Of a stretch of 64,000 nucleotides of DNA, positions 1 to 64,000 are shown piece by piece (the stretch's first letter is position 1; the number at the start of each line of letters is the position of its first letter). A program made the translations under genes and the position numbers. The DNA is from an uncultured bacterium. Lineage in GTDB: Bacteria; Chloroflexota; UBA5177; JANWHV01. The notes under the pieces were generated by a model. It had not been told where the DNA came from and did not search any database. It was given only the letters and a program-made list of their open reading frames with translations. The stretch lies in NCBI GenBank assembly GCA_963729625.1, contig CAVSOU010000017.1, forward strand, positions 192,001-256,000. The letters run 5' to 3'.

Positions 1-389
1 CTCCGTGCGCATCCGCCGCAAGCGGGACCGGTGTGTCGGCAATGATCAGCGCCACAGGGGCCACTTTTCCGTTCTGGATAACGATGGCGTCGCTAGCCTG
101 GGAACCGCGCGCACGCCAATCGTCCCTGCCCGCAGTATAGCGCATCGCCGCCCTGCTAGCTCCCTGCCTTGCCTTCACGCGTGTGCCTCACGATTGTTGT
201 CGCCGTGGAGCGGATTGGTCGCTGTGCTGCAGGCACGCCGGCCAACCATCAACAACTATGGTGTGCTCCCCGCCTCCACCGTTGCGCTGCGAGGGGGCCG
301 GCACTACCCCTATCGCTTGCAAGCCCCCGGCCGCCTCGCCCCAGGGCCCGGCACCGGCAGGCGGTGCAGTAAGGCGCTGAGGCGGTCTG

Positions 390-416
390 TGAGCAGCGCC
401 GGGAACGCGCTGCTCA
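390..416 (-). terminator. GC-rich hairpin at the 3' end of paralog A
   Basis: Stem TGAGCAGCGC, 7-nt loop, GCGCTGCTCA, overlapping the stop codon. No U-tract. A degenerate copy follows paralog B. Confidence 0.35.
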
Positions 417-1100
417 GCGGTCAATCGTCAGATGGTAGGTGACTTCGCCAGCCATCGAGACAGGAGGGCCATACGAAAAGCGCAGGTCGACCGTATGCCG
501 TCCCGCTAACAGCGGCGCGAGCATGACCAGGATGCCATCGGCCACCGACTTGGTGGTCCCAGGCCCTGGCACGCCCATGAAGTTGTCAGCGGGATAGCTA
601 TAGGTGAAGAGAGGAGTCTCGAAACGGTACCGGGTCAGCAGGTTCGTGAGGTGCACCCCATCCACCGTGACGTCAGCTTCTGTCACTACAGCGTCGCCTT
701 TGGCGGTACTGCGCAGTGCCTCGAAGGTGTCGCCGCCCCCAATCACGGTCGCAGACTCATCGCCGGCCGGAAAGATTAGGAGCGCCTTGCCGGCGGGCAC
801 CGTGCAGGTCCGGATATCGGTGCCGCCCCCGTTCGAGGTGAGGTACCAGACCGGGCCGGACTGGCCTACGGCGCAGTGCGCACCGGTGTGGTCCAACACG
901 GGGTTCTCTGGCGTAGGCGCACCCATCCACCACCGGACATACCGTATGAGCCATTCGCTGTACGAGTGGCCGAAGGGGTGCGACTGGGGCGGGTACACCT
1001 GAGGCTTCGCGCTTCCCGCTCGGACGGCCGATGCCGGTCCCAGGGCGAGCATGGTGAGCAGAACCACCAACAACGCGACCAGCTTCCTTGTGCTTCTCAT
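414..1100 (-). CDS. Secreted protein of unknown function (tandem paralog A)
   Basis: Start reassigned to ATG 1100 (RBS GGAGAAGG). Signal peptide MRSTRKLVALLVVLLTMLALGPASAVRA. Motifs C..GQSGPVWYL and RTCTVPAGKALL. Near-identical to the neighbouring ORF. Confidence 0.8.
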   Translation of the reverse strand: MRSTRKLVALLVVLLTMLALGPASAVRAGSAKPQVYPPQSHPFGHSYSEWLIRYVRWWMGAPTPENPVLDHTGAHCAVGQSGPVWYLTSNGGGTDIRTCTVPAGKALLIFPAGDESATVIGGGDTFEALRSTAKGDAVVTEADVTVDGVHLTNLLTRYRFETPLFTYSYPADNFMGVPGPGTTKSVADGILVMLAPLLAGRHTVDLRFSYGPPVSMAGEVTYHLTIDR

Positions 1101-1228
1101 TTCCTTCTCCCTTTGGTCCGGCCCAAACTCCATCTCCCGGCTGACTCGCCCCAGGGCCCGGCACCGGCGGACGGCGCAGCGAGGCCCTGAGGTGAGGCGG
1201 CCTGTGAGCAGCGCCGGGAACACACTGC

Positions 1229-1921
1229 TCAGCGGCGAATAGTCAGATGGTAGGTGACTTCGCCAGCCATCGGGTTCATGGGAGGGCCGTACGAAAAGCG
1301 GAGGTCGACCGTGTGCCGTCCCGCTGCCAGCGGAGCGAGCATGACCTGGGTGCAATCAGCCACGGCCTTGGTGGTCCCGGGTCCAGGTACGCCCATGAAG
1401 TTGTCGGCGGGGTACGCAAGCGTGAAGAGGGGAGTCTGGAACCGGTAGCGCCTGAGCAGGTTCGTGAGGGGCGCCCCATCCACTGTCACCTCATCTTCTC
1501 TCACCCCATCCATACCGCTCTTGGCGCGGCTGCGCAGTGCCGCGAAGGTGTCGCCGCCCCCTACCACTGTCGCAGCGAAAGCCCCAGCCCCCTCGATCAG
1601 GAGCGCCCTGCCGGGGGGCACCGTGCAGGTGCGGATATCGGTGCCGCCGAGGTTCCCAGTGAGGTACCAGACCGGGCCGGACTGCCCTACAGCGCAGCGC
1701 GCACCGGTGTGGTCCAACGAGGGGGACTCCGGCATAGGTATAGCCACCCCCCACCGAATGCTCCGGATGAGCCATTCGCTGTACGAGTGGCCGTACGGGT
1801 GCGCCTGGGGCGGGAACACGCTCGGCGGTGCGGTTTTCGCCTGGGCGCCTGGCACGGGTCCAAGGGCGAGGACGGCAAGTACGACCACCAGCAATGCGAC
1901 CAGCTTCCTCGAGCTATGCAT
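1229..1921 (-). CDS. Secreted protein of unknown function (tandem paralog B)
   Basis: Start ATG 1921 with RBS GAGAAGG. Signal peptide. Same motifs as paralog A (GHSYSEWL, GQSGPVWYL, YPADNFMGVPGPG). Confidence 0.8.
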   Translation of the reverse strand: MHSSRKLVALLVVVLAVLALGPVPGAQAKTAPPSVFPPQAHPYGHSYSEWLIRSIRWGVAIPMPESPSLDHTGARCAVGQSGPVWYLTGNLGGTDIRTCTVPPGRALLIEGAGAFAATVVGGGDTFAALRSRAKSGMDGVREDEVTVDGAPLTNLLRRYRFQTPLFTLAYPADNFMGVPGPGTTKAVADCTQVMLAPLAAGRHTVDLRFSYGPPMNPMAGEVTYHLTIRR

Positions 1922-2486
1922 ATCCTTCTCGTTCCTGCGCGGCGCCGGGCACAAGCAACCCGGGGCACGACCATGCCATCGTGGCCGGGTTCACCAGTTG
2001 CTCGCTGCAGTCCAGGGGTGACCAGACAGGAGCAGGCGTCGGCAAGAGAGGAGCGGCCTCGCCGCTCGCGGTGCTTGAGGCGTCGGACCCTTTCTCGGGC
2101 TGCAGGTCAGCGCATCCACTACGAGCCGATTATGGGCCCGCAAGTGCGCCCTGTCCATGAACAGCGTATGCACAGTAGCGTGCACAGTAGAACGCACAGT
2201 TGCCGGGGCGACCACGATAGGCTCCAGGCAGCGCTGTTCTTGCGCGCCCCCCAACGCACGAGCGTGACCTACGGCTACACCGCTACGGTTCCGCCTGGTG
2301 TCCACGTCGAGGCTTGTGCGGCTGTGAGAGAATGCGGAACTGCAACGATGATTCGCCGTTGTGTCGTGGCACAGCCGGAGGCAACGTAGCAGCGAAAGGT
2401 CCACAGATCCGAGCAGGGATCGACACCGGCGACCAAGCCCGCCCTGCTACACTGACCCACAAGAAGAGGCCCAAGAGGCACAGGCC

Positions 2487-2777
2487 ATGAGGCCGTCACA
2501 AGCCCTCGCCGCACACCGCATCGAGATTCGGCGCGTGGTCGAGGCACACAGAGCACGCAATCCCAGGGTGTTCGGCTCGGTCTCGCGAGTCGCGGACACC
2601 GAGTCCAGCGACCTCGACCTGCTCATCGACACCCTACCGGAGACATCGCTGCTGGATATCGGCGCCATGCTCGACGAGCTGGAGACTTTGCTGGGCGTGC
2701 GCGTCGACATCCTGACTTCTTCCGAGCTGCCCCCTGCGTTGCAGCGCAATCTCCTGACGCAAGCCATCCCGGTGTAA
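2487..2777 (+). CDS. Minimal nucleotidyltransferase (MntA-type antitoxin)
   Basis: 96 aa. VFGSVSR...SDLDLLID motif and C-terminal LGVRVDILT typical of MNT proteins. Confidence 0.88.
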   Translation: MRPSQALAAHRIEIRRVVEAHRARNPRVFGSVSRVADTESSDLDLLIDTLPETSLLDIGAMLDELETLLGVRVDILTSSELPPALQRNLLTQAIPV

Positions 2778-2779
2778 CC

Positions 2780-2983
2780 ATGGACCAGGCACGCCTACCC
2801 GACTATATCGACCACATGCTGGATTCCGTGAGGCGAATCCAAGCCTACACGGCTAACATGGACGAACGACGCCGGCCCAGGGCAGGTGGCAGGACGGGAG
2901 CGGCACGCCGTCCCAGGCCGCAAGGGTGGCTAAGGTGGCATCACGCTGAACGAGGAGATGCTCGTCGCCCACAGGCTGTCTAG
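2780..2983 (+). pseudogene. Truncated HepT/DUF86 (HEPN) toxin remnant
   Basis: The first ~29 aa (RLPDYIDHMLDSVRRIQAYTANMD) resemble DUF86 N-termini and start 2 bp after the MNT gene. The rest is Arg/Gly-rich with no RxxxxH motif. Confidence 0.65.
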
Positions 2984-3004
2984 CGCGGGTTCGCCATGCC
3001 GTGG

Positions 3005-4915
3005 CTAGGGCTTCATCGTGTCACGGCCGACGTCCGCGGAACCGTCGAGGCTTCCGGAGCGGCACAGCGCACAGTTGCTCGGAGAACTGCCGTCGAGTGG
3101 GCAGGGTCCAGGTGCCAACACGCACATGGCGTCGCCCGTGGCAATCCCGCGCTGCGCCCAGTAGTCTTCCAGCACGCCGACGTTCGTGGCGTCAATCCAG
3201 GTGTAGGGAACGTCAAGTGCGCGCACAGGCGGTCCCTCAGGCATATGCAGCAGGCTCCGCTCCGGCAGATCGGCGACAGACGCGGTCCCATTGAGGACCC
3301 GCAGCACCTCTTGCAGCGCCCTCGCCGCCATGCCAGCCGAATCCTGCAATACCGTCCCCGCCATCGCTCCAGATCTGATCAGATCGGCGGCATGATAATC
3401 CCCGTCACCGCCGATCAGCAGTACACGCTGCGTCAGCCCCTCCGTTGCCAGCAGATCGGCAACCCCGAATGCCATGTCGTCGTTCGCCGTGATCACGGCA
3501 TTGACGCGACCGGGACCATAAGCACTGAGAGCGTCCTGCACGACGCTCTTCGCTTCCTCAGGATGCCATTCTTCACACGGTACGCTGGCCAACAGCGTCA
3601 GGCCGGGATACTTTGCGAGGGTGTCGCGCACTCCTTGTCCAATACTGCGTGCGTTGTCATCATACGATCCACCTTCGGCAACGAAGACCCCGCCCTTGCC
3701 ATTGAGAAGGCGCGCCACCGCGTGCGCCTGCATGCTGCCGCGTACATAGGTATCACTCCCGGCAAAGAAATCGAACTCGCGCGTACGCGCCGGCCGGTGG
3801 AAGCAAACGACCAGCCTCTTGCGTGCGCGTGCCTCGACGAAGAGCGGCGCCGCTTCAACCGCGTTGGTAGGATGGATAATCAGCGCGTCCAATGGCTCTT
3901 CGAGATGCCGGCGCACGTCTATGGCCTGCTTGTGCTTGCCTGACGCATCGGTCCACAGGATCTGACCGCCGGCACGGGCCATGGCCGCGGTCGCTGCGCG
4001 GCGCATCTCGACATACACCAGGTTGTCGGTAAAGGATAGGCTCCAGCCTATCAGCGGGCGCTTCCTTGTAGCAGACGCATTCACGGCGGGAGGGGCTGCA
4101 ACCTGACGAAGCAATGTGACAAGCTTCCACAAGGCGTCTCCCTGCAGCTGGGCTCTCGGTACTGTAATGCTGAGCGCGGTCGAAGGTCGCCCGGGCTGTT
4201 CTGGCAGCGCCACCGCAACGCACTCGAGGCCGCGTTCCATCCGGCCGTCATCACATGCGTAGCCCGTCCAGCGTACCTCCTCCAGGTCGCGCGCCAGCAC
4301 GTCGAATGACGGGTGCAAGTGCAGTATCCCCGGCATTGACTCAGGCCACTCGAAGCCACTGTAGAGGGAGGCAAGGTCACCGACAGGCAGCATGGCGAGA
4401 AGCGCTTTCCCTTCGGCCGTCAGGTGCGCTGGAAGTCGCTGGCCAACCCGGGAACGCGCACTGAGTTGGTTGCGCGAGGTTGTGCCGTCCACATACTCAA
4501 CATCCCGACCGGAGAGAACGGCGATGTGCACCGTCTCGCCTGAGCGCTCCGCGACCAGGTGCATGGCACGCCGGGCATTGACAAATGGCTCATTCGGATC
4601 AAGGTAGGCCCGACTGACTTCGGGCAGCCGCGGACCAAGGCAATAGCGCCGCCGGTCGCTCCCGCGCACGAGGTACCGCCGAGTTTCGAGCACTCGCAGG
4701 AGAGGATGCAGGCTGCTGATCGGCGCCGCCAACTCGGCCGCAACCCCACTCAGCGTCAGGCCCGCCGGCTTTCGAGCCAAGAGCTCAAGAATATCAAGCA
4801 CGCGTGTGGCGGTCCGACCCGTCTGCGGCGCCGAGCCGGCTGCACCAGACCGCACTGCCGTCCCCTCGACCCGCGGCGCCTGCGAGCGCGGCTGTCGATC
4901 AGTCTGTTGGCTCAA
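3005..4915 (-). CDS. IclR-family regulator fused to a C-terminal RbsB-like sugar-binding domain
   Basis: HTH (RVLDILELLA...LHPLLRVLETRRYL) and IclR effector domain (SGETVHIAV, LPAHLTAEGKALLA, GYACDDG), followed by a type I binding-protein fold (LDALIIHP, VITANDDMAFG, IGGDGD, GTVLQD). Confidence 0.85.
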   Translation of the reverse strand: MSQQTDRQPRSQAPRVEGTAVRSGAAGSAPQTGRTATRVLDILELLARKPAGLTLSGVAAELAAPISSLHPLLRVLETRRYLVRGSDRRRYCLGPRLPEVSRAYLDPNEPFVNARRAMHLVAERSGETVHIAVLSGRDVEYVDGTTSRNQLSARSRVGQRLPAHLTAEGKALLAMLPVGDLASLYSGFEWPESMPGILHLHPSFDVLARDLEEVRWTGYACDDGRMERGLECVAVALPEQPGRPSTALSITVPRAQLQGDALWKLVTLLRQVAAPPAVNASATRKRPLIGWSLSFTDNLVYVEMRRAATAAMARAGGQILWTDASGKHKQAIDVRRHLEEPLDALIIHPTNAVEAAPLFVEARARKRLVVCFHRPARTREFDFFAGSDTYVRGSMQAHAVARLLNGKGGVFVAEGGSYDDNARSIGQGVRDTLAKYPGLTLLASVPCEEWHPEEAKSVVQDALSAYGPGRVNAVITANDDMAFGVADLLATEGLTQRVLLIGGDGDYHAADLIRSGAMAGTVLQDSAGMAARALQEVLRVLNGTASVADLPERSLLHMPEGPPVRALDVPYTWIDATNVGVLEDYWAQRGIATGDAMCVLAPGPCPLDGSSPSNCALCRSGSLDGSADVGRDTMKP

Positions 4916-5050
4916 CTCGTCTCCCTGCCTGCACCGAATTGTCTGGCCCTTCTCGAGCGACGACGTATCTCACGAGTTGTCGAGGCGCCGGACCATCCCT
5001 AGTTCATTCTACGAGAATCCTCCGGCAGTTGAAGCTTCAAATGCACCCCC

Positions 5051-5079
5051 TTGACAACGGCTCCGCTCGCGCGTAGTAT
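5051..5079 (+). promoter_or_regulatory. Sigma70-type promoter for the GH172/ABC operon
   Basis: TTGACA (5051-5056), 17-bp spacer, TAGTAT (5074-5079). Confidence 0.75.
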
Positions 5080-5104
5080 AGCACAAGTTGCGTATATAGG
5101 TATG

Positions 5105-5122
5105 ATTTCGTATATACGAAAT
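5105..5122. promoter_or_regulatory. Perfect 18-bp palindrome, probable operator for the IclR fusion protein
   Basis: ATTTCGTATATACGAAAT, AT-rich in a GC-rich context, just downstream of the promoter and next to the divergent IclR gene. Confidence 0.7.
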
Positions 5123-5196
5123 ATAGGGTGAACGGCTTCAGATATGTGTCACGGGTGCGTACATCCGGCACCGCGTGCGAGAGGAGAAGACGGGCG

Positions 5197-6297
5197 ATGT
5201 ATAGTCACGGCGGCGCGCTGGGACTCGGCCATCTCTGGCGCCTATCATCGGCAAGAACTCGCTCGATATCGCCTGAGAACCCGACCGGCGAGAAAGGTGC
5301 CGGTGCGATGGCCGAACCTGATCCAAGCGGTCCCGCACGCGAGCTGGGACGTGGCTGGAAGTGCCGGCCGTACGTGACGATCGAGCCCGGTGAGGAACAG
5401 ACGCTGGCGAAGATCGACGGTCCTGGTGCCATCACGAGCATGTGGTTTGGCGGTGCGGTCGATCGCGACGCGATTCTTCGGCTGTACTGGGACGGCCAGC
5501 GTCAGCCGTCAGTCGAATGCCCGATCACCGATTTCTTCGCGGTCCCGTGGGGCGTGCAAAATGCCCAGACTCCCACGGCTGGCCCGCTGATCCTTGTGAA
5601 TTCCCTACCGGTGGCCGTGAATCCCAACCGTGGCCTCAACTGCTTCTGGGAGATGCCGTTCGGTCGTTCCTGCCGCCTAACCCTGCAGAACCTGCATCCT
5701 GGCCAGGTGAAGCCCTGCTTCTACCAGGTCAACTATGTACTGACCGATCTCCCCGACGAGATCGCCTACTTCCACGCGCAGTTCCGCCGGGTCAATCCAC
5801 TCGCGTATGGGGAGGCATACACCATCGTCGATGGCATCCGCGGTCAGGGCCAGTACGTAGGCACGTCCATGGGCTGGGGCATCAACAACAGCGGGTGGTG
5901 GGGAGAGGGCGAGATCAAGTTCTATCTCGATGGGGATTGCGAGTACCCGACCATCTGCGGCACCGGCACCGAAGACTACTTCGGCGGCTCCTATAACTGG
6001 GAGGTCGACGGCCAGTACGTCACCTACTCGGCACCCTTCCTCGGCATGCATCACGTAGCGCGTCCGGACGGCACCTATCGCTCGCAGCAGCGGCACGCCA
6101 TGTATCGCTGGCACATCGTGGACCCCATTCACTTCGAGCGCGACGCGCGCGTGACGATCCAGGCGCTCGGCTGGCGCAGTGAAGGGCGCTACCTGCCAGG
6201 CCAGCACGATATCTGCTCCGTGGGGTACTGGTACCAGACGCTGCCCACGGCCTCATTCCCCAGCTTTCCGGATCGCAATGCCCTCGAGATCGTGTAG
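5197..6297 (+). CDS. Glycoside hydrolase family 172 (DUF2961)
   Basis: TRSISPENPTGEKG, YWDG...PSVECP, WWGEGEIKFYLDGD, PTICGTGTEDYFGG and YRWHIVDPI motifs. RBS GAGGAG before ATG 5197. Confidence 0.9.
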   Translation: MYSHGGALGLGHLWRLSSARTRSISPENPTGEKGAGAMAEPDPSGPARELGRGWKCRPYVTIEPGEEQTLAKIDGPGAITSMWFGGAVDRDAILRLYWDGQRQPSVECPITDFFAVPWGVQNAQTPTAGPLILVNSLPVAVNPNRGLNCFWEMPFGRSCRLTLQNLHPGQVKPCFYQVNYVLTDLPDEIAYFHAQFRRVNPLAYGEAYTIVDGIRGQGQYVGTSMGWGINNSGWWGEGEIKFYLDGDCEYPTICGTGTEDYFGGSYNWEVDGQYVTYSAPFLGMHHVARPDGTYRSQQRHAMYRWHIVDPIHFERDARVTIQALGWRSEGRYLPGQHDICSVGYWYQTLPTASFPSFPDRNALEIV

Positions 6298-6460
6298 GCA
6301 TGCCTCGCATGGCAACATGCGCAAGGCGAGAGAAAGGGGGTCCTTACCGAGCACACACAGTATACGACCACGAGGGATTGTGAGACATCACTCGCTTCCC
6401 GGTTGACAGGCACTCTACCGACTGCTCTTTGAGTTCGATCACTTCGCTTCGAGGAGGTCT

Positions 6461-8401
6461 TTGATGACAGCAAGGCTGTCCCGACACTCCAACCGATGGC
6501 CCAGGGCGGCTGCAACCATTCTGGTGGCAGGTATCACGGTACTTGCCGGATTGCCGTCCCACACGGCGACGGCCCGCGTCGCCGCCGATTCCGGCACCAC
6601 CTTCCTCGGCACGCCGAGAAGCCAGACCCTGATCGTCGATAATATCGACGGTCGTATCGCGACGCCCGGCAACTTCAATCCGTATGCCCCCGGCGTGCAG
6701 GTCGGCGGCGACGGCGTGCACGCGCTCAACTGGTCACCACTGTGGGAAATCGACACGGTCAAGGGTACCCAGTTCCCGGATCTCGCTTCCCAGCCCATTC
6801 AGCCGTTGGACAAGAACTGGACGCGATTCAAGATCACGCTCCGGCAGGGACTCACCTGGACTGACGGTGTAGCATTCAACGCAAACGATGTGCTCTTCAC
6901 CCTCAACATGCTCCTGTCCCATACGACATTGCCCGAAGGCGCCTATCTCAAGACGCTCATCAAAGCTGTCAAGCCGATCGACGACTACTCGATCGAGGTC
7001 GACACTTTCACCCGGCAGGCTCATATCCAGCGCATTCTGGGCTCCTACATCTGGGACTCCGGGTTCCGCGTAATTCCCGAGCACATTTGGAAGAACGTGA
7101 ATCCGCTGACCTACACGAATAACCCGCCGATCGGTCTCGGGCCCTACAAGCTTGTCAAGTTCGATCCCAATGGCTACTGGTTCCTATGGCAGCTGCGCGA
7201 CGACTGGCAGCATTCGGACGTGGGCCAAATTGAAGGCAAGCCGGGACCCAAGTACTTGCTGGTCCAATTCTATGGCACGGAGCAGCAGCGTGTGATTGCG
7301 GCCATTCAGCACAAGCTCGATGTCTTGATGCCCGTCTCCCCCAACGGCTGGGGAGTCATGAAGTCCCGCGACTCCTACGCTTTGGCGTGGTACAAAGACT
7401 TCCCCTACGCCGATGAGAACGATCCCGCGAATCGCTCGATCACCTTCAACGATCAGACCTATCCCTATAACATGTGGCAAGTGCGCTGGGCACTGGCGCT
7501 CTCGATCAACCTGCCGCAGGTGACCCTGTCATACGGCGGCATGCTCCGCGCATCGATCCTGCCGTTCCCGGCGACCGACCTCGCCGAACAGACCGTCTAC
7601 AAATCGATAGAGCCGTGGCTGGCGCAGTTCGCTTTGCCTGACGGCTTCAGGCCCTACGATCCCAACTACGCGTCTGAAGTCGTCTCGTTGCTCAAGCAGC
7701 GCGGATTCTCTGGGCTGCCGACGGATCCCGCGGAGATTACCCATCTGTTTGGCCCGGGCTGGTTCAAGTATGATCCGCAGGAAGCATCCAAGCTGCTGAA
7801 GAGCGTGGGCTTCAAGTTCTCAGCCGGTACGTGGATCATGCCAAACGGCAACCCCTGGAGCATCATCGTGAACGGCCCCGCAAACTTCGAGCCTGAATCA
7901 GGAAATCTCGCGTTCGCTGTCGCCAACCAGTGGAAGCAGTTCGGCATCGACGCAAGCGGTCAGGGCATGGACTCGACGAGCTTCTGGACCGCCTGGTCGC
8001 AGGGCACCTATCAGGCCGGCGCCTACTGGCCGGTCAACTTCCTGACGCCGGACTCCTCAGATCAGCTGACGCAGTTTGACGCGAAGTACCTCACAGCCAC
8101 CGGCAAGCCTGCCACGAGCAACGCCATCCGGTGGAACAATGCAGCGGCCTCTAAGATCGTCGAACAGATGCAGACGAATCCGCCTGAGGATCCACAGACC
8201 CTGAAGTTGGAGCAGCAGTTCCTGCAGATCTTCTTCAAGGAGATGCCGTTCATCCCAGGGTTCTGCTCGACGCAGCTGGTACCGGTGGACTCGTACTACT
8301 GGACGAACTTCCCGACCTCGACCAACCAATACGATGGGCCATGGTGGTGGTGGTCGAACTTCAAGTTCATCCTTCCCAACATCAAGCCGACGGGGAAATA
8401 G
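6461..8401 (+). CDS. ABC transporter substrate-binding protein, family 5 (probably oligosaccharide-binding)
   Basis: Signal peptide. LRQGLTWTDGVAFNANDVLFT family-5 signature. Trp-rich. RBS GAGGAGG. Confidence 0.88.
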   Translation: MMTARLSRHSNRWPRAAATILVAGITVLAGLPSHTATARVAADSGTTFLGTPRSQTLIVDNIDGRIATPGNFNPYAPGVQVGGDGVHALNWSPLWEIDTVKGTQFPDLASQPIQPLDKNWTRFKITLRQGLTWTDGVAFNANDVLFTLNMLLSHTTLPEGAYLKTLIKAVKPIDDYSIEVDTFTRQAHIQRILGSYIWDSGFRVIPEHIWKNVNPLTYTNNPPIGLGPYKLVKFDPNGYWFLWQLRDDWQHSDVGQIEGKPGPKYLLVQFYGTEQQRVIAAIQHKLDVLMPVSPNGWGVMKSRDSYALAWYKDFPYADENDPANRSITFNDQTYPYNMWQVRWALALSINLPQVTLSYGGMLRASILPFPATDLAEQTVYKSIEPWLAQFALPDGFRPYDPNYASEVVSLLKQRGFSGLPTDPAEITHLFGPGWFKYDPQEASKLLKSVGFKFSAGTWIMPNGNPWSIIVNGPANFEPESGNLAFAVANQWKQFGIDASGQGMDSTSFWTAWSQGTYQAGAYWPVNFLTPDSSDQLTQFDAKYLTATGKPATSNAIRWNNAAASKIVEQMQTNPPEDPQTLKLEQQFLQIFFKEMPFIPGFCSTQLVPVDSYYWTNFPTSTNQYDGPWWWWSNFKFILPNIKPTGK

Positions 8402-8562
8402 CCGACACGAGCGCCTGTCTTGCATGGATCGCCGTGCGGTGACGAGATCCGCGCATGATAGGCGCAGCCTGGCTTCGGCAGTGCTTTCGGCACTGCCGAA
8501 GCCAGGGTTCGCAGGAACAGTGAGCACGCAGCTGGAGCTCGCACGGCAGAAGGAAGGCGACA

Positions 8563-9561
8563 GTGCGTTTCGTTGGTTTTCTCATTGCACGGACGCTCAC
8601 GTTTGTCGTGGTGATCTGGATCGGTGTGACGACGGTCTTCTTCATCCCCCGGATGCTCCCGAGCAACCCCGTGGACGCTATGATGGGGCGCATCACCTCT
8701 CAGGGCGCCTTCATGACACCGGAAGCGATGCAGGCAATTCGTTCGTCGCTCACCGACCTCTTCGGCCTCAAGGGCTCGACCTGGGACCAGTACCTGCACT
8801 TTCTGGGCCGCGTCTTCTTCACGCACGATTTTGGTCCCTCGCTCGCCAACTATCCGACGCCGGTCAGTACCTTGATCGCCAGTGCGCTGCCGTGGACCCT
8901 CGGCCTCTTGCTCACCTCGACGCTCCTGGCGTGGGTCGTCGGAAACCTGATCGGCCTGCTCGCCGGCTATCGCAGCACCAAGCTCTCGTCCCGCATCCTC
9001 GAGGCTGTCTCCATGTTCCTGTACCCGATTCCCTACTACATCCTGGCCCTCATTCTGATGATTCTCCTGACGTATGTGTTCCCCGTGTTCCCCATCTCCA
9101 ACGACATGACCGGCAGCGGGCTGACCTGGGAGCATGTATCCAGCATCCTCTATAACTCGCTGCTGCCGGCCCTGTCGATCGTCATCGTCGGCATCGGCTG
9201 GTGGGTGATCAGCATGAAGGCGCTTGCCTCCGACATCGCCGAAGAAGACTTCGTGCAGTTCGCACGCTTGAAGGGCCTGCGGGATCGGCGGATCATGGCG
9301 CGCTACGTGCTGCCCAACGCCATTCTGCCGCAGATCACGGTCCTGGCCCTGCAGCTCGGCAGTGTGTTCAGCGGCGCACTGATTACCGAGGTGCTGTTCA
9401 GCTATCCCGGGATCGGGACGCTGATGTTCAACGCCATCCTGCAATCCGACTACAACCTGATGATGGCCACGATCGCGCTTTCAGTGGAGGCAGTTGCGTT
9501 TGCCGCTCTTGTGGTCGACCTGCTGTACCCCTTCCTGGACCCGAGGATCCGGCTACGGTGA
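8563..9561 (+). CDS. ABC permease (DppB/OppB-like)
   Basis: FFIPRMLPSNP, EDFVQFARLKGL and EVLFSYPGIG motifs. Multiple TM segments. Confidence 0.9.
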   Translation: MRFVGFLIARTLTFVVVIWIGVTTVFFIPRMLPSNPVDAMMGRITSQGAFMTPEAMQAIRSSLTDLFGLKGSTWDQYLHFLGRVFFTHDFGPSLANYPTPVSTLIASALPWTLGLLLTSTLLAWVVGNLIGLLAGYRSTKLSSRILEAVSMFLYPIPYYILALILMILLTYVFPVFPISNDMTGSGLTWEHVSSILYNSLLPALSIVIVGIGWWVISMKALASDIAEEDFVQFARLKGLRDRRIMARYVLPNAILPQITVLALQLGSVFSGALITEVLFSYPGIGTLMFNAILQSDYNLMMATIALSVEAVAFAALVVDLLYPFLDPRIRLR

Positions 9562-9597
9562 TGTGCGCTCAACGAGTTGATCCGGAAGGCCCGTGCT

Positions 9598-10515
9598 ATG
9601 TCTGCTGAAGTTGCCGATTTGCTGCCCGACGCGCCCGATCCAGTTGCGCCTCCGCAGTCTACACGGCTCGGAGGCCGGTTCGTGGCTGGAATCCTGCGGT
9701 GGAACCCGCGGCTCAAATTCGGCGCGCTTATCTCGGGTTTCTTTTTGATCATGGGCTTCGTTGTGCCGTTCTTCCCGCATTCCGATCCGACGATGTGGAA
9801 CCTCATCCCCAGTAATCTGTCGCCAAGCACGGATCACTGGCTGGGCACAACGGACCTCGGCCAGGACACGTTCTGGTTTCTCGTGCTTGGCATCCACAAT
9901 TCCCTGATTATCGGACTGATTGTGGCGACGCTGGCCACCACGATCGGCGTCGTCGTCGGACTCATCGCCGGGTATAAGGGCGGCATCATCGACCGTGTGC
10001 TGATGGTGCTCATGGACACGTTCATCGTGATCCCGTCGTTGCCGATCCTGATCCTGATCGCATCCATCCTGAAAGGCAGGGCGTCACTCATTACCATTGC
10101 GCTCGTGTTGGTGATGTTCAATTGGCCATGGCCCGCGCGACAGTCGCGCGCTATGACCCTGAGCTTGCGCGAACGCGAGTTTGTCAATACCGCCTGGTTT
10201 TCGGGCGAGTCCACCGTGCGGATTGTAGTCTTTGAGATATTCCCCTTCATCCGGACCTGGGCGATGGCCAACTTCGTGAATACCATCCTGGTCGCGATCG
10301 GCACCGAAGCTGGGCTCGCCGTTATCGGTCTGTCCAACATGCAGCAGGCTACGCTTGGCACGATGATTTACTGGGCGATTCAGCATGAGGCACTGCTGAT
10401 GGGAGCCTGGTACTGGATTGGCTCTCCGGTGGTCGTGATCGTCACTATGTTTCTCGGTCTGTTCGCGTTCTCGACAGGCGTAGTACAGCTTTCAACGTCG
10501 CGAAGGGGGCGCTAG
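9598..10515 (+). CDS. ABC permease (DppC/OppC-like)
   Basis: HWLGTTDLGQD and LSLREREFV motifs. Start uncertain (9577 or 9598). Confidence 0.88.
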   Translation: MSAEVADLLPDAPDPVAPPQSTRLGGRFVAGILRWNPRLKFGALISGFFLIMGFVVPFFPHSDPTMWNLIPSNLSPSTDHWLGTTDLGQDTFWFLVLGIHNSLIIGLIVATLATTIGVVVGLIAGYKGGIIDRVLMVLMDTFIVIPSLPILILIASILKGRASLITIALVLVMFNWPWPARQSRAMTLSLREREFVNTAWFSGESTVRIVVFEIFPFIRTWAMANFVNTILVAIGTEAGLAVIGLSNMQQATLGTMIYWAIQHEALLMGAWYWIGSPVVVIVTMFLGLFAFSTGVVQLSTSRRGR

Positions 10516-10516
10516 C

Positions 10517-11482
10517 ATGCTGACGCTGGCCGGAGTAACCGCACGCTACGAGACACAGCGCGGGGTTGTGCACGCCGTGACCGATGTCGGCTTTACGGTC
10601 GGCGACGACGAAATCTTCGGCATCGCCGGCGAGTCTGGCTGTGGCAAGTCCACGCTGCTCAAGATCATGTATGGCAACGTCCGACAGCCGATGCGTCTGG
10701 TACGCGGTACGGTGACGCTCACTGCTGCCAGCCTGTCGGGGGCAAGTCAAGAGCTCTGCAATGAGACGATCCAACGGGGTTGGTGGAAGACCATCTCCTA
10801 TGTCCCGCAGGGCGCCATGAGCGTGCTCAACCCGGTGGCCAGGGTCGAGAGCCAGTTTCTGGATGCTATCACAGCGTCTCATCAGCGCAATAAGCGCGCC
10901 CTGCGCGGAGAGATTGTGTCCTATTTGAGCGACCTGGGCCTATCGAGCGACGTGCTGCGCGCCTACCCGCACCAGCTCAGCGGCGGGATGCGCCAACGGG
11001 TGGTCATCGCCATGGCGACGTTTCTCCATCCGGCCGTAGTGCTGGCGGACGAGCCGACCACGGCGCTCGACGTCGTCGTGCAGCGTGGCATTCTGGCCCT
11101 CTTGACACGATTGCAGGCAAAAATGCAGAATGCGTTGATCATCGTGTCCCACGACATGGGGGTGCACTACCAGGTCACTCATCGCCTGGGGATCATGTAC
11201 GCCGGCCGAATGGTCGAGCGCGGGCCGACCGAACGCGTGTTTCAGCGGCGCCTGCATCCCTACACCAGCGCACTGATCGATTCGCTGCCGAAGATTGGCG
11301 ATGACGCCCGTCGTGAGGGGATTCGCGGACTTCCTCCGGGTCTTCTCGCGGCCTCGCGCGGCTGTCCGTTCGCCGCACGCTGCCCATCAGTGATGGATGT
11401 GTGCACTCAGGTCACGCCGCCCGCGCGCGAAGTTGAGCCAGGTCATGTTGTTGAGTGCCATCTGTACGGTGAGCGAGGCTGA
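10517..11482 (+). CDS. ABC ATPase (DppD-like)
   Basis: GESGCGKST, YPHQLSGGMRQR, LADEPTTALD and C-terminal GCPFAARC. Confidence 0.92.
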   Translation: MLTLAGVTARYETQRGVVHAVTDVGFTVGDDEIFGIAGESGCGKSTLLKIMYGNVRQPMRLVRGTVTLTAASLSGASQELCNETIQRGWWKTISYVPQGAMSVLNPVARVESQFLDAITASHQRNKRALRGEIVSYLSDLGLSSDVLRAYPHQLSGGMRQRVVIAMATFLHPAVVLADEPTTALDVVVQRGILALLTRLQAKMQNALIIVSHDMGVHYQVTHRLGIMYAGRMVERGPTERVFQRRLHPYTSALIDSLPKIGDDARREGIRGLPPGLLAASRGCPFAARCPSVMDVCTQVTPPAREVEPGHVVECHLYGERG

Positions 11483-11487
11483 AGCGT

Positions 11488-12519
11488 ATGAGCGCGGCAC
11501 CAGTGGCGTTGCTTGACATCCAGAACGTATCCAAAATCTACCGGGTTGGCGGGATGTTCACCGGATCGCACCTCGCCGCCGTGGACCAGGTAACGCTGTC
11601 CATGGCTGGAGATCGGGCGACTATCCTCAGCGTTGTGGGCGAGTCGGGGAGCGGCAAGACGACGTTGGCGCGCATGATACTACGGCTTCAGGAGCCAACC
11701 CGTGGCGCGATTGCCGTCGGATCGATGCGCATCGCTGCGCGATCACGGAACAGGTTCGATAGCGTTGCGTTCCGGCGTCTGGTGCAGCCGATCTTCCAGA
11801 ATCCGTTTGAGGCCTTGAGCGCTCGCAGGAAGGTTAGCTCCTACCTGTTCGACACGGCCGTGCGACTAAAGGTTGTACGGTCGAGAAGTGCCGCAAGACA
11901 GGCGGTGTCCGATGCACTGTCTTCGGTCGGTTTGGATCTGCACTACGTACAGGGTAAGTACCCAAGCCACTTCTCGGGGGGAGAACTGCAGCGTATCTCG
12001 GTTGCACGCGCGCTCATCAGCCGACCCAGGCTCATCGTGGCCGACGAACCCGTCGCCATGATTGATGCCTCGCTCAAGATGAATATCGTCAACCTGTTCC
12101 TGAAGCTCAAGCAAGAGCATGGCATCAGCTTCGTCTACATCACGCACGATCTCTCGACCGCCTATTATGTCAGCGACTACATCGCGGTGATGTACCGAGG
12201 CAGCGTCGTGGAGTACGGCCTATCAGGCGCCATCCTGACTGCTCCAGCTCATCCGTACACAGAACTCCTGATGGCTGCGATCCCCGCCGTCGGTGTCAAG
12301 TGGGATCCCGCGCGCGAAGTGACCGACATCAGCGTGGATCTCGCACGTGCGACGGGGGGCTGCAAGTTTGCCGGCCGATGTCCCTATGCACAGGCGATAT
12401 GCCGTACGTCAAAGCCACCGCTGGTCGACCTCCCGGGCGAGCGACAGGTGCTCTGTTTCAGACCCGTGGACTACCGGGCTGATCGGTCGCTCGCTGATAC
12501 TTCGCGCAGTCCGGGGTAG
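11488..12519 (+). CDS. ABC ATPase (DppF-like)
   Basis: GESGSGKTT, FSGGELQR, VADEP and GCKFAGRC. Confidence 0.92.
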   Translation: MSAAPVALLDIQNVSKIYRVGGMFTGSHLAAVDQVTLSMAGDRATILSVVGESGSGKTTLARMILRLQEPTRGAIAVGSMRIAARSRNRFDSVAFRRLVQPIFQNPFEALSARRKVSSYLFDTAVRLKVVRSRSAARQAVSDALSSVGLDLHYVQGKYPSHFSGGELQRISVARALISRPRLIVADEPVAMIDASLKMNIVNLFLKLKQEHGISFVYITHDLSTAYYVSDYIAVMYRGSVVEYGLSGAILTAPAHPYTELLMAAIPAVGVKWDPAREVTDISVDLARATGGCKFAGRCPYAQAICRTSKPPLVDLPGERQVLCFRPVDYRADRSLADTSRSPG

Positions 12520-12829
12520 CCAAGGAGCCGCAGTGCATGCGCCCGGGCGCGGACATCGACAAGGGATCCGTTTGCTCGTGAAGAATGCAGTGAGCTGAGG
12601 ACTCCCTGCTCGAACCGCGGTCTCCGCATAGCCGCGGTATCCGCGTTTCAGTCCGCGCGCGCCTCAGATCCTCTCCAGGTCTATGGTATGGGGCAGACCT
12701 TTGTGCGAGAAGAACATTGCTCTGACAGAAGGATCGCTGCTATCACAGAAGGTACACCGTTATCCGAGTGTACGCGTGACTTCACGCGCGATACCGCCTG
12801 GATCGGTATACCTGCTGAGGAGAGCAACT

Positions 12830-13717
12830 ATGCGCATCACTGCCGACACGCTGCCAGGTGTCCCCGCACTCTGCCGCTTCCATCTCAAGGACGCCGCCGC
12901 GCACCTTGGCTGGTGGGATGGCAACACAATCGTCGATCTGAGGGACTCGCGTGGAGACGCCGTCACGCTCGCCGGGCTGCTCGATGACGCAATACCGTTG
13001 ACGCAGGCCGCCACGGACCTGGCCCGTCACGCGCCACGCTATGAGCTCGAGGAGATCGCCTTGTTGCCGCCGATCGACACGCAGGAGATCTGGGCGGCAG
13101 GCGTAACCTACGAGCGCAGCCGGCAGGCACGAATGACGGAGAGCGAAAGCGCGGCGGACATGTACTGGAACGTGTACATTGCCGAGCGGCCTGAGCTGTT
13201 TTACAAGGGCACGGCGCGGTTGACGGCCGGCCCGGGGCAGCCGATCCGGGTGCGCGCCGACTCGCGCTGGTCCGTGCCTGAGCCGGAGCTCACGCTGCTC
13301 ATCGACCCGCGTATGCACATTGCCGGTTTCACGATTGGCAACGACGTCAGCGCCCGTGATATCGAGGGCGAGAACCCGCTGTATCTGCCGCAGGCCAAGA
13401 TATTCGCGGGCTCATGCGCGCTCGGCCCGTGGATCGTGCCAAGCGAAAGCGTCGCCGATCCGTACGCGCTTTCCATCACCTGCTGCATCACTCGTGACGG
13501 AGTGCCCCTCTGGCAGGATGCAACGTCCACGGCACAGCTGCACCGGCGTTTTGACGAACTGCTGGCGTACCTGTATCAGGCCATGACGTTTCCTGATGGG
13601 GTATTCCTCCTCACCGGTACGTGCCTCGTGCCCCCCGACACCTTGAGTCTGCAGACCGGAGACATCGTGGAAATCAAGATCGCGGGACTTGGCGCGCTGC
13701 GAAACCCCGTCGGGTAG
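12830..13717 (+). CDS. Fumarylacetoacetate-hydrolase family protein, 2-keto-3-deoxy-D-pentonate dehydratase-like (KdaD/XylX-type)
   Basis: EIWAAGVTYERSR, ERPELFYK, SVPEPEL, GNDVSARDIEGENPLYLPQAK and LLTGT motifs. RBS GAGGAG before ATG 12830. Confidence 0.82.
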   Translation: MRITADTLPGVPALCRFHLKDAAAHLGWWDGNTIVDLRDSRGDAVTLAGLLDDAIPLTQAATDLARHAPRYELEEIALLPPIDTQEIWAAGVTYERSRQARMTESESAADMYWNVYIAERPELFYKGTARLTAGPGQPIRVRADSRWSVPEPELTLLIDPRMHIAGFTIGNDVSARDIEGENPLYLPQAKIFAGSCALGPWIVPSESVADPYALSITCCITRDGVPLWQDATSTAQLHRRFDELLAYLYQAMTFPDGVFLLTGTCLVPPDTLSLQTGDIVEIKIAGLGALRNPVG

Positions 13718-13771
13718 CCAGGTAACATGTGCTTTCTGACGGGGAGATCAGACAACGTCGGGAGGGAAAAA

Positions 13772-13999
13772 GTGAAGCCTCGCACGCACACAAGCCTATC
13801 CGTCTGCTTTTCCGCGCTTCTCTCTATTCTAGCGACGCTGGCTCTTCGCCGGCTCACAGTGCTGCGGACAGGCGAGGATGGAGCGGTGAAAAGGCCACAT
13901 GCGCCGTCAGTGGTGGTGGTGTTCATGCCGATCGTCGCCGGCAACCAATGGCTGCTGCCGCGACGACCGGAAGGACCAGCGCCACAAGAACAAGCGTAA
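13772..13999 (+). CDS. Small hypothetical protein (75 aa, hydrophobic N-terminus)
   Basis: GTG preceded by GGGAGGG. Fills the gap between two genes. No recognisable family. Confidence 0.35.
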   Translation: MKPRTHTSLSVCFSALLSILATLALRRLTVLRTGEDGAVKRPHAPSVVVVFMPIVAGNQWLLPRRPEGPAPQEQA

Positions 14000-14011
14000 G
14001 GCGAAAGGCCA

Positions 14012-15277
14012 CTATCCCCAGCTGAACACGAGCCGCGTCGAACGCCGATCGAGCGCCACGTTGTCCGGTGCACGGTGGTACGGCACGTCGATCGGAAAGG
14101 CGCGCAGGAGCACGCCGCCGAGGGCGCCACCGTGTTCCTGGCTGAAGGGCCGGCGTGCCCGGTCCCAAGCGACAACCTGGGCGACGAGGCGTTGGGCGAG
14201 CTCGTCATCCGGGCCGAAAGAGCGAACGAGCAGCGCGTGGCGGGCGCTGGAAAACGGGGACCTGTCCAGGGCGGAAGGGAGACCTTGCACGCTGGCGAGA
14301 AGCGCGAGTGTAGAGTCGTGGCACAACCCCACCGCCGGCACAGGCGTCTGCCCGGCGTGGCTCTCGCGCGCGAGCAGATCGCAGAAGTCGGGTTCGTGGA
14401 GTGCGAGCCACAGGCGGAGTCCATGCAGCTCGTATGACTGCACTGCCACGTCGATGGGGCGGTCGCAATGGGCCCCGGTAAGCACCATGGCGATGCCGCC
14501 GGCGTCTACTGTCGCGTTGGTCAGGAGCCGGATCTCTCTTTCCCTGTTCAGGAAAAGAGGGGCGGCCCTGGCTGCCTCGAACGCTCCTCTCAACGGCACG
14601 AACCGGCAATAGGAGAGACAGCGACTCTCCAGATAGCCGTCGATGCGATCGAAGGCCGCCAGGATCTGGTGTCCTAGCATTATGTCAAGATCTGTCAGTC
14701 CCAGCGGCACGACCAGGCGGCCGCCTGGTCGCAGCTGCTCGTGCCAGGCGGGAGGAATATCGGCCGCGCCCACGGTTACGATAAGGCGGTCGTAGGGGGC
14801 CGCTGGGCCGTATCCGGCGCCGCCGTCTCCGCAGCGCACGATGACGCGCGCGAAGCTGGCCGCGCTGAGATGTGTTCGAGCGGCATCCGTGATGTCGCGG
14901 TCGATATCGATGGTAACTACCTGCCCATGCTCGCCGACCACATAGGCCAGCAGGGCCGCGTTATAACCGGTGCCGGCTCCGATTTCCAGGACCTGCTGGC
15001 CCGCCTTGAGATCCAGCTGCTCGAGCATGATAGCCATCATCGACGGCTGCGAGGAGGAGCTGACGGTCTGCCCATCCGCCGTTTTGGTCACGATGGAAGC
15101 GTCGTTGTAGACCTTGCCGAGCGGCACACCGGGCAAGAAGAGATGTCGCGGCACGGCGCGGAACGCTGCTTCGATCCGGCCGCCGCGGATGGTACCTTCT
15201 CGCACCATCCTGTCGACCAGGGCTCGCTGCAGGGCAGCGGGATCCTCGGTCCCGGCATGGAATCTGGATGCGCTCAT
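14012..15277 (-). CDS. Protein-L-isoaspartate O-methyltransferase-like enzyme with C-terminal extension (FxLD/RiPP-associated type)
   Basis: AFRAVPRHLF, SSSSQPSMMAIMLEQL, VLEIGAGTGYNAALL, PYDRLIVT and GGRLVVP motifs, plus about 190 extra C-terminal residues. Confidence 0.85.
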   Translation of the reverse strand: MSASRFHAGTEDPAALQRALVDRMVREGTIRGGRIEAAFRAVPRHLFLPGVPLGKVYNDASIVTKTADGQTVSSSSQPSMMAIMLEQLDLKAGQQVLEIGAGTGYNAALLAYVVGEHGQVVTIDIDRDITDAARTHLSAASFARVIVRCGDGGAGYGPAAPYDRLIVTVGAADIPPAWHEQLRPGGRLVVPLGLTDLDIMLGHQILAAFDRIDGYLESRCLSYCRFVPLRGAFEAARAAPLFLNREREIRLLTNATVDAGGIAMVLTGAHCDRPIDVAVQSYELHGLRLWLALHEPDFCDLLARESHAGQTPVPAVGLCHDSTLALLASVQGLPSALDRSPFSSARHALLVRSFGPDDELAQRLVAQVVAWDRARRPFSQEHGGALGGVLLRAFPIDVPYHRAPDNVALDRRSTRLVFSWG

Positions 15278-15501
15278 GCTGCCGTCCCTCACATTGCCGC
15301 CGATACAGGCAGGATACCGCGTATCTCCAGTCGCTTGGCCCGGCCATGCCAGGCGTGGCGTACAGCGTATGATGGGACGGCGCGCCCGGGGTGGGCGGTC
15401 GAGGGTCTACGTGGACCTGGCCGCATGTGACATGCTCGTGGCGGCGCAGCGCACCTACGTCTACTACAGGCAATGGCTGCCGTCGCGTGCTATGGAAGCT
15501 T

Positions 15502-16347
15502 TCAGCACGTCATCGGCGCTAGAGGCGCCAAAACGCTGTCCATTTCGCAGTAGTGGAGGCGCCAGGTGACCGTCGTGGTGGCCGTGCCGTGTTCACCGTC
15601 CGCGATTCCGTCATCGTTCTGGGTAATCTTGCCGGTGAGCAGGCGAGCGCTATTGGGATTCCTGTTGGGATGCCCCTCGATGGCTATTGGAAAGTAGTGC
15701 GACTCCGCGGGCTGGGACGTTTGCACCCAGCCATGGGGGTTCGTCTGGAGGCACGGATTGCTTTCTACGTCGATGTCCTGATGACGATCCTTGCCGGGGA
15801 ACGTATCGGAGGCGAACTTCAGCTCGATCTGATAGGGATCCACGAAGACCGGATGCGCAAGATCGTGCGTGAGCGATTCGAGGATTTGAATGTCCAGCTC
15901 GACGCCGGCATCACCCGTGTAGCTGCCGGTCTCTGTCTCATCCGTACCAAGCTTCTGTATGTAGGTGTGCTTCACGCCGTTGCACTCAACTTTGATTGGC
16001 GTCACCGTCAGGTCGCCATCGTGATTGGCGATGGTCTCGGTCACGCGCGCCAGGTATCCGCCGATCTTGTCGCTGTAGAGCGCCTTCACGACGACGTGCA
16101 TCGTGTGCAGATGATTGGTGAAACTGTTGTGGCTCACGCCTCCGTGGGATGACTTCCCGCTGCTGTTTATCTGTTGTACGTAGTCGATCGTTCCCGTCAG
16201 CGACGAGTAATGTTGTTTCGCGAGAGTTGGATACGCTCGGGCGGAACGGTCCGCGGCGCGGGGCAGAGTCCAGGCGAGCAATATGACGAGAGCCAGGGCC
16301 AGGCGCGGCAGCGTCCGCGCGGCCGCCCGTCGTGTGAGAGCCACCAT
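15502..16347 (-). CDS. Secreted hypothetical protein
   Basis: RBS GAGGGAAAGG. Signal peptide MVALTRRAAARTLPRLALALVILLAW. Beta-strand-like mature region. Confidence 0.65.
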   Translation of the reverse strand: MVALTRRAAARTLPRLALALVILLAWTLPRAADRSARAYPTLAKQHYSSLTGTIDYVQQINSSGKSSHGGVSHNSFTNHLHTMHVVVKALYSDKIGGYLARVTETIANHDGDLTVTPIKVECNGVKHTYIQKLGTDETETGSYTGDAGVELDIQILESLTHDLAHPVFVDPYQIELKFASDTFPGKDRHQDIDVESNPCLQTNPHGWVQTSQPAESHYFPIAIEGHPNRNPNSARLLTGKITQNDDGIADGEHGTATTTVTWRLHYCEMDSVLAPLAPMTC

Positions 16348-16473
16348 CCTACCTTCCCTCCGTATGCGATGTCACAAATCAGACGGGAGCCAACCACACC
16401 AATTCTATCCTGGGCAACAAGAGTTTGACTGATGTCTGAGCGATGCATGCGCGAACCTTGCAGCGTGACAGTT

Positions 16474-17382
16474 TCAAGCCCCCGGTACGGCGTCTCCAGC
16501 TGGCGCCAGAATGGCGCGGCTCACGTCGATGAAGGCGCGCAGCGCGGGCGAGATCCATTTGTCTCTGTGCCAGGCGAGCAGGGTGGTCAATCCATAATCG
16601 CCCGCGCTCCACGGCAGCCTGACCAGGTGCCCCCGCGCCAACTCCGCTTCCACGGTGATCACGGGCAGGAAGCCGACGCCCATCCCGGCCATCACGCACT
16701 GCTTTATCGCCTCGATGCTGCTGAAGTTCAGCATGTCATTGTTGACCGACGCTGCGGCCAGGGTCTGCTGGAACAGCGCGGTATAGGAGTAGCCGGACTC
16801 CACCAGTAACAGCGTCTCGCCCTCCAGGTCGGCCGGCTCCACGATGGACCGCCGGGCCAGCGGATGGGATGGATAGGTGATTACCGCGAGTGGCTCATGC
16901 GTGAGCGTCTCGAAGATCAAGTTCTCGGCGTTCGCCGGCCGCTCCAGCAGAATGCCGATGTCCAGCTTGCCCTCATTCAGCATCTGCACCAGCTTCACAT
17001 AGACTCCCGGCCAGAAGACCAGGCGCACTCTCGGGAACAGGTTCTTGAACTGGAACAGAACCGGCGGCAGCCGATAGGCGCACAGCGACTCCGGCGCGCC
17101 GATCGTGAGCGTGCCGCCAGGCAGGTGGTCGTCGGGCACGGCAACACGCGCTTCCTCTGATAGACGCACGATCTTCTCGGCGTAGGGCTGCAGCCGCAAA
17201 CCGGCAGTGGAAAGATCAACCCGCCTGCCCAGCCGCTCGAAGAGGGGCACTCCCATCTCCTCCTCCAGAGCCTGGATCTGCGCGGTCACGCTCGACTGCG
17301 CGTAGTTCAACGACTCTGCCGCGCGCGTGAAACTAAGGCTCGACGCCACGGCGAGAAACGTGTTGAGCTGGCGAATCTCCAT
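16474..17382 (-). CDS. LysR-family transcriptional regulator
   Basis: MEIRQLNTFLAVASSLSFTRAAESLNYAQSSVTAQIQALEEEMG HTH. 302 aa from ATG 17382. Confidence 0.93.
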   Translation of the reverse strand: MEIRQLNTFLAVASSLSFTRAAESLNYAQSSVTAQIQALEEEMGVPLFERLGRRVDLSTAGLRLQPYAEKIVRLSEEARVAVPDDHLPGGTLTIGAPESLCAYRLPPVLFQFKNLFPRVRLVFWPGVYVKLVQMLNEGKLDIGILLERPANAENLIFETLTHEPLAVITYPSHPLARRSIVEPADLEGETLLLVESGYSYTALFQQTLAAASVNNDMLNFSSIEAIKQCVMAGMGVGFLPVITVEAELARGHLVRLPWSAGDYGLTTLLAWHRDKWISPALRAFIDVSRAILAPAGDAVPGA

Positions 17383-17423
17383 ACGCACCACCAATCGGAT
17401 ATATCGATTAAATGCTTCGGTAA

Positions 17424-17440
17424 CATCGTTTGGAATGATG
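17424..17440. promoter_or_regulatory. LysR T-N11-A box
   Basis: CATC-N9-GATG inverted repeat (T17426-N11-A17438) in the AT-rich region between the divergent genes. Confidence 0.5.
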
Positions 17441-17516
17441 ATACATCGGTGGTATTGTAGAGAGTGAGAGGGGGCGCCACTGCCTCCGGATAATCCCAGA
17501 CGAAGGAGTTCTCGGG

Positions 17517-17732
17517 ATGATAGCAAACAAGTCTACAGACGTAATGATGAGGCTCGAGGGCGGTGCTTGGCCCCGTGAAGCTCGCCGAGTATTCGAGCTA
17601 GCTGCTATGCAGCACGTTCGGTTGGACCCTGAGACGGTAGAGGTGTGCGACGTGCGCGACCTGCAGCGCCTGGCCTCCCAACTTCAGGACCAGAGAGTCC
17701 AGCCGGTGTGGCGGCGCTGGCATCTCAACTGA
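17517..17732 (+). CDS. Small hypothetical protein (71 aa) divergent from LysR
   Basis: RBS AAGGAG upstream of the ATG. Occupies the canonical LysR-target position. Confidence 0.55.
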   Translation: MIANKSTDVMMRLEGGAWPREARRVFELAAMQHVRLDPETVEVCDVRDLQRLASQLQDQRVQPVWRRWHLN

Positions 17733-18102
17733 GATCGCATTCCCCCGCTTGTATGCAGCAAGCCTCAAGTACGTAGCATTGATGGTGCGTGCTTGAGGCT
17801 TGCTGCATCTTCAGACGATCTGGCCATATACTCCAGCCACGACGCTGCCTATGCTTGCGTCGGTAGGGAAATCTTGCGCTAGGCGTGAAACACTGTGCGG
17901 CGCTGCGGTGCGTGCATGGCGTCAGCAAACGCACACACCGGACTGGACGGGATTCACGACCGTGAGGGTACCACGCGATAGAGGGTCGCGGGTGAGATTG
18001 CTGTCGGGCAGCAGCAGTCTTGAGGGTGCGCCGCATTGACGGTATCGCGGTTGGCGCGGCGTGGGCTCGATCAGACCGGCGGGCAGGTGGCGGGAGGCAT
18101 GC

Positions 18103-20091
18103 ATGTCGCTTACGTGCGACGCCAGGGAGCACTATCAGAGATCGAAGGGCCACGGCAGCCGGCTGAAGGCACGTAAAGACAGATCCGACCCTCGACGCAC
18201 CGGGACGGATGTCGATGCCGTAAATTCGACCGGCAACATTTCGAGGTACCGCGCGCCGGCCAGCGTGCTGGCCGAACTCCAGCGCGAGGCGACCGCTATC
18301 GTTATATCGGCGGCCACCGCCGCGGAGGCCTTCTCCCGCTGCCTGCAGACAATCTGCATGCGCCTTGGCTGGGACTTCGCGGCGTACTGGAGCTTCGATG
18401 CGTCCACGCAGCATTTTCGCTGCCGACACGTCTACCAGAGTCCACGAATCGCCGAGCACGAGTATGCCACGCTTCACGGCAACGTGCCGCTCGGGCCAGG
18501 TTCGGGCCTGCTTGGACAGGCGTGGTTGGCAGGCGAGCCGGCATGGATCGCCAACCTCCGCGAGCGCGCCGGCTCCGGTCGCGCCGCGGAGGCTGCCGAG
18601 CACGGCATGCAGAGCGCATTATGGCTCCCGATACCTCGACGGCGGGGCTCCGCGGGCATACTGGAGTTCTTCAGCCAGAGCCTCCGTCCGCTGCCGGCCG
18701 GCGCGCGCCAGCCGCTCGTGACAATCGGCGCGCTCATGGGCCAGTTCGCCGACTGCAGCCAGGCGGAATCGGCGCTCGTTCACCAGAGGCTCCATGACCA
18801 GCTCACGGGTCTGCCGAACCGGAGTTTCTTTGTGAAGCGGTTGGGTGAGGCCGTAGACGCAGCGCGCCTTGCCGACGCTTCGACGGCACTGCTGCTCTTC
18901 GATCTTAACCGCTTCAGGGAAGTCAACGATACTCTGGGCCACTGCTTCGGCGACCAGGTATTGCTGGAGGCCATGTCGCGCGTCAAGTCCCTGCTGTCCC
19001 GCAACGCCACTCTGGCCCGGCTGAGCGGCGATGAGTTCGGCATCATTCTGCCCGAAACCGGCGTCGACGAGGCGACCAAGCTCTCCCGGACCATTCTCGC
19101 CGTACTGGAAATGCCTTATTGCCTTGACGGCCACAGCGTCGCCGTGGGCGCGAGCCTGGGAATCGCCTTCTTCCCTGAAGACGGTACCGGTCCGGATGAG
19201 CTGCTCCGCCACGCCGACGTGGCAATCGACGTTGCCAAGCGCATGGGCGGCGGCTATGAGGCCTATGACATGACGAAGGACCAGCACAGCGTCACGCGGC
19301 TCACACTGGCTACCGACCTCCGTCTGGCCCTTGAGAACGACGGTCTCCGCCTGTACTACCAGCCGATGCTCACCATCCCGGACGGCAGATTCACGCGTGT
19401 AGAGGCCCTGGTCCGCTGGCAACATCCGGATCGCGGCCACGTCGCTCCCGAGTGTTTCATCCCTGTGGCCGAGACTATCGGTCTCGTGGGCGTACTGACG
19501 CTATGGGTGCTGGAAACGGCGCTGCGCCAGAATCAGTGCTGGGCGGAAGCAGGTCATGATATCGGCGTATCCGTCAATCTATCGGCAAGAACGCTGCAAG
19601 ATGCCCAGCTTCCCGATGCAGTGGCTTGGCTCCTCCATCGATTCAACGTGCCTCCGAAGAATCTCACCCTGGAGATAACGGAGGGCACGCTCATGGCCGA
19701 TCCCGTCGGTGCAATGGGCGTGTTGAATCGTCTCTGGGCTATCGGCGTGCGCATCGCGATCGACGATTTCGGTACGGGATACTCGTCGCTCTCGTACTTG
19801 AAGGGCCTCCCGGTCCACGAGATCAAGATCGACAAGTCATTCGTGTTGGGCACATATTCCAGCCAAAAGGACATCGCCATCGTACGATCCATAATCGAGC
19901 TGGGCCACAACCTCGGTCTGGAGGTGGTGGCCGAAGGGGTGGAACGTACCCAAGCCTGGGATATGCTCGTCCAGATGGGTTGCGACGTCGCGCAGGGCAA
20001 TCTGCTAGGTCTTCCTGGTCCCGCCGCCGAACTTGGGCCGTGGCACACAACCGCCGATCACCTGACACGGCTCAGGTGCGCCGGCCTCTAA
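18103..20091 (+). CDS. GAF-GGDEF-EAL c-di-GMP cyclase/phosphodiesterase
   Basis: GAF (GLLGQAW..GEPAWI), HDQLTGLPNR, SGDEF, EAL, IDDFGTGYSSLSYL, IKIDKSF and VVAEGVE. Start uncertain. Confidence 0.92.
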   Translation: MSLTCDAREHYQRSKGHGSRLKARKDRSDPRRTGTDVDAVNSTGNISRYRAPASVLAELQREATAIVISAATAAEAFSRCLQTICMRLGWDFAAYWSFDASTQHFRCRHVYQSPRIAEHEYATLHGNVPLGPGSGLLGQAWLAGEPAWIANLRERAGSGRAAEAAEHGMQSALWLPIPRRRGSAGILEFFSQSLRPLPAGARQPLVTIGALMGQFADCSQAESALVHQRLHDQLTGLPNRSFFVKRLGEAVDAARLADASTALLLFDLNRFREVNDTLGHCFGDQVLLEAMSRVKSLLSRNATLARLSGDEFGIILPETGVDEATKLSRTILAVLEMPYCLDGHSVAVGASLGIAFFPEDGTGPDELLRHADVAIDVAKRMGGGYEAYDMTKDQHSVTRLTLATDLRLALENDGLRLYYQPMLTIPDGRFTRVEALVRWQHPDRGHVAPECFIPVAETIGLVGVLTLWVLETALRQNQCWAEAGHDIGVSVNLSARTLQDAQLPDAVAWLLHRFNVPPKNLTLEITEGTLMADPVGAMGVLNRLWAIGVRIAIDDFGTGYSSLSYLKGLPVHEIKIDKSFVLGTYSSQKDIAIVRSIIELGHNLGLEVVAEGVERTQAWDMLVQMGCDVAQGNLLGLPGPAAELGPWHTTADHLTRLRCAGL

Positions 20092-20218
20092 CGTCCTCAG
20101 GGAGCGATCTTTCCGGGCACGCCCGTTGGGGGTTGGCAGCTTTGCTCTGTGCCGTCACGCCGGCCACGGTTGCTGGGAAATCTCCGCGCGGCAGCCAATG
20201 TTGCTATGCTGAAAGGCA

Positions 20219-20662
20219 ATGAGCGAATCCATTGAGGTAGACTTTCTGGTCCTGGCCGATCGCGCTGAAGTGTTGAACGGCAAGCTCTATATGATGGGCG
20301 GAGGCTGGGACTCCATCGGCACCCTCGGTCCGGAGCAGCCCGTGCAGTTCACGGCAGCTGTGGGCTTTCTCGTACCCTGGAACGCCACGAATATTGACCA
20401 CGCCTGCAGCATCCGGCTGGAAGATGCGGACGGCACCGATGTTCTGAGTCTTGGCTATGGGATCAAGACGGGACGCCCGCCCAATCTGCCCGACGGCGCC
20501 ACGCAGCGCGTGACGGTCTGCCTGCCCATTTCCGCCGGTTTCCCCAAACCAGGCATGTTTGCCCTGGTCGCTACAGCCGGATCGGACCAGAAACGCGTTG
20601 CGTTCCACGTGCGCCAGATGCCGCCGACCGCCTCCCAGCCGTTTCTGCCCCAGCAGCCCTAG
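20219..20662 (+). CDS. DUF6941-like hypothetical protein
   Basis: N-terminal FLVLADRAEVLNGKLYMMGGGWD pattern. Upstream TGnTATGCT -10-like element. Confidence 0.65.
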   Translation: MSESIEVDFLVLADRAEVLNGKLYMMGGGWDSIGTLGPEQPVQFTAAVGFLVPWNATNIDHACSIRLEDADGTDVLSLGYGIKTGRPPNLPDGATQRVTVCLPISAGFPKPGMFALVATAGSDQKRVAFHVRQMPPTASQPFLPQQP

Positions 20663-20677
20663 GCAGGCGGTACTGGC

Positions 20678-21085
20678 ATGCCTGATCCAAACGTGGCCGA
20701 CATCCGGACAATGCTGGATGCTATCTTGAAGAGCGTCCTGCGGCTGCCAGAATCGCGCCCGTCGCAATTCGCACCCGAGTGGACATCGGCAATTGGCGAT
20801 CTGATCCGCGCTTGCGACTCATTGATTCAGGCGCTGCTAGGGCTCGACGTGCAAAGCCCGGAGGCCGATGAGCTGCTCGGCGCTGTGCGGGCTCACCGCC
20901 GGTTGCTCTTCCTGGCGATTGCCGAGGCCGACCCGGATCAGGTCGCGTTCTGGACAGAAGCATACCGGGAAAGTGAACGCACCGCCGAGGCGCACATGGC
21001 GGCCGGGCAGACGCCGCGCTTCTTCACCGACCAGGAGTTTGAATCCTCCTTGCGAGCGCAGTGGCTGGGCGAGGACGACGCCTAG
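20678..21085 (+). CDS. Hypothetical protein with antitoxin-like C-terminal motif
   Basis: C-terminus DPDQVAFWTEAYRESERTAEAHMAAG...F..QEF resembles the DQxWFW...E.EA..D...G tail of some AbrB-type antitoxins. Confidence 0.55.
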   Translation: MPDPNVADIRTMLDAILKSVLRLPESRPSQFAPEWTSAIGDLIRACDSLIQALLGLDVQSPEADELLGAVRAHRRLLFLAIAEADPDQVAFWTEAYRESERTAEAHMAAGQTPRFFTDQEFESSLRAQWLGEDDA

Positions 21086-21768
21086 GACGGATCGTGTTCG
21101 CCTTCAGGCTCGCGCTCGGGCGCTTCGAACGTCGGCGCGGGCGCGCCATCGCTATGCCCGATGAAGAGGTTCGGGTTGATGATGCGCTTCTCGAAGTCCA
21201 CCCATATCCGCGCATCCATGCGGCAATCGTACACGCGACAGACGCCGGGGCGGTGCTCATAGATCGTGCAGCCGAGGCTGGCACGGTCCTGGTGCACGCA
21301 CCGCTTGTCCAGGCCGAGACGGTTCACGTACGGCTGGCTCAGATCCCAGCGCATCACGCCTTCTTCGAGATCCTGCGGCGAGAGGGCAAAACGCATGGCG
21401 CAGCAGGCCGCCCGGCAGAGAGGAATCCGATTCTCGCAGTCTATTCGCGGCAGCGTCTCGGCGGGAATGGTGTATTTGTCCGGGATGCGCGTATCGACCT
21501 TGACGCCGATCTGCTTCTCTCGGAACAACGCGCGCAGCCTCCGTGCTACGACCGTCCGCTGCGCTCTGAGCTCCTCTTTGGTTATCAGCCCCCGCGCTAC
21601 GAGCAGGTTTGACAGGGCGCCTACCTCGGTCGCCGTCACGAAAAGCTGCTGGGCAACTTCACTCACCTGCTCGTTGGTATGCTGTATGCCGCGAGTGACC
21701 TGCGATTCCTCGCTTTCCATCGGCTGGTTCGATGCGTGCGTCAGGGCAGCCGTATCCTTGTCCATCAT
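21082..21768 (-). CDS. YkgJ/UPF0153-like cysteine-cluster protein
   Basis: C...CRAACC...CVH...CTIYEHRPGVCRVYDC. ATG 21768 with GGAG. Confidence 0.8.
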   Translation of the reverse strand: MMDKDTAALTHASNQPMESEESQVTRGIQHTNEQVSEVAQQLFVTATEVGALSNLLVARGLITKEELRAQRTVVARRLRALFREKQIGVKVDTRIPDKYTIPAETLPRIDCENRIPLCRAACCAMRFALSPQDLEEGVMRWDLSQPYVNRLGLDKRCVHQDRASLGCTIYEHRPGVCRVYDCRMDARIWVDFEKRIINPNLFIGHSDGAPAPTFEAPEREPEGEHDPS

Positions 21769-21809
21769 AGTTCTCCGCTGGATTGTCGGTGTTCGGAGCC
21801 GCGGGTGCA

Positions 21810-23018
21810 TCAAAGCCCTTTGCCGGTACTCTCCGCCAACTGCGCTCGCGCCACCGCCCCGCTCACGACTGCCACGGTGGGCAGCACGGGGTGCTCGAAG
21901 TAGTCGGCCTTGTAGTCGCGCAACAGCGCCTCGCCGTCTCGATCCCAAGAAAAGCGCGGTCGCTTCAGCACGCGCTGAAAGACCTGGCTCGCCCGGTCGG
22001 GATCCTGAGCGGCCAGGCGGCGGAGCAGGCGCGGTGAGGTGGAAGGATCGCGCAAGAGGCTGAGCAGGAGTTTGCGATAGCGCCGGAGCGCGGCGCGCTC
22101 CGGCCGCTCAAAGGCCTCCAGCACCATGCCGAAGTCCGGCATGAAGCTCATCCCGTCCATCTCGTCAGAGATCACGCCCACCGTCTCTGCCGAGCGGAGG
22201 TCCTCAGGCAGGTCGTATTCCGGTACTGGGGGCTCCGTGCCGTATGCCTCCTTGGCGCGGTCGGCAGCAGTTGTTCCCTCGGCATCGCGTTGCTCGTACA
22301 GCTGATAGCGGTGGAAGGCCCGCATTCGCTCGGCGAGTTTGGGCCCCGGCACCACGATCAGGTCCGCACCGAAGAAGGCTATGAAGTTCTCTCGATTCTC
22401 GCGCTGCAGCTTCCAGGCCTGCTCCAGCTTCGCGGGATTGCGGTAGACAAGTGAGGGCTGCTGCAACGCCAGATGCCCTGCCGCCTGGTACGCCGCGGCA
22501 TGTTCCGACGCGGGCAGCGCCTGCATGATGCCGCTCAAGAGCCACCCGTCGTCCAGAGGCACCAAGCGAGCGATCAGGAACGAGCCTGCCGCGACCGGAG
22601 CAAAGGCCTGCGTACCCGCATTCGAATAGACGACGTACGTCAGATCGTCGACAAGGTTGACGAGCTTCAGGCCATCACCCACCCGGCTATCGACGACAAA
22701 GATGCCCTCGACGATCTGGCTCCAGCTCAGCAGCATGGCGCGTTCCGGCTCGGAGAGCTCAGGATGCGTGCTGACGAAATCCTCCACGACGGTACGACCA
22801 TTTGACAGGCGATGCCGCAAAATGAAGTGGTCGAGCGCGTCAATGTCCAGCGAGCTATCCGGCCTGAAAGGTATTCCGGTTTGTTCCGGCAGGGCCTGCC
22901 GCATGTCGCGATCGAAGCGGCCGCTGCAGGCATAATTGACGATCTGCTGCTTGAGATCGCCGCTTCGCCGAATGAGATCCTGCGTCACCACCACACGACT
23001 CCTCGACCACTCCCCCAA
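21810..23018 (-). CDS. Hypothetical protein
   Basis: 402-aa ORF with natural composition, co-oriented between kbl and the YkgJ-like gene. Start uncertain. Confidence 0.7.
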   Translation of the reverse strand: MGEWSRSRVVVTQDLIRRSGDLKQQIVNYACSGRFDRDMRQALPEQTGIPFRPDSSLDIDALDHFILRHRLSNGRTVVEDFVSTHPELSEPERAMLLSWSQIVEGIFVVDSRVGDGLKLVNLVDDLTYVVYSNAGTQAFAPVAAGSFLIARLVPLDDGWLLSGIMQALPASEHAAAYQAAGHLALQQPSLVYRNPAKLEQAWKLQRENRENFIAFFGADLIVVPGPKLAERMRAFHRYQLYEQRDAEGTTAADRAKEAYGTEPPVPEYDLPEDLRSAETVGVISDEMDGMSFMPDFGMVLEAFERPERAALRRYRKLLLSLLRDPSTSPRLLRRLAAQDPDRASQVFQRVLKRPRFSWDRDGEALLRDYKADYFEHPVLPTVAVVSGAVARAQLAESTGKGL

Positions 23019-23065
23019 CGTACCACGCCGCTGATAACAGAGTCCCGCGCTGGCGGCGGTTTGGT

Positions 23066-24268
23066 TCAGGCAGGCGGTACCGGCGAGAAGGCCAGCTCGT
23101 CGCGCGCTGCGGCAAAGGCCGCAGCAGCCTGCAACAGGTCTTCGGCAGTGTGAGCGGCGGACACTTGCGTGCGGATGCGCGCCTTACCGAGGGGCACCAC
23201 CGGGTAGGAGAAAGCGATCACATAGATGCCTTTCTCCAGCAAGCGATCAGCCAGCGCCGCTGCTCGCGTCGCGTCCCCCAGCATGACGGGCACGATCGGA
23301 TGGTCTCCGGGCAGGACGTCGAAGCCCAGGGCCGTCATGCGTTCGCGGAAGAGCGCGGTGTTGGCGCGCAGGCGGGCACGCAGGTCGTCCGACGTGGTCA
23401 GGAGGTCGAGCGCCTTGAGCGATGCTGCCACGATCGAGGGCGCCATGGTGTTGCTGAAGAGATATGGGCGCGAGCGCTGGCGCAGCAGGGCAATTATCTC
23501 GCGCCGGCCGCTCGTGTAGCCACCGCTGGCGCCTCCGAGGGCCTTGCCAAGGGTGCCGGTGACGACGTCAACACGATCGATGACGCCGTGCAGCTCAGGC
23601 GTGCCCCGTCCGGAGGGGCCGACGAAACCGACTGCGTGGGAGTCGTCCACCATCACCATCGCGCTGTACCGATCGGCGAGATCGCAGATGTCGCGTAGCG
23701 GCGTCACGTAGCCATCCATGGAGAAGACGCCGTCGGTGGCGATCAGCCGCCGGCGCGCATCGCGCGCGGATTGAAGCTGAGCTTCGAGATCAGCCATATC
23801 GCGATTCCGGTAACGGAGGCGGCGCGCCTTGCATAGCCGGATGCCGTCGATGATGCTGGCATGGTTGAGCTCGTCGGAGATCACGACGTCCTGTTCGCCG
23901 AGCAGTGTCTCGAAGAGGCCGCCGTTGGCGTCGAAGCAGGAGCCGTAAAGAATGGTGTCCTCCGTCCCGAGGAAGGCGCTGATACGCCGCTCCAGGTCTT
24001 TGTGGATTTCCTGCGTGCCGCAGATGAAGCGAACAGAGGAGAGACCAAAGCCCCAGCGCTCGAGCGCGTCGCGTGCTGCCGCGATCAGGTCCGGGTGATC
24101 GGCCAGCCCGAGGTAGTTATTGGCGCAGAGGTTGAGCACGGTCCGGCCACTCGCGACGCGCACGTGCGGGCCTTGCGGAGAGGCGAGGACGCGCTCGTTC
24201 TTGTACAGGCCGGCCGAGCGGATACCCTCAAGCTCGGCGATGAGATCCTCTCGCGGGACTGTGAACAT
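23066..24268 (-). CDS. kbl: Glycine C-acetyltransferase (2-amino-3-ketobutyrate CoA ligase)
   Basis: [43 protein letters not shown] and [11 protein letters not shown]. Confidence 0.96.
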
Positions 24269-24943
24269 ATGCCCTCCATGCCCGGCCGGCATCGCGCCGC
24301 CCGGTGCTGCGCGGCTCGGTTTGCAAAGCGCCGCCGCTCAGTGTTGCCCACGCCATGCCGCGAAGGCTCGTACACGCAGCACTATTGTGTTCATGGCAGT
24401 CAGTCTATCACCTGCCACATTCTGAGTATCCGAAAGCACACATCTGTTCCTGCTTCGACCGGCATCACGTTTCTGGTGCTAGCCTCGCCACCTCCGCCCA
24501 CGGTGCGGGTGAGCCAGGCGGGGGCATATATGCAGGAAGAGCCATCGTCAGTACCTCCCATGCGATCAACATAGCGCGCCGGCCTGGCCTCGCATCGGCG
24601 CAGCCGTCAAACTCGCCTTTTCGGAGCATACTACACCATACCCCGACTCGCTCGGCGCCAGGCAGGGCACCATGTGAGAACCAGAGCTGTTCACTTCTCG
24701 TAACGGTCGCGTGGCAACGGGCCCGGGACCGCCGGGCACCCGCGTGCGGGTGTTTTGCCCACTCCATCCGGCAAATCACTTCCCAACGACCCCAGGTGGC
24801 GGCGTCTCGCGGCCGGGCCAGCGACAGAAAGACAGCCCTGGCCTGGTTCCGGCACGACTTGAATGTTACGAACGTCCGTGCAATTATCGACGTGTGGCTC
24901 CGGAAGGCGGCTTTTCGATCGGGAGTATCAGGAGGTGGTTCAC

Positions 24944-26350
24944 GTGGCGCACGACTTCGACGGCGATTTTAGCGAGCTTCGGGCCGAGCTAACCGGCAGA
25001 GTGATCTTACCTTCCGATCCCGATTATGATAGTGCGCGCTCTGTCTGGAACGGTGCTATTGACCGCCGCCCTGCGGGAATCGCCCGTTGCTCCAGCGCAA
25101 GCGACGTCTCCGCAGCCGTCCGGTTTGGCAGAGCCAGAGGCCTTGAGATTTCCGTACGAGGAGGCGGCCACAACTTCGCGGGGTTCGCGGTGTGTGATGG
25201 GGGGTTGACGATCGATCTCAGTGGGATGCGGCAGGTCGCTGTTGATCCTGCCGCTCGGCGGGCCTTATGCGGCGGCGGCGCCACGTGGGGTGACTTGGAC
25301 GGGGCAAGCCAGGCCCATGGGCTGGCTGTAACCGGCGGGTTCATCAGCCATACCGGCGTTGGAGGGCTTACGCTTGGTGGCGGGATCGGCTGGCTTACCC
25401 GAAAAGCGGGCCTGACTATCGATAGCCTCGTCGCTGCTGAGGTGGTCGTGGCCGATGGCAGCATCCTTCGGGCGTCGAAGGAAGAGAACGCCGATCTCTT
25501 CTGGGCAATCCGGGGTGGCGGCGGCAACTTCGGTGTGGTCACGTCCTTTGAATTCCAGCTTCACTCGGTAGGCCCTCTCGTCCATCTTGGACTCTTCTTC
25601 TGGGGAGTAGATCGAGGCGTGGAGGCGTTGCGCTTCAGCCGCGACTTTATTACTACTCTCCCGCTGGACATGGGCGTGCTGATCGCGGGCCTGCACGCAC
25701 CGCCGGCGCCGTTTGTGCCCGAGCAGTACCGCTTTGCACCCGGCTTCGCTCTCCTGGTCGTCGGCTTTGGCTCCGCGGAAGAGCACGCGCAGGCGCTTCA
25801 GCCAATTCGCAGCTCCATGCCGCCGCTCTTTGGGCTGGTCACTCCGATCCCCTATGCCCAGCTTCAGCAGATGTTCGACGAGGGCAATCCGTGGGGCATC
25901 CTGGCGTACGAGAAGGCGCTTTACCTGGATGAGCTTGGCGACGACGCCATTTCGGTGTTTGCCGAGCACCTTCCCAGGAAGAGCTCACCGCTCTCCTTCG
26001 TCCCTGTTTTCTACGTCGCCGGAGCATATCAGTCGGAAGGAGAAGAAGACACAGCTTTTGGCGGCAGTCGCTCGGCGCACTTCGTCTTCAATATCGCAGC
26101 CATCAGTCCGGCGCCAGATCTGTTCGCGGCCGATCGCGCCTGGGTGCGCGATTTTTGGCAGGCCTTGCGTCCCTACGCCGGAAACTCGGGCAGCTATGTC
26201 AACTTCATGACGGAGCAGGAGGAGGATCGGGTGCGTGCTGCCTACGGCCCGTCCAAGCTCGAGCGGCTGTCGCGCATCAAAGCGCGGTACGACCCCGACA
26301 ACGTCTTCCACCAGAATGTGAACATCAAGCCGGCAACAGCACCGGTCTAG
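24944..26350 (+). CDS. FAD-binding oxidoreductase (berberine-bridge/6-HDNO-like)
   Basis: VRGGGHN (covalent FAD His), GVGGLTLGGG, LFWAIRGGGGNFGVVT and YVNF...YDPDNVF. RBS AGGAGG before GTG 24944. Confidence 0.92.
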   Translation: MAHDFDGDFSELRAELTGRVILPSDPDYDSARSVWNGAIDRRPAGIARCSSASDVSAAVRFGRARGLEISVRGGGHNFAGFAVCDGGLTIDLSGMRQVAVDPAARRALCGGGATWGDLDGASQAHGLAVTGGFISHTGVGGLTLGGGIGWLTRKAGLTIDSLVAAEVVVADGSILRASKEENADLFWAIRGGGGNFGVVTSFEFQLHSVGPLVHLGLFFWGVDRGVEALRFSRDFITTLPLDMGVLIAGLHAPPAPFVPEQYRFAPGFALLVVGFGSAEEHAQALQPIRSSMPPLFGLVTPIPYAQLQQMFDEGNPWGILAYEKALYLDELGDDAISVFAEHLPRKSSPLSFVPVFYVAGAYQSEGEEDTAFGGSRSAHFVFNIAAISPAPDLFAADRAWVRDFWQALRPYAGNSGSYVNFMTEQEEDRVRAAYGPSKLERLSRIKARYDPDNVFHQNVNIKPATAPV

Positions 26351-26469
26351 GCTGGGAGCACGCCTTGCTCCAGCGCTTGGCCGTTTCCCGCCGGACTGCG
26401 CGGACGCGAGATGCGATCTCGAACGCGGCACGGTTGGCGCGAAGAGCCGTGCGAGCCCGACGGCGCCGG

Positions 26470-27501
26470 CTACGCCTGCGACCAGGACAGCACCACCTTG
26501 CCGGCGTTGCCGCCGCGGGCCACGGCGAAGGCTTCCTCGAACTCCGTATAGGGAAGGCGGTGCGTGATCACCGGCGAGATATCCAGACCCGACTGCAGCA
26601 TGGCGGTCATCATGTACCACGTCTCGTACATCTCGCGCCCGTAGATGCCCTTGATCGTCAGCATGTTGAACACAACCGTATTCCAGTCGATGGCAATCTC
26701 GTTCTTTGGGATACCCAGCATGGCAATACGACCGCCGTGGGCCATGTTGGCGATCATGTCGCGCAACGCCGAGGGATTGCCGGACATCTCGAGCCCGACG
26801 TCGAAACCCTCCTGCATGCCCAGGGTGCGCTGTGTGCCCGCGATCGTCTCGGTTCGGACGTCGAGCGCGCGCGTCACCTTCAGGCGCCGCGCCAGGTCGA
26901 GACGATACTCGTTCACGTCGGTAATCACCACGTGCCGTGCGCCGGCGTGGCGGACCACGAGGGCGGCCATGATGCCGATTGGTCCGGCGCCGGTAATCAG
27001 CACATCCTCGCCGAGCACGGAAAAGGTGAGCGCTGTGTGTACTGCATTGCCGAATGGATCGAAAATCGCGGCGACGTCAAGATCGATGCCGGGAGCATGA
27101 TGCCAGATATTGGTCATCGGCAGGGCGATGTACTCGGCAAAGGCGCCCGTGCGGTTCACGCCGACGCCTTTCGTGTGCGCGCACAAGTGGCGCCGGCCGG
27201 CCATGCAATTGCGGCACCGCCCACACACCACGTGCCCTTCACCACTGACGATGTCGCCGGGGCGGAAGTCATTGACGTTGGCGCCGATCTCCACCACTTC
27301 GCCGACGAACTCGTGTCCGATTGCCAGCGGAATGGACACTGATCGCTGCGCCCAGGCGTCCCAATCATAGATGTGCAGGTCCGTGCCGCAAATGCCGGTA
27401 CGCTGCACACGAATGAGGAGATCGTTGATGCCGATAGCGGGCTCAGGGACGTCCTCGAGCCACAACCCTGCCTCGGACTTGCTCTTGACCAGCGCTTTCA
27501 T
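26470..27501 (-). CDS. tdh: L-threonine 3-dehydrogenase
   Basis: [41 protein letters not shown] and [20 protein letters not shown]. Confidence 0.96.
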
Positions 27502-27757
27502 CGTAGAACCTCCTGTGACGGATGCCGCGGGCATCGTCGGTTCTGCCGCACTGGTCCTGAGTATAGCCTTGATAGACACAGTGTCTCGTGATCGAACAGT
27601 GAAACATACCAGGTAGCGAAATGTGACATTGAGACATTGGAGTGACACATTTCACGACACTTGCCCCGCTATCCGAGGGGATGCGACGCGGCATCCATCC
27701 TTCGCGCCTAGGCGTGAGCGGCTTCTCGCAGGGGAGCCGCTCACGTCAACGACGTCG

Positions 27758-29056
27758 TCAGACCTTTTCCGCCGCCAGTACCGTGTCAAGCGCTGCATAG
27801 ACCTTGTGCACCGCTTCAATGACATAGGGCATGACTGAGGCGTCTTGGCCAGCCAGTGGGTAACGCTCGGAGCCAAGGAGTAGCGAATCGTTCAATAGCC
27901 GCGTGGCTTCTGGGTACCCATCCGGGTCATACCGAATATCTCGGCCCGCGGGCGGTACTGTCCAGGGAAAAGATCCGCCATAGCCCACGCGCTGCTGGAA
28001 GATCGGATAGGCGGGCAAAGGCGTTGTGTGCCAGAGCACGGCCTCGACACCCTCGGCGCGCAAGGCGCGCACCATCGCATTGCGCAGGCGTAACGGCTCG
28101 ACCCGCAGGCCCATCTCGGCCGGATTCAGGCGGACGCGATACTTCTGAAACGTGTGCGTCCTGTCATCCGGCACAAACGGCGGCTGCAGACCGGGCAAGT
28201 CCCGCAGGCCTTCGGTCAGCAATGCCGCGTTGGCTGCCGCCCGGGCATTATTGTCGTCGAGCCGCCGGAGCTGGCTGCGCGTGAAGGCGGCGGGCATCTC
28301 CTGCGACCGGTGATTCCAACCAATCACGTATGAAAAGTAGGGCCGGAACACCTCGTCGTCGAGGCGCTCCGAGCGCTCGCCGAAGATGCGGAACATGTTG
28401 GCGCGCCGCATAAGCGCTTCGTCATTCGTGACGAAGAAGCCGCCCTCGCCGCCGGGCAACGACTTGGTGAAGTTCAGACTAAATGCGCCCATGGCACCGA
28501 TCGGTCCCACGCGCTGTCCCTTATACGTCGCGCCGTGGGCTTGACAGGCGTCCTCGATCACGGCGAGGCCATGCCGTTTGGCTATCGCCAGGATCTCGTC
28601 AAGGTCCGCCGGCAGTCCGTGGATATGCACCGGCATGATCGCTCGAGTTCTCGGGCCGATCAGCGCTTCTACCTGGCGTGGCTGAAGCGTGAACGTGCGC
28701 GGGTCGATATCCGCGAACACGGGAATGGCCAGCGCCTGCAAGATCGCCAGAGCCGACGCCGAGAATGAGAAGGCCGATGTGATGATCTCGTCACCAGGCT
28801 GCAAGTCGAGCGCGAGCAGGGCGAGATGCAACGCCGTCGTGCCGCTATTGGTAGCCAGGCAATACCGCGCGCCGACATAGTCCGCGAACTCGCGCTGTAA
28901 CGCGGACGCCTCGGGCGCCTCGGCACCTCCGATGATGCCCCGATCGAGGACCGCCATGACGGCAGCCTTGTCCTCGGGCAAGATGCGTGGCCAGGGCTGC
29001 TGAATGCCCTGCGGCATGGCCGCGGGACCACCGTGAATTGCCAATCGCTCGCTCAT
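27758..29056 (-). CDS. DegT/DnrJ/EryC1/StrS PLP aminotransferase
   Basis: NSGTTALHLAL, IMPVHIHG, IEDACQAHGA and FSLNFTKSLPGGEGG (PLP lysine). Confidence 0.93.
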   Translation of the reverse strand: MSERLAIHGGPAAMPQGIQQPWPRILPEDKAAVMAVLDRGIIGGAEAPEASALQREFADYVGARYCLATNSGTTALHLALLALDLQPGDEIITSAFSFSASALAILQALAIPVFADIDPRTFTLQPRQVEALIGPRTRAIMPVHIHGLPADLDEILAIAKRHGLAVIEDACQAHGATYKGQRVGPIGAMGAFSLNFTKSLPGGEGGFFVTNDEALMRRANMFRIFGERSERLDDEVFRPYFSYVIGWNHRSQEMPAAFTRSQLRRLDDNNARAAANAALLTEGLRDLPGLQPPFVPDDRTHTFQKYRVRLNPAEMGLRVEPLRLRNAMVRALRAEGVEAVLWHTTPLPAYPIFQQRVGYGGSFPWTVPPAGRDIRYDPDGYPEATRLLNDSLLLGSERYPLAGQDASVMPYVIEAVHKVYAALDTVLAAEKV

Positions 29057-29086
29057 GCCTCGCTCCCATACCTACCGACTTGCCCA

Positions 29087-29132
29087 TGCAAACGTTAGCA
29101 CAAATCCTAGCACAGCCAAGCGAGCGTGTCAA
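29087..29132 (-). promoter_or_regulatory. Promoter plus LacI-type operator for the DegT gene
   Basis: Minus strand TTGACA (29127-29132), N17, TGnTAGGAT (-10 at 29104-29109). Operator TGCAAACGTTAGCA at 29087-29100. Confidence 0.75.
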
Positions 29133-29303
29133 ACCATTTGCCTCATGGAGAGCGCACCTGGATTTGTGATCGAGCGTCGATCCGCTTGCGGCAGGCGGGT
29201 CAGCCTTGACGGCATCTCTCCGCGAGAGGGAGACTCCGGCGTGAACGCCCGGGGTTTCAACACGCGGTCGCATTATTCAGATACACCGCCTCACAGGTCG
29301 ACG

Positions 29304-29349
29304 TTGACACTTATGAAGCGCGATGCTAGCATAGCTGCTAACGTTAGCA
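29304..29349 (+). promoter_or_regulatory. Promoter plus perfect LacI-type operator for the sugar ABC operon
   Basis: TTGACA (29304-29309), N17, TGnTAGCAT (29327-29332). Palindrome TGCTAACGTTAGCA at 29336-29349. Confidence 0.8.
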
Positions 29350-29484
29350 TAAGGCTCGCCATCCATGTCCTGTCCGCGGTTTGCCACTCTCGCGCAGTGG
29401 TAACCTACAGCGTCCTTCCGCCCTCTTTGCCTGGGCGTCGGAGTCGAGAATGACAGGTCCCAAAGCAGCACCGAGCACCGCACG

Positions 29485-30465
29485 ATGATCGCCAAACACG
29501 GCGCGCCGGGGCGCCGCGTTTCCAGACCGAATCGAGTTTCGGCAGCCATGCCGCCGGCCGATCTTGAGATGCGCGAAGGGCGCGCGTTCCGCCTGCCGCG
29601 TATTCGCTTCGGCACCTTACTGCTTCTGCTCCCGGCCACGCTGTTGCTCGCGATCTTCCTCGTCGGGCCGATCGTCCAAGCTGTCCGGGTCGGGATGACC
29701 AACCAGGCCCTGACCGGGCCGCGCACGAACAACTACGGTTTCGTCGGACTGGCGAATTTTACTCAGCTCTTCGCGGATCCTGACTTCCACAGCGCGCTCA
29801 TCGTGAGCGCGGAATATGTCGCCGGCAGTGTCATCGGCATTACGGCGACAGGCTTGGTCCTCGCGTACTTGATGCACCGTGGCGCGCATCCCCTGATCGC
29901 GCGACTCGTGTCAGGCACCGTGATAATCGCCTGGGTTGTGCCGGAGATCGTAGCGGGCTTCATCTGGCTGGCGTTTGGAGGGAGTAACGGTACGCTGGCC
30001 ACGATCCTGCAACCGATCACGGGAAGCGCGAATGGGAATGACTGGCTGGTCCGCGCGCCTTTGGTGCTGGTCACCATGGCCACAATCTGGGCTACTACTG
30101 CCTTCTCCATGCTGGTGTTTACCGCCGGTCTTCGCGGCCTGCCCGAGGAGGTGCTGGAGGCCGCGACCATGGACGGCACCAACATGTGGCAGCGCATCCT
30201 CTGGGTTGAGCTTCCGATGCTGAGAGGTACGATCGGCACGACCCTGATTCTGGTGACCCTGTCCGTACTGACTGATTTCACGCTCATCTACACCATTACC
30301 GGCGGCGGGCCGGGTACAGCCACCACGACGCTGCCGCTGTACGTCTACCAGCAAGCGATCACCATCACCGTGCTGGGCTACGGCACAGCCGCAGCAGTGG
30401 TGCTGATCGCAGTCGCCGCGCTGGTGTCGCTGCTGTACGTCATACTGCTCAGAATCGAGGTCTAG
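29485..30465 (+). CDS. Carbohydrate ABC permease
   Basis: FVGLANF, EVLEAATMDG EAA loop and TGGGPG. Start uncertain. Confidence 0.9.
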   Translation: MIAKHGAPGRRVSRPNRVSAAMPPADLEMREGRAFRLPRIRFGTLLLLLPATLLLAIFLVGPIVQAVRVGMTNQALTGPRTNNYGFVGLANFTQLFADPDFHSALIVSAEYVAGSVIGITATGLVLAYLMHRGAHPLIARLVSGTVIIAWVVPEIVAGFIWLAFGGSNGTLATILQPITGSANGNDWLVRAPLVLVTMATIWATTAFSMLVFTAGLRGLPEEVLEAATMDGTNMWQRILWVELPMLRGTIGTTLILVTLSVLTDFTLIYTITGGGPGTATTTLPLYVYQQAITITVLGYGTAAAVVLIAVAALVSLLYVILLRIEV

Positions 30466-30467
30466 CG

Positions 30468-31331
30468 GTGCTTGCCGTTCGGGATTCGGCTGGCGTGGCG
30501 CGACGTGCGCGGAAGCGTGTCCCCGCTGGCACCATCGTCCAGCACGTGCTGCTCGTGGCGCTCCTGCTGATGTTCCTCGTGCCGATGCTCTGGGTAATCA
30601 GCGCCAGCATCGATGCGCGAGCGTCGTTCTCGATCAAGTGGCCGCATCTCTCGGTCGTCAACTTCCAGACTATCTTGACGGTCGATTATCTGTGGCGCCC
30701 GATCTTCAACAGCCTGGTCCTGGCTGCCGCCACCACTGTGGTGGTAGTAATCGCGGGCGTTACGGCGGCCTATGCGCTATCTCGCCGTCGCGGATGGTAC
30801 ACGAGGAGCTATCTGTTCATTATTCTGTTTGCCACGGGCTTGCCCGTGCAATTGCTGATGGTACCTGCGTACACGCTATTCCTGCAGCTCAATCTGCTTG
30901 ATTCGATACCGGCAACCGTGTTATTGCTCAGCGCAACCTCTCTGCCGTTCGCGATCTGGCTGCTGAAGAACTTCATCGATCATATTGCGCGCGAGCTGGA
31001 CGAAGCCTCGCAGGTCGACGGAGCAGGCCCATTCGACTGCGTTCGCCTGATCATCCTGCCGCTGGCCGCTCCAGGCATTGCCGTCGCCTCCATGTTCACC
31101 TTCCTCAGCGCCTGGGGCCAGTTCGTCATCCCGTATATCCTTCTACAATCGCCGGACAAGTTCCCTGCCTCCGTCAGCATCTTCGACTTCATGGCCGCCC
31201 AGGGTCAAGTGCAGTACGGGCCACTTGCCGCATTCACCCTGGTTTATTCGCTCCCGGTTCTAGCGCTCTACGCGGGCTTAGCGCGGTTCTTCTCTGGAGC
31301 GTTCAACTTTGGCAGTGGCGTGAAAGGGTAG
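30468..31331 (+). CDS. Carbohydrate ABC permease
   Basis: IFNSL, AAYALSR and ELDEASQVDGA EAA loop. Confidence 0.9.
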   Translation: MLAVRDSAGVARRARKRVPAGTIVQHVLLVALLLMFLVPMLWVISASIDARASFSIKWPHLSVVNFQTILTVDYLWRPIFNSLVLAAATTVVVVIAGVTAAYALSRRRGWYTRSYLFIILFATGLPVQLLMVPAYTLFLQLNLLDSIPATVLLLSATSLPFAIWLLKNFIDHIARELDEASQVDGAGPFDCVRLIILPLAAPGIAVASMFTFLSAWGQFVIPYILLQSPDKFPASVSIFDFMAAQGQVQYGPLAAFTLVYSLPVLALYAGLARFFSGAFNFGSGVKG

Positions 31332-31430
31332 GAAGAGCGTGACCTAGAGCAAAAGCCGTCGCGATGAAGCCCCCGGCAATATCGGACTGCCGAATCTTCG
31401 GCCCATCAGCCCATTTGGAGGGAAGGAGCA

Positions 31431-32888
31431 ATGTACCCGCGAACACTCGATCTGGCTCCAGGCGCGCAGCCCCGACAGCATCATGCCGCGCGTTTTCTCG
31501 GCATACTCGGCGTTGGCGCCATGCTCACCGTCGCAGCTTTAAGCCCCATGACCTTTCCAAATTCCAAGGTGAAGGCAGCCGCGGGAACGACCACCTGTGC
31601 CGGCTCCGACTCGGTACCGAGCGGCACCACAATTTCCATCGCCTACAGCTCTGAGCAGGAGTTCAACTCCAATCCGCAGGCCGCGCAGTGGTTCTCCATG
31701 CTCAAGAAGCAGTTCGAGGCGGCTCATAAGGGCGTGACCGTCAAGCTCATCCCGATCCCAGGGTCGCAGACGAATTACCAGACGAAGATCCGCCTGATGC
31801 TGCGCTCTGCCTCGACCGCGCCCGACATCATCCACGAGTGGACGCCCTACGTGCAGGACCAGGTGGATGCCAGCCAGCTGGCTCCGCTCGACGACTGCGT
31901 AGCGGCCTGGAAGGATTGGTCGCTCTTCCCGAATGTGATCCGCTACAGCGGCGCACCTGGCCCCCATATCTGGCAGCTGAACTCGGGCGTCAACAACTAC
32001 GGTCTCTACTACGACATCAACTACTTTGCCAAAGCCGGCCTGCCCACAACCTGGACGCCGCACAACTGGAATGACATCCTGAATGCTGCCCGAGCGATCA
32101 AGAGCAAGGTTCCCAATGTGACACCGCTCTGGATCTACGCGGGCAATCAGCTTCCCGACCAGACGACGCGTCAGAACTTCCTGGACCTGCTTGCCGGCAC
32201 GCGAAGTCCTCTGATGGTCGGCGGCAAGTGGGTGGTCAAGAGCCAGGGATTGCTCGACACTTTCAACTTCTATCACACGGTATTCGGCGAAGGGCTGGGG
32301 CCCACGACGTCTTTGCTCGACAGCCAGACGGCTGATGCTAATCTGACGGGCACCTACATGCCGAAACAGCAAGTGGCGATCGCGTTGGTCGGCAGCTGGG
32401 CCGGGAGCTGGTGGATCAAGGGCGGACCCTCGCCCTGGCCGGGCGCGATCCACGCGTACAAGGCGACGGCGCTCCCCACCGAATTCGGCCAGGCGCCGGG
32501 CTTTGTCACCGAGCTGAACGGCTCCAACTTCGTCCTCACCAGTTTTTCCCAGCACAAGAAGCTCGCTTTCGATCTGCTGGCTATGGCTGAAGACCACCAG
32601 TTCAATCTGCTGCATACCTGGTGGTGCGGCGAGGTCCCGCCGCGCACCGACGTCGCCACCGATCCAGCATGGCTCAACTCAACCCCCTACTACAACCAGC
32701 AGGCAGCCAGCTGGAGCAAGTACGGCACGTTTACGCCGTCGAGCAACTACTCAACGATAGAGACCGCGGTAGCGGAGTCTACCGGCGAAATCGAAGCCTC
32801 AGGCACCAGTGCTCAGCAAGCTCTCAGCGACTTCAGCCGTCGAGTGACTCAGGTCCTTGGCGGCAGCGGCGTCGCCACGGCACCCTGA
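31431..32888 (+). CDS. Carbohydrate ABC substrate-binding protein (family 1)
   Basis: Signal peptide. APDII and LYYDINYFAKAGLP..W.P.NWNDIL motifs. RBS GGAAGGAG. Confidence 0.88.
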   Translation: MYPRTLDLAPGAQPRQHHAARFLGILGVGAMLTVAALSPMTFPNSKVKAAAGTTTCAGSDSVPSGTTISIAYSSEQEFNSNPQAAQWFSMLKKQFEAAHKGVTVKLIPIPGSQTNYQTKIRLMLRSASTAPDIIHEWTPYVQDQVDASQLAPLDDCVAAWKDWSLFPNVIRYSGAPGPHIWQLNSGVNNYGLYYDINYFAKAGLPTTWTPHNWNDILNAARAIKSKVPNVTPLWIYAGNQLPDQTTRQNFLDLLAGTRSPLMVGGKWVVKSQGLLDTFNFYHTVFGEGLGPTTSLLDSQTADANLTGTYMPKQQVAIALVGSWAGSWWIKGGPSPWPGAIHAYKATALPTEFGQAPGFVTELNGSNFVLTSFSQHKKLAFDLLAMAEDHQFNLLHTWWCGEVPPRTDVATDPAWLNSTPYYNQQAASWSKYGTFTPSSNYSTIETAVAESTGEIEASGTSAQQALSDFSRRVTQVLGGSGVATAP

Positions 32889-33057
32889 GCGGGTGTTGCG
32901 ACGCGGCCGGGCGGTGTGACGCCGCGTGGCCGCGTCGCGGTTCGGAGATTTCCCAATGCCGGCCCCGCACTTACTGGAATCCCGATCGGTCCGGATACAC
33001 TGACATGAACGAGCGTGCCAGCACGGCAAACGCTGCATGGATAGGCTGTGACAGACT

Positions 33058-34173
33058 GTGACCAGCACACGCAGGCGTGGAGAGCGAAATGGAGGTCCGA
33101 TTGTCGAGCGGCGCGCACGACTTGAGGACGTAGCTCGGCTTGCCGGCGTCTCGCCGACCACGGTCTCACGCGCCCTGCGCAACGACGCGCGCATCAGCGA
33201 GGGCACGCGTCTCGCCGTACAACACTTTGCCAACCGACTTGGCTACATTCCAGATGCCCGGGCCAGCAGCCTTCGCGGGCGTGCGACCAGCATGATTGGG
33301 CTGCTGCTTCCTGACGTAGCCGATCCAATCCACGGCCAAATCGCCATGGCCGTGGAGCAAGCGGCCTCATCGGAAGGGTACACCGTGCTGCTGGCCAACG
33401 GCTTCTCGGACCCGGTACAGGAGCGTCAGGCGCTGCAGGTGTTTGCCGGGCAGCGCGCCGACGGCATTGTGCTGGCGAGCAGCATGCTCAGCCCCCAGGA
33501 GGCCAATGCGCTTGTGAGCCCCTGTCCGGTCATCTACGTGAGCGGCGAGAACGTCAGCCTTGCAGCGTACAGGAGCGAGCTGCCAACCGGATCGATTCGC
33601 GCGGACGACGTCAGCGGCATCGCGGCAGCGGTTCAGCACCTGCGCGCCTGCGGCTATCGGCGTGTCGGGTATGTCAACGGGCCGGATCTGGCATCGAATG
33701 TGACACGTCGCGATGCCGCGTTGCAGGGCCTTGCCGGTGCAGGTATCGCCTGCGCGCTCTATCCATACCCGGGCGGCGTGGAAAGCCTCGGCGCCCTGAA
33801 TGCGACTGTCCGGACCCTGGTCACCGATCGGCCGGAGGCGCTCATCTGCTACGATGACGTGGTCGCCCTTGGTATCATGGATGCGTTGCGCAACCACGGA
33901 CTGCGGGTGCCTGATGATATTGGACTGGTGGGATTCGACGACATTCCCTTCGCCAGTATTGCCAACCCGCGATTAACCACTATTGCCCAGCCATCCGAGG
34001 AGGTCGGCCGACGCGCGTTCTCGATGTTGATTTCCGCCCTGAAGAACGGCGAGCTACCGGCGTCAATCATGCTTCCCGTGCAGCTTGTCGTGCGAGAAAG
34101 CACAACCACGGTGCAACGCCGTGGGCTTGCCGGTGACGGATGGGACGACGGGGGCATCCGTGAGCCGGTTTAG
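33058..34173 (+). CDS. LacI-family transcriptional regulator
   Basis: LEDVARLAGVSPTTVSRAL HTH, LGYIPD..A.SL hinge, and VPDDIGLVGFDD. Start uncertain. Confidence 0.93.
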   Translation: MTSTRRRGERNGGPIVERRARLEDVARLAGVSPTTVSRALRNDARISEGTRLAVQHFANRLGYIPDARASSLRGRATSMIGLLLPDVADPIHGQIAMAVEQAASSEGYTVLLANGFSDPVQERQALQVFAGQRADGIVLASSMLSPQEANALVSPCPVIYVSGENVSLAAYRSELPTGSIRADDVSGIAAAVQHLRACGYRRVGYVNGPDLASNVTRRDAALQGLAGAGIACALYPYPGGVESLGALNATVRTLVTDRPEALICYDDVVALGIMDALRNHGLRVPDDIGLVGFDDIPFASIANPRLTTIAQPSEEVGRRAFSMLISALKNGELPASIMLPVQLVVRESTTTVQRRGLAGDGWDDGGIREPV

Positions 34174-34382
34174 CGGGCGTCAGACAGCAGTTGCTCGGTT
34201 GGCTGTTAGGGCTTCCAGTGGCCGGAAGCTTTGAGTCTTCCCGGCGCATATGGGTGTCATGCCGCTATGAGAACGGAAACGACGACCGTGCAAGCTCCAG
34301 GCATCGAGAAACGTAGCCGAGCGCGCAACGCGCACCATGCACGCATGTTTGGCAGGCAATCGCGGCGGACGCGCCGACAGGA

Positions 34383-35237
34383 TTGCCGGTGACGTCCAAA
34401 GCTCCCACATACCTTGTTATCGGCCACGTCTGTCAGGACTATACGCCCTACGGCATCAAGTGGGGCGGTACGGCGCTGTTCGGCGCGATCACCGCATTCC
34501 GGCTTGGCGCGCGTGTCCGCGTGCTCACCAGCATGCCGGCGGGCTTCGAATCGCAAGCCCTCCCGCCCGGCATCGAGGTGCACAATGTCCCCACCGACGT
34601 GCCGCTGACCTTCCGGCACGACTACATCGACGGGCAGCGGCAGCTATCCGTTATGGCCACTGCTCCCACGCTCCATGCCGTCGATCTGCCGGATGCCTGG
34701 CGCTCGTCGGATATCGTGCACTTTGGCCCGGTGGCGCAGGAGGTCGGCCGAGACCTGCTCGACATGTTTGGCGACTCGCTGACAGGCGGCTCACTGCAAG
34801 GCTGGTTGCGCACCTGGGACGATGAAACGGGCCTCGTCGCGCCTCTGCCGGCAGCACAACTGCTCGCGTGGGCGCCGCCCGTGCAGTGCAGCTTCCTGAG
34901 CGAGGAAGATATCGGTGGTCGGCGCCAGGTGATCGACTTCTATCGGAAGCATCACGCGATCGTGGCTCTCACCGACGGCGCGCATGGAGCGACGATCTTC
35001 GCCGGAGGGACCACGATGCGCGTGCCCGCGATCACGGTCAATGAAGTCGATGCCAACGGGGCGGGAGACGTCTTCGCGGCGGCATTCCTGCTGCAGCATC
35101 ACGAGACAGGCAACTCACTGCGTGCGGCGCAGTTCGCGGCGGCCGTCGCCTCCTTTCACGTCGAGCAGGTCGGTACCGCGGCATTGCCTTCGCGCACGCA
35201 AGCAGATTCCAGGTGGCGTGAGTCGTATGGCGCCTGA
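34383..35237 (+). CDS. PfkB/ribokinase-family carbohydrate kinase
   Basis: IGHVCQD...GGT and C-terminal EVDANGAGDVFAAAF. Confidence 0.85.
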   Translation: MPVTSKAPTYLVIGHVCQDYTPYGIKWGGTALFGAITAFRLGARVRVLTSMPAGFESQALPPGIEVHNVPTDVPLTFRHDYIDGQRQLSVMATAPTLHAVDLPDAWRSSDIVHFGPVAQEVGRDLLDMFGDSLTGGSLQGWLRTWDDETGLVAPLPAAQLLAWAPPVQCSFLSEEDIGGRRQVIDFYRKHHAIVALTDGAHGATIFAGGTTMRVPAITVNEVDANGAGDVFAAAFLLQHHETGNSLRAAQFAAAVASFHVEQVGTAALPSRTQADSRWRESYGA

Positions 35238-35269
35238 CGCGCCTTCGCCAACCTAGAACTGGCCGACGT

Positions 35270-35398
35270 GGAACGCGCCGGGTGGTCACGTCTTGGCGAT
35301 GGAGTGGATAGCCGGCACGTCCACGGCGGACGAGGACAGCACCCGCCTCGGCGGGTCCCCGGCCCCCAGAAACGTGCGACTCGATGGAGATCCCGTCG
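35270..35398 (+). repeat. Dispersed ~130-bp intergenic repeat, copy 1
   Basis: Colinear match to 51256-51384 with identical core tccacggcggacgaggacagcacccgcctcggcgggtccccggcccccagaa. Flanked by TAGAACTGGCCG(A/G)CGT direct repeats at 35254-35269 and 35410-35425. Confidence 0.85.
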
Positions 35399-35626
35399 AC
35401 TCTTCACAATAGAACTGGCCGGCGTTCACGTCGTTCATGAAGCGAAGGAGACCACGGATATACGGGTCCCTGATGCCACTGCCAAGCGCATCGTCACGGC
35501 CCGGATGGTCCCACTATGCATCGGGAGTGCGCCGATCCGTGTTCACGGCATCTCCCTTGCACATATGAATTGGCCAGTGCGCTCGACGCGCATCGCCAAT
35601 CGAGACGAAGCCACGCCGCTCCGGCG

Positions 35627-36616
35627 CTACACCTGGAACGCGCCGCCCGGAAACAGAATCTCCTGGATTGTATCGCCAAGCATGTTGAGAATAAGCGCGG
35701 TCAAGAAGATGGCGAGGCCGGGGAACGTCGCCAGCCACCAATCGGTGAGCAGATACTGTTGGCCGGCGTTGACCATCGACCCCCATTCCGCGGTTCCCAC
35801 TTCGGCCCCAAGACCGAGGTAACTGAGGCCGGCAAAGGTCACCAGCACGTTGCCCATGTCCAGAGTCAGCTGCACCAGGACCGGGCCAATCCCGTTGCGC
35901 AGTATATGCACGACGATAATACGGGCGTGTGAAGATCCCAGACTGCGCGCCGCGTCGACATAGTCGTTGTTCTTGATCGCAAGCACCTGGCCGCGCACGA
36001 GCCTGGCGTACGTCGGCCACCACACCGCCGCGATGGCCGTCATGGCCGAGCTGAGCCCCGGTCCAAGCGCCGCAGCCACGGCAAGCGCGAGCACGATGCC
36101 GGGAAAGGCGAGGAAGATATCCGTAACGCGCATCAGGATCTCCTCGGTCAATCCCCCGGCGTAGCCCGCGGCTGAACCCACGAGTATCCCGATGACCAGG
36201 GCGCTGATCAGCACGACGGCAACCGCCGTCAGTGAGTAGTGCGTACCGGCGATGACCCGGCTGAAAACATCCTTGCCCAGGTCATCCGTGCCGAATAGAT
36301 GCTTCCAGGAGGGAGCATAGAACTGGTCGACGGGGTTGATCGCTTCCGGGTCGTACGGAGCAATCCATGAGCCAAATGCGGTCAGCACGAGAAGTCCCGC
36401 CACGCCAAGCGTGGCGAAGATCGTCGCCGGCCGCCGCGCGATTCGCCGCAGTTGCCGCCATCGCGCGGACGGCAGCATCGGATCGAGCTCTGCAGGTACC
36501 GCCGGGAGCAACCGTGATCCCAGTCGCCGCCATCGCGCGGACGGCAGTGCCGGATCGGGCTCGGAAGCAGGTGGACGCGGGGACGGCTGCGTCTGGCTCT
36601 CCTCCCCCGCATCCAT
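35627..36616 (-). CDS. Peptide/nickel ABC permease (DppC-like)
   Basis: HLFGTDDLGKDVFSR, ARLVRGQVL and LSYLGLG. Short internal N-terminal duplication. Confidence 0.9.
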   Translation of the reverse strand: MDAGEESQTQPSPRPPASEPDPALPSARWRRLGSRLLPAVPAELDPMLPSARWRQLRRIARRPATIFATLGVAGLLVLTAFGSWIAPYDPEAINPVDQFYAPSWKHLFGTDDLGKDVFSRVIAGTHYSLTAVAVVLISALVIGILVGSAAGYAGGLTEEILMRVTDIFLAFPGIVLALAVAAALGPGLSSAMTAIAAVWWPTYARLVRGQVLAIKNNDYVDAARSLGSSHARIIVVHILRNGIGPVLVQLTLDMGNVLVTFAGLSYLGLGAEVGTAEWGSMVNAGQQYLLTDWWLATFPGLAIFLTALILNMLGDTIQEILFPGGAFQV

Positions 36617-36691
36617 GTCCGTTTCCTTTCAACCTGAGGTGTAGCGGCCGATTCTCTGCCTGGGCTGCTTGCTTCGCCGCCCGCACCTCGC

Positions 36692-37701
36692 TCATGCGAG
36701 CTGCAGGCGCGGATCCAGCTTGGTGTACAGAATGTCGACGCAGAGATTCACCAGCGTGTAGGTGACCGCCAGGATCACAGTGATGCTCATGATTGCTTGA
36801 TAGTCGAAGTTCTGAATGGTGTTGACCGAGTAGTAGCCGATACCCGGCCAGCTGAACACGGTCTCGATCAGGAATGCCCCGCTCAAGAGGTTACCGACCT
36901 GCAGGCCCAGCAATGTTGTCGTCGGAATCAACGCGTTGCGCAGCGCATGGCGCATGACCACGGAGCGCCCGGGCACACCCTTGGCCCGCGCCGTGCGAAT
37001 GTAGTCCTTGGCAAGCACATCCACCATGCTCGTCCGCGTCACCCGCACGACCAGCGAGAGCGATGTGAAGGCGAGGCAGAGCGACGGCATGAGCACGTGC
37101 TTGAGCGTGTTGAGCAACGCCGGAAAGTTCAGCGTCAGCAGGCTGTCGATGGTAAGAACCCCGGTGATGTGCCGGGGCGCCACCTGGAAGGTATCCAGCC
37201 GCCCTGTCTCGGGCAGCCAGCCCAGCTGCCCGTAGAACACGAGCTGGAAGAGCAGCCCGAGCCAGAAGAGCGGCATGGCGGTGCCGGCAACGGAGATGAT
37301 CCTGGTCAGGTGATCGACCCAGGTGTTGCGCTTCAGTCCAGAGTAGACGCCCAAGCGGTATGCCGACGAGCACGCAGAAGACCAGCGCGTAGAACGTCAG
37401 CTCGATGGTGGCCGGGAAGTAGTCGACGAAATCACTCCACACCGCTCGATGGCTGAATGTGGACTGGCCGAGGTCTCCGTGCAGCAGCTTCGACATGTAG
37501 GTGAGGTACTGCACGGGAAGCGGCTGGTCGAGACCGTACTCGTGCCGGATACGGGCCAGCTCAGCCGTCGGACGAGCTCTTGCCGGCGACCAGGGCCGCG
37601 GGGTCGGCGGGCACCACGTGCGAGACCGTGAAGGTAATCACGCTCACGCCCAGGATCACCAGCACCAGAAACCCCAGCCGCCGGACAAGAAAGGTGGTCA
37701 C
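36692..37701 (-). pseudogene. DppB-like ABC permease split by two +1 frameshifts (about 37570 and 37350), probably sequencing error
   Basis: GTG 37701 MTTFLVRRLGFL...VPADPA, then IRHEYGLDQPLPVQY...PATIEL in a second frame, then VYSGLK...DYIRTARAKG in a third. Confidence 0.8.
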
Positions 37702-37707
37702 GAATTA

Positions 37708-39302
37708 TCAGCTCTTGCTGAGCGCGTAGAGGTCGTACATGAACGATCCGTAGAGGTAGTTGTAGACGAAGCCGTGGACATTGCTGCGCATGGCGATCCT
37801 GTCGCTAGGCTGCACGGCCCAGACCTCGAGCGCCTGATCGTAGACGATAGCCATGGCCTTCTCGAAGTCGGCCTTGGCGGTCGCGGGATTGGGCGAGTCG
37901 CGGCCGGCGACGAGCCACTTGTCGAGGGTCGCGTTCGGGAAGCAGAAGACGTTGCCGCTGGACGGCGGCGCTTTTGACCAGAAGTAGTTCAGATACATGT
38001 TCTGGTCGTCCCCGAAGTCCATCGTCCACTGGCCGAACCAGACGTCCGGGTTGGTATCCACCTTCTTGCTTCGGGTAAAGTAGACATCGAATTCGGCAGC
38101 ACGTGGAGGTTCATCTGGATGCCGAGCGGCTTCGTGTCGGCCTGCCAGATCTGGGCCATCAGCGCCGACTGGAAGTCGCCGGTCTGCCAGTCGACTTCGA
38201 GCGGGAAGCCCTGCGCATATCCGGCCTGAGCCAGCAGGCTCTTCGCCTTCGCCAGGTCATAGGTGTACAGGTGCGGCGCCGGGAAGTAGTTCGCCAGGCC
38301 CGTGGGACCGACGCCCAGCATGCGCGTCCCATGGCCCTGGAAGGCTGCTTTGACCATCGTGTCATAGTCGAAGGTATAGGAGAGGGCCTGCCGCACGAGC
38401 TGGTTGCCGAGCGGGCCCTTGCCGTTGTTGGTGTTGAAGCGAATCTCGCGGATCGTCTGCGCCGTGTACTCCTTGAGTTACGATGCCGGCCTCATGGCCG
38501 ACGGCCGCGAAATCCTGGTAGTTCAGGTTCATGGCGATATCGACGTCGCCGTGTTCCAGACCCTGGCGCTGGGTGCTGGAGGCCGCCGGCCATTGCAGCA
38601 CGACTTCGCCGACGTGCTGTCCCGACCAGCCCTTCCAGTAGCCAGGGAACGGGTCGAGGACGATCTTCTGGCCGTGAACCCATTGCTTGACCATCCAGGG
38701 TCCCGAGCCGGCGTCGTGTACGGCCATCCAGGCCTTGCCCAGGTCGCCCTTCACCTGATGCGCCAGCACGGTCTTCGGACTGACGATCCCGGGGCCCCAC
38801 AGCGTGGTCAGGGAAGGCAGAAAGGCCGAAGTACGAGGTGCTGAGATGGAAGACCACGGTCGACGGATCGGGCGCGTCGACCGAGGCGATCTCCAGGAAG
38901 TCGCCGATGGCACCCGTCTGCAGCTTGATCAAGCGATCGAAGGTGAACTTGACCGCCGCGGCGTCGACCGTGTTGCCGTCGTGGAACTTCACGCCGGAGC
39001 GAAGCTTGAACGTCCAGGTCTTGCCGTCCGCCGACTCCTTCCAGGAAGTGGCGAGATCCGGCACGATCGTGACCACTTTTGAGCCCACGGCTCGGACGAG
39101 ACCATCGTAGACATTCGCCAGGACGGTGGCCATGCCGGTGTCGTAGTCCTGCGCCGGATCAGATGTACGAGCCCTCGTAGCCGATGTCGATCACGAGGTT
39201 AGGGTTGGCCGCGGCGCGAACAGGTTCCCCCATTCGTGCCGGGACGATGAGCAGAGACAACGTCGCGATCATTGCGAGTAAACGTGCACGACCCGATTTC
39301 AC
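37708..39302 (-). pseudogene. Family-5 ABC substrate-binding protein split by about 4 frameshifts, probably sequencing error
   Basis: Signal peptide from GTG 39302. Motifs VYDGLV, PDLATSW, FKLRSGVKFHDG, GSGPW and VRQALSY are spread across five consecutive ORF pieces. Confidence 0.8.
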
Positions 39303-39872
39303 TTCTGAGTCCTCCCTCTCTGGTCCAGATGCGGTTCTGGTGTACGCGTGTTCCCACGGGCCGCATCGAACCATCACACGTAGTGAGTCTGCTCGCCGAG
39401 CAGGTGCGCTCGAGGATACCGGATCGGCAGCCCGTCGGCTTCTGCCGGAGGCCGGACCGCTCGCTGCATCCGATTGGTCTCTCTGATTGCGTCTCACCTC
39501 CCTTCCCGGCGTCACGGGCTCGCGTGCCCAAGCCGGCTCATCGACTCGCCAGTTGACTGCTCAGGGCCTGGCTCAACACTGGCCCGATACATCCACACAG
39601 GCTCGGCAAGCATGCCATTCGCCGTCCGGTGGCTCGTAACTCTGATGATATACTGGCAGCACGCCGCCGTGACCGCTCCGCCGCCCACGTGTTGGTCTCA
39701 CCACCCGCGCCGGTCACGCTCGCGGCTAGTAGTCTGTCAACCATCACTGTGCACACTCACCTGACATCGCAGTGTCCGCCCGCTGCCCTGATGCCGCAGC
39801 TTCAGGCCAGATCAACACCGCAACGAATGACCGTTGACAATCCACTATTCGGGTAAACAAGAGGAGGTCACC

Positions 39873-41147
39873 TTGGCTGACGAACCGAACCCCGGTTTCT
39901 CCTGGCGTGAAATAGGCGAGTTTCAAGCACGCGTGGAGAATCCCTCGCTGCGCCAGCCCTTGTCGCTGATCATCGACGATCCCACGCCAGGCTATAATCC
40001 CGCCTACTTCCACAGCGGCTTTCTCAATGGTCCCATGCACGTCCCCGCATCGCTGATCGATGACGTGGCAGACCTGATCGAGGAAACCGGTATTCGCGGC
40101 AAGTTCAGCGTGATTCCCATGCCCTTTGGCCTTGGCCGGCTTGACGGCCAGATTGAAGGCGTGGAACCCGCGGATGTCCGGCACTTCCTCGACGTCGTGC
40201 GCGCGCGCATCGCGCCCTACCTCGACATTACGCCGGAAGCGCTCACGCACTGGAATGCGGTTGACCTGGCGACGGGCCGCCTTCTGCCGCTTTGGGAGCA
40301 CGTCTGGAGCCGGCAGCAGACGCGGCAAACCCTGCACCCTTACCTCTCGCTCGCCCTCGAGATTGTCAATGCCGCCGGTCTGCCCAGCACCGGGATGACG
40401 TCTCCATGGGATTTCGGGGACGGCGTGGAGACCGAGTACGCCGAAGCAATCCTGTCGGCGCAGCGCGCGGTCAATGGTCGCACGCTTACGTGGTACTTCC
40501 TGCAGATGGACGGCGCGTCCAAGCACGTGCCGCCCAAGCTGACCGTGTTTCGTCCCGAAGCAGGAGAAGTCGTAGTCAGCATCATCACGTGCGACACATA
40601 CGATTTTGGTCGCGGCGTGTGGCGAGGGGGCGAGCCGGATCCCGACTTGCTTATCAGCGCGGATGGACAAAGCGGCCGTCTTGCCCAGGTATTGTCGGCG
40701 GGCGGCCCGGCAGCCTTCCACACGCACTGGCAGACCCTGTTCAGCCAGGGCCGGAGTGCAGGTCGCGACGCGATCGCAACCGTCGCGCAGCGCGTCCGGG
40801 ATCGTTTCCACGACGGCGTGATCTGGACACGAACCCTGGACCTCGCGACCTATGCCGCGGCTGCCGCCGCATTGCACATCGCGCCGGATGATGCAGGTAG
40901 CCCCTCCGTCGATACCGATCACGGCACGGTGGTGATGCGGTTGACGACGCCGTTCGCGTGCAAGCAATTCACCATGAGCCTCGCTACGAACCAACCGATC
41001 AAGGCTGTGCGCCTGGACGGGAAGCCCCTGACCCGCATCGAATCGGCCAGATTCCTGGACGAAAACACGTTCCTTGTGGCCGGCGATCGGGTGTACATCT
41101 GCTGGTCGCTGCGGACCAGCCAACAGCTGCAGCTGGAACTCGCCTGA
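39873..41147 (+). CDS. Hypothetical protein with putative deacetylase/GH57-like catalytic barrel
   Basis: RBS GAGGAGG before TTG 39873. IIDD, GKFSVIP, THW, GMTSPW and FHTHWQ motifs suggest a NodB/GH57-like fold (inference). Confidence 0.6.
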   Translation: MADEPNPGFSWREIGEFQARVENPSLRQPLSLIIDDPTPGYNPAYFHSGFLNGPMHVPASLIDDVADLIEETGIRGKFSVIPMPFGLGRLDGQIEGVEPADVRHFLDVVRARIAPYLDITPEALTHWNAVDLATGRLLPLWEHVWSRQQTRQTLHPYLSLALEIVNAAGLPSTGMTSPWDFGDGVETEYAEAILSAQRAVNGRTLTWYFLQMDGASKHVPPKLTVFRPEAGEVVVSIITCDTYDFGRGVWRGGEPDPDLLISADGQSGRLAQVLSAGGPAAFHTHWQTLFSQGRSAGRDAIATVAQRVRDRFHDGVIWTRTLDLATYAAAAAALHIAPDDAGSPSVDTDHGTVVMRLTTPFACKQFTMSLATNQPIKAVRLDGKPLTRIESARFLDENTFLVAGDRVYICWSLRTSQQLQLELA

Positions 41148-41318
41148 ACTCCGATCGATACCGTCAGGGGACGTGAAGCGTGCGGGAGCGTGCGTAGGGG
41201 CGGCGTGTCGTCGCGCATGACAATTTTCGCCCGTTCCCGCTTCTCGTATCCATACAGTCAGGGTGCGCGTCTCTTCATGCTCGTTCACGCGAGTCGCCCG
41301 CAGGTCCGTGCTCGGCAC

Positions 41319-42420
41319 CTACGGCGCCGGGATGGCCTGCGGCTGGCCACTTGCCGCGGCCTGAGCTATTGCATTGCAGCACTACCAGATCCTGCTTTCC
41401 CTCGCGTCCGGAGGTCATCGGCTCACGACCTTCCACGATGCAGGCATGGAAATGCTCCAGCTCGCGCTTGAACGACTCTTCATAGGACACGAGAACTGCC
41501 TTCTCAACGCTGGCCCCGCCCTCCATGCCTTCGACCACGAGCGACGTCGGCTCGCTGCGAAGAAATGGCGACGGGTAGCGCAGGATCACGCGATCCGACG
41601 TGCCAAAGAACGCCAGCTCCATGCTGTAATGGCGCAGTGTCGGGAGGTTCACCCAGGTCATGATGCAGCGCATGTCACGCGGGTAACGGAAGACAACCGT
41701 CACGCCCTCCACATCCATCCATGTCTCGGCACTGCTCACTGCTTCGGGCTCCCCCAGCAAGCCGCGCATCGCGTTCACCTCGTGGACAAGCGTATCGAGA
41801 AGCACTGCCGAGTACAGACGACGGATCTGTTGCGAAGCGCCGCTGCCGACAGCCTCACCCACCAGGGTCTCGCTCTCCTCGCGGAGGATTCGCTGCGTCT
41901 CACTGGGAATATCGTCGCAGCGCACCAAAGGATAGTGATCGACATAGGGCCACATGGGCGCTTCCAGCGTGGTGATCTGCGCCAGCCGCAGGTCGGCCAC
42001 GCCGCGAACGAGCGGAAGCGCTCGCTCGTAGGCCGGGTCGAAGCGCTTCATATTGCCGACCATCAAGACCACCCCGGAGGCAGTTGCCGCACGGATCATG
42101 GCATCCGCTTCACGTATCGTGAAGCACATCGGTTTCTCGACGAACACGTGCCGGCCTGCCCGAGCGGCAGCCACTGCCGAAGGAGCGTGCGATCCCCCGG
42201 TCAGGATGAGGACGGCGTCAAGGTCCACGGCCAGGAGATCCTCCCACCGTGTGTGCCGGCTCTGGACGCCGAAAGCATCGCCTACCGCGCCGAGCGTTCC
42301 CGGCGACACATCGCATAGCGCGGCGATTTCAAAGCGATCGCTCAATTCGCGCAGATACGGCAGGTGCATCACCTGCGCGATCAGTCCACAGCCGATCACC
42401 CCAACGCGCACCTTCTGCAT
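41319..42420 (-). CDS. Gfo/Idh/MocA oxidoreductase (apparent +1 frameshift near 41375)
   Basis: VGVIGCGLIA, HVFVEKP and GNMKRFDP. The C-terminus reads VVLQAIAQAAASG to a stop at 41319 if one base is removed. Confidence 0.88.
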
Positions 42421-42599
42421 CTCACCCCTGCCCTTCGCTCCAGGACTGCGTTTCAACCACTACATCGAACAAGCGGGGAGCCCGGATTGCATCTCGCTTC
42501 GAGCTCGCGCATCCACCCAGACTATGTGTCGCCAGATTCCGCGCTGTTGAGACGTAGTACGAGCGCGCAAGCGACGGCGGGCGGCATAGGGCTGTGCTA

Positions 42600-42645
42600 T
42601 GCTAACGTTAAACGCTATCCTAGCATGGCCCCCCACCACTGTCAA
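42600..42645 (-). promoter_or_regulatory. Promoter plus LacI-type operator for the Gfo gene
   Basis: Minus strand TTGACA (42640-42645), N17, TGnTAGGAT (42617-42622). Operator-like TGCTAACGTTAAAC at 42600-42613. Same architecture as the DegT promoter. Confidence 0.75.
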
Positions 42646-42754
42646 CGAAGCGAGCTATACGGCGCGTCCGCGCGGCACTCTACCTCCAGAATCCTGCGGC
42701 CTTGATCGATACGCGCAAGATACAATTGGCATGGCGCCCGTATCGCTGAAACCT

Positions 42755-42768
42755 TGCTAACGTTTGCA
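42755..42768. promoter_or_regulatory. Additional LacI-type operator
   Basis: TGCTAACGTTTGCA, 13/14 match to the palindrome at 29336. Confidence 0.65.
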
Positions 42769-42855
42769 CAGCACCAGTTTTCGGCGCAGGCGGCAGGCAC
42801 CAACCACGACGTGTGATTCGCCTCATCGCGGTTCTATCCGCGCTTCATCCAACGG

Positions 42856-43731
42856 CTAGATTCCGAATTCACGGCTGAGGAATTCGCGGCTCCGCTTTGC
42901 CGCATAGAGTGGGTCGGACGGCGCATCCTGCTCCACGATGATCCAGCCATCGTAGCTTGCCGCCTTCAGCGAGCCAAATATGCGAGCCATGTCCACACTG
43001 CCGTCGCCAAGGGGCACAAAGAGCCCGCGCTGAACGGCCGCCGCGAAGTCCAGCCTTTCCGCCCTCACGTGCGCGAGGGCGTCGGCATCGACGTCCTTCA
43101 GGTGTACGTACCAGACCCGCGACGCGTAGTCGACGAAGATCGCCTCCGGGTCGACTCCGGCATAGGCCAGGTGGCCCGTGTCGGGACAGAGCCCAAGCAG
43201 CTCGGGATCGGTGAGCGAGCACAAGCGGTCTATCTCGTCGCGTGTCTCGACGAAGGTGCCGACATGCGGATGGAACACGGCACGCATGCCGCGGTCGCGC
43301 AGCATCTGCCCAATGCGGTTGAGCCCCGTTGAGAGGTTCTTCCACCCAGTATCGTCGAGACCATCACTACCGTCTGGGTTGACTCGGCCGGCGACTGCAA
43401 GGCGCGCCGGTGACGTGTGATCGGCAAGGATAAGCACGTCACATCCGAGGGCCTGGAGGCGATCGGCCACTGGAATCACGCGGGCGGCTTCTGAAGCATG
43501 CAAGGCGGGGTCGAGAAGCTGGACTTCGTGGAACGTCGCAGCGGCCAGCAGGCCGTGCCTGGCAAGGTCGTCCCGTAGCTCGGGGATATCAGTAGGAAAG
43601 TGGTAGCTGATTTCCGTACCGCTATAGCCCGTTGCGGCCATCTCTCCCAGCATCTGGGCGAAAGATGGCGGATTGGTCCAGTAGTACAATGGGTCGTAGC
43701 CCCAGTTGACCGACGCCGTGCCGACCAGCAT
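42856..43731 (-). CDS. IolE/MocC-like TIM-barrel dehydratase (inosose dehydratase family)
   Basis: HPHVGTFVET..EIDRL, CPDTGHL, YVHLKDV, FVPLGDG and GWIIVEQD. RBS AGGAGG before ATG 43731. Confidence 0.82.
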   Translation of the reverse strand: MLVGTASVNWGYDPLYYWTNPPSFAQMLGEMAATGYSGTEISYHFPTDIPELRDDLARHGLLAAATFHEVQLLDPALHASEAARVIPVADRLQALGCDVLILADHTSPARLAVAGRVNPDGSDGLDDTGWKNLSTGLNRIGQMLRDRGMRAVFHPHVGTFVETRDEIDRLCSLTDPELLGLCPDTGHLAYAGVDPEAIFVDYASRVWYVHLKDVDADALAHVRAERLDFAAAVQRGLFVPLGDGSVDMARIFGSLKAASYDGWIIVEQDAPSDPLYAAKRSREFLSREFGI

Positions 43732-43999
43732 GGATGTACCTCCTGCAACTTTGCCAACTCGATGACCGCTCACCGCATGCACCGGGACGCATCGTCGGCG
43801 CGACGATGTGCTATGGTGCTTTGGCCATCTGATAGAGTAGCACGAAGCGTTTGCGTCCGAGGAAGTGCAAGCGGGAAACATCTATAATCAAAGGCAAGCC
43901 AGGATCACGCGCCGATCGGTATTGCGCCGTTCGGACCAATAGAAGCCGTTTAGCGCAGCAGCTATCAGGCCCTGTTTGCAGAGTTGAAGGAGATCATGC

Positions 44000-44953
44000 A
44001 TGCGTATCGGCGTATTCACGGACAGCACCCCACAACTGCCTCTGAAGGCGGCCCTCGACCGGTATGCCGCCTGGGGCATTACCGCTGTCGAGCTTGGAAC
44101 AGGCAACTTTTCACCAGCTCCGCACCTTAATCTCGCCGAGCTTCTCAGTGACACGGCAGCCCGCCGTCGACTGCTCGACGACCTGGCGGAGCACGGCATG
44201 GTGCTGAGCGCCCTGAACTGCAGCGGCAATCCTCTACACCCGCTGCGCGACACCGCATCGCATGACGCCCAGGTCATCCGCGACACGATCAGACTGGCGT
44301 CCGAGCTCGGCATCGATCGCGTGGTGACCATGACCGGCTGCCCCGGCGCGCCCGGCGGCGGCCCGCATCCCAACTGGGTCACGTTCACCGGGCTCGATCA
44401 TTTCGCGGAGCTCTTGCGGTGGCAGTGGGATGAGGTACTCCTTCCGTTCTGGCGCGACACTGCCGAACTCGCTCGCGAGTGCGGCGTCCTGCTCTGCTTC
44501 GAGATGCATCCGGGAATGAGCGTCTACAACACCGCGTCGTTGCTGCGGCTTCGCTCCGCGATTGGCCCTACAATTGCAGCCAACCTCGACCCGAGCCATC
44601 TGTGGTGGCAGGGTATGGATCCGCTTGAGGTTGTGCGCGCGCTTGGACCCGCCGTTGGTTACGTGCACGCGAAGGACACGCGCGTGGATGGGCGCATGGT
44701 CGCCGTGAACGGCTGCCTCGACACCACGCTGATCGCCGCCCCGCTAACCAGTCCCTGGGTATTCAGGGCCGTCGGCTATGGTCACGACGCGGGTTGGTGG
44801 CGCGATTTCATCAGCATGCTTGCCATGACTGGATACGACGGCACCCTCAGCATCGAGCACGAGGATCCGCTCATGGATCCGGAAGAAGGAACGCAAAAGG
44901 CAGCGGCATTCCTGGCGCCGTTGGTGTTTACCGCTGCGCAGGCTGAAAAATAG
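44000..44953 (+). CDS. Sugar phosphate isomerase/epimerase TIM barrel (YfiH-like)
   Basis: VELGTG, GNPLHP, CPG..PNWV, FEMHPG, NLDPSHLWWQGMDP, VHAKD and SIEHED. Confidence 0.85.
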   Translation: MRIGVFTDSTPQLPLKAALDRYAAWGITAVELGTGNFSPAPHLNLAELLSDTAARRRLLDDLAEHGMVLSALNCSGNPLHPLRDTASHDAQVIRDTIRLASELGIDRVVTMTGCPGAPGGGPHPNWVTFTGLDHFAELLRWQWDEVLLPFWRDTAELARECGVLLCFEMHPGMSVYNTASLLRLRSAIGPTIAANLDPSHLWWQGMDPLEVVRALGPAVGYVHAKDTRVDGRMVAVNGCLDTTLIAAPLTSPWVFRAVGYGHDAGWWRDFISMLAMTGYDGTLSIEHEDPLMDPEEGTQKAAAFLAPLVFTAAQAEK

Positions 44954-45067
44954 CCTCGGACTTCCACGAAATACGCTTCCAGCTGCGAGCCAGGGTGGTA
45001 GGGCCGAAACCGGCTGCGGCCGGTTGGGTCCTCGTGCGGGCTGAGCAATCAGATGGGACGTGACCCA

Positions 45068-46261
45068 CTATGAGGCGTCAGGGCGCTCGGGAACCGTTAC
45101 CCAGCGCTGATCGCGAGCACTGAGCAATACCGCCTCCATGATGGCGATGCCGCGCCAGCCGTCATGCAGTGTCGGGTAGTCGCCGTCGGGGGGCTGGCCC
45201 TGTTGGGTCCGTTCAATCGCATGATAGATGCCCGCGATCAAGTTTCGGAACGCATCGAGATAGCCTTCAGGATGACCGCCGGGCGCGAATGCGAGTGCCG
45301 AGGCCTCCGGTTCCATCAGCATCGGATCCTTCGGCAGTACTTGCCAGGCAGGCTCGCGCCGGCGCACGGTCAGCGTATTGGGCTGCTCCTGATTCCAATC
45401 CAGGCCGCCCGTTTTCCCGTCAACCGACAAGGTGATCCAATTCTTGTGACCCGCGCTCACCTGGGACACTGTAAGCGCGCCACGGGCGCCGCCGGCAAAG
45501 CGCAACAGGAGGTTGAGACAGTCCTCTCCGTGCATGCTGACCCGATAGTGATCGCCTTCAGCTTCCGCGCCCTCAGGCAGAGGGCCGGCCCCCGGCATGT
45601 CGCGATGCCATTCACGAGTTCGCACCACCGTTTGAGTATCCGCGAACACCGCGGAGATTCGCTCGCCGGTCACGTGCTCGACGAGGTCGCACCAGTGAAT
45701 GCCTATGTCCGCCATGGCCAGCGACGGCCCGGCAATCTCTTGAGCGAAGCGATAGTGCAGGTAGGTGTCATGGAGCAGCTCGTCGGCCAGGTAGAGACCA
45801 CGCATATGATGGAGAGGCCCAAGGGAACCGTTCGCGATCATGCGACGCATCTGGCGCACTAATGGATAGTATCGATAGCAATAGCCAACACCCGCGACCA
45901 GGTTTCCAGCGCGAGCGAGGCGCACGAGGTCGGCTGCCTCCGTCGAGGTAGTGGCCAGGGGCTTCTCACAAACCAGATGCTTCCCCGCCGCCAACACGGC
46001 AGCGGCCATTGGGTAGTGCAGGGCGTTTGGCGTGCAGATATGCACCACGTCGATCCGCGGATCGTTGAGAGCCTGCTCCAGCTCGTACCCGTGCCGCGGT
46101 ACGCGGAGTCTGGCCGCGTGCCCGGCCATATCGCTGCCGGGGCGTCCCACGATCAGCGCCAGCTCAGCACCGCACCGGCGCAGCGATTCAGCGTGAATGG
46201 TCCCAATGTAGCCAGGGCCCACGATCGCCGCCCGCAGTATAGCCATCTGTTCCGTCCTCAC
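45068..46261 (-). CDS. Gfo/Idh/MocA oxidoreductase
   Basis: AIVGPGYIG, HICTPNALH, HLVCEKP, ADIGIHWCD, SQVSAGHKN and PGGHPEG. Confidence 0.92.
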   Translation of the reverse strand: MRTEQMAILRAAIVGPGYIGTIHAESLRRCGAELALIVGRPGSDMAGHAARLRVPRHGYELEQALNDPRIDVVHICTPNALHYPMAAAVLAAGKHLVCEKPLATTSTEAADLVRLARAGNLVAGVGYCYRYYPLVRQMRRMIANGSLGPLHHMRGLYLADELLHDTYLHYRFAQEIAGPSLAMADIGIHWCDLVEHVTGERISAVFADTQTVVRTREWHRDMPGAGPLPEGAEAEGDHYRVSMHGEDCLNLLLRFAGGARGALTVSQVSAGHKNWITLSVDGKTGGLDWNQEQPNTLTVRRREPAWQVLPKDPMLMEPEASALAFAPGGHPEGYLDAFRNLIAGIYHAIERTQQGQPPDGDYPTLHDGWRGIAIMEAVLLSARDQRWVTVPERPDAS

Positions 46262-46380
46262 CTCATGAACTATTCAGCAAACGCTCGCACGGCAGTCGAT
46301 GCGCTGCCCGCGCGCGGTGACCACAAGTGCGTCTAAAGGGAAGCCGTAGTGCGATCCGCAGGCGTGCCGGCCACCAAACG

Positions 46381-46450
46381 CGGGCGGGCGAGACGCCCGC
46401 GCCCCCAGAGTCGTGCACGTCAATGGATATCTCGTCGTGGCTTCACTCTA
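46381..46450 (+). repeat. REP-like palindrome plus degenerate 3' part of the 130-bp repeat
   Basis: GCGGGCGAGACGCCCGC hairpin followed by gcccccaga.tcgtgc..t.aatgga.atc.cgtcg, matching the end of the 35270 and 51256 copies. Confidence 0.55.
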
Positions 46451-46592
46451 GTCTGAAAGAGCGGACCTCCAGCTGCCGCAGCTGGAGGTCAATGTCGTGT
46501 AAGTCGCCGGGCACCTGCAAGAGTGGGTGATGCTACCCTAAACCACAATATCAGGCCTGATCACCACCAAAACACCGTACGTTGACAGGCCA

Positions 46593-46805
46593 CTAGTTAA
46601 GGGTCCTGTGCACGTTGACCGCCCGGTCACCCCGGCCTCGCGGATCGCGCTCGACCTCAAACTCGACCGTATCACCGCGCTGGAGCGCATCAAAGGTCAC
46701 ACCCTGCAAGGCTGAGCTGTGGAAGAATACATCGGGCCCACCCAGTGCCGGTGTGATGAAGCCGTAACCGCGATCGGTCATGCGTGCGATAGTTCCTTGA
46801 GCCAC
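46593..46805 (-). CDS. Cold-shock domain protein
   Basis: RNP1 RGYGFI and RNP2 VFFHSS. 70 aa from GTG 46805. Confidence 0.92.
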   Translation of the reverse strand: MAQGTIARMTDRGYGFITPALGGPDVFFHSSALQGVTFDALQRGDTVEFEVERDPRGRGDRAVNVHRTLN

Positions 46806-46964
46806 TGCTTGGACTCCCCTTTTCCGGCGGGCAGACCGGCCCACTGCCGGATAGCCTTCAGGCCACACCGATGGGCTCCAGTGTAGCACGCCATACCAGA
46901 CGGAGTACGGTCCACGTTTCCGCTCTACTGCCTGTCATACGCCACCACCATCATCAGGCGGCGA

Positions 46965-47408
46965 TCAGGAGGCCCGGCAGTCGCCGCAGTAGCCGTACAG
47001 GGTGATCGCGTGGCTGGTGATCTGGTAGAGCGTGTGCTGTTCCAGCAACGGGCCGAGGCGCGACAACAGGCAGCCATCGAGATCCTCGACACGTCCACAG
47101 CGCGTGCACACCAAGTGATGATGATGGCGCGATGAGCAGTAGACGTATTTGCTCTCGTTGTTGTCCTGCAGAAAACGCGTCGCCGCTCCCACTTCTACCA
47201 GAAGCTCGAGCGTGCGATAGACTGTTGCCTGACCGATCGCCGGCTGCTCTTCGCGCAAAGCGACATGCAGCTCACGTGGGGTAACGGAGGTTGATTGCGT
47301 CATCAGCGCGGCGAGAATCGCGCGCCGCTGCGGCGTCGGCACGTGGCGACGCTCCTGCAAACGGCGCATGACTTCGTCCTGTTCCGCGATAGCCTGCTGC
47401 ACATCCAT
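46965..47408 (-). CDS. Fur-family metalloregulator (probably Zur)
   Basis: TPQRRAIL, ATVYRTL, HHHHLVCTRCG and C-terminal CGDC. Last gene of the metal ABC operon. Confidence 0.9.
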   Translation of the reverse strand: MDVQQAIAEQDEVMRRLQERRHVPTPQRRAILAALMTQSTSVTPRELHVALREEQPAIGQATVYRTLELLVEVGAATRFLQDNNESKYVYCSSRHHHHLVCTRCGRVEDLDGCLLSRLGPLLEQHTLYQITSHAITLYGYCGDCRAS

Positions 47409-47411
47409 ACT

Positions 47412-48266
47412 TTACCTCCGAGCGATCGTCTCGTGCACAGGTGACGCTGCTATCCCGCCGGCCGGCGTTGGGCGCCTTCTGAGCCATGGAGCGAGCAGGC
47501 GCGCGGAGAAGTACATCGCGCCCACCAGTGCTGAAATGAGAAATCCAACGGGCCAGCCGGTATCGTACGCGGCAACCATGCCGATCCAGGTGGTCGCCAC
47601 GGCTATACCGACCGCGACCAGCAAGGCCCGCCAGGGGGTGCTGGTCAGATAGGTTGCGGCGGCGGCCGGGCCAATCATCAGGCTAAAGATCAGGAGCGTT
47701 CCCACTGTCGGAACCGTCACGGCGGCGGCAATCCCTACCACGATAAGAAAGGCGATGCCAACAGCCGCCGTGGGCACGCCCCGCGCCTGGGCAAGCTCGT
47801 AGTGCATGGTAGTGAGCAGGAGTGGACGGTAGAGCACGCCGAGCGCGAGCAGACAGCCCAGCGACAGAAGGCCCGTCTGCCATACCATGTCACGACTGAT
47901 ACCCACGATGCTGCCGAAGAGCAGGCTGAACGCAGCCGTGGCGTAGGCGTCGTTGAGGCTGAGAAATAGTGCGCCGGCGCCGAGCGCTGCCACCAAAATG
48001 AGCGCGGTCGTCACGTCGCGCCCGTGCTCGCGCGTGCCAAGCACGCCCATGCTGACGGCGCCGCCGACGGCAAAAGCGACAAGACCCCACACCGGCTCGA
48101 TGCCGAGCAGCACCGCTCCCGCCGCCCCGGCAAAACCGATCTGAGCCAGGGAATGGGCCGCGAAGCTGAGGCCCCGGAGTACCACGAAGAAGCCGACCAC
48201 GCCGGCCACGATGGCGACGATGGTGCCGGTAACCAGCGCGTTCTGCATGAACGGCTGGCTGAACAT
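47412..48266 (-). CDS. Zn/Mn ABC permease
   Basis: GFFVVLRGLSFAAHSLA, LLFGSI and GTLLIFSLMIGPAAAA. Confidence 0.9.
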   Translation of the reverse strand: MFSQPFMQNALVTGTIVAIVAGVVGFFVVLRGLSFAAHSLAQIGFAGAAGAVLLGIEPVWGLVAFAVGGAVSMGVLGTREHGRDVTTALILVAALGAGALFLSLNDAYATAAFSLLFGSIVGISRDMVWQTGLLSLGCLLALGVLYRPLLLTTMHYELAQARGVPTAAVGIAFLIVVGIAAAVTVPTVGTLLIFSLMIGPAAAATYLTSTPWRALLVAVGIAVATTWIGMVAAYDTGWPVGFLISALVGAMYFSARLLAPWLRRRPTPAGGIAASPVHETIARR

Positions 48267-48267
48267 C

Positions 48268-49185
48268 TCAGAGTGCAGCACGGCCGGGTATCCTCTTGAC
48301 ATTTCCTCCCTGCAGAGGGCCGCTCGTGCGGCGGAATGCCGGGCGGGCGGCGCGAGCGAACAGGTAGAACAGAAGCACGAGCGTGCAGATGAAGAAGGAG
48401 ACAGGCCACCCCTTTTCACCGGGCGGCCAGTAGTAGCTGTCGTACGATAGGGCGATGCCAGCCCAGGTCTCCAGCACGCCGATAGCGCAGGCTACCGCTA
48501 TGCCGGCGCCCGGTCGGGAGACCAGGTACGAGGCAGTCGCCGGCGGGCCGATCAGGAGCGCGGTGCTGAGCAGCACGCCCACGACCTGCGCCGCCTCCGC
48601 CACGGCGACCGCCATGCACAGCAGGAACAAGGCGGAAACGAGGCGCACGGGCACGCCGCGTGCCTCCGCCACCTGCGGGCTGACCGAGCAGAAGAACAGC
48701 GGACGGGCCAGCAAGGCCAGCAAGAGCAGGCAAGCGCCTCCGATCACGATCATCACGCGCGTTATGTTCGGATCGATCTCAAAGATCGATCCGAAGAGCA
48801 GCGTAAAAGGCTGGCTGACGAAGCGCGTATTGATATAGAGGAACAGGGCGCCGACACCAAGCGCCAGAGCCAGAATCACGCCGGTGGCCACGTCACGCTC
48901 GCGAGCGCGATCGCCGAGCGCGCCCACGCCGAGTGCCGCGGCGACGCAAAATGCCAGCAGGCCCCACAGAGCGTTGATGCCCAGGAGTGCTGCTCCGGCA
49001 CCGCCCGTGAAGCCGATGTCGGTGACCGCGTGGCCGATGAAACTCAGCCCGCGCAGCACGACGAAGAAGCCGATCACGGCACAGACAAGAGCAACGACCG
49101 TACCCGCCTGCAGTGCAGTGATCACCTGGTCGTTCTGCAGCATGTCGAAAATGTTCTGCTGGAGCCAGTCGCGCATGGAGGTCAC
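48268..49185 (-). CDS. Zn/Mn ABC permease
   Basis: GFFVVLRGLSFIGHA, LLFGSI and GVLLSTALLIGP. Confidence 0.9.
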   Translation of the reverse strand: MTSMRDWLQQNIFDMLQNDQVITALQAGTVVALVCAVIGFFVVLRGLSFIGHAVTDIGFTGGAGAALLGINALWGLLAFCVAAALGVGALGDRARERDVATGVILALALGVGALFLYINTRFVSQPFTLLFGSIFEIDPNITRVMIVIGGACLLLLALLARPLFFCSVSPQVAEARGVPVRLVSALFLLCMAVAVAEAAQVVGVLLSTALLIGPPATASYLVSRPGAGIAVACAIGVLETWAGIALSYDSYYWPPGEKGWPVSFFICTLVLLFYLFARAARPAFRRTSGPLQGGNVKRIPGRAAL

Positions 49186-49248
49186 CCCGGTCCGAACCGC
49201 GGAGCGTTCGTGAGCGCCGTCGACGCGCGCCTCGGCACAAGACAGTTC

Positions 49249-50076
49249 CTAGCCATGTGCGTGGTACTCCCGCTCAAACTCGCCGCCGCCAATGATGTCG
49301 GCGCCGGCCACGACCAGAATTCGCCCATGGACATGCAGCACGTCGACAGGGTAGCCGTAGAGCGCGCTCAGCACGTCTGGGCGCACTACCTCATCCACCG
49401 GACCGATGGCAGACCGGCCTTCCGCCAGGTAGAGCACGCGGTCCATCACGGGAAGCAAGGGGTTCATGTCATGGGCGACGAGCATGACGGCGACATCTTG
49501 CTCCCTGCCCAGTCGCGCCACCAGCTGCACGACCTCGTGCGCGCTGCGCAGATCGAGGTTGGCCAGAGGCTCGTCGAGCAGCAAGAGTCGTGGACGGGCC
49601 AGGAGTGCCTGCGCGATCATCAAACGCTGCTGCTCACCGCCCGACAGACGGCCAACCGGCGCGTTGGCAAATTCCAGCGCATCGACCCACTGCAAAGCCT
49701 CGTCAATGCGCATGCGCCTGGAGGCGCTGGGGATTGCGATACCCCACCGCTGCCCGTCGAGTCCCAGTGCGACCAGATCGCGGCCACGCAGCGGCGTGTC
49801 GGGATCGAACTGCTGCTTTTGCGGAACGTAGCCCAGCGCGACGTTTCCTCGCCTGACCGGCCGGCCAAACAAGTGGATCGACCCGGCCGTAGGCCGCAAC
49901 AGTCCGAGAATGACCCGCAAGAGGGTCGTCTTGCCGGCGCCGTTTGTCCCGATGACGCCGATGAATTCCCCCGACCGCACCGCGAGGCTGACATCGCGCA
50001 GGACCGGGCGGCCGCCCAGGTTCAGGCCGACGTGCTCCAGGCTCAAGATGGGAGCGGCCGCGACAGGATCCAACAT
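49249..50076 (-). CDS. Zn/Mn ABC ATPase
   Basis: GTNGAGKTT, GYVPQ, LSGGEQQR and LLLDEP. His-containing C-terminus. Confidence 0.92.
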   Translation of the reverse strand: MLDPVAAAPILSLEHVGLNLGGRPVLRDVSLAVRSGEFIGVIGTNGAGKTTLLRVILGLLRPTAGSIHLFGRPVRRGNVALGYVPQKQQFDPDTPLRGRDLVALGLDGQRWGIAIPSASRRMRIDEALQWVDALEFANAPVGRLSGGEQQRLMIAQALLARPRLLLLDEPLANLDLRSAHEVVQLVARLGREQDVAVMLVAHDMNPLLPVMDRVLYLAEGRSAIGPVDEVVRPDVLSALYGYPVDVLHVHGRILVVAGADIIGGGEFEREYHAHG

Positions 50077-50078
50077 TG

Positions 50079-51059
50079 TTACTCGATCTTTTCGGTCGAG
50101 ATGCCTTTGCTCAGGGCCAGCCTGGTGGCCTGGAGCTCGGCGAGCATCCACTGTTGATAGGTCCTGGACGATGGCTTCGTTTCGTAGACGCCGACGATGG
50201 CGATGCGATGGGACCGAGCGAGCCCGAGAAGCCTGACCGTGATCGGCGCCACGGCCTGCTGATTATAGAAGAAGGCCTTGACCTTGTTCGCGGTGAAGAG
50301 GTTGGTCTCAAGTTGTGCGTCCTGCGGCGACGGATCATTGCCTTCCATGATGGCCAGCGCGAAGGAGTTGGGCGTGAGGATCTTCAGACCGAGCGCCTGC
50401 GCCTCGTAGCTGAAGACGGGCTCGGTGATCGCAATGGGCGTGCCGGCGTACTGCTTTCTGAGCGCGGCAATTCCGTTGGTCCAAGGCTTGAGCGTGGCGT
50501 CGAAGCGGCGCAGGTTGGCGGCGAATGTTGCCGCGCCGGCCGGATCTTGCCGGCTGAGCGCGGCGGCAACCAGCGCGGCGACGCGCGGCATAGTGGTGGG
50601 ACTGTACCAGATATGCGGATTGTCACCAGTTTTGTAGCCCAGACTGGCGCCGGCGTCAAGCACTGTACGCCGGGCATTTGGCGAGGCGTTCTCCAGCTTG
50701 GCGATGAAAGAATCGTAGCCAATACCGTTCTGCACCACGAGTGTTGCCCTCGCCACCGCCGCAGCGTCAGTGGTATTGGATTCGTAGCTGTGAGGGTCGG
50801 TATTTGGATCGCTCAGTATGCTGAATACCGAGACGCGCGCGCCTCCAATCTGTTCGATCACGTCCCCGTACACGTTGGTCGAGGCGACGGCCTGGATCAC
50901 GGCGCCGGCAGCACGCGCGGTATGGGACTGCAGCCCCACCGCGCCAAGGGCAAGCGCAGCTACGGCCAGGAGCCGCGGCACGAGGCAACGGCCGCGATGG
51001 CGCCCACAGGATGTGCAGAACATAGAGACGCTCCAGCCAATCGGGGCGGTCATACTCAC
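50079..51059 (-). CDS. Zn/Mn ABC substrate-binding protein (ZnuA-like)
   Basis: DPHSYE, NGIGYD, NPHIWY and TEPVF. Start uncertain (51059, 51053 or 51023). Confidence 0.92.
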   Translation of the reverse strand: MSMTAPIGWSVSMFCTSCGRHRGRCLVPRLLAVAALALGAVGLQSHTARAAGAVIQAVASTNVYGDVIEQIGGARVSVFSILSDPNTDPHSYESNTTDAAAVARATLVVQNGIGYDSFIAKLENASPNARRTVLDAGASLGYKTGDNPHIWYSPTTMPRVAALVAAALSRQDPAGAATFAANLRRFDATLKPWTNGIAALRKQYAGTPIAITEPVFSYEAQALGLKILTPNSFALAIMEGNDPSPQDAQLETNLFTANKVKAFFYNQQAVAPITVRLLGLARSHRIAIVGVYETKPSSRTYQQWMLAELQATRLALSKGISTEKIE

Positions 51060-51156
51060 GGATGCGCTGCCTCGCGGCGCCCTGGCGTGCCCTTGCCGGG
51101 ACGCAGGAGCACTTGCCCGTCAACGCGCGATCACCTTCCGCGCGAGCCCGTTTCGA

Positions 51157-51213
51157 ATGATAACGATTATCATCAATAATCGTTATCATAGTCCGTTGCC
51201 CGGCGTGTGTCAA
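51157..51213 (-). promoter_or_regulatory. Promoter with overlapping double Fur/Zur box
   Basis: Minus strand TTGACA (51208-51213), N17, TATGAT (51185-51190). Perfect inverted repeat ATGATAACGATTAT-CATCA-ATAATCGTTATCAT (51157-51189). Confidence 0.85.
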
Positions 51214-51255
51214 TGGCTGCGCCTGAGATCGGGCATACTAAAGTGGTGCCACGCC

Positions 51256-51384
51256 GGAACGCGCACGGTGGTCATGTCTTGGCGATGGAGTGGGTGGCCG
51301 GCGCATCCACGGCGGACGAGGACAGCACCCGCCTCGGCGGGTCCCCGGCCCCCAGAATCGTGCGGTTCGATGGAGATCCCGTCG
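51256..51384 (+). repeat. Dispersed ~130-bp intergenic repeat, copy 2
   Basis: Same length and orientation as 35270-35398, with scattered substitutions. Confidence 0.85.
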
Positions 51385-51487
51385 GCTTCAGTCTAACGTC
51401 ATACGATTGCTCATCATGCCGCCTCTCAGCGTGTTGCCGGCTTCGCACGCTGTGCCCGGCAGCACATGTTGATTGGAGACATCGGTA

Positions 51488-53395
51488 ATGGCTTGTCTGT
51501 CCGCGCGCCGGGCGCGCGTGCTGTTCTTCGCCTGCACGCTGACCCTGGCTGCCGTCCTCCCGGCACGTGCCGCGCCACCGGCGACGCCGTTGCCGAGCCC
51601 CAGTCCGATGGCCTTGTCCGCGATGCTGAGCAGCGCGACCAATCCACCGCGCGATCTCCTGACGCTAGCCGCGCGGCTCAAGTTGCACACGGCGTTGCCC
51701 ATAGACCCTATCGTCAACACAACGCCGACGGATTATGCCGTAGGCCGCATGGACCAATTCTACGTCTGGACTGGAAGCGGCAGCCACCTGGTAGCCGCGC
51801 GGCTCGTCTCCAAGACGGCGCACGCCTACTTCTACGTGCAGAGCGGCATCAGCGTCGACCTCAACGCGCTGGCGCGCTCGGCCTCGACGTTCGAGAACAC
51901 CATCTATCCCACTGACACGGCAGCCTTTGGCCCGGTATGGACGCCGGGTATAGACAACGACCAGCATACGACGATCTTCAACGGCAGCCTGCAGGGGTCC
52001 GGCGCCGCCGGCTACGTGTCCGCTGAAGACCTCGATCCACGATCGGCGGCGCCGCAGAGCAACCAGCGCAAGATCCTCTATATCGACCTCGGCTCGAACG
52101 ATCCCGGCTCGCAAACCTATGACCAGACGCTGGCCCACGAGTTCCAGCACGTGATTCACGCGCACCTGCACCCGACAGATGAGGCGTGGCTGAACGAGGG
52201 AAGCTCGGTGCTGGCTCAGGTTCTGAACGGCTACAGCTCTGCCGGGGCCGATGAACAGAAGGCGCAGCAGCCCGACGCGCAGCTGGACGTGTGGGATCCG
52301 ACCAGCACTATCGGCTACGGCAACGGATTTATGTGGATGCTGTACCTGTACGAGCACTTCGGTGGTACGAAGGCAACGCGCATGGAACTCGCCGACAGCG
52401 GCCTCAGCGGCATGCACCTGTTCGACGATCTTTTGCCCAAGCTCGGTTACCAGGAAACCGCCAACCAGATGTTTGCCGACTGGGTGGTGGCGAACTTCCT
52501 GAACGATCCCGCGATCGACGGCGGCCGTTACGGCTACCAGCACACGCGGGTGCACATGCTGGCGACCAGCACGCAGCCGCTGCCCTTCGCGCAAACCACC
52601 ACGATGCACCAATATGCGGCGAACTACGTCGACATCGCACAAACCGCCGGCCGGCCCTTCACCCTGACCTTCGCCGGCCGCCCGACCGTGCCTCTGCTCA
52701 GCACGACGCCGCCCGCCACCGGATTCTGGTGGAGCAATCGGGGCGACAGCGTGGACGATACGCTGACGCTGCCACCGCTCGATCTGCGCCACGTGGCGCG
52801 AGCGAGCCTGCAGTACCAGCTGTGGTACGACCTCGAAAAGGACTATGACTACGGGTACGTGGAGGTCTCCGCGGACGGCGGCGCCACGTGGTACGTGCAG
52901 CGCACGGCGCGGACGACGAACAGCAATCCGAACGGAGCCAATCTTGGCAACGGCTATACAGGCTCGAGTTGCTCGCCGGTCACGCGGGCGCGGCAGTGCT
53001 GGCTGACGGAGCAGCTCGACCTTTCGGCCTACGTGGGGAAGCGCATCCTCGTACGATTCGAGCAGGTCACGGACGACGAGCTCAATCTGCAGGGCATCGC
53101 GCTGAGCGGAATTCGCGTGCCGGAAATCGGCTTCGACGGCGACAGCACGGCGGGCGGCTGGCAGCCGGCCGGCTGGGTGCGGGTGACGAACACGCTGGCT
53201 GAGCGGTGGATCGTGCAGGCCATCGTCTACGGACCGCACGGCGTTTCCGTGCTGCAAATGCCGGTGGGTGCCGACGGCCGCGGCAGTCTGCGCATCCCCG
53301 CGGGCAGCAGCCGGGTAGTGGTGGCCGTCTCGCCCCTGGCGCCGCTGACCACCGTCGCGAACACCTACACACTCGGCGCGTCGACCGGTAATTGA
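51488..53395 (+). CDS. Secreted zinc metalloprotease with immune-inhibitor-A-like beta domain
   Basis: Signal peptide. TLAHEFQHVIH...WLNEG zincin motif. C-terminal WYDLEKDYDYGYVEVSADGG and DLSAYVGK. Confidence 0.85.
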   Translation: MACLSARRARVLFFACTLTLAAVLPARAAPPATPLPSPSPMALSAMLSSATNPPRDLLTLAARLKLHTALPIDPIVNTTPTDYAVGRMDQFYVWTGSGSHLVAARLVSKTAHAYFYVQSGISVDLNALARSASTFENTIYPTDTAAFGPVWTPGIDNDQHTTIFNGSLQGSGAAGYVSAEDLDPRSAAPQSNQRKILYIDLGSNDPGSQTYDQTLAHEFQHVIHAHLHPTDEAWLNEGSSVLAQVLNGYSSAGADEQKAQQPDAQLDVWDPTSTIGYGNGFMWMLYLYEHFGGTKATRMELADSGLSGMHLFDDLLPKLGYQETANQMFADWVVANFLNDPAIDGGRYGYQHTRVHMLATSTQPLPFAQTTTMHQYAANYVDIAQTAGRPFTLTFAGRPTVPLLSTTPPATGFWWSNRGDSVDDTLTLPPLDLRHVARASLQYQLWYDLEKDYDYGYVEVSADGGATWYVQRTARTTNSNPNGANLGNGYTGSSCSPVTRARQCWLTEQLDLSAYVGKRILVRFEQVTDDELNLQGIALSGIRVPEIGFDGDSTAGGWQPAGWVRVTNTLAERWIVQAIVYGPHGVSVLQMPVGADGRGSLRIPAGSSRVVVAVSPLAPLTTVANTYTLGASTGN

Positions 53396-53432
53396 CCAGG
53401 CGAGGACACCGTGCCGAGCGAGCCCCGTCGCA

Positions 53433-55541
53433 TCAGCCGCCTGCTGGCCTTGCAGGACCGGCTTTCACCCGCCGCTTACCGTTTCCGTCGATGATCTGGT
53501 GCCAGGCATCGTTCTCAGGACCACCGAATATCTCGGAAAGGGCCTTTGGAACAAGTTTGTTGGCGCGAGCATTGCGGTCAGTCTGAAATGCAGGTAGGGC
53601 CTTCTCCAAGACACCGATGATACGTCCCCAGAAGCACCCGTCGGCGCGCATGTACTCCATAGCCTGGCGGTCTGCCCGCAGGGCATTGATCGCGCGCCGC
53701 TCATAGGCGGCGAGTGCGTCTTGATCGACGTCCACGTTACTGTGAGCGTCCTCACCAGCCATCTCGGCAGCCGTGCTTAGCTCAGCCCGGAATCGCTCTC
53801 GTAGCTCGCAGGAAAACGTCGGCACCCCTGCCCTGCCGTAGTGCGGGTCGAGCGGCGAATACATGTTCTCGAAAGACAGAACTCGGATGGCCACAGGGTA
53901 GGCCTGTCCGCCAACCGAACTCCAGAAGACGCCCTGTCCCGGTATCGGCTCATTGAGCAAGCCGCTCAGCAGATCGTCACTAAAGTGAGCATTGGCACGC
54001 TGCAGGGTCATCAGGTCGGCCGACGATAGCAGATGGAAGACAAACCAATTGTCGCCCTGGCTCAGGATTTCACCTGGAATGCTGCCGGGCTGCTGGGTAA
54101 CCAGCATTGCACCCAGATCGTACTTCCGTCCTTCCTTGATCCAGGCGATAAAGGGCTCAGACGAGGCATCTCCCTCGTGCAAGACGGATTGCGCTTCCTC
54201 AATGACCGCGATGGTCGGGATGGTGCGCGACTCGGCCTCGGTGAATTGTTGCTGATTATGGTCGAAGATGCGGCGCAAGATCAACCCGGACAAGATCATC
54301 GCCTGGCTGCCACGCAATTGGCTCACGTCGACAACGCAGAGCTTGCCTTCACGCAACGCAACCAGGAGCATGTCGAGGAACTGGCTGCGGGAATCATGGA
54401 TGGTGTGCACGATCTGGACAATATTGCTGCGCGCCGCAAGCGCTTCCGCCTCCTGTTTGACCGGGTCCAGGTCGAGAAGCCGGCACATATCCTCGATAGG
54501 GGTCTGGTATCCTCCCGCCGCGACAACTTTCACCAGCTCTTCCCATCGCCCCTGCGGCAGAGCACGCAGCTTACGCACGTTCTGCTGGTCTTGGCGCTCG
54601 GGTGACACGGCGATAGAGATGACGTCGCCAGCCGACATACGGCGCAGATCCAGCTTGATCGGGCCGGCCACGAACGACTGGTAGAACGGGCTTGGGCCCT
54701 TGCGCGACGTGAAGACGACGACCTTGTCCTGGAGATCAGGCACATCGCAGAGGCCCGGCCGTCCTTTATCGTCCGGCCAGAAGTATTCCCCGTCCGGATC
54801 GAAGATCACGGTGCCGACCGGGACCTCTCTGTCGCCGCGTTTGCGCACGGTCGGCGTGGTCGCGTACAGCGTGCTGAACAGCAACTTGTTGAGGTTGGAC
54901 TTGCCGAAACCGGCACGCGCGAAGATGAACGAGCGCCGCGCCACCAGGCTCTGAACAGGAAACTTCACCAGAATCTCGGGCGTCTTCACCTGCATGCCGT
55001 CCAGCAGGCTCGCGTCTGCGCTCCGATCGCAGTAGATGTACTCGCCCAGCGCGAAGTGCCCGATTGGCGCCCCATCTACGTTGTGCCCGGCGATCTCGCG
55101 CAATACTTCGCCAGTGGGGAAGGCCACCGGGCTGCCGACGTGGGGCAGCCGGCGATGCGACGGCAGAAATGTGATTCCAGGTCTATCCGCAATGGCATGA
55201 CTGCGCAGGACGCCGAGGATGCGGATGTTGACGCGATACTTCAGATACTGTTCTCGCAGGTCTTCGGGCACCTCACGATGCTCGAGCACGGCTCTAATGG
55301 TGAACTCTTCGCCAGAGCCGAACGACAGCTTGCCCTCGCTGGAGAAGGAGGCAATCCGCCCCAGCACGGCCTCTTCGGGTGTCTCCAACTGCACCAACAG
55401 GAACTGTCCGTGCATGGGAGAACTCTGGAACTCATTCCGGTATGGCAGAGCCAGCTCGGCATGGAACTCCAGCCCACCCTCGCGGAATCCCCGGAAGACG
55501 CCGACGATGAGGTCCTGGCTGAAGAGCTTGAGTGCCGCCAA
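53433..55541 (-). CDS. herA: HerA/FtsK-family ATPase (HerA-like)
   Basis: N-terminal HAS-barrel-like region, Walker A FIFARAGFGKS, VIFDPDGEY, Walker B IAVIEEAQ, and arginine-finger motif EGRKYDLGAMLVTQQP. TTG start with RBS GGGAGG. Confidence 0.85.
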   Translation of the reverse strand: MAALKLFSQDLIVGVFRGFREGGLEFHAELALPYRNEFQSSPMHGQFLLVQLETPEEAVLGRIASFSSEGKLSFGSGEEFTIRAVLEHREVPEDLREQYLKYRVNIRILGVLRSHAIADRPGITFLPSHRRLPHVGSPVAFPTGEVLREIAGHNVDGAPIGHFALGEYIYCDRSADASLLDGMQVKTPEILVKFPVQSLVARRSFIFARAGFGKSNLNKLLFSTLYATTPTVRKRGDREVPVGTVIFDPDGEYFWPDDKGRPGLCDVPDLQDKVVVFTSRKGPSPFYQSFVAGPIKLDLRRMSAGDVISIAVSPERQDQQNVRKLRALPQGRWEELVKVVAAGGYQTPIEDMCRLLDLDPVKQEAEALAARSNIVQIVHTIHDSRSQFLDMLLVALREGKLCVVDVSQLRGSQAMILSGLILRRIFDHNQQQFTEAESRTIPTIAVIEEAQSVLHEGDASSEPFIAWIKEGRKYDLGAMLVTQQPGSIPGEILSQGDNWFVFHLLSSADLMTLQRANAHFSDDLLSGLLNEPIPGQGVFWSSVGGQAYPVAIRVLSFENMYSPLDPHYGRAGVPTFSCELRERFRAELSTAAEMAGEDAHSNVDVDQDALAAYERRAINALRADRQAMEYMRADGCFWGRIIGVLEKALPAFQTDRNARANKLVPKALSEIFGGPENDAWHQIIDGNGKRRVKAGPARPAGG

Positions 55542-55555
55542 TTGCAGCCTCCCTT

Positions 55556-56698
55556 CTACGAATAGCGGGCCTGCGCTGGATCTTCGTCGCGTAACCGGAA
55601 GATGTCCAGGGCAGATGACTGCAGACCAAGCGACGTCCGGATTCCTTCGAAGATCTCGTCCTGCAGGATGTCGAGGTCGAATCCCACCAAAGCCGCGTGG
55701 TCGTGTGCCTGTTGCAAACAGCGTGGATAGAACGGCACGGGAAAGCCCTGCACCGCGTCATACAGCAGCGAACCCAGTATCACTTGCGCGGAGAGTACCT
55801 GCGGTTCATACACGTCGACGGGCCAGATGGGGTCACGCGTCGCCGAACCGAACTTCGCCCAGAAGAGCCTGCCCGCCACACGCAGGTTTCCGCCCTCGTG
55901 GTCACGTCCGGCATTGAGCCCAATCCTGTACTGCGATCGATGGCCGGCTCGCTCCTCCAGCTCGCGCGGCACCTCGACATAGGCGGCGTACGGCACCGCA
56001 AGCACGCCTTCCAATGCCATCGCCAGCCGGTAGCGGTCGAGGACCTTGCTGCGCTTGGCCACGCCGACGAGGTATACGCGGCTGTGGTTGCGCTGCCAGT
56101 GGCGGTCAATCGATTCCGACATCCCCTCCATCAGGCGCGCAAAAAGGTCCCGGGCAAACACCACGCTGCGCAAGAGTCCGTCGAACACGATCAGCGTGTC
56201 ATTGCCGAAGTCCTTGGTCCGCACGAGATAGAACAGCACGGCCCACTCGATAAGCTCGCGATACGTTCTGATCCAGCCGGGATTGGCGGCCCGACCATCC
56301 GTACTGGCCTGAATCAGCTGGCTCAGTTCTGAGAGATGGCGGACACCAAGATACGCCATCATCTCGCCCAGCCGGGTGGCCTCTCCCTCACTGCCGAACT
56401 GGTGCGCGCTCAGCTCGTCAATGTTGGTGTTCGGCGTGACGACCTCCAGGCAGTGGCTGTTGTTGGCCGAGTCGACCACGCGGACCATCTGGATGAGGAA
56501 CGGGTCAAACTGCAGCTGATTGTTGCCGCCGTCCGCGGCGACCAGCGAAATGGAGCTGGTATTGCGCTGCTGGATGCGGCGCGTTTCGCCCACCAGCGGC
56601 TGTATCTCAGCTCGCAGCTTGTCGAGCAGGTGCCGGTCCGCGGCAATGCTCGCCGCGATGGACCGGCGCAGCTTCTCACGTTCGTCGGTGTCGATCAT
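55556..56698 (-). CDS. nurA: NurA-like nuclease (RNase H fold)
   Basis: VAADGG, ELIE, IVFDGLL, LVGVAKRS and FYPRCLQQAH..A motifs. Ends 14 bp upstream of the HerA-like gene. Confidence 0.78.
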   Translation of the reverse strand: MIDTDEREKLRRSIAASIAADRHLLDKLRAEIQPLVGETRRIQQRNTSSISLVAADGGNNQLQFDPFLIQMVRVVDSANNSHCLEVVTPNTNIDELSAHQFGSEGEATRLGEMMAYLGVRHLSELSQLIQASTDGRAANPGWIRTYRELIEWAVLFYLVRTKDFGNDTLIVFDGLLRSVVFARDLFARLMEGMSESIDRHWQRNHSRVYLVGVAKRSKVLDRYRLAMALEGVLAVPYAAYVEVPRELEERAGHRSQYRIGLNAGRDHEGGNLRVAGRLFWAKFGSATRDPIWPVDVYEPQVLSAQVILGSLLYDAVQGFPVPFYPRCLQQAHDHAALVGFDLDILQDEIFEGIRTSLGLQSSALDIFRLRDEDPAQARYS

Positions 56699-56800
56699 GC
56701 GCGGCCATCCCCCTCGTCACTGAATCACGCGCACAGGCGTATTCGCGACGATTTGCCCCTATCCGTGCCATCGTACGCCTTGGGCGTGTTGTCGCCAATC

Positions 56801-58669
56801 CTACGAATGGCTGAAGAAGGCGCGGCCTTGCGGAAAAATGGGCTCTACCAACAACGAGCGATCGAGGTACTTATTACCGCGCTCGCACGCCGTCTCGGGA
56901 GCGAACAAACAACTGTGGCAGGCCGCGCCGTGCAGGGTCAAGCTGTGCTGGCTCGGCAGATGCTCGGCGCACAGGGGATCGGACGAACACAACCCGGCCT
57001 CTTCCAGCGCGAGATCAAGCAACCGGCCAAGCGTCTCAGGTTCACCAAGGCTGACGAGGCCGCCGAGTGTGCCCTCGCTGTCCGGCGCCGCCGTGTAGAT
57101 CAGCACGCCCGCCATCGGCCCATCTTCATCAAGCGGAGGAAGCGAGTAGATTCGCTCGCAGATGCTTGAGGCGGTGTATCCGCACTCGAGAGAGAGCCGG
57201 CGCATCAAGGCGTGCGAGAAGGAATGCAGAAGCACGTAACGCAGACCGGGAAAGTTGCTTCCTGCCGGGACCAGATGATGGCTCGTTCGCCAGGCCTTGT
57301 GGCCCTGAAAGAACTCCGCCCGCCAGCTTTCGAGCGCCGGCTGTTCCTCCCACGCCTGTATTGCTTCCTCACGGAAGCGGATGAAGATGCCTTCACCCCG
57401 CACCTCCGAGGCTGGGACCCATTTGGGGTCCTGTCTGGAAAGCGGCGCTCTCCGGTCCACCGGCACCTCTTCCGTTTCGGAGATATCGCCGGGCGAGACG
57501 ATGCGCGTAAAGCCGAGTAGAGCCCGCACTTCGCGCAGACGCTCCACGAGTACGACGCCGCTTATCTGCTCGCTATACCCCGCGGGCGGGGCCACCGGCC
57601 GCAAGCGGAAATCTCGCGTCTCCTGGTCAGGATCGGGGTCGGAGAATATTCGCCACTCCGCGGTGCGCAACTTGCCGGGCTTCCGCGACTCGGCCAGTGT
57701 GCCGCCGCCGCGGTGCCGCTCAATGGCCTCCCACAATTCGGTGTTATCGACCGAAGCAAATGCCGGCAAATGGCCCAGTTCCCTCAGCAAGGCGAGGCGG
57801 TCCGGATTCGTGACCTTGCTCAGCGTGACCCACTGTTGCTCGACCAGCCGCCCCAGCGCATCATGAGCGCTGGGAATGGCCAAAGCCGACACGCTCACAG
57901 GGAACCAGAAGTTGGACGCCCCGAGCAGAATGGCCCGATGTTGCTCCTGGCAGGTCTTGTCACTGTAGTCGCGAAGATGCGGTCTGCGGCCGCTGCAGTT
58001 GAGATGGTGCAGGGCGCTGTCGGGCCCAAAGGCTTCGGCCATGCTGCGCCGTGCCTGGCAATTCTCACACTCGACCGTCACTTCCGCCGCTTCGCCGGAC
58101 ACACCGAACTCATGGAGCTTCAGCCGCGGTGCCTGACAGACGGTGGCGTACCCCTTGTGCACGTACCAGACCCAGGGGAAGTCGTCGAGGTGACCAGCCT
58201 GGCAGGCAACGAGGAACCGCGCCGGAATGGCCGCCGGTTTGGGTGGCTTTCGCGTGCAGTTGTGATGAATATAGCGCGAGCGGTCAGTGCGGTAGGGGTC
58301 GATAGTAAGTTTAAAGAGTTCACTGCTCACCGGCGCCAGGCGCCGGCAGAAGGGGCAGACCAGCCAGCGAGGGAAGGTCGCGACCGGGATCCCGACGTCG
58401 TTGGCTTGGCCGTAGGGGCCGCCTAGATCCCCGTCCAGCAGGTGAGGTGCCGCACGCATACTTTCCACCTGCGTACCGAGTACCTGGCGCACCGCCTCGA
58501 GCAGCCGATCCTCGCCGATTTCCTGTGCGTAGGTGCCGTCCCAGTCCTCCAGGCCCATCACCAACGTGGCCATGTTGGGCAGATCGATAATCGCGCCGAC
58601 GCCGAACGTCACGAGAGTCTGGCTGGGCCGCACTTCGCCGACGCGGCTGCTTCGCGACGCAGGTTTCAC
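56801..58669 (-). CDS. drmB: DISARM DrmB (DUF1998)
   Basis: GEVRPSQ..TFGVGAIIDLP, HSFSHALMRRLSLECGY, GTLGGL and CSSDPLC...ACHSC..PETACE.GN.YLDR. GTGA overlap with drmA. Confidence 0.92.
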   Translation of the reverse strand: MKPASRSSRVGEVRPSQTLVTFGVGAIIDLPNMATLVMGLEDWDGTYAQEIGEDRLLEAVRQVLGTQVESMRAAPHLLDGDLGGPYGQANDVGIPVATFPRWLVCPFCRRLAPVSSELFKLTIDPYRTDRSRYIHHNCTRKPPKPAAIPARFLVACQAGHLDDFPWVWYVHKGYATVCQAPRLKLHEFGVSGEAAEVTVECENCQARRSMAEAFGPDSALHHLNCSGRRPHLRDYSDKTCQEQHRAILLGASNFWFPVSVSALAIPSAHDALGRLVEQQWVTLSKVTNPDRLALLRELGHLPAFASVDNTELWEAIERHRGGGTLAESRKPGKLRTAEWRIFSDPDPDQETRDFRLRPVAPPAGYSEQISGVVLVERLREVRALLGFTRIVSPGDISETEEVPVDRRAPLSRQDPKWVPASEVRGEGIFIRFREEAIQAWEEQPALESWRAEFFQGHKAWRTSHHLVPAGSNFPGLRYVLLHSFSHALMRRLSLECGYTASSICERIYSLPPLDEDGPMAGVLIYTAAPDSEGTLGGLVSLGEPETLGRLLDLALEEAGLCSSDPLCAEHLPSQHSLTLHGAACHSCLFAPETACERGNKYLDRSLLVEPIFPQGRAFFSHS

Positions 58670-61600
58670 TCCGCTGCCTCCTCGCCGACATCGGGCTCCC
58701 GTTCATCAACGAGGCTCCACGCACGAGTTTCGTCCAGGTTTCCTTCTCTGAGGATGAGACCGACTTCCGGCTCGACATCGCGGACGGAGTTGAGACAGGT
58801 AAATGGCGGCCAGCTGCCCAGCTCCGGCTGCGACAAGAGGCCGACGGTCACTCCATCCTGTTTCGGCCGATAACCCAGACGCTTTCCGCCCGTCGTATCC
58901 GCGGCGCGAGCGATCCACGTTCGGACCAGATCGCGGAGATCGTGCTCAACGCGAGCCCTTGCCAGGCCACCGTCCACAGCCTCAGCGCGAGCACCAACCG
59001 CTGCGATTGCTCGCTCAAACAGCACATGCTCGCCGGTGAATGCCGCCGCCCCGTCGTTTGCCGCGAAATCTGGCAGGCTGAGCCGTACAAGGGCAACCAG
59101 CACCGATGCCAGGCCGCGGTCCAGCGCCCGGGCGGCGAAGGGAGTGACCGACAGCGCCTCGACATGCCGATAAAACGTGGCATGAAAATGCTCGAAGTGC
59201 TCGTAGTGCGAGAGGTCGCGTGGTCTTGCCCAATTGAAGACGGTGCACACAAGCCCAGGAAAGCTGCGTCCCACACGGCTAGTGGCCTGAATGTATTCCG
59301 CCGTGCTCTTCGGCTGACCCGCCACTACCATCAGGCCCAGCCGCTTGACGTCGACGCCGACCGACACCATGTTGGTGGCCAGCAACACGTCCAGGGGGGA
59401 TTGCGTCGCCGACTTCGAGCCGAGCGCGCTCGCTTTCCCACCCGCGGATCCATCTTTCGCCGAGCCGAAGCGCACTTCCAGCCGATCGAGCAGACGCGGA
59501 ATGTCGGCCGCGCTCTTGCGTGAAGTCAGCTCTTCGAGCCTCGGCGTGCCGCGTTTGGCCAGGCCATGCAGGTCCATGCGCTGCAGGCGCGAGCGTACAT
59601 CGTCCTCGACCAGCCGTCGCATGCCTCCCAGCTCCCGCATGGAGTTGAAGTAACCCACCAGCGTCATCCAGGGGTCCGTGGCCACATCATATTTCACATA
59701 CAGCTGCTGGGCAGCCGCGAGATAGGCTACGTAGACCCGAATGAGGGCGGCTTTGAGGCGCCGGCCCGGCGCGCATATGCCCAGGTAGCGGCGGCCGGGG
59801 CGCGTGTCGTCAGGCTGGACCTGCCGGGAGAAGAAGTTGTCGCTCGCGTCAAGTCCCTGTGGCGGGAACACCTGCACGCGCCGCAAGAACAATGAACCCA
59901 TCTGCTCGCCTGCCCGCCGGATAGTGGCGGTGGAGGCGATGACCTTCGGTCGCACAATCCGGCCATCCACACTCCAGGTGGAGAGCTGATCCACCGCTGT
60001 CTCGTACAGACCGACCAGAGCGCCGAGAGGTCCATTGATCAGGTGAAGCTCGTCCTGAATGATCAGGTCCGGCGGACGCAACTGCGGGTGCGGGATGGTG
60101 CGCACCGCTGAGAGCTGATTGTATTTAGGATGGGAGTCGGAATCGGGCAGGTCCGGCGAGCGGAAACCGTGCCGTGGGCACATGCCTGTAACGCGGCCAA
60201 AGAGCATCTGCGTGGCGCCGCGCCAGGGCATCTGGGCGAACTTGTCAACCGTAGCAATGAGCAGTGCCGGCAGCAGGCGATAGATTTCTTCGTCCACCAG
60301 CAGCACTGGCAGTCCTTCGCCCTTTGCCTGGTAGCGGGAGAACAGGCACTCGCCCATGACCTGGCCGCAGTAGATGAGCGTGCGACCGCGGCCGGCTTTC
60401 AACGTCTCGACGTCGATATCCTTTCCCTGGTCGATAGGGCTTCCACACCAGGGGCAATAGGTTAGCTGTGCAGGCGAGCCGCTCCCACCGCCGCCAAACT
60501 GACCGTGCGACTGTTTGATTGCTTCGTTACTCTGGTCCGTGGTATTGGGAGTGGTGCGTTGGCCAACCCAAAGCCCGATACGAAACGGCACCGTGCCCCA
60601 GCGGCCATCCCCCCGATCGAGAGCCGCGCGCCGAAGGTGCTCGCAGGCGCAGATCAGCGTCGCGGCGCGCTGGAACTGCTGGAGCGTGAGCAGGCGCAGG
60701 GTGTAGCGCATGAGCACCGCCACTCCATGCTCCCCGTCGTACCCGGCGACCGTTCCTTGCAGGCGCCGCATCGCCAGCGTATAGGCGGTGAGACCAAGGT
60801 ACGCCTCCGTCTTGCCGCCGCCGGTGGGGAACCACAAGAGGTCGGCCGTGGCCTCGGCACCTCCCGTGCGCTCGCTGTGCCCGAGATCGGTGAGGCCAGG
60901 CAGGTTCAGCAAGATGAAGGCCAGCTGGAACGGGCGCCAGCTGCGGTTCTCCGGCACGTCGAGGCTTTCAAGACTCGGCTTTTCGCCGCGCCGAACGGCA
61001 TCCGCCAGCAAGGTGTGAACGCGCTGCTGCCACATCGCGCGGTTCATGAACTGAAAGGCAGACGTCGCATTCCCGTCCCTGCCGAGCAGCTCGACGCCGG
61101 CGCCGATCCGCGTGCAGGCCGCGCTGCAGCGGTCCAGTACCTCCAAGGGCACGCTGCCAAAGGCCGTCAGCCCGCGGCCCGGGTCCGCCATCTCACTGCG
61201 TCGCTGCTCGATCCACGTGGCGTAGGCGCGCGGCAACTCGCGCAAGGTAGCCTGCAGCGCCTCGAGGGGCAGCTCCGCCAACACCTTCATGTCCAACGTC
61301 AGGTCAGCTAGCGCGGGTATCTCCGCGGCCGTAGGCGCCACCGTCTGGGGCAGGTCGTAGCTGGGCACGACCTGCGTGCCGACGCGTAGCGCACGCCCTG
61401 CATGGTCAGGGTCGGGCGTCACCTCCACGGAAACGCCGTGACCCACGGCGTACTCGCTGTGGCTGCGGTAGAGCATGGCCAATGCCAGCTCTTCGGCCCG
61501 CTCGTCCGGCTTGCCGTGGGCCAATTGCTCGGGACGCAACCGCGAGACGAAGATTGGGGCGCCGTCCGGGGATTCGGCCACGATCTCAGCCTGGAAGAGC

Positions 61601-62232
61601 CAGGCACTGTCTTTGCTACGCCTGCGCGCCGGCTGGCTATTCACCAGGAAGATCGAGATCACCCAGTTCTGATCGATCTGGCGAACGATACCCTCGAGCC
61701 GCACGCCCCTTTCTTCCGGATCGATCTCCAGCCCAATCTTCCGCTTTCGCACTTCGAGCGTCTCCACAACCTCGACCGGCGCGCGCTTCCACACGTGCTT
61801 GGGCGCGCCTTTGTCCGTCGAAGCTGTCTCGCTGGGTGCGCGTTCGTACCGTCCCCAGCGGCACGTAACGCGCAACTCAGCCGTTTCCGGGGCCACGGCG
61901 AAGGTCAGGCCGATGGAGGACGGTGCGTAGGACTGCGTAACCGGCGTGTCGACATCTGTGGGTCCATCCTCGGGCGCTCCAGCGCCACCCTCGGCATGGT
62001 CGTCGTCATCGGACGCCTGGACCTCGCTGTTCCTGGGCGCCAGCATGCCCACGAGGTAGCGGTCGCGCAGAGATCGGTCGTCGACTTCCTCTTGAGGCCC
62101 GCCTGCCGGGCCCAGAAGATCCAGGAGGACAGCGCGCTGCAGCTCGTCGCGAATGGCGGCTGGACATGGGATGCCCAGTTGCGTTCTGCTCTCGGGCACG
62201 TCGGTAGTACCTAGAGATCCCATAACGTCCAA
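58666..62232 (-). CDS. drmA: DISARM helicase DrmA
   Basis: YLVGMLAP N-terminus, WFPTGGGKTEAY, RYTLRLLTLQQFQRA, ATVDKFA, IQDELHL, ASTAT, ATNMVSVGVDV and YIQATSRVGR. 1188 aa. Confidence 0.93.
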   Translation of the reverse strand: MDVMGSLGTTDVPESRTQLGIPCPAAIRDELQRAVLLDLLGPAGGPQEEVDDRSLRDRYLVGMLAPRNSEVQASDDDDHAEGGAGAPEDGPTDVDTPVTQSYAPSSIGLTFAVAPETAELRVTCRWGRYERAPSETASTDKGAPKHVWKRAPVEVVETLEVRKRKIGLEIDPEERGVRLEGIVRQIDQNWVISIFLVNSQPARRRSKDSAWLFQAEIVAESPDGAPIFVSRLRPEQLAHGKPDERAEELALAMLYRSHSEYAVGHGVSVEVTPDPDHAGRALRVGTQVVPSYDLPQTVAPTAAEIPALADLTLDMKVLAELPLEALQATLRELPRAYATWIEQRRSEMADPGRGLTAFGSVPLEVLDRCSAACTRIGAGVELLGRDGNATSAFQFMNRAMWQQRVHTLLADAVRRGEKPSLESLDVPENRSWRPFQLAFILLNLPGLTDLGHSERTGGAEATADLLWFPTGGGKTEAYLGLTAYTLAMRRLQGTVAGYDGEHGVAVLMRYTLRLLTLQQFQRAATLICACEHLRRAALDRGDGRWGTVPFRIGLWVGQRTTPNTTDQSNEAIKQSHGQFGGGGSGSPAQLTYCPWCGSPIDQGKDIDVETLKAGRGRTLIYCGQVMGECLFSRYQAKGEGLPVLLVDEEIYRLLPALLIATVDKFAQMPWRGATQMLFGRVTGMCPRHGFRSPDLPDSDSHPKYNQLSAVRTIPHPQLRPPDLIIQDELHLINGPLGALVGLYETAVDQLSTWSVDGRIVRPKVIASTATIRRAGEQMGSLFLRRVQVFPPQGLDASDNFFSRQVQPDDTRPGRRYLGICAPGRRLKAALIRVYVAYLAAAQQLYVKYDVATDPWMTLVGYFNSMRELGGMRRLVEDDVRSRLQRMDLHGLAKRGTPRLEELTSRKSAADIPRLLDRLEVRFGSAKDGSAGGKASALGSKSATQSPLDVLLATNMVSVGVDVKRLGLMVVAGQPKSTAEYIQATSRVGRSFPGLVCTVFNWARPRDLSHYEHFEHFHATFYRHVEALSVTPFAARALDRGLASVLVALVRLSLPDFAANDGAAAFTGEHVLFERAIAAVGARAEAVDGGLARARVEHDLRDLVRTWIARAADTTGGKRLGYRPKQDGVTVGLLSQPELGSWPPFTCLNSVRDVEPEVGLILREGNLDETRAWSLVDEREPDVGEEAAE

Positions 62233-62566
62233 TCAAAAGACTGCAGCAGAGGTGAAGCACCCTCTCCAGGCACAACAACGAGCAGGGGCCTCTTGGGCCG
62301 GCGATACGCTGCCGGCCTGCGATGCCACAGTAACCTTAACCCCCGGGTGCTCGTCGCTACAAGCATGTCGAGACGTTGCGGAACGGCGCCCTGCAACCAC
62401 GGGTTGTACGAAGACGTTGCGTTCATGGCGGCTGGTGCTGCCCATGCGGGCTGGCCGTTTCCGCGCCGACCGTTCGTGGCCTGGCGGCCGGTCAGACGTC
62501 GCGACAAGCCGAACAGGGACGAATGGCACTCTCGCCTGACAAGCACACGATGTACCATGGACTGAC

Positions 62567-62788
62567 ATGCCAAGAAAGAAGCGCCAAATTCGCAGCGACT
62601 ACCGGGCAGCTGGCTTCATCGAACGACGGGGAAAGGGCGACCATACCGTGTTCTCCTATCCTGGACTGCCCAAGCATTTCGCAGTGGATGGCTCGGACGG
62701 TGCGGACGCCAAGCCGTATGATGAGCGAGATCTGCGTGCGGCCCTGCGAGCACGTGCTGAAGTAATCGCACGGAGGAATCAGGAATGA
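62567..62788 (+). CDS. hicA: HicA-family toxin
   Basis: 73 aa, basic. GF...GKGDH (catalytic His) and DAKPY motifs. Confidence 0.85.
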   Translation: MPRKKRQIRSDYRAAGFIERRGKGDHTVFSYPGLPKHFAVDGSDGADAKPYDERDLRAALRARAEVIARRNQE

Positions 62789-63012
62789 ACGTGGAGTCAC
62801 GCTATTCGATCCTGATCGAATGGAGTTCGGAGGATCAAGCGTTCGTGGTGATCCTCCCCGAATGGGCTGACCGCTATCAGATGCCGGTGGCCGATGGGGC
62901 GACGTACGAAGAAGCACTGGCTCGCGGTCGGAATGCCCTGGAGAACTACATACAGTTTGCTCTTGAGGACAACATCCCTCTGCCCTCACCGCGCGAATTC
63001 GTCGCAGCCTAA
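62785..63012 (+). CDS. hicB: HicB-family antitoxin (short, no DNA-binding domain)
   Basis: YSILIEWSSEDQAFVVILPEW...DGATYEEAL...PLP. ATGA overlap with hicA. Confidence 0.88.
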   Translation: MNVESRYSILIEWSSEDQAFVVILPEWADRYQMPVADGATYEEALARGRNALENYIQFALEDNIPLPSPREFVAA

Positions 63013-63337
63013 TCCGCGGCCCGCCCGGCCATTGCCAAATCGCCAGGGCGCACGCACTCCCTTACGTGCCACTGCCGGAATCGCCGACAGTGTCGGCGCA
63101 CAGGCAACTCGCGCCGATCGTTGGCGCCACGACAGATATCGCAACGCCCTGGCGCGAAGGCTCCATCGGTCCATGCACGTACCCGCCCAGCCACCCTGGC
63201 GGGGCCGTCTCCAACGGGCTACAATGGGCAGGGCCGCCAAGGTTGACGACGCTGTCTCGCCCGCCACGTCCTACGCACCAGTTTGTCGCAGGCAGCGTTG
63301 TGCCTGAGTTGCGTGGCCAGGTGTGAAAGGACACTGT

Positions 63338-64000
63338 GTGGCCCTCGCAACCGTGCCCGCGCCGGGCCAGCTGGTCGATGTTCGCCAGCGGCGCTTCGTC
63401 GTCACCGACGTCTCGGCGTCGCCACTCGGACGAAGCCGCGATGCGCATCCCGGTCACGATCTGCAGCACGTCGTCTCCCTCTCGTCCATCGAAGACGACG
63501 CGCAGGGCTCCGAACAGCTTCGCGTGATCTGGGAGATCGAGCCCGGCGTCCACGTGCGTGAGACAGCCGAATTGCCCTCGCCCGAGCACGGCTTCGACGA
63601 TCCAAGCCGGCTCGACGCCTTCCTCGACGCCGTACGCTGGGGCGCCATCGCCTCTGTAGACACGTCAACCCTGCAGGCGCCGTTCCGCAGCGGCATCGAG
63701 ATCGAGGACTACCAGCTCGATCCGGTTGTGCGGGCCATCGGCATGCCGCGCGTCAATCTGCTGATCGCCGACGACGTGGGTCTGGGCAAGACGATCGAGG
63801 CCGGCCTGGTGGCGCACGAGCTGCTCCTGCGCTACCGTGCCCGCTCGATCATGGTTGTATGCCCGTCTGCCATCCAGATCCAGTGGCGCGACCAGATGCT
63901 GGCCAAGTTCGGTCTGGAGTTTCGCATCGTCGACAGCGAGCTGATGGCTCACCTGCGCCGCACGCGTGGCCTACATGTGAATCCCTGGCAGCATTTCCCT
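63338..64000 (+). CDS. drmD: DISARM SNF2-like helicase DrmD (5' part, runs off the window; absent from the ORF track)
   Basis: Manual translation from GTG 63338: MALATVPAPGQLVDVRQRRFVV...VIWEIEPG...LDAFLDAVRWG...LQAPFRSGIEIEDYQLDPVVRAI.MPRVNLLIADDVGLGKTIEAG...NPWQHFP. Confidence 0.9.
   Translation, partial: MALATVPAPGQLVDVRQRRFVVTDVSASPLGRSRDAHPGHDLQHVVSLSSIEDDAQGSEQLRVIWEIEPGVHVRETAELPSPEHGFDDPSRLDAFLDAVRWGAIASVDTSTLQAPFRSGIEIEDYQLDPVVRAIGMPRVNLLIADDVGLGKTIEAGLVAHELLLRYRARSIMVVCPSAIQIQWRDQMLAKFGLEFRIVDSELMAHLRRTRGLHVNPWQHFP

Follow-up and report, generated by a model that had tools for sequence, protein, structure and literature searches.

Does a nuclease-like and ATPase-like gene pair standing in the drmC position of a DISARM operon define an undescribed subtype of this defense system, or does it belong to a defense module of its own? 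We addressed this question for a locus at one end of the window, by which we mean the whole stretch of 64,000 nucleotides that was analyzed. The field has yet to settle by what means DISARM blocks or destroys phage DNA, since the system can do without DrmC and frequently lacks it; a naturally occurring locus whose DrmC slot holds a nuclease-motor pair lends itself to a direct test of the published idea that the system recruits other nucleases. The evidence set out below suggests that the locus probably consists of two separate defense modules stacked in one defense island. The arrangement is a juxtaposition seen in one lineage and is not to be counted as a DISARM subtype; what is particular to the locus is a pair without its methyltransferase, placed in the drmC slot.

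The four co-oriented genes and their spacing, as given in the original prediction, were confirmed from the minus-strand open reading frame (ORF) coordinates (Table 1): drmA and drmB overlap by 4 bp, the NurA-like gene follows drmB after 102 bp, and the HerA-like gene follows after a further 14 bp. The pair is flanked by drmB on one side and by a convergent gene encoding an InhA-like MAM-domain protein on the other. No terminator-like site was found across positions 53000-57200, and the sole promoter-like site in this interval lies within herA. Neither GC content nor GC3 changes abruptly from drmAB to the pair, so composition cannot date the drmB-NurA junction. In the divergent region between drmA and drmD, two minus-strand ORFs (62492-62989 and 63062-63589) gave no Pfam or PADLOC match.

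Table 1. Features of the DISARM locus and the adjoining NurA-like/HerA-like pair (positions in the window).
Feature	Position	Strand	Basis
drmA, short class 1 type DISARM helicase, 1188 aa	58666..62232	-	NCBIfam, PADLOC
drmB (DUF1998/MZB protein), 622 aa	56801..58669	-	NCBIfam DrmB_fam, Pfam MZB
drmB-to-NurA-like gap, 102 bp	56699..56800	-	
NurA-fold nuclease-like gene, TdpB-like, 380 aa (P0001)	55556..56698	-	AF2 model + Foldseek
HerA/FtsK-type ATPase gene, TdpA-like, 702 aa (P0002)	53433..55541	-	Pfam DUF87, TdpA match
drmA-drmD divergent region, 1090 bp	62233..63322	.	two ORFs
drmD 5' part (SNF2 helicase, 1077 aa)	63323..64000	+	PADLOC; gene continues past window end

The identities of drmA and drmB are secure. 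DrmA scored 1369 bits against the NCBIfam model DISARM_DrmAS (NF038325; cut-off 950) and DrmB 689 bits against DrmB_fam (NF038324; cut-off 240), with a Pfam MZB match of 7e-10 for the latter, and PADLOC concurred (1033 bits for DrmA). DrmD was recognized by PADLOC with 1366 bits; its gene begins at 63323 and is followed by drmMI beyond the window, drmD-drmMI and drmA-drmB being transcribed in opposite directions. The drmMI gene (L003:4553-8730), which encodes the adenine methylase, appears as two ORFs, with PADLOC scores of 876 and 865 bits, which jointly cover one DrmMI model end to end; in the assembly, a frameshift of 1 base separates them. A contig from sequencing run X1 carries one additional base at the split, by which a single frame is regained, and drmMI is probably intact. 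The absence of a PLD gene, first noted for the operon, holds and widens to the entire 330-kb contig C17: a search with the DrmC model and PLDc_2 gave no match on this contig, just outside the window or elsewhere, and the genome's matches all fall on contigs C8, C10, C12, and C21.

These genes make up a class 1 DISARM that lacks drmC and lies inside a defense island. It resembles class 1 DISARM in having drmD, drmMI, drmA, and drmB, all with strong family scores, and differs in the absence of drmC from the contig, a known common state; we file it in this class because published work regards drmC as a gene that can be spared and is frequently missing (PMC9142583; preprint 10.1101/2021.12.28.474362; the available text of both). 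The premise that drmC is a fixed core gene of both DISARM classes was thus too strong, and no DrmC was found in the tested downstream ORFs at 12 of the 25 DrmB loci tested here. DISARM without drmC is already published and is not new here. For a NurA/HerA pair in the drmC slot, no description in DISARM was found in the literature searched.

The NurA-like call stood at the level of fold but not at the level of profile searches. The protein had no match in Pfam (E up to 0.01), including NurA (PF09376), and none in PADLOC or NCBIfam. Its AlphaFold2 model (pLDDT 76, pTM 0.77) was matched by Foldseek to TdpB (8wet_G; E 2.3e-11, TM 0.58-0.64, identity about 19-20%), to Sulfolobus solfataricus NurA (2ygk; 1.3e-5), and to NurA of P. 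furiosus, T. kodakarensis, and D. radiodurans (3tai, 9x1n, and 7f6d among the matches, E up to 2e-3). By sequence, the family profile (A1) reached TdpB with an E value of only 0.039, indicating distant homology. Four residues, D56, E85, D173, and H332, are invariant across 32 homologs and may be catalytic; by motif position, they are candidates for the acidic and histidine catalytic residues of NurA. A tblastn search with the protein against 72,556 plasmids returned no match. Structure prediction of a complex between DrmB (residues 10-622) and the NurA-like protein (score 0.00, mark 0.32) bears neither way on an association of the two.

The neighboring gene was correctly called HerA-like, with a match to Pfam DUF87 (PF01935; 2.4e-18), TdpA as the nearest solved sequence (3.9e-20), and HerA 4d2i at 2.5e-10. 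Weak matches were found to 8j4u, 8wiv, and 9c1m and to the PADLOC HerA models (at most 58 bits), and the scores against the NCBIfam anti-phage HerA models were far under their cut-offs (48 vs 800). The Walker motifs are present as GFGKS from residue 211 and IAVIEEAQ from residue 444. Compared with the contigs from run X1, 14 of the 16 variant sites in herA are synonymous, a substitution pattern indicative of purifying selection.

The family to which the pair belongs was surveyed in the best 80 of 250 genome matches and in 11 metagenome loci. With relatives in 250 species genomes, the family is widespread, and it has spread horizontally. In 78 of the 80 loci, the NurA-like gene is followed directly by the HerA-like gene, the remaining loci reaching a contig edge, and the two genes form one unit. 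In 57 of 65 informative loci (tblastn; best 80 of 250 matches), this unit is joined by a methyltransferase of the Pfam N6_N4_Mtase and PADLOC MTase_II families, whose gene comes right after the pair in 52 loci, right before it in 2, and at another place in the locus in 3; the gene was absent in 8 of the 80 with both flanks at least 1.3 kb long, and the flanks were too short in 15. Judged by gene content, the normal form of the family is a self-contained, restriction-like NurA-HerA-methyltransferase cassette. In the literature searched, no test of this cassette in phage defense was found.

The pair in the window agrees with the cassette in its protein families and in the tight association of the NurA and HerA genes, but differs in lacking the methyltransferase and in belonging to a separate subclade. 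No methyltransferase homolog was found in the window or in L003, and the rest of the genome (87% complete) gave only weak, motif-level methyltransferase matches (27 bits, contig C8). The subclade comprises the window's pair and four metagenome proteins and shares 58% identity with the main clade, within which identity averages 77%; the subclade's neighborhoods (including those of P0003, P0004, and P0006) have hardly been seen because the contigs are short. Pairs without methyltransferase exist elsewhere too, for example amid housekeeping genes in L060 and L064. The distribution of the pair is patchy, with one occurrence in 60 related genomes, there just a relic. In a relative from the same phylum (L162), HerA is truncated.

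Recurrent linkage of the pair to drmAB was not observed. No DrmA or DrmB match was present around any of the 80 family loci (best 80 of 250), 55 of them with 3 kb or more of upstream sequence, or around the 11 metagenome relatives, and no NurA-like gene was found downstream of DrmB at the 29 other DrmB loci of the phylum. These counts speak against the proposal of an undescribed DISARM subtype, which thereby fails the test that the original prediction set for it. The second option in the original prediction, a NurA-HerA defense module within a DISARM locus, agrees with an independent cassette family with its own methyltransferase. A relative with 71% identity (L086) has no drmB upstream, and homology to it begins with the start codon of the NurA-like gene and does not extend into the gap; an 18-base likeness of its upstream region to the 3' end of drmB lacked significance (E 0.65). 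A search for short DrmB fragments that might lie on the contigs of P0003, P0004, and P0006 gave none above 68% identity and none on contigs of 3003 or 3713 bases.

One other DISARM neighbor of the cassette was found, in genome G402, where a complete cassette including the methyltransferase adjoins a complete class 1 DISARM with DrmC (406 bits), an arrangement that depends on contigs chained through 127-bp identical ends. Genome G001, of the same genus as the window's genome, contains a decayed drmB-NurA junction at a non-syntenic position, consisting of a 29-codon drmB tail and fragments of a NurA-like gene, which shows that the junction is not brand new. DrmB was detected in 11 of 54 pair-holding genomes (the genomes of 26 of the 80 loci being left out); within the phylum, it occurred in 3 of the 4 others with the pair, vs 43 of 401 genomes overall. 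This co-occurrence is a hint, uncontrolled for taxon or for defense-rich genomes, and we do not count it as a finding.

On the reading of two stacked modules, DrmAB with DrmD and DrmMI would work as published for DISARM, and the pair would work independently, the two possibly being read through as a single transcript. Going by their homology to TdpA/TdpB and to HerA-NurA, the two proteins of the pair may form a complex in which a HerA-type hexameric ATPase would feed DNA to a NurA-type dimer, which would degrade it; the likely entry point would be the free ends of incoming phage DNA, giving the pair a putative anti-phage role.

Several observations run contrary to stacking. The pair occupies the exact drmC slot, on the same strand and with no terminator-like site between it and drmB; neither at the locus nor in the genome was the methyltransferase typical of the family found; its subclade is separate and little seen in context; the junction has left a relic in G001; and there is the DrmB co-occurrence hint. 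The slot position and the missing methyltransferase would also be cited for functional capture, in which the pair parted from its methyltransferase and was recruited into the drmAB operon as a DISARM nuclease effector replacing DrmC, with DrmMI providing the self mark. Capture is further favored by the purifying selection on herA, by a drmMI that is probably intact, and by another pair, of an AAA_5 ATPase and a large protein, that fills the slot at 2 of the 29 related DISARM loci, the large protein at one of them having a weak PD-(D/E)xK match. Recruitment of other nucleases by DrmAB, as "mix-and-match" components, has been proposed (PMC9142583, in the text available). However, the arrangement is known from one genus only, and same-genus G001 no longer has it; the relatives are self-contained and do not adjoin drmAB; and in G402, the cassette retains its methyltransferase and DISARM its DrmC. 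Moreover, pairs without methyltransferase occur in unrelated contexts, so that a missing methyltransferase alone needs no DrmMI. We regard capture as possible but unlikely. Its more specific form, in which a TdpAB-like motor without methyltransferase was captured in the DrmC slot, relies on the DrmMI self mark, and reveals the slot after drmB as a general docking place for ATPase-nuclease pairs, would, if true, give class 1 DISARM a processive nuclease effector, but seems to us rather doubtful.

That the pair is instead an orphan on its way out, a cassette remnant minus its methyltransferase that is inactive or silenced and decaying as in the sister species, could draw on the missing methyltransferase, on the drmB tail and NurA-like fragments that are all G001 retains, and on the truncated HerA of L162, but is improbable given that both ORFs are full length, the family-invariant residues and Walker motifs are retained, the herA variant sites are predominantly synonymous (14 of 16), and no GC3 discontinuity is seen.

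Returning to two stacked modules, the pair can be placed among other NurA/HerA systems. Like the anti-phage systems Sir2-HerA and DUF4297-HerA, it combines a HerA-type ATPase with an effector, but a protein of NurA fold takes the place of Sir2 or DUF4297. With the archaeal and Deinococcus HerA-NurA end-resection complexes (2ygk, 3tai, 9x1n, 7f6d), it shares the NurA fold, the HerA-type ATPase, and the adjacency of the two genes, whereas the similarity is much weaker than that to TdpAB, the Pfam NurA model does not match, and the pair lies in a defense island rather than in a repair operon, its distribution being patchy and marked by horizontal spread. TdpAB is part of the phosphorothioate-based restriction system TdpABC (PDB 8wet, 8wfd, 8y1k; An et al. 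2025, Nat Chem Biol 21:1160; as described in parts of PMC12914056 and PMC13223576). The pair differs from it in that homology to TdpB is distant, no modification gene (tdpC) adjoins the pair (adjacency alone being checked), and the usual partner of the family is an amino-methyltransferase, not a phosphorothioation enzyme. Nevertheless, TdpB by fold and TdpA by sequence are the nearest solved relatives of the two proteins, and the NurA-like and HerA-like genes are adjacent in both systems, which places a widespread NurA-HerA-methyltransferase cassette close to TdpAB.

We compared the four-gene locus with profile and structure databases. The ORF listing placed drmA, drmB, a NurA-like gene and a HerA-like gene in the order, at the coordinates and spacings and on the shared minus strand of the original prediction, and both DrmA and DrmB exceeded the NCBI curated cut-offs by a wide margin. 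The HerA-like identity of the 702-aa protein was borne out by a DUF87 central domain (Pfam, 2.4e-18), with Walker A (GFGKS, from residue 211) and Walker B (IAVIEEAQ, at residue 444) motifs; among solved sequences TdpA was nearest (3.9e-20) and S. solfataricus HerA next (2.5e-10). The NurA label of the 380-aa protein failed confirmation by HMM, since Pfam, PADLOC and NCBIfam all gave no match, but stood at the level of fold. Foldseek comparison of its AlphaFold2 model (alignment of 32 homologues; pLDDT 76, pTM 0.77) gave TdpB of the TdpAB complex as the best match (E 2.3e-11, TM 0.58-0.64), then the NurA proteins of S. solfataricus (1.3e-5), T. kodakarensis, P. furiosus and D. radiodurans, indicating that the modelled fold is NurA-like, with TdpB its closest known relative. 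Residues D56, E85, D173 and H332 were invariant in 32/32 aligned sequences, and judged by motif position they are the putative catalytic set.

Genes of the DISARM locus and its flanks (unprefixed positions are those of the window; L003, stretch adjoining the window beyond the drmD start; G000:C17, 330-kb contig of the uncultured Chloroflexota genome, on which the window is 192001-256000)
Feature	Position	Strand	Evidence and context
ZnuABC-type zinc uptake operon	within 47412-53395		
InhA-like MAM-domain protein gene, 640 aa	within 47412-53395		converges on herA, 37 bp between
HerA-like gene, 702 aa	53433-55541	-	DUF87; 14-bp gap from NurA-like gene
NurA-like gene, 380 aa	55556-56698	-	NurA-like by fold; 102-bp gap from drmB
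drmB	56801-58669	-	DrmB_fam 689 bits vs cut-off 240 (NCBIfam); PADLOC agrees; 4-bp overlap with drmA
drmA	58666-62232	-	DISARM_DrmAS 1369 bits vs cut-off 950 (NCBIfam); PADLOC agrees
drmD	starts at 63323	+	PADLOC DrmD 1366 bits; divergent from drmA across 1090 bp
drmMI, two ORFs	L003:4553-8730 (G000:C17:258553-262730)		PADLOC DrmMI model; 49-base overlap
Defence-type reverse transcriptase	L003:8769-10301		after drmMI; PADLOC Drt6 528 bits, Drt4 500 bits
PDC-S19/DUF3644 gene	L003:11536-12441		beyond drmMI

When 18 kb beyond the window were added to the view, drmMI was found next after drmD, and the presence of these two genes beyond drmA makes this a class 1 DISARM locus. The reverse transcriptase and PDC-S19/DUF3644 genes past drmMI place it in a larger defence island. 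GC3 of the reverse transcriptase gene was 0.63 vs ~0.77 in its neighbours, and the interval between the divergent drmA and drmD (62233-63322) contained two ORFs (165 and 175 aa) without a family match. On the other flank, the convergent InhA-like MAM-domain gene and then the zinc ABC transporter operon are ordinary flanking genes. The absence of a PLD gene near the pair held across the whole 330-kb contig, all DrmC-model and PLDc_2 matches of the genome lying on other contigs; a drmC just outside the window, named beforehand as a possible refuter, was not found on this contig.

To place the pair in its family, we scored 8000 candidates against the NurA-like protein, of which more than 2800 qualified as relatives (E up to 0.001). 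The four closest are metagenome proteins (94, 77, 71 and 68% identity), after which relatives follow at ~56-62% identity across many phyla, a pattern consistent with horizontal spread of the family. The species-genome collection contains 250 stretches with a gene for a relative. Of these 250 the best 80 were surveyed as loci: 78 have a HerA-like gene directly after the NurA-like gene, and two end at a contig edge. Clustering of all neighbour ORFs revealed one recurrent third gene, of ~372 aa, carrying the N6_N4 DNA methylase domain and matching PADLOC type II methyltransferase models. By tblastn in the same best 80 of 250, it lies immediately downstream of herA in 52 loci, immediately upstream of the NurA-like gene in 2 and elsewhere in the locus in 3; it is absent from 8 loci with at least 1.3 kb on both flanks, and 15 have flanks too short to judge. 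It thus accompanies the pair in 57 of 65 informative loci, so that the usual form of the pair is a three-gene, restriction-modification-like cassette; among metagenome relatives, the methyltransferase was downstream in 5 of 11.

Pairs lacking the methyltransferase occur in varied contexts. Three of the eight (L024, L034, L058) have a WYL regulator gene divergently upstream, with DUF3223 after the pair in two of them; three (L013, L015, L022) adjoin a gene for a large sacsin/NOV_C-domain protein (~1100 aa) that precedes the NurA-like gene; and two sit between housekeeping genes. Such a pair is evidently tolerated by other hosts, which argues against giving much weight to the missing methyltransferase in the window, whose genome (87% complete) contains no true homologue of it (best match 27 bits, over a SAM-binding motif). 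Further upstream in L013, where this was tested, lies a UvrD and PD-(D/E)xK helicase-nuclease gene. In another genome (L162, G160:C133), the HerA-like gene after the NurA-like one is a truncated copy, matching residues 525-693 only.

A survey for recurrent adjacency to drmAB found no tie, whether approached from the pair or from DISARM. No DrmA or DrmB match occurred within up to 10 kb of the pair in any of the 80 loci (best 80 of 250; 55 offer at least 3 kb upstream), nor a DrmB match in any of 11 metagenome relatives. The nearest relative for which flanking DNA exists is L086 (71% identity); upstream it has a divergent unknown ORF, and its homology with the window sets in at the NurA start codon. 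The phylum sample of 401 genomes had DrmB in 43; at the 29 other loci returned, no NurA-like gene lay within 1.5 kb downstream of it. DrmC directly followed drmB in 13 of these 29, and in 12 no DrmC was found among the downstream ORFs tested (25 loci tested, 4 outside the test). Two of the drmC-less loci are class 1 DISARM with an AAA_5 ATPase (760-790 aa) in the post-drmB slot on the same strand (L152 of genome G352, 4902-8917; L153 of G280, 2502-7076), followed by a 544-aa protein in L152 or a 764-aa protein with a weak PD-(D/E)xK match in L153; two others carry unrelated genes straight after drmB. The AAA_5 gene and its partner are McrBC-like in composition, without a PADLOC family.

One other genome, G402, was found with the cassette adjoining DISARM. 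There, herA and nurA lie on one strand, divergent from drmD-drmMI, which converge on drmC-drmB; the arrangement was chained from three or four short contigs by identical 127-base ends (stretches L010, L151, L148, L156, L157). DrmC is present (406 bits) and the cassette methyltransferase follows herA. Class 1 DISARM, examined from drmD to drmB, and cassette both appear complete and self-sufficient. Two herA contigs share one 127-base end, indicating two variants in the assembly. At the genome level, DrmB occurred in 11 of 54 pair-holding genomes and, within the phylum sample, in 3 of the other 4 genomes with the pair, adjacent to the pair in none except G402; this co-occurrence is only a hint, because taxon and defence-rich genomes are uncontrolled.

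We consider it probable that the window holds two stacked defence modules, DISARM and the NurA/HerA pair. A NurA-HerA module embedded in a DISARM locus had been one of two initial readings and is supported; the other, an undescribed DISARM subtype, is not. The arrangement amounts to a lineage-specific variant assembled from known kinds. The window pair falls in a separate, small subclade, with 58% identity to a main clade whose members average 77% mutually. A same-genus genome, G001, retains a relic of the drmB-NurA junction (L101:12837-13191, G001:C9), in which the last 29 drmB codons (90% identity) precede fragments of the NurA-like gene missing a large internal section, in a place not syntenic with the window. 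The junction therefore either predates the divergence of the two species or was transferred between them; one of them has lost it. Capture of the pair as the DISARM effector is conceivable but unlikely. That the pair is an orphan in the course of being lost, with its methyltransferase missing, seems improbable, herA being under purifying selection (window and contigs of X1, the one public sequencing run containing DNA of the locus, differ at 16 sites, 14 of them synonymously).

With two stacked modules, the pair would, judging by homology, resemble TdpAB and HerA-NurA in its action: a ring ATPase would feed DNA into a NurA-type nuclease. The DISARM module would act as published: a trigger loop is described as keeping DrmAB autoinhibited, DNA bearing a 5' single-stranded overhang as activating it, and DrmC as dispensable (PMC9142583; 10.1101/2021.12.28.474362). 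Both would act on DNA ends, so their effects could be additive without contact. DISARM without drmC is already known. In the literature searched, DISARM and NurA or HerA were mentioned jointly only in passing and in reference lists, with no paper linking them, and nothing relevant was found on a methylase-coupled NurA-HerA defence system; the main text of a YprA-family survey contains neither 'NurA' nor 'HerA', and its supplements may list such neighbourhoods (10.1101/2025.09.15.676423). The locus is of value mainly as a naturally occurring construct with which to test the ability of DISARM to employ a foreign nuclease.

The two drmMI ORFs in the assembly cover one DrmMI model end to end (positions 5-626 and 628-1336), and three-frame reading beside an intact homologue put a 1-base frameshift just past the SAM-binding motif. 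One X1 contig (depth 3.7) carries an extra C behind L159:15447 (= L003:6447), exactly where the single frame returns; an error in the assembly or a minor variant is a likelier explanation of the split than a dead gene.
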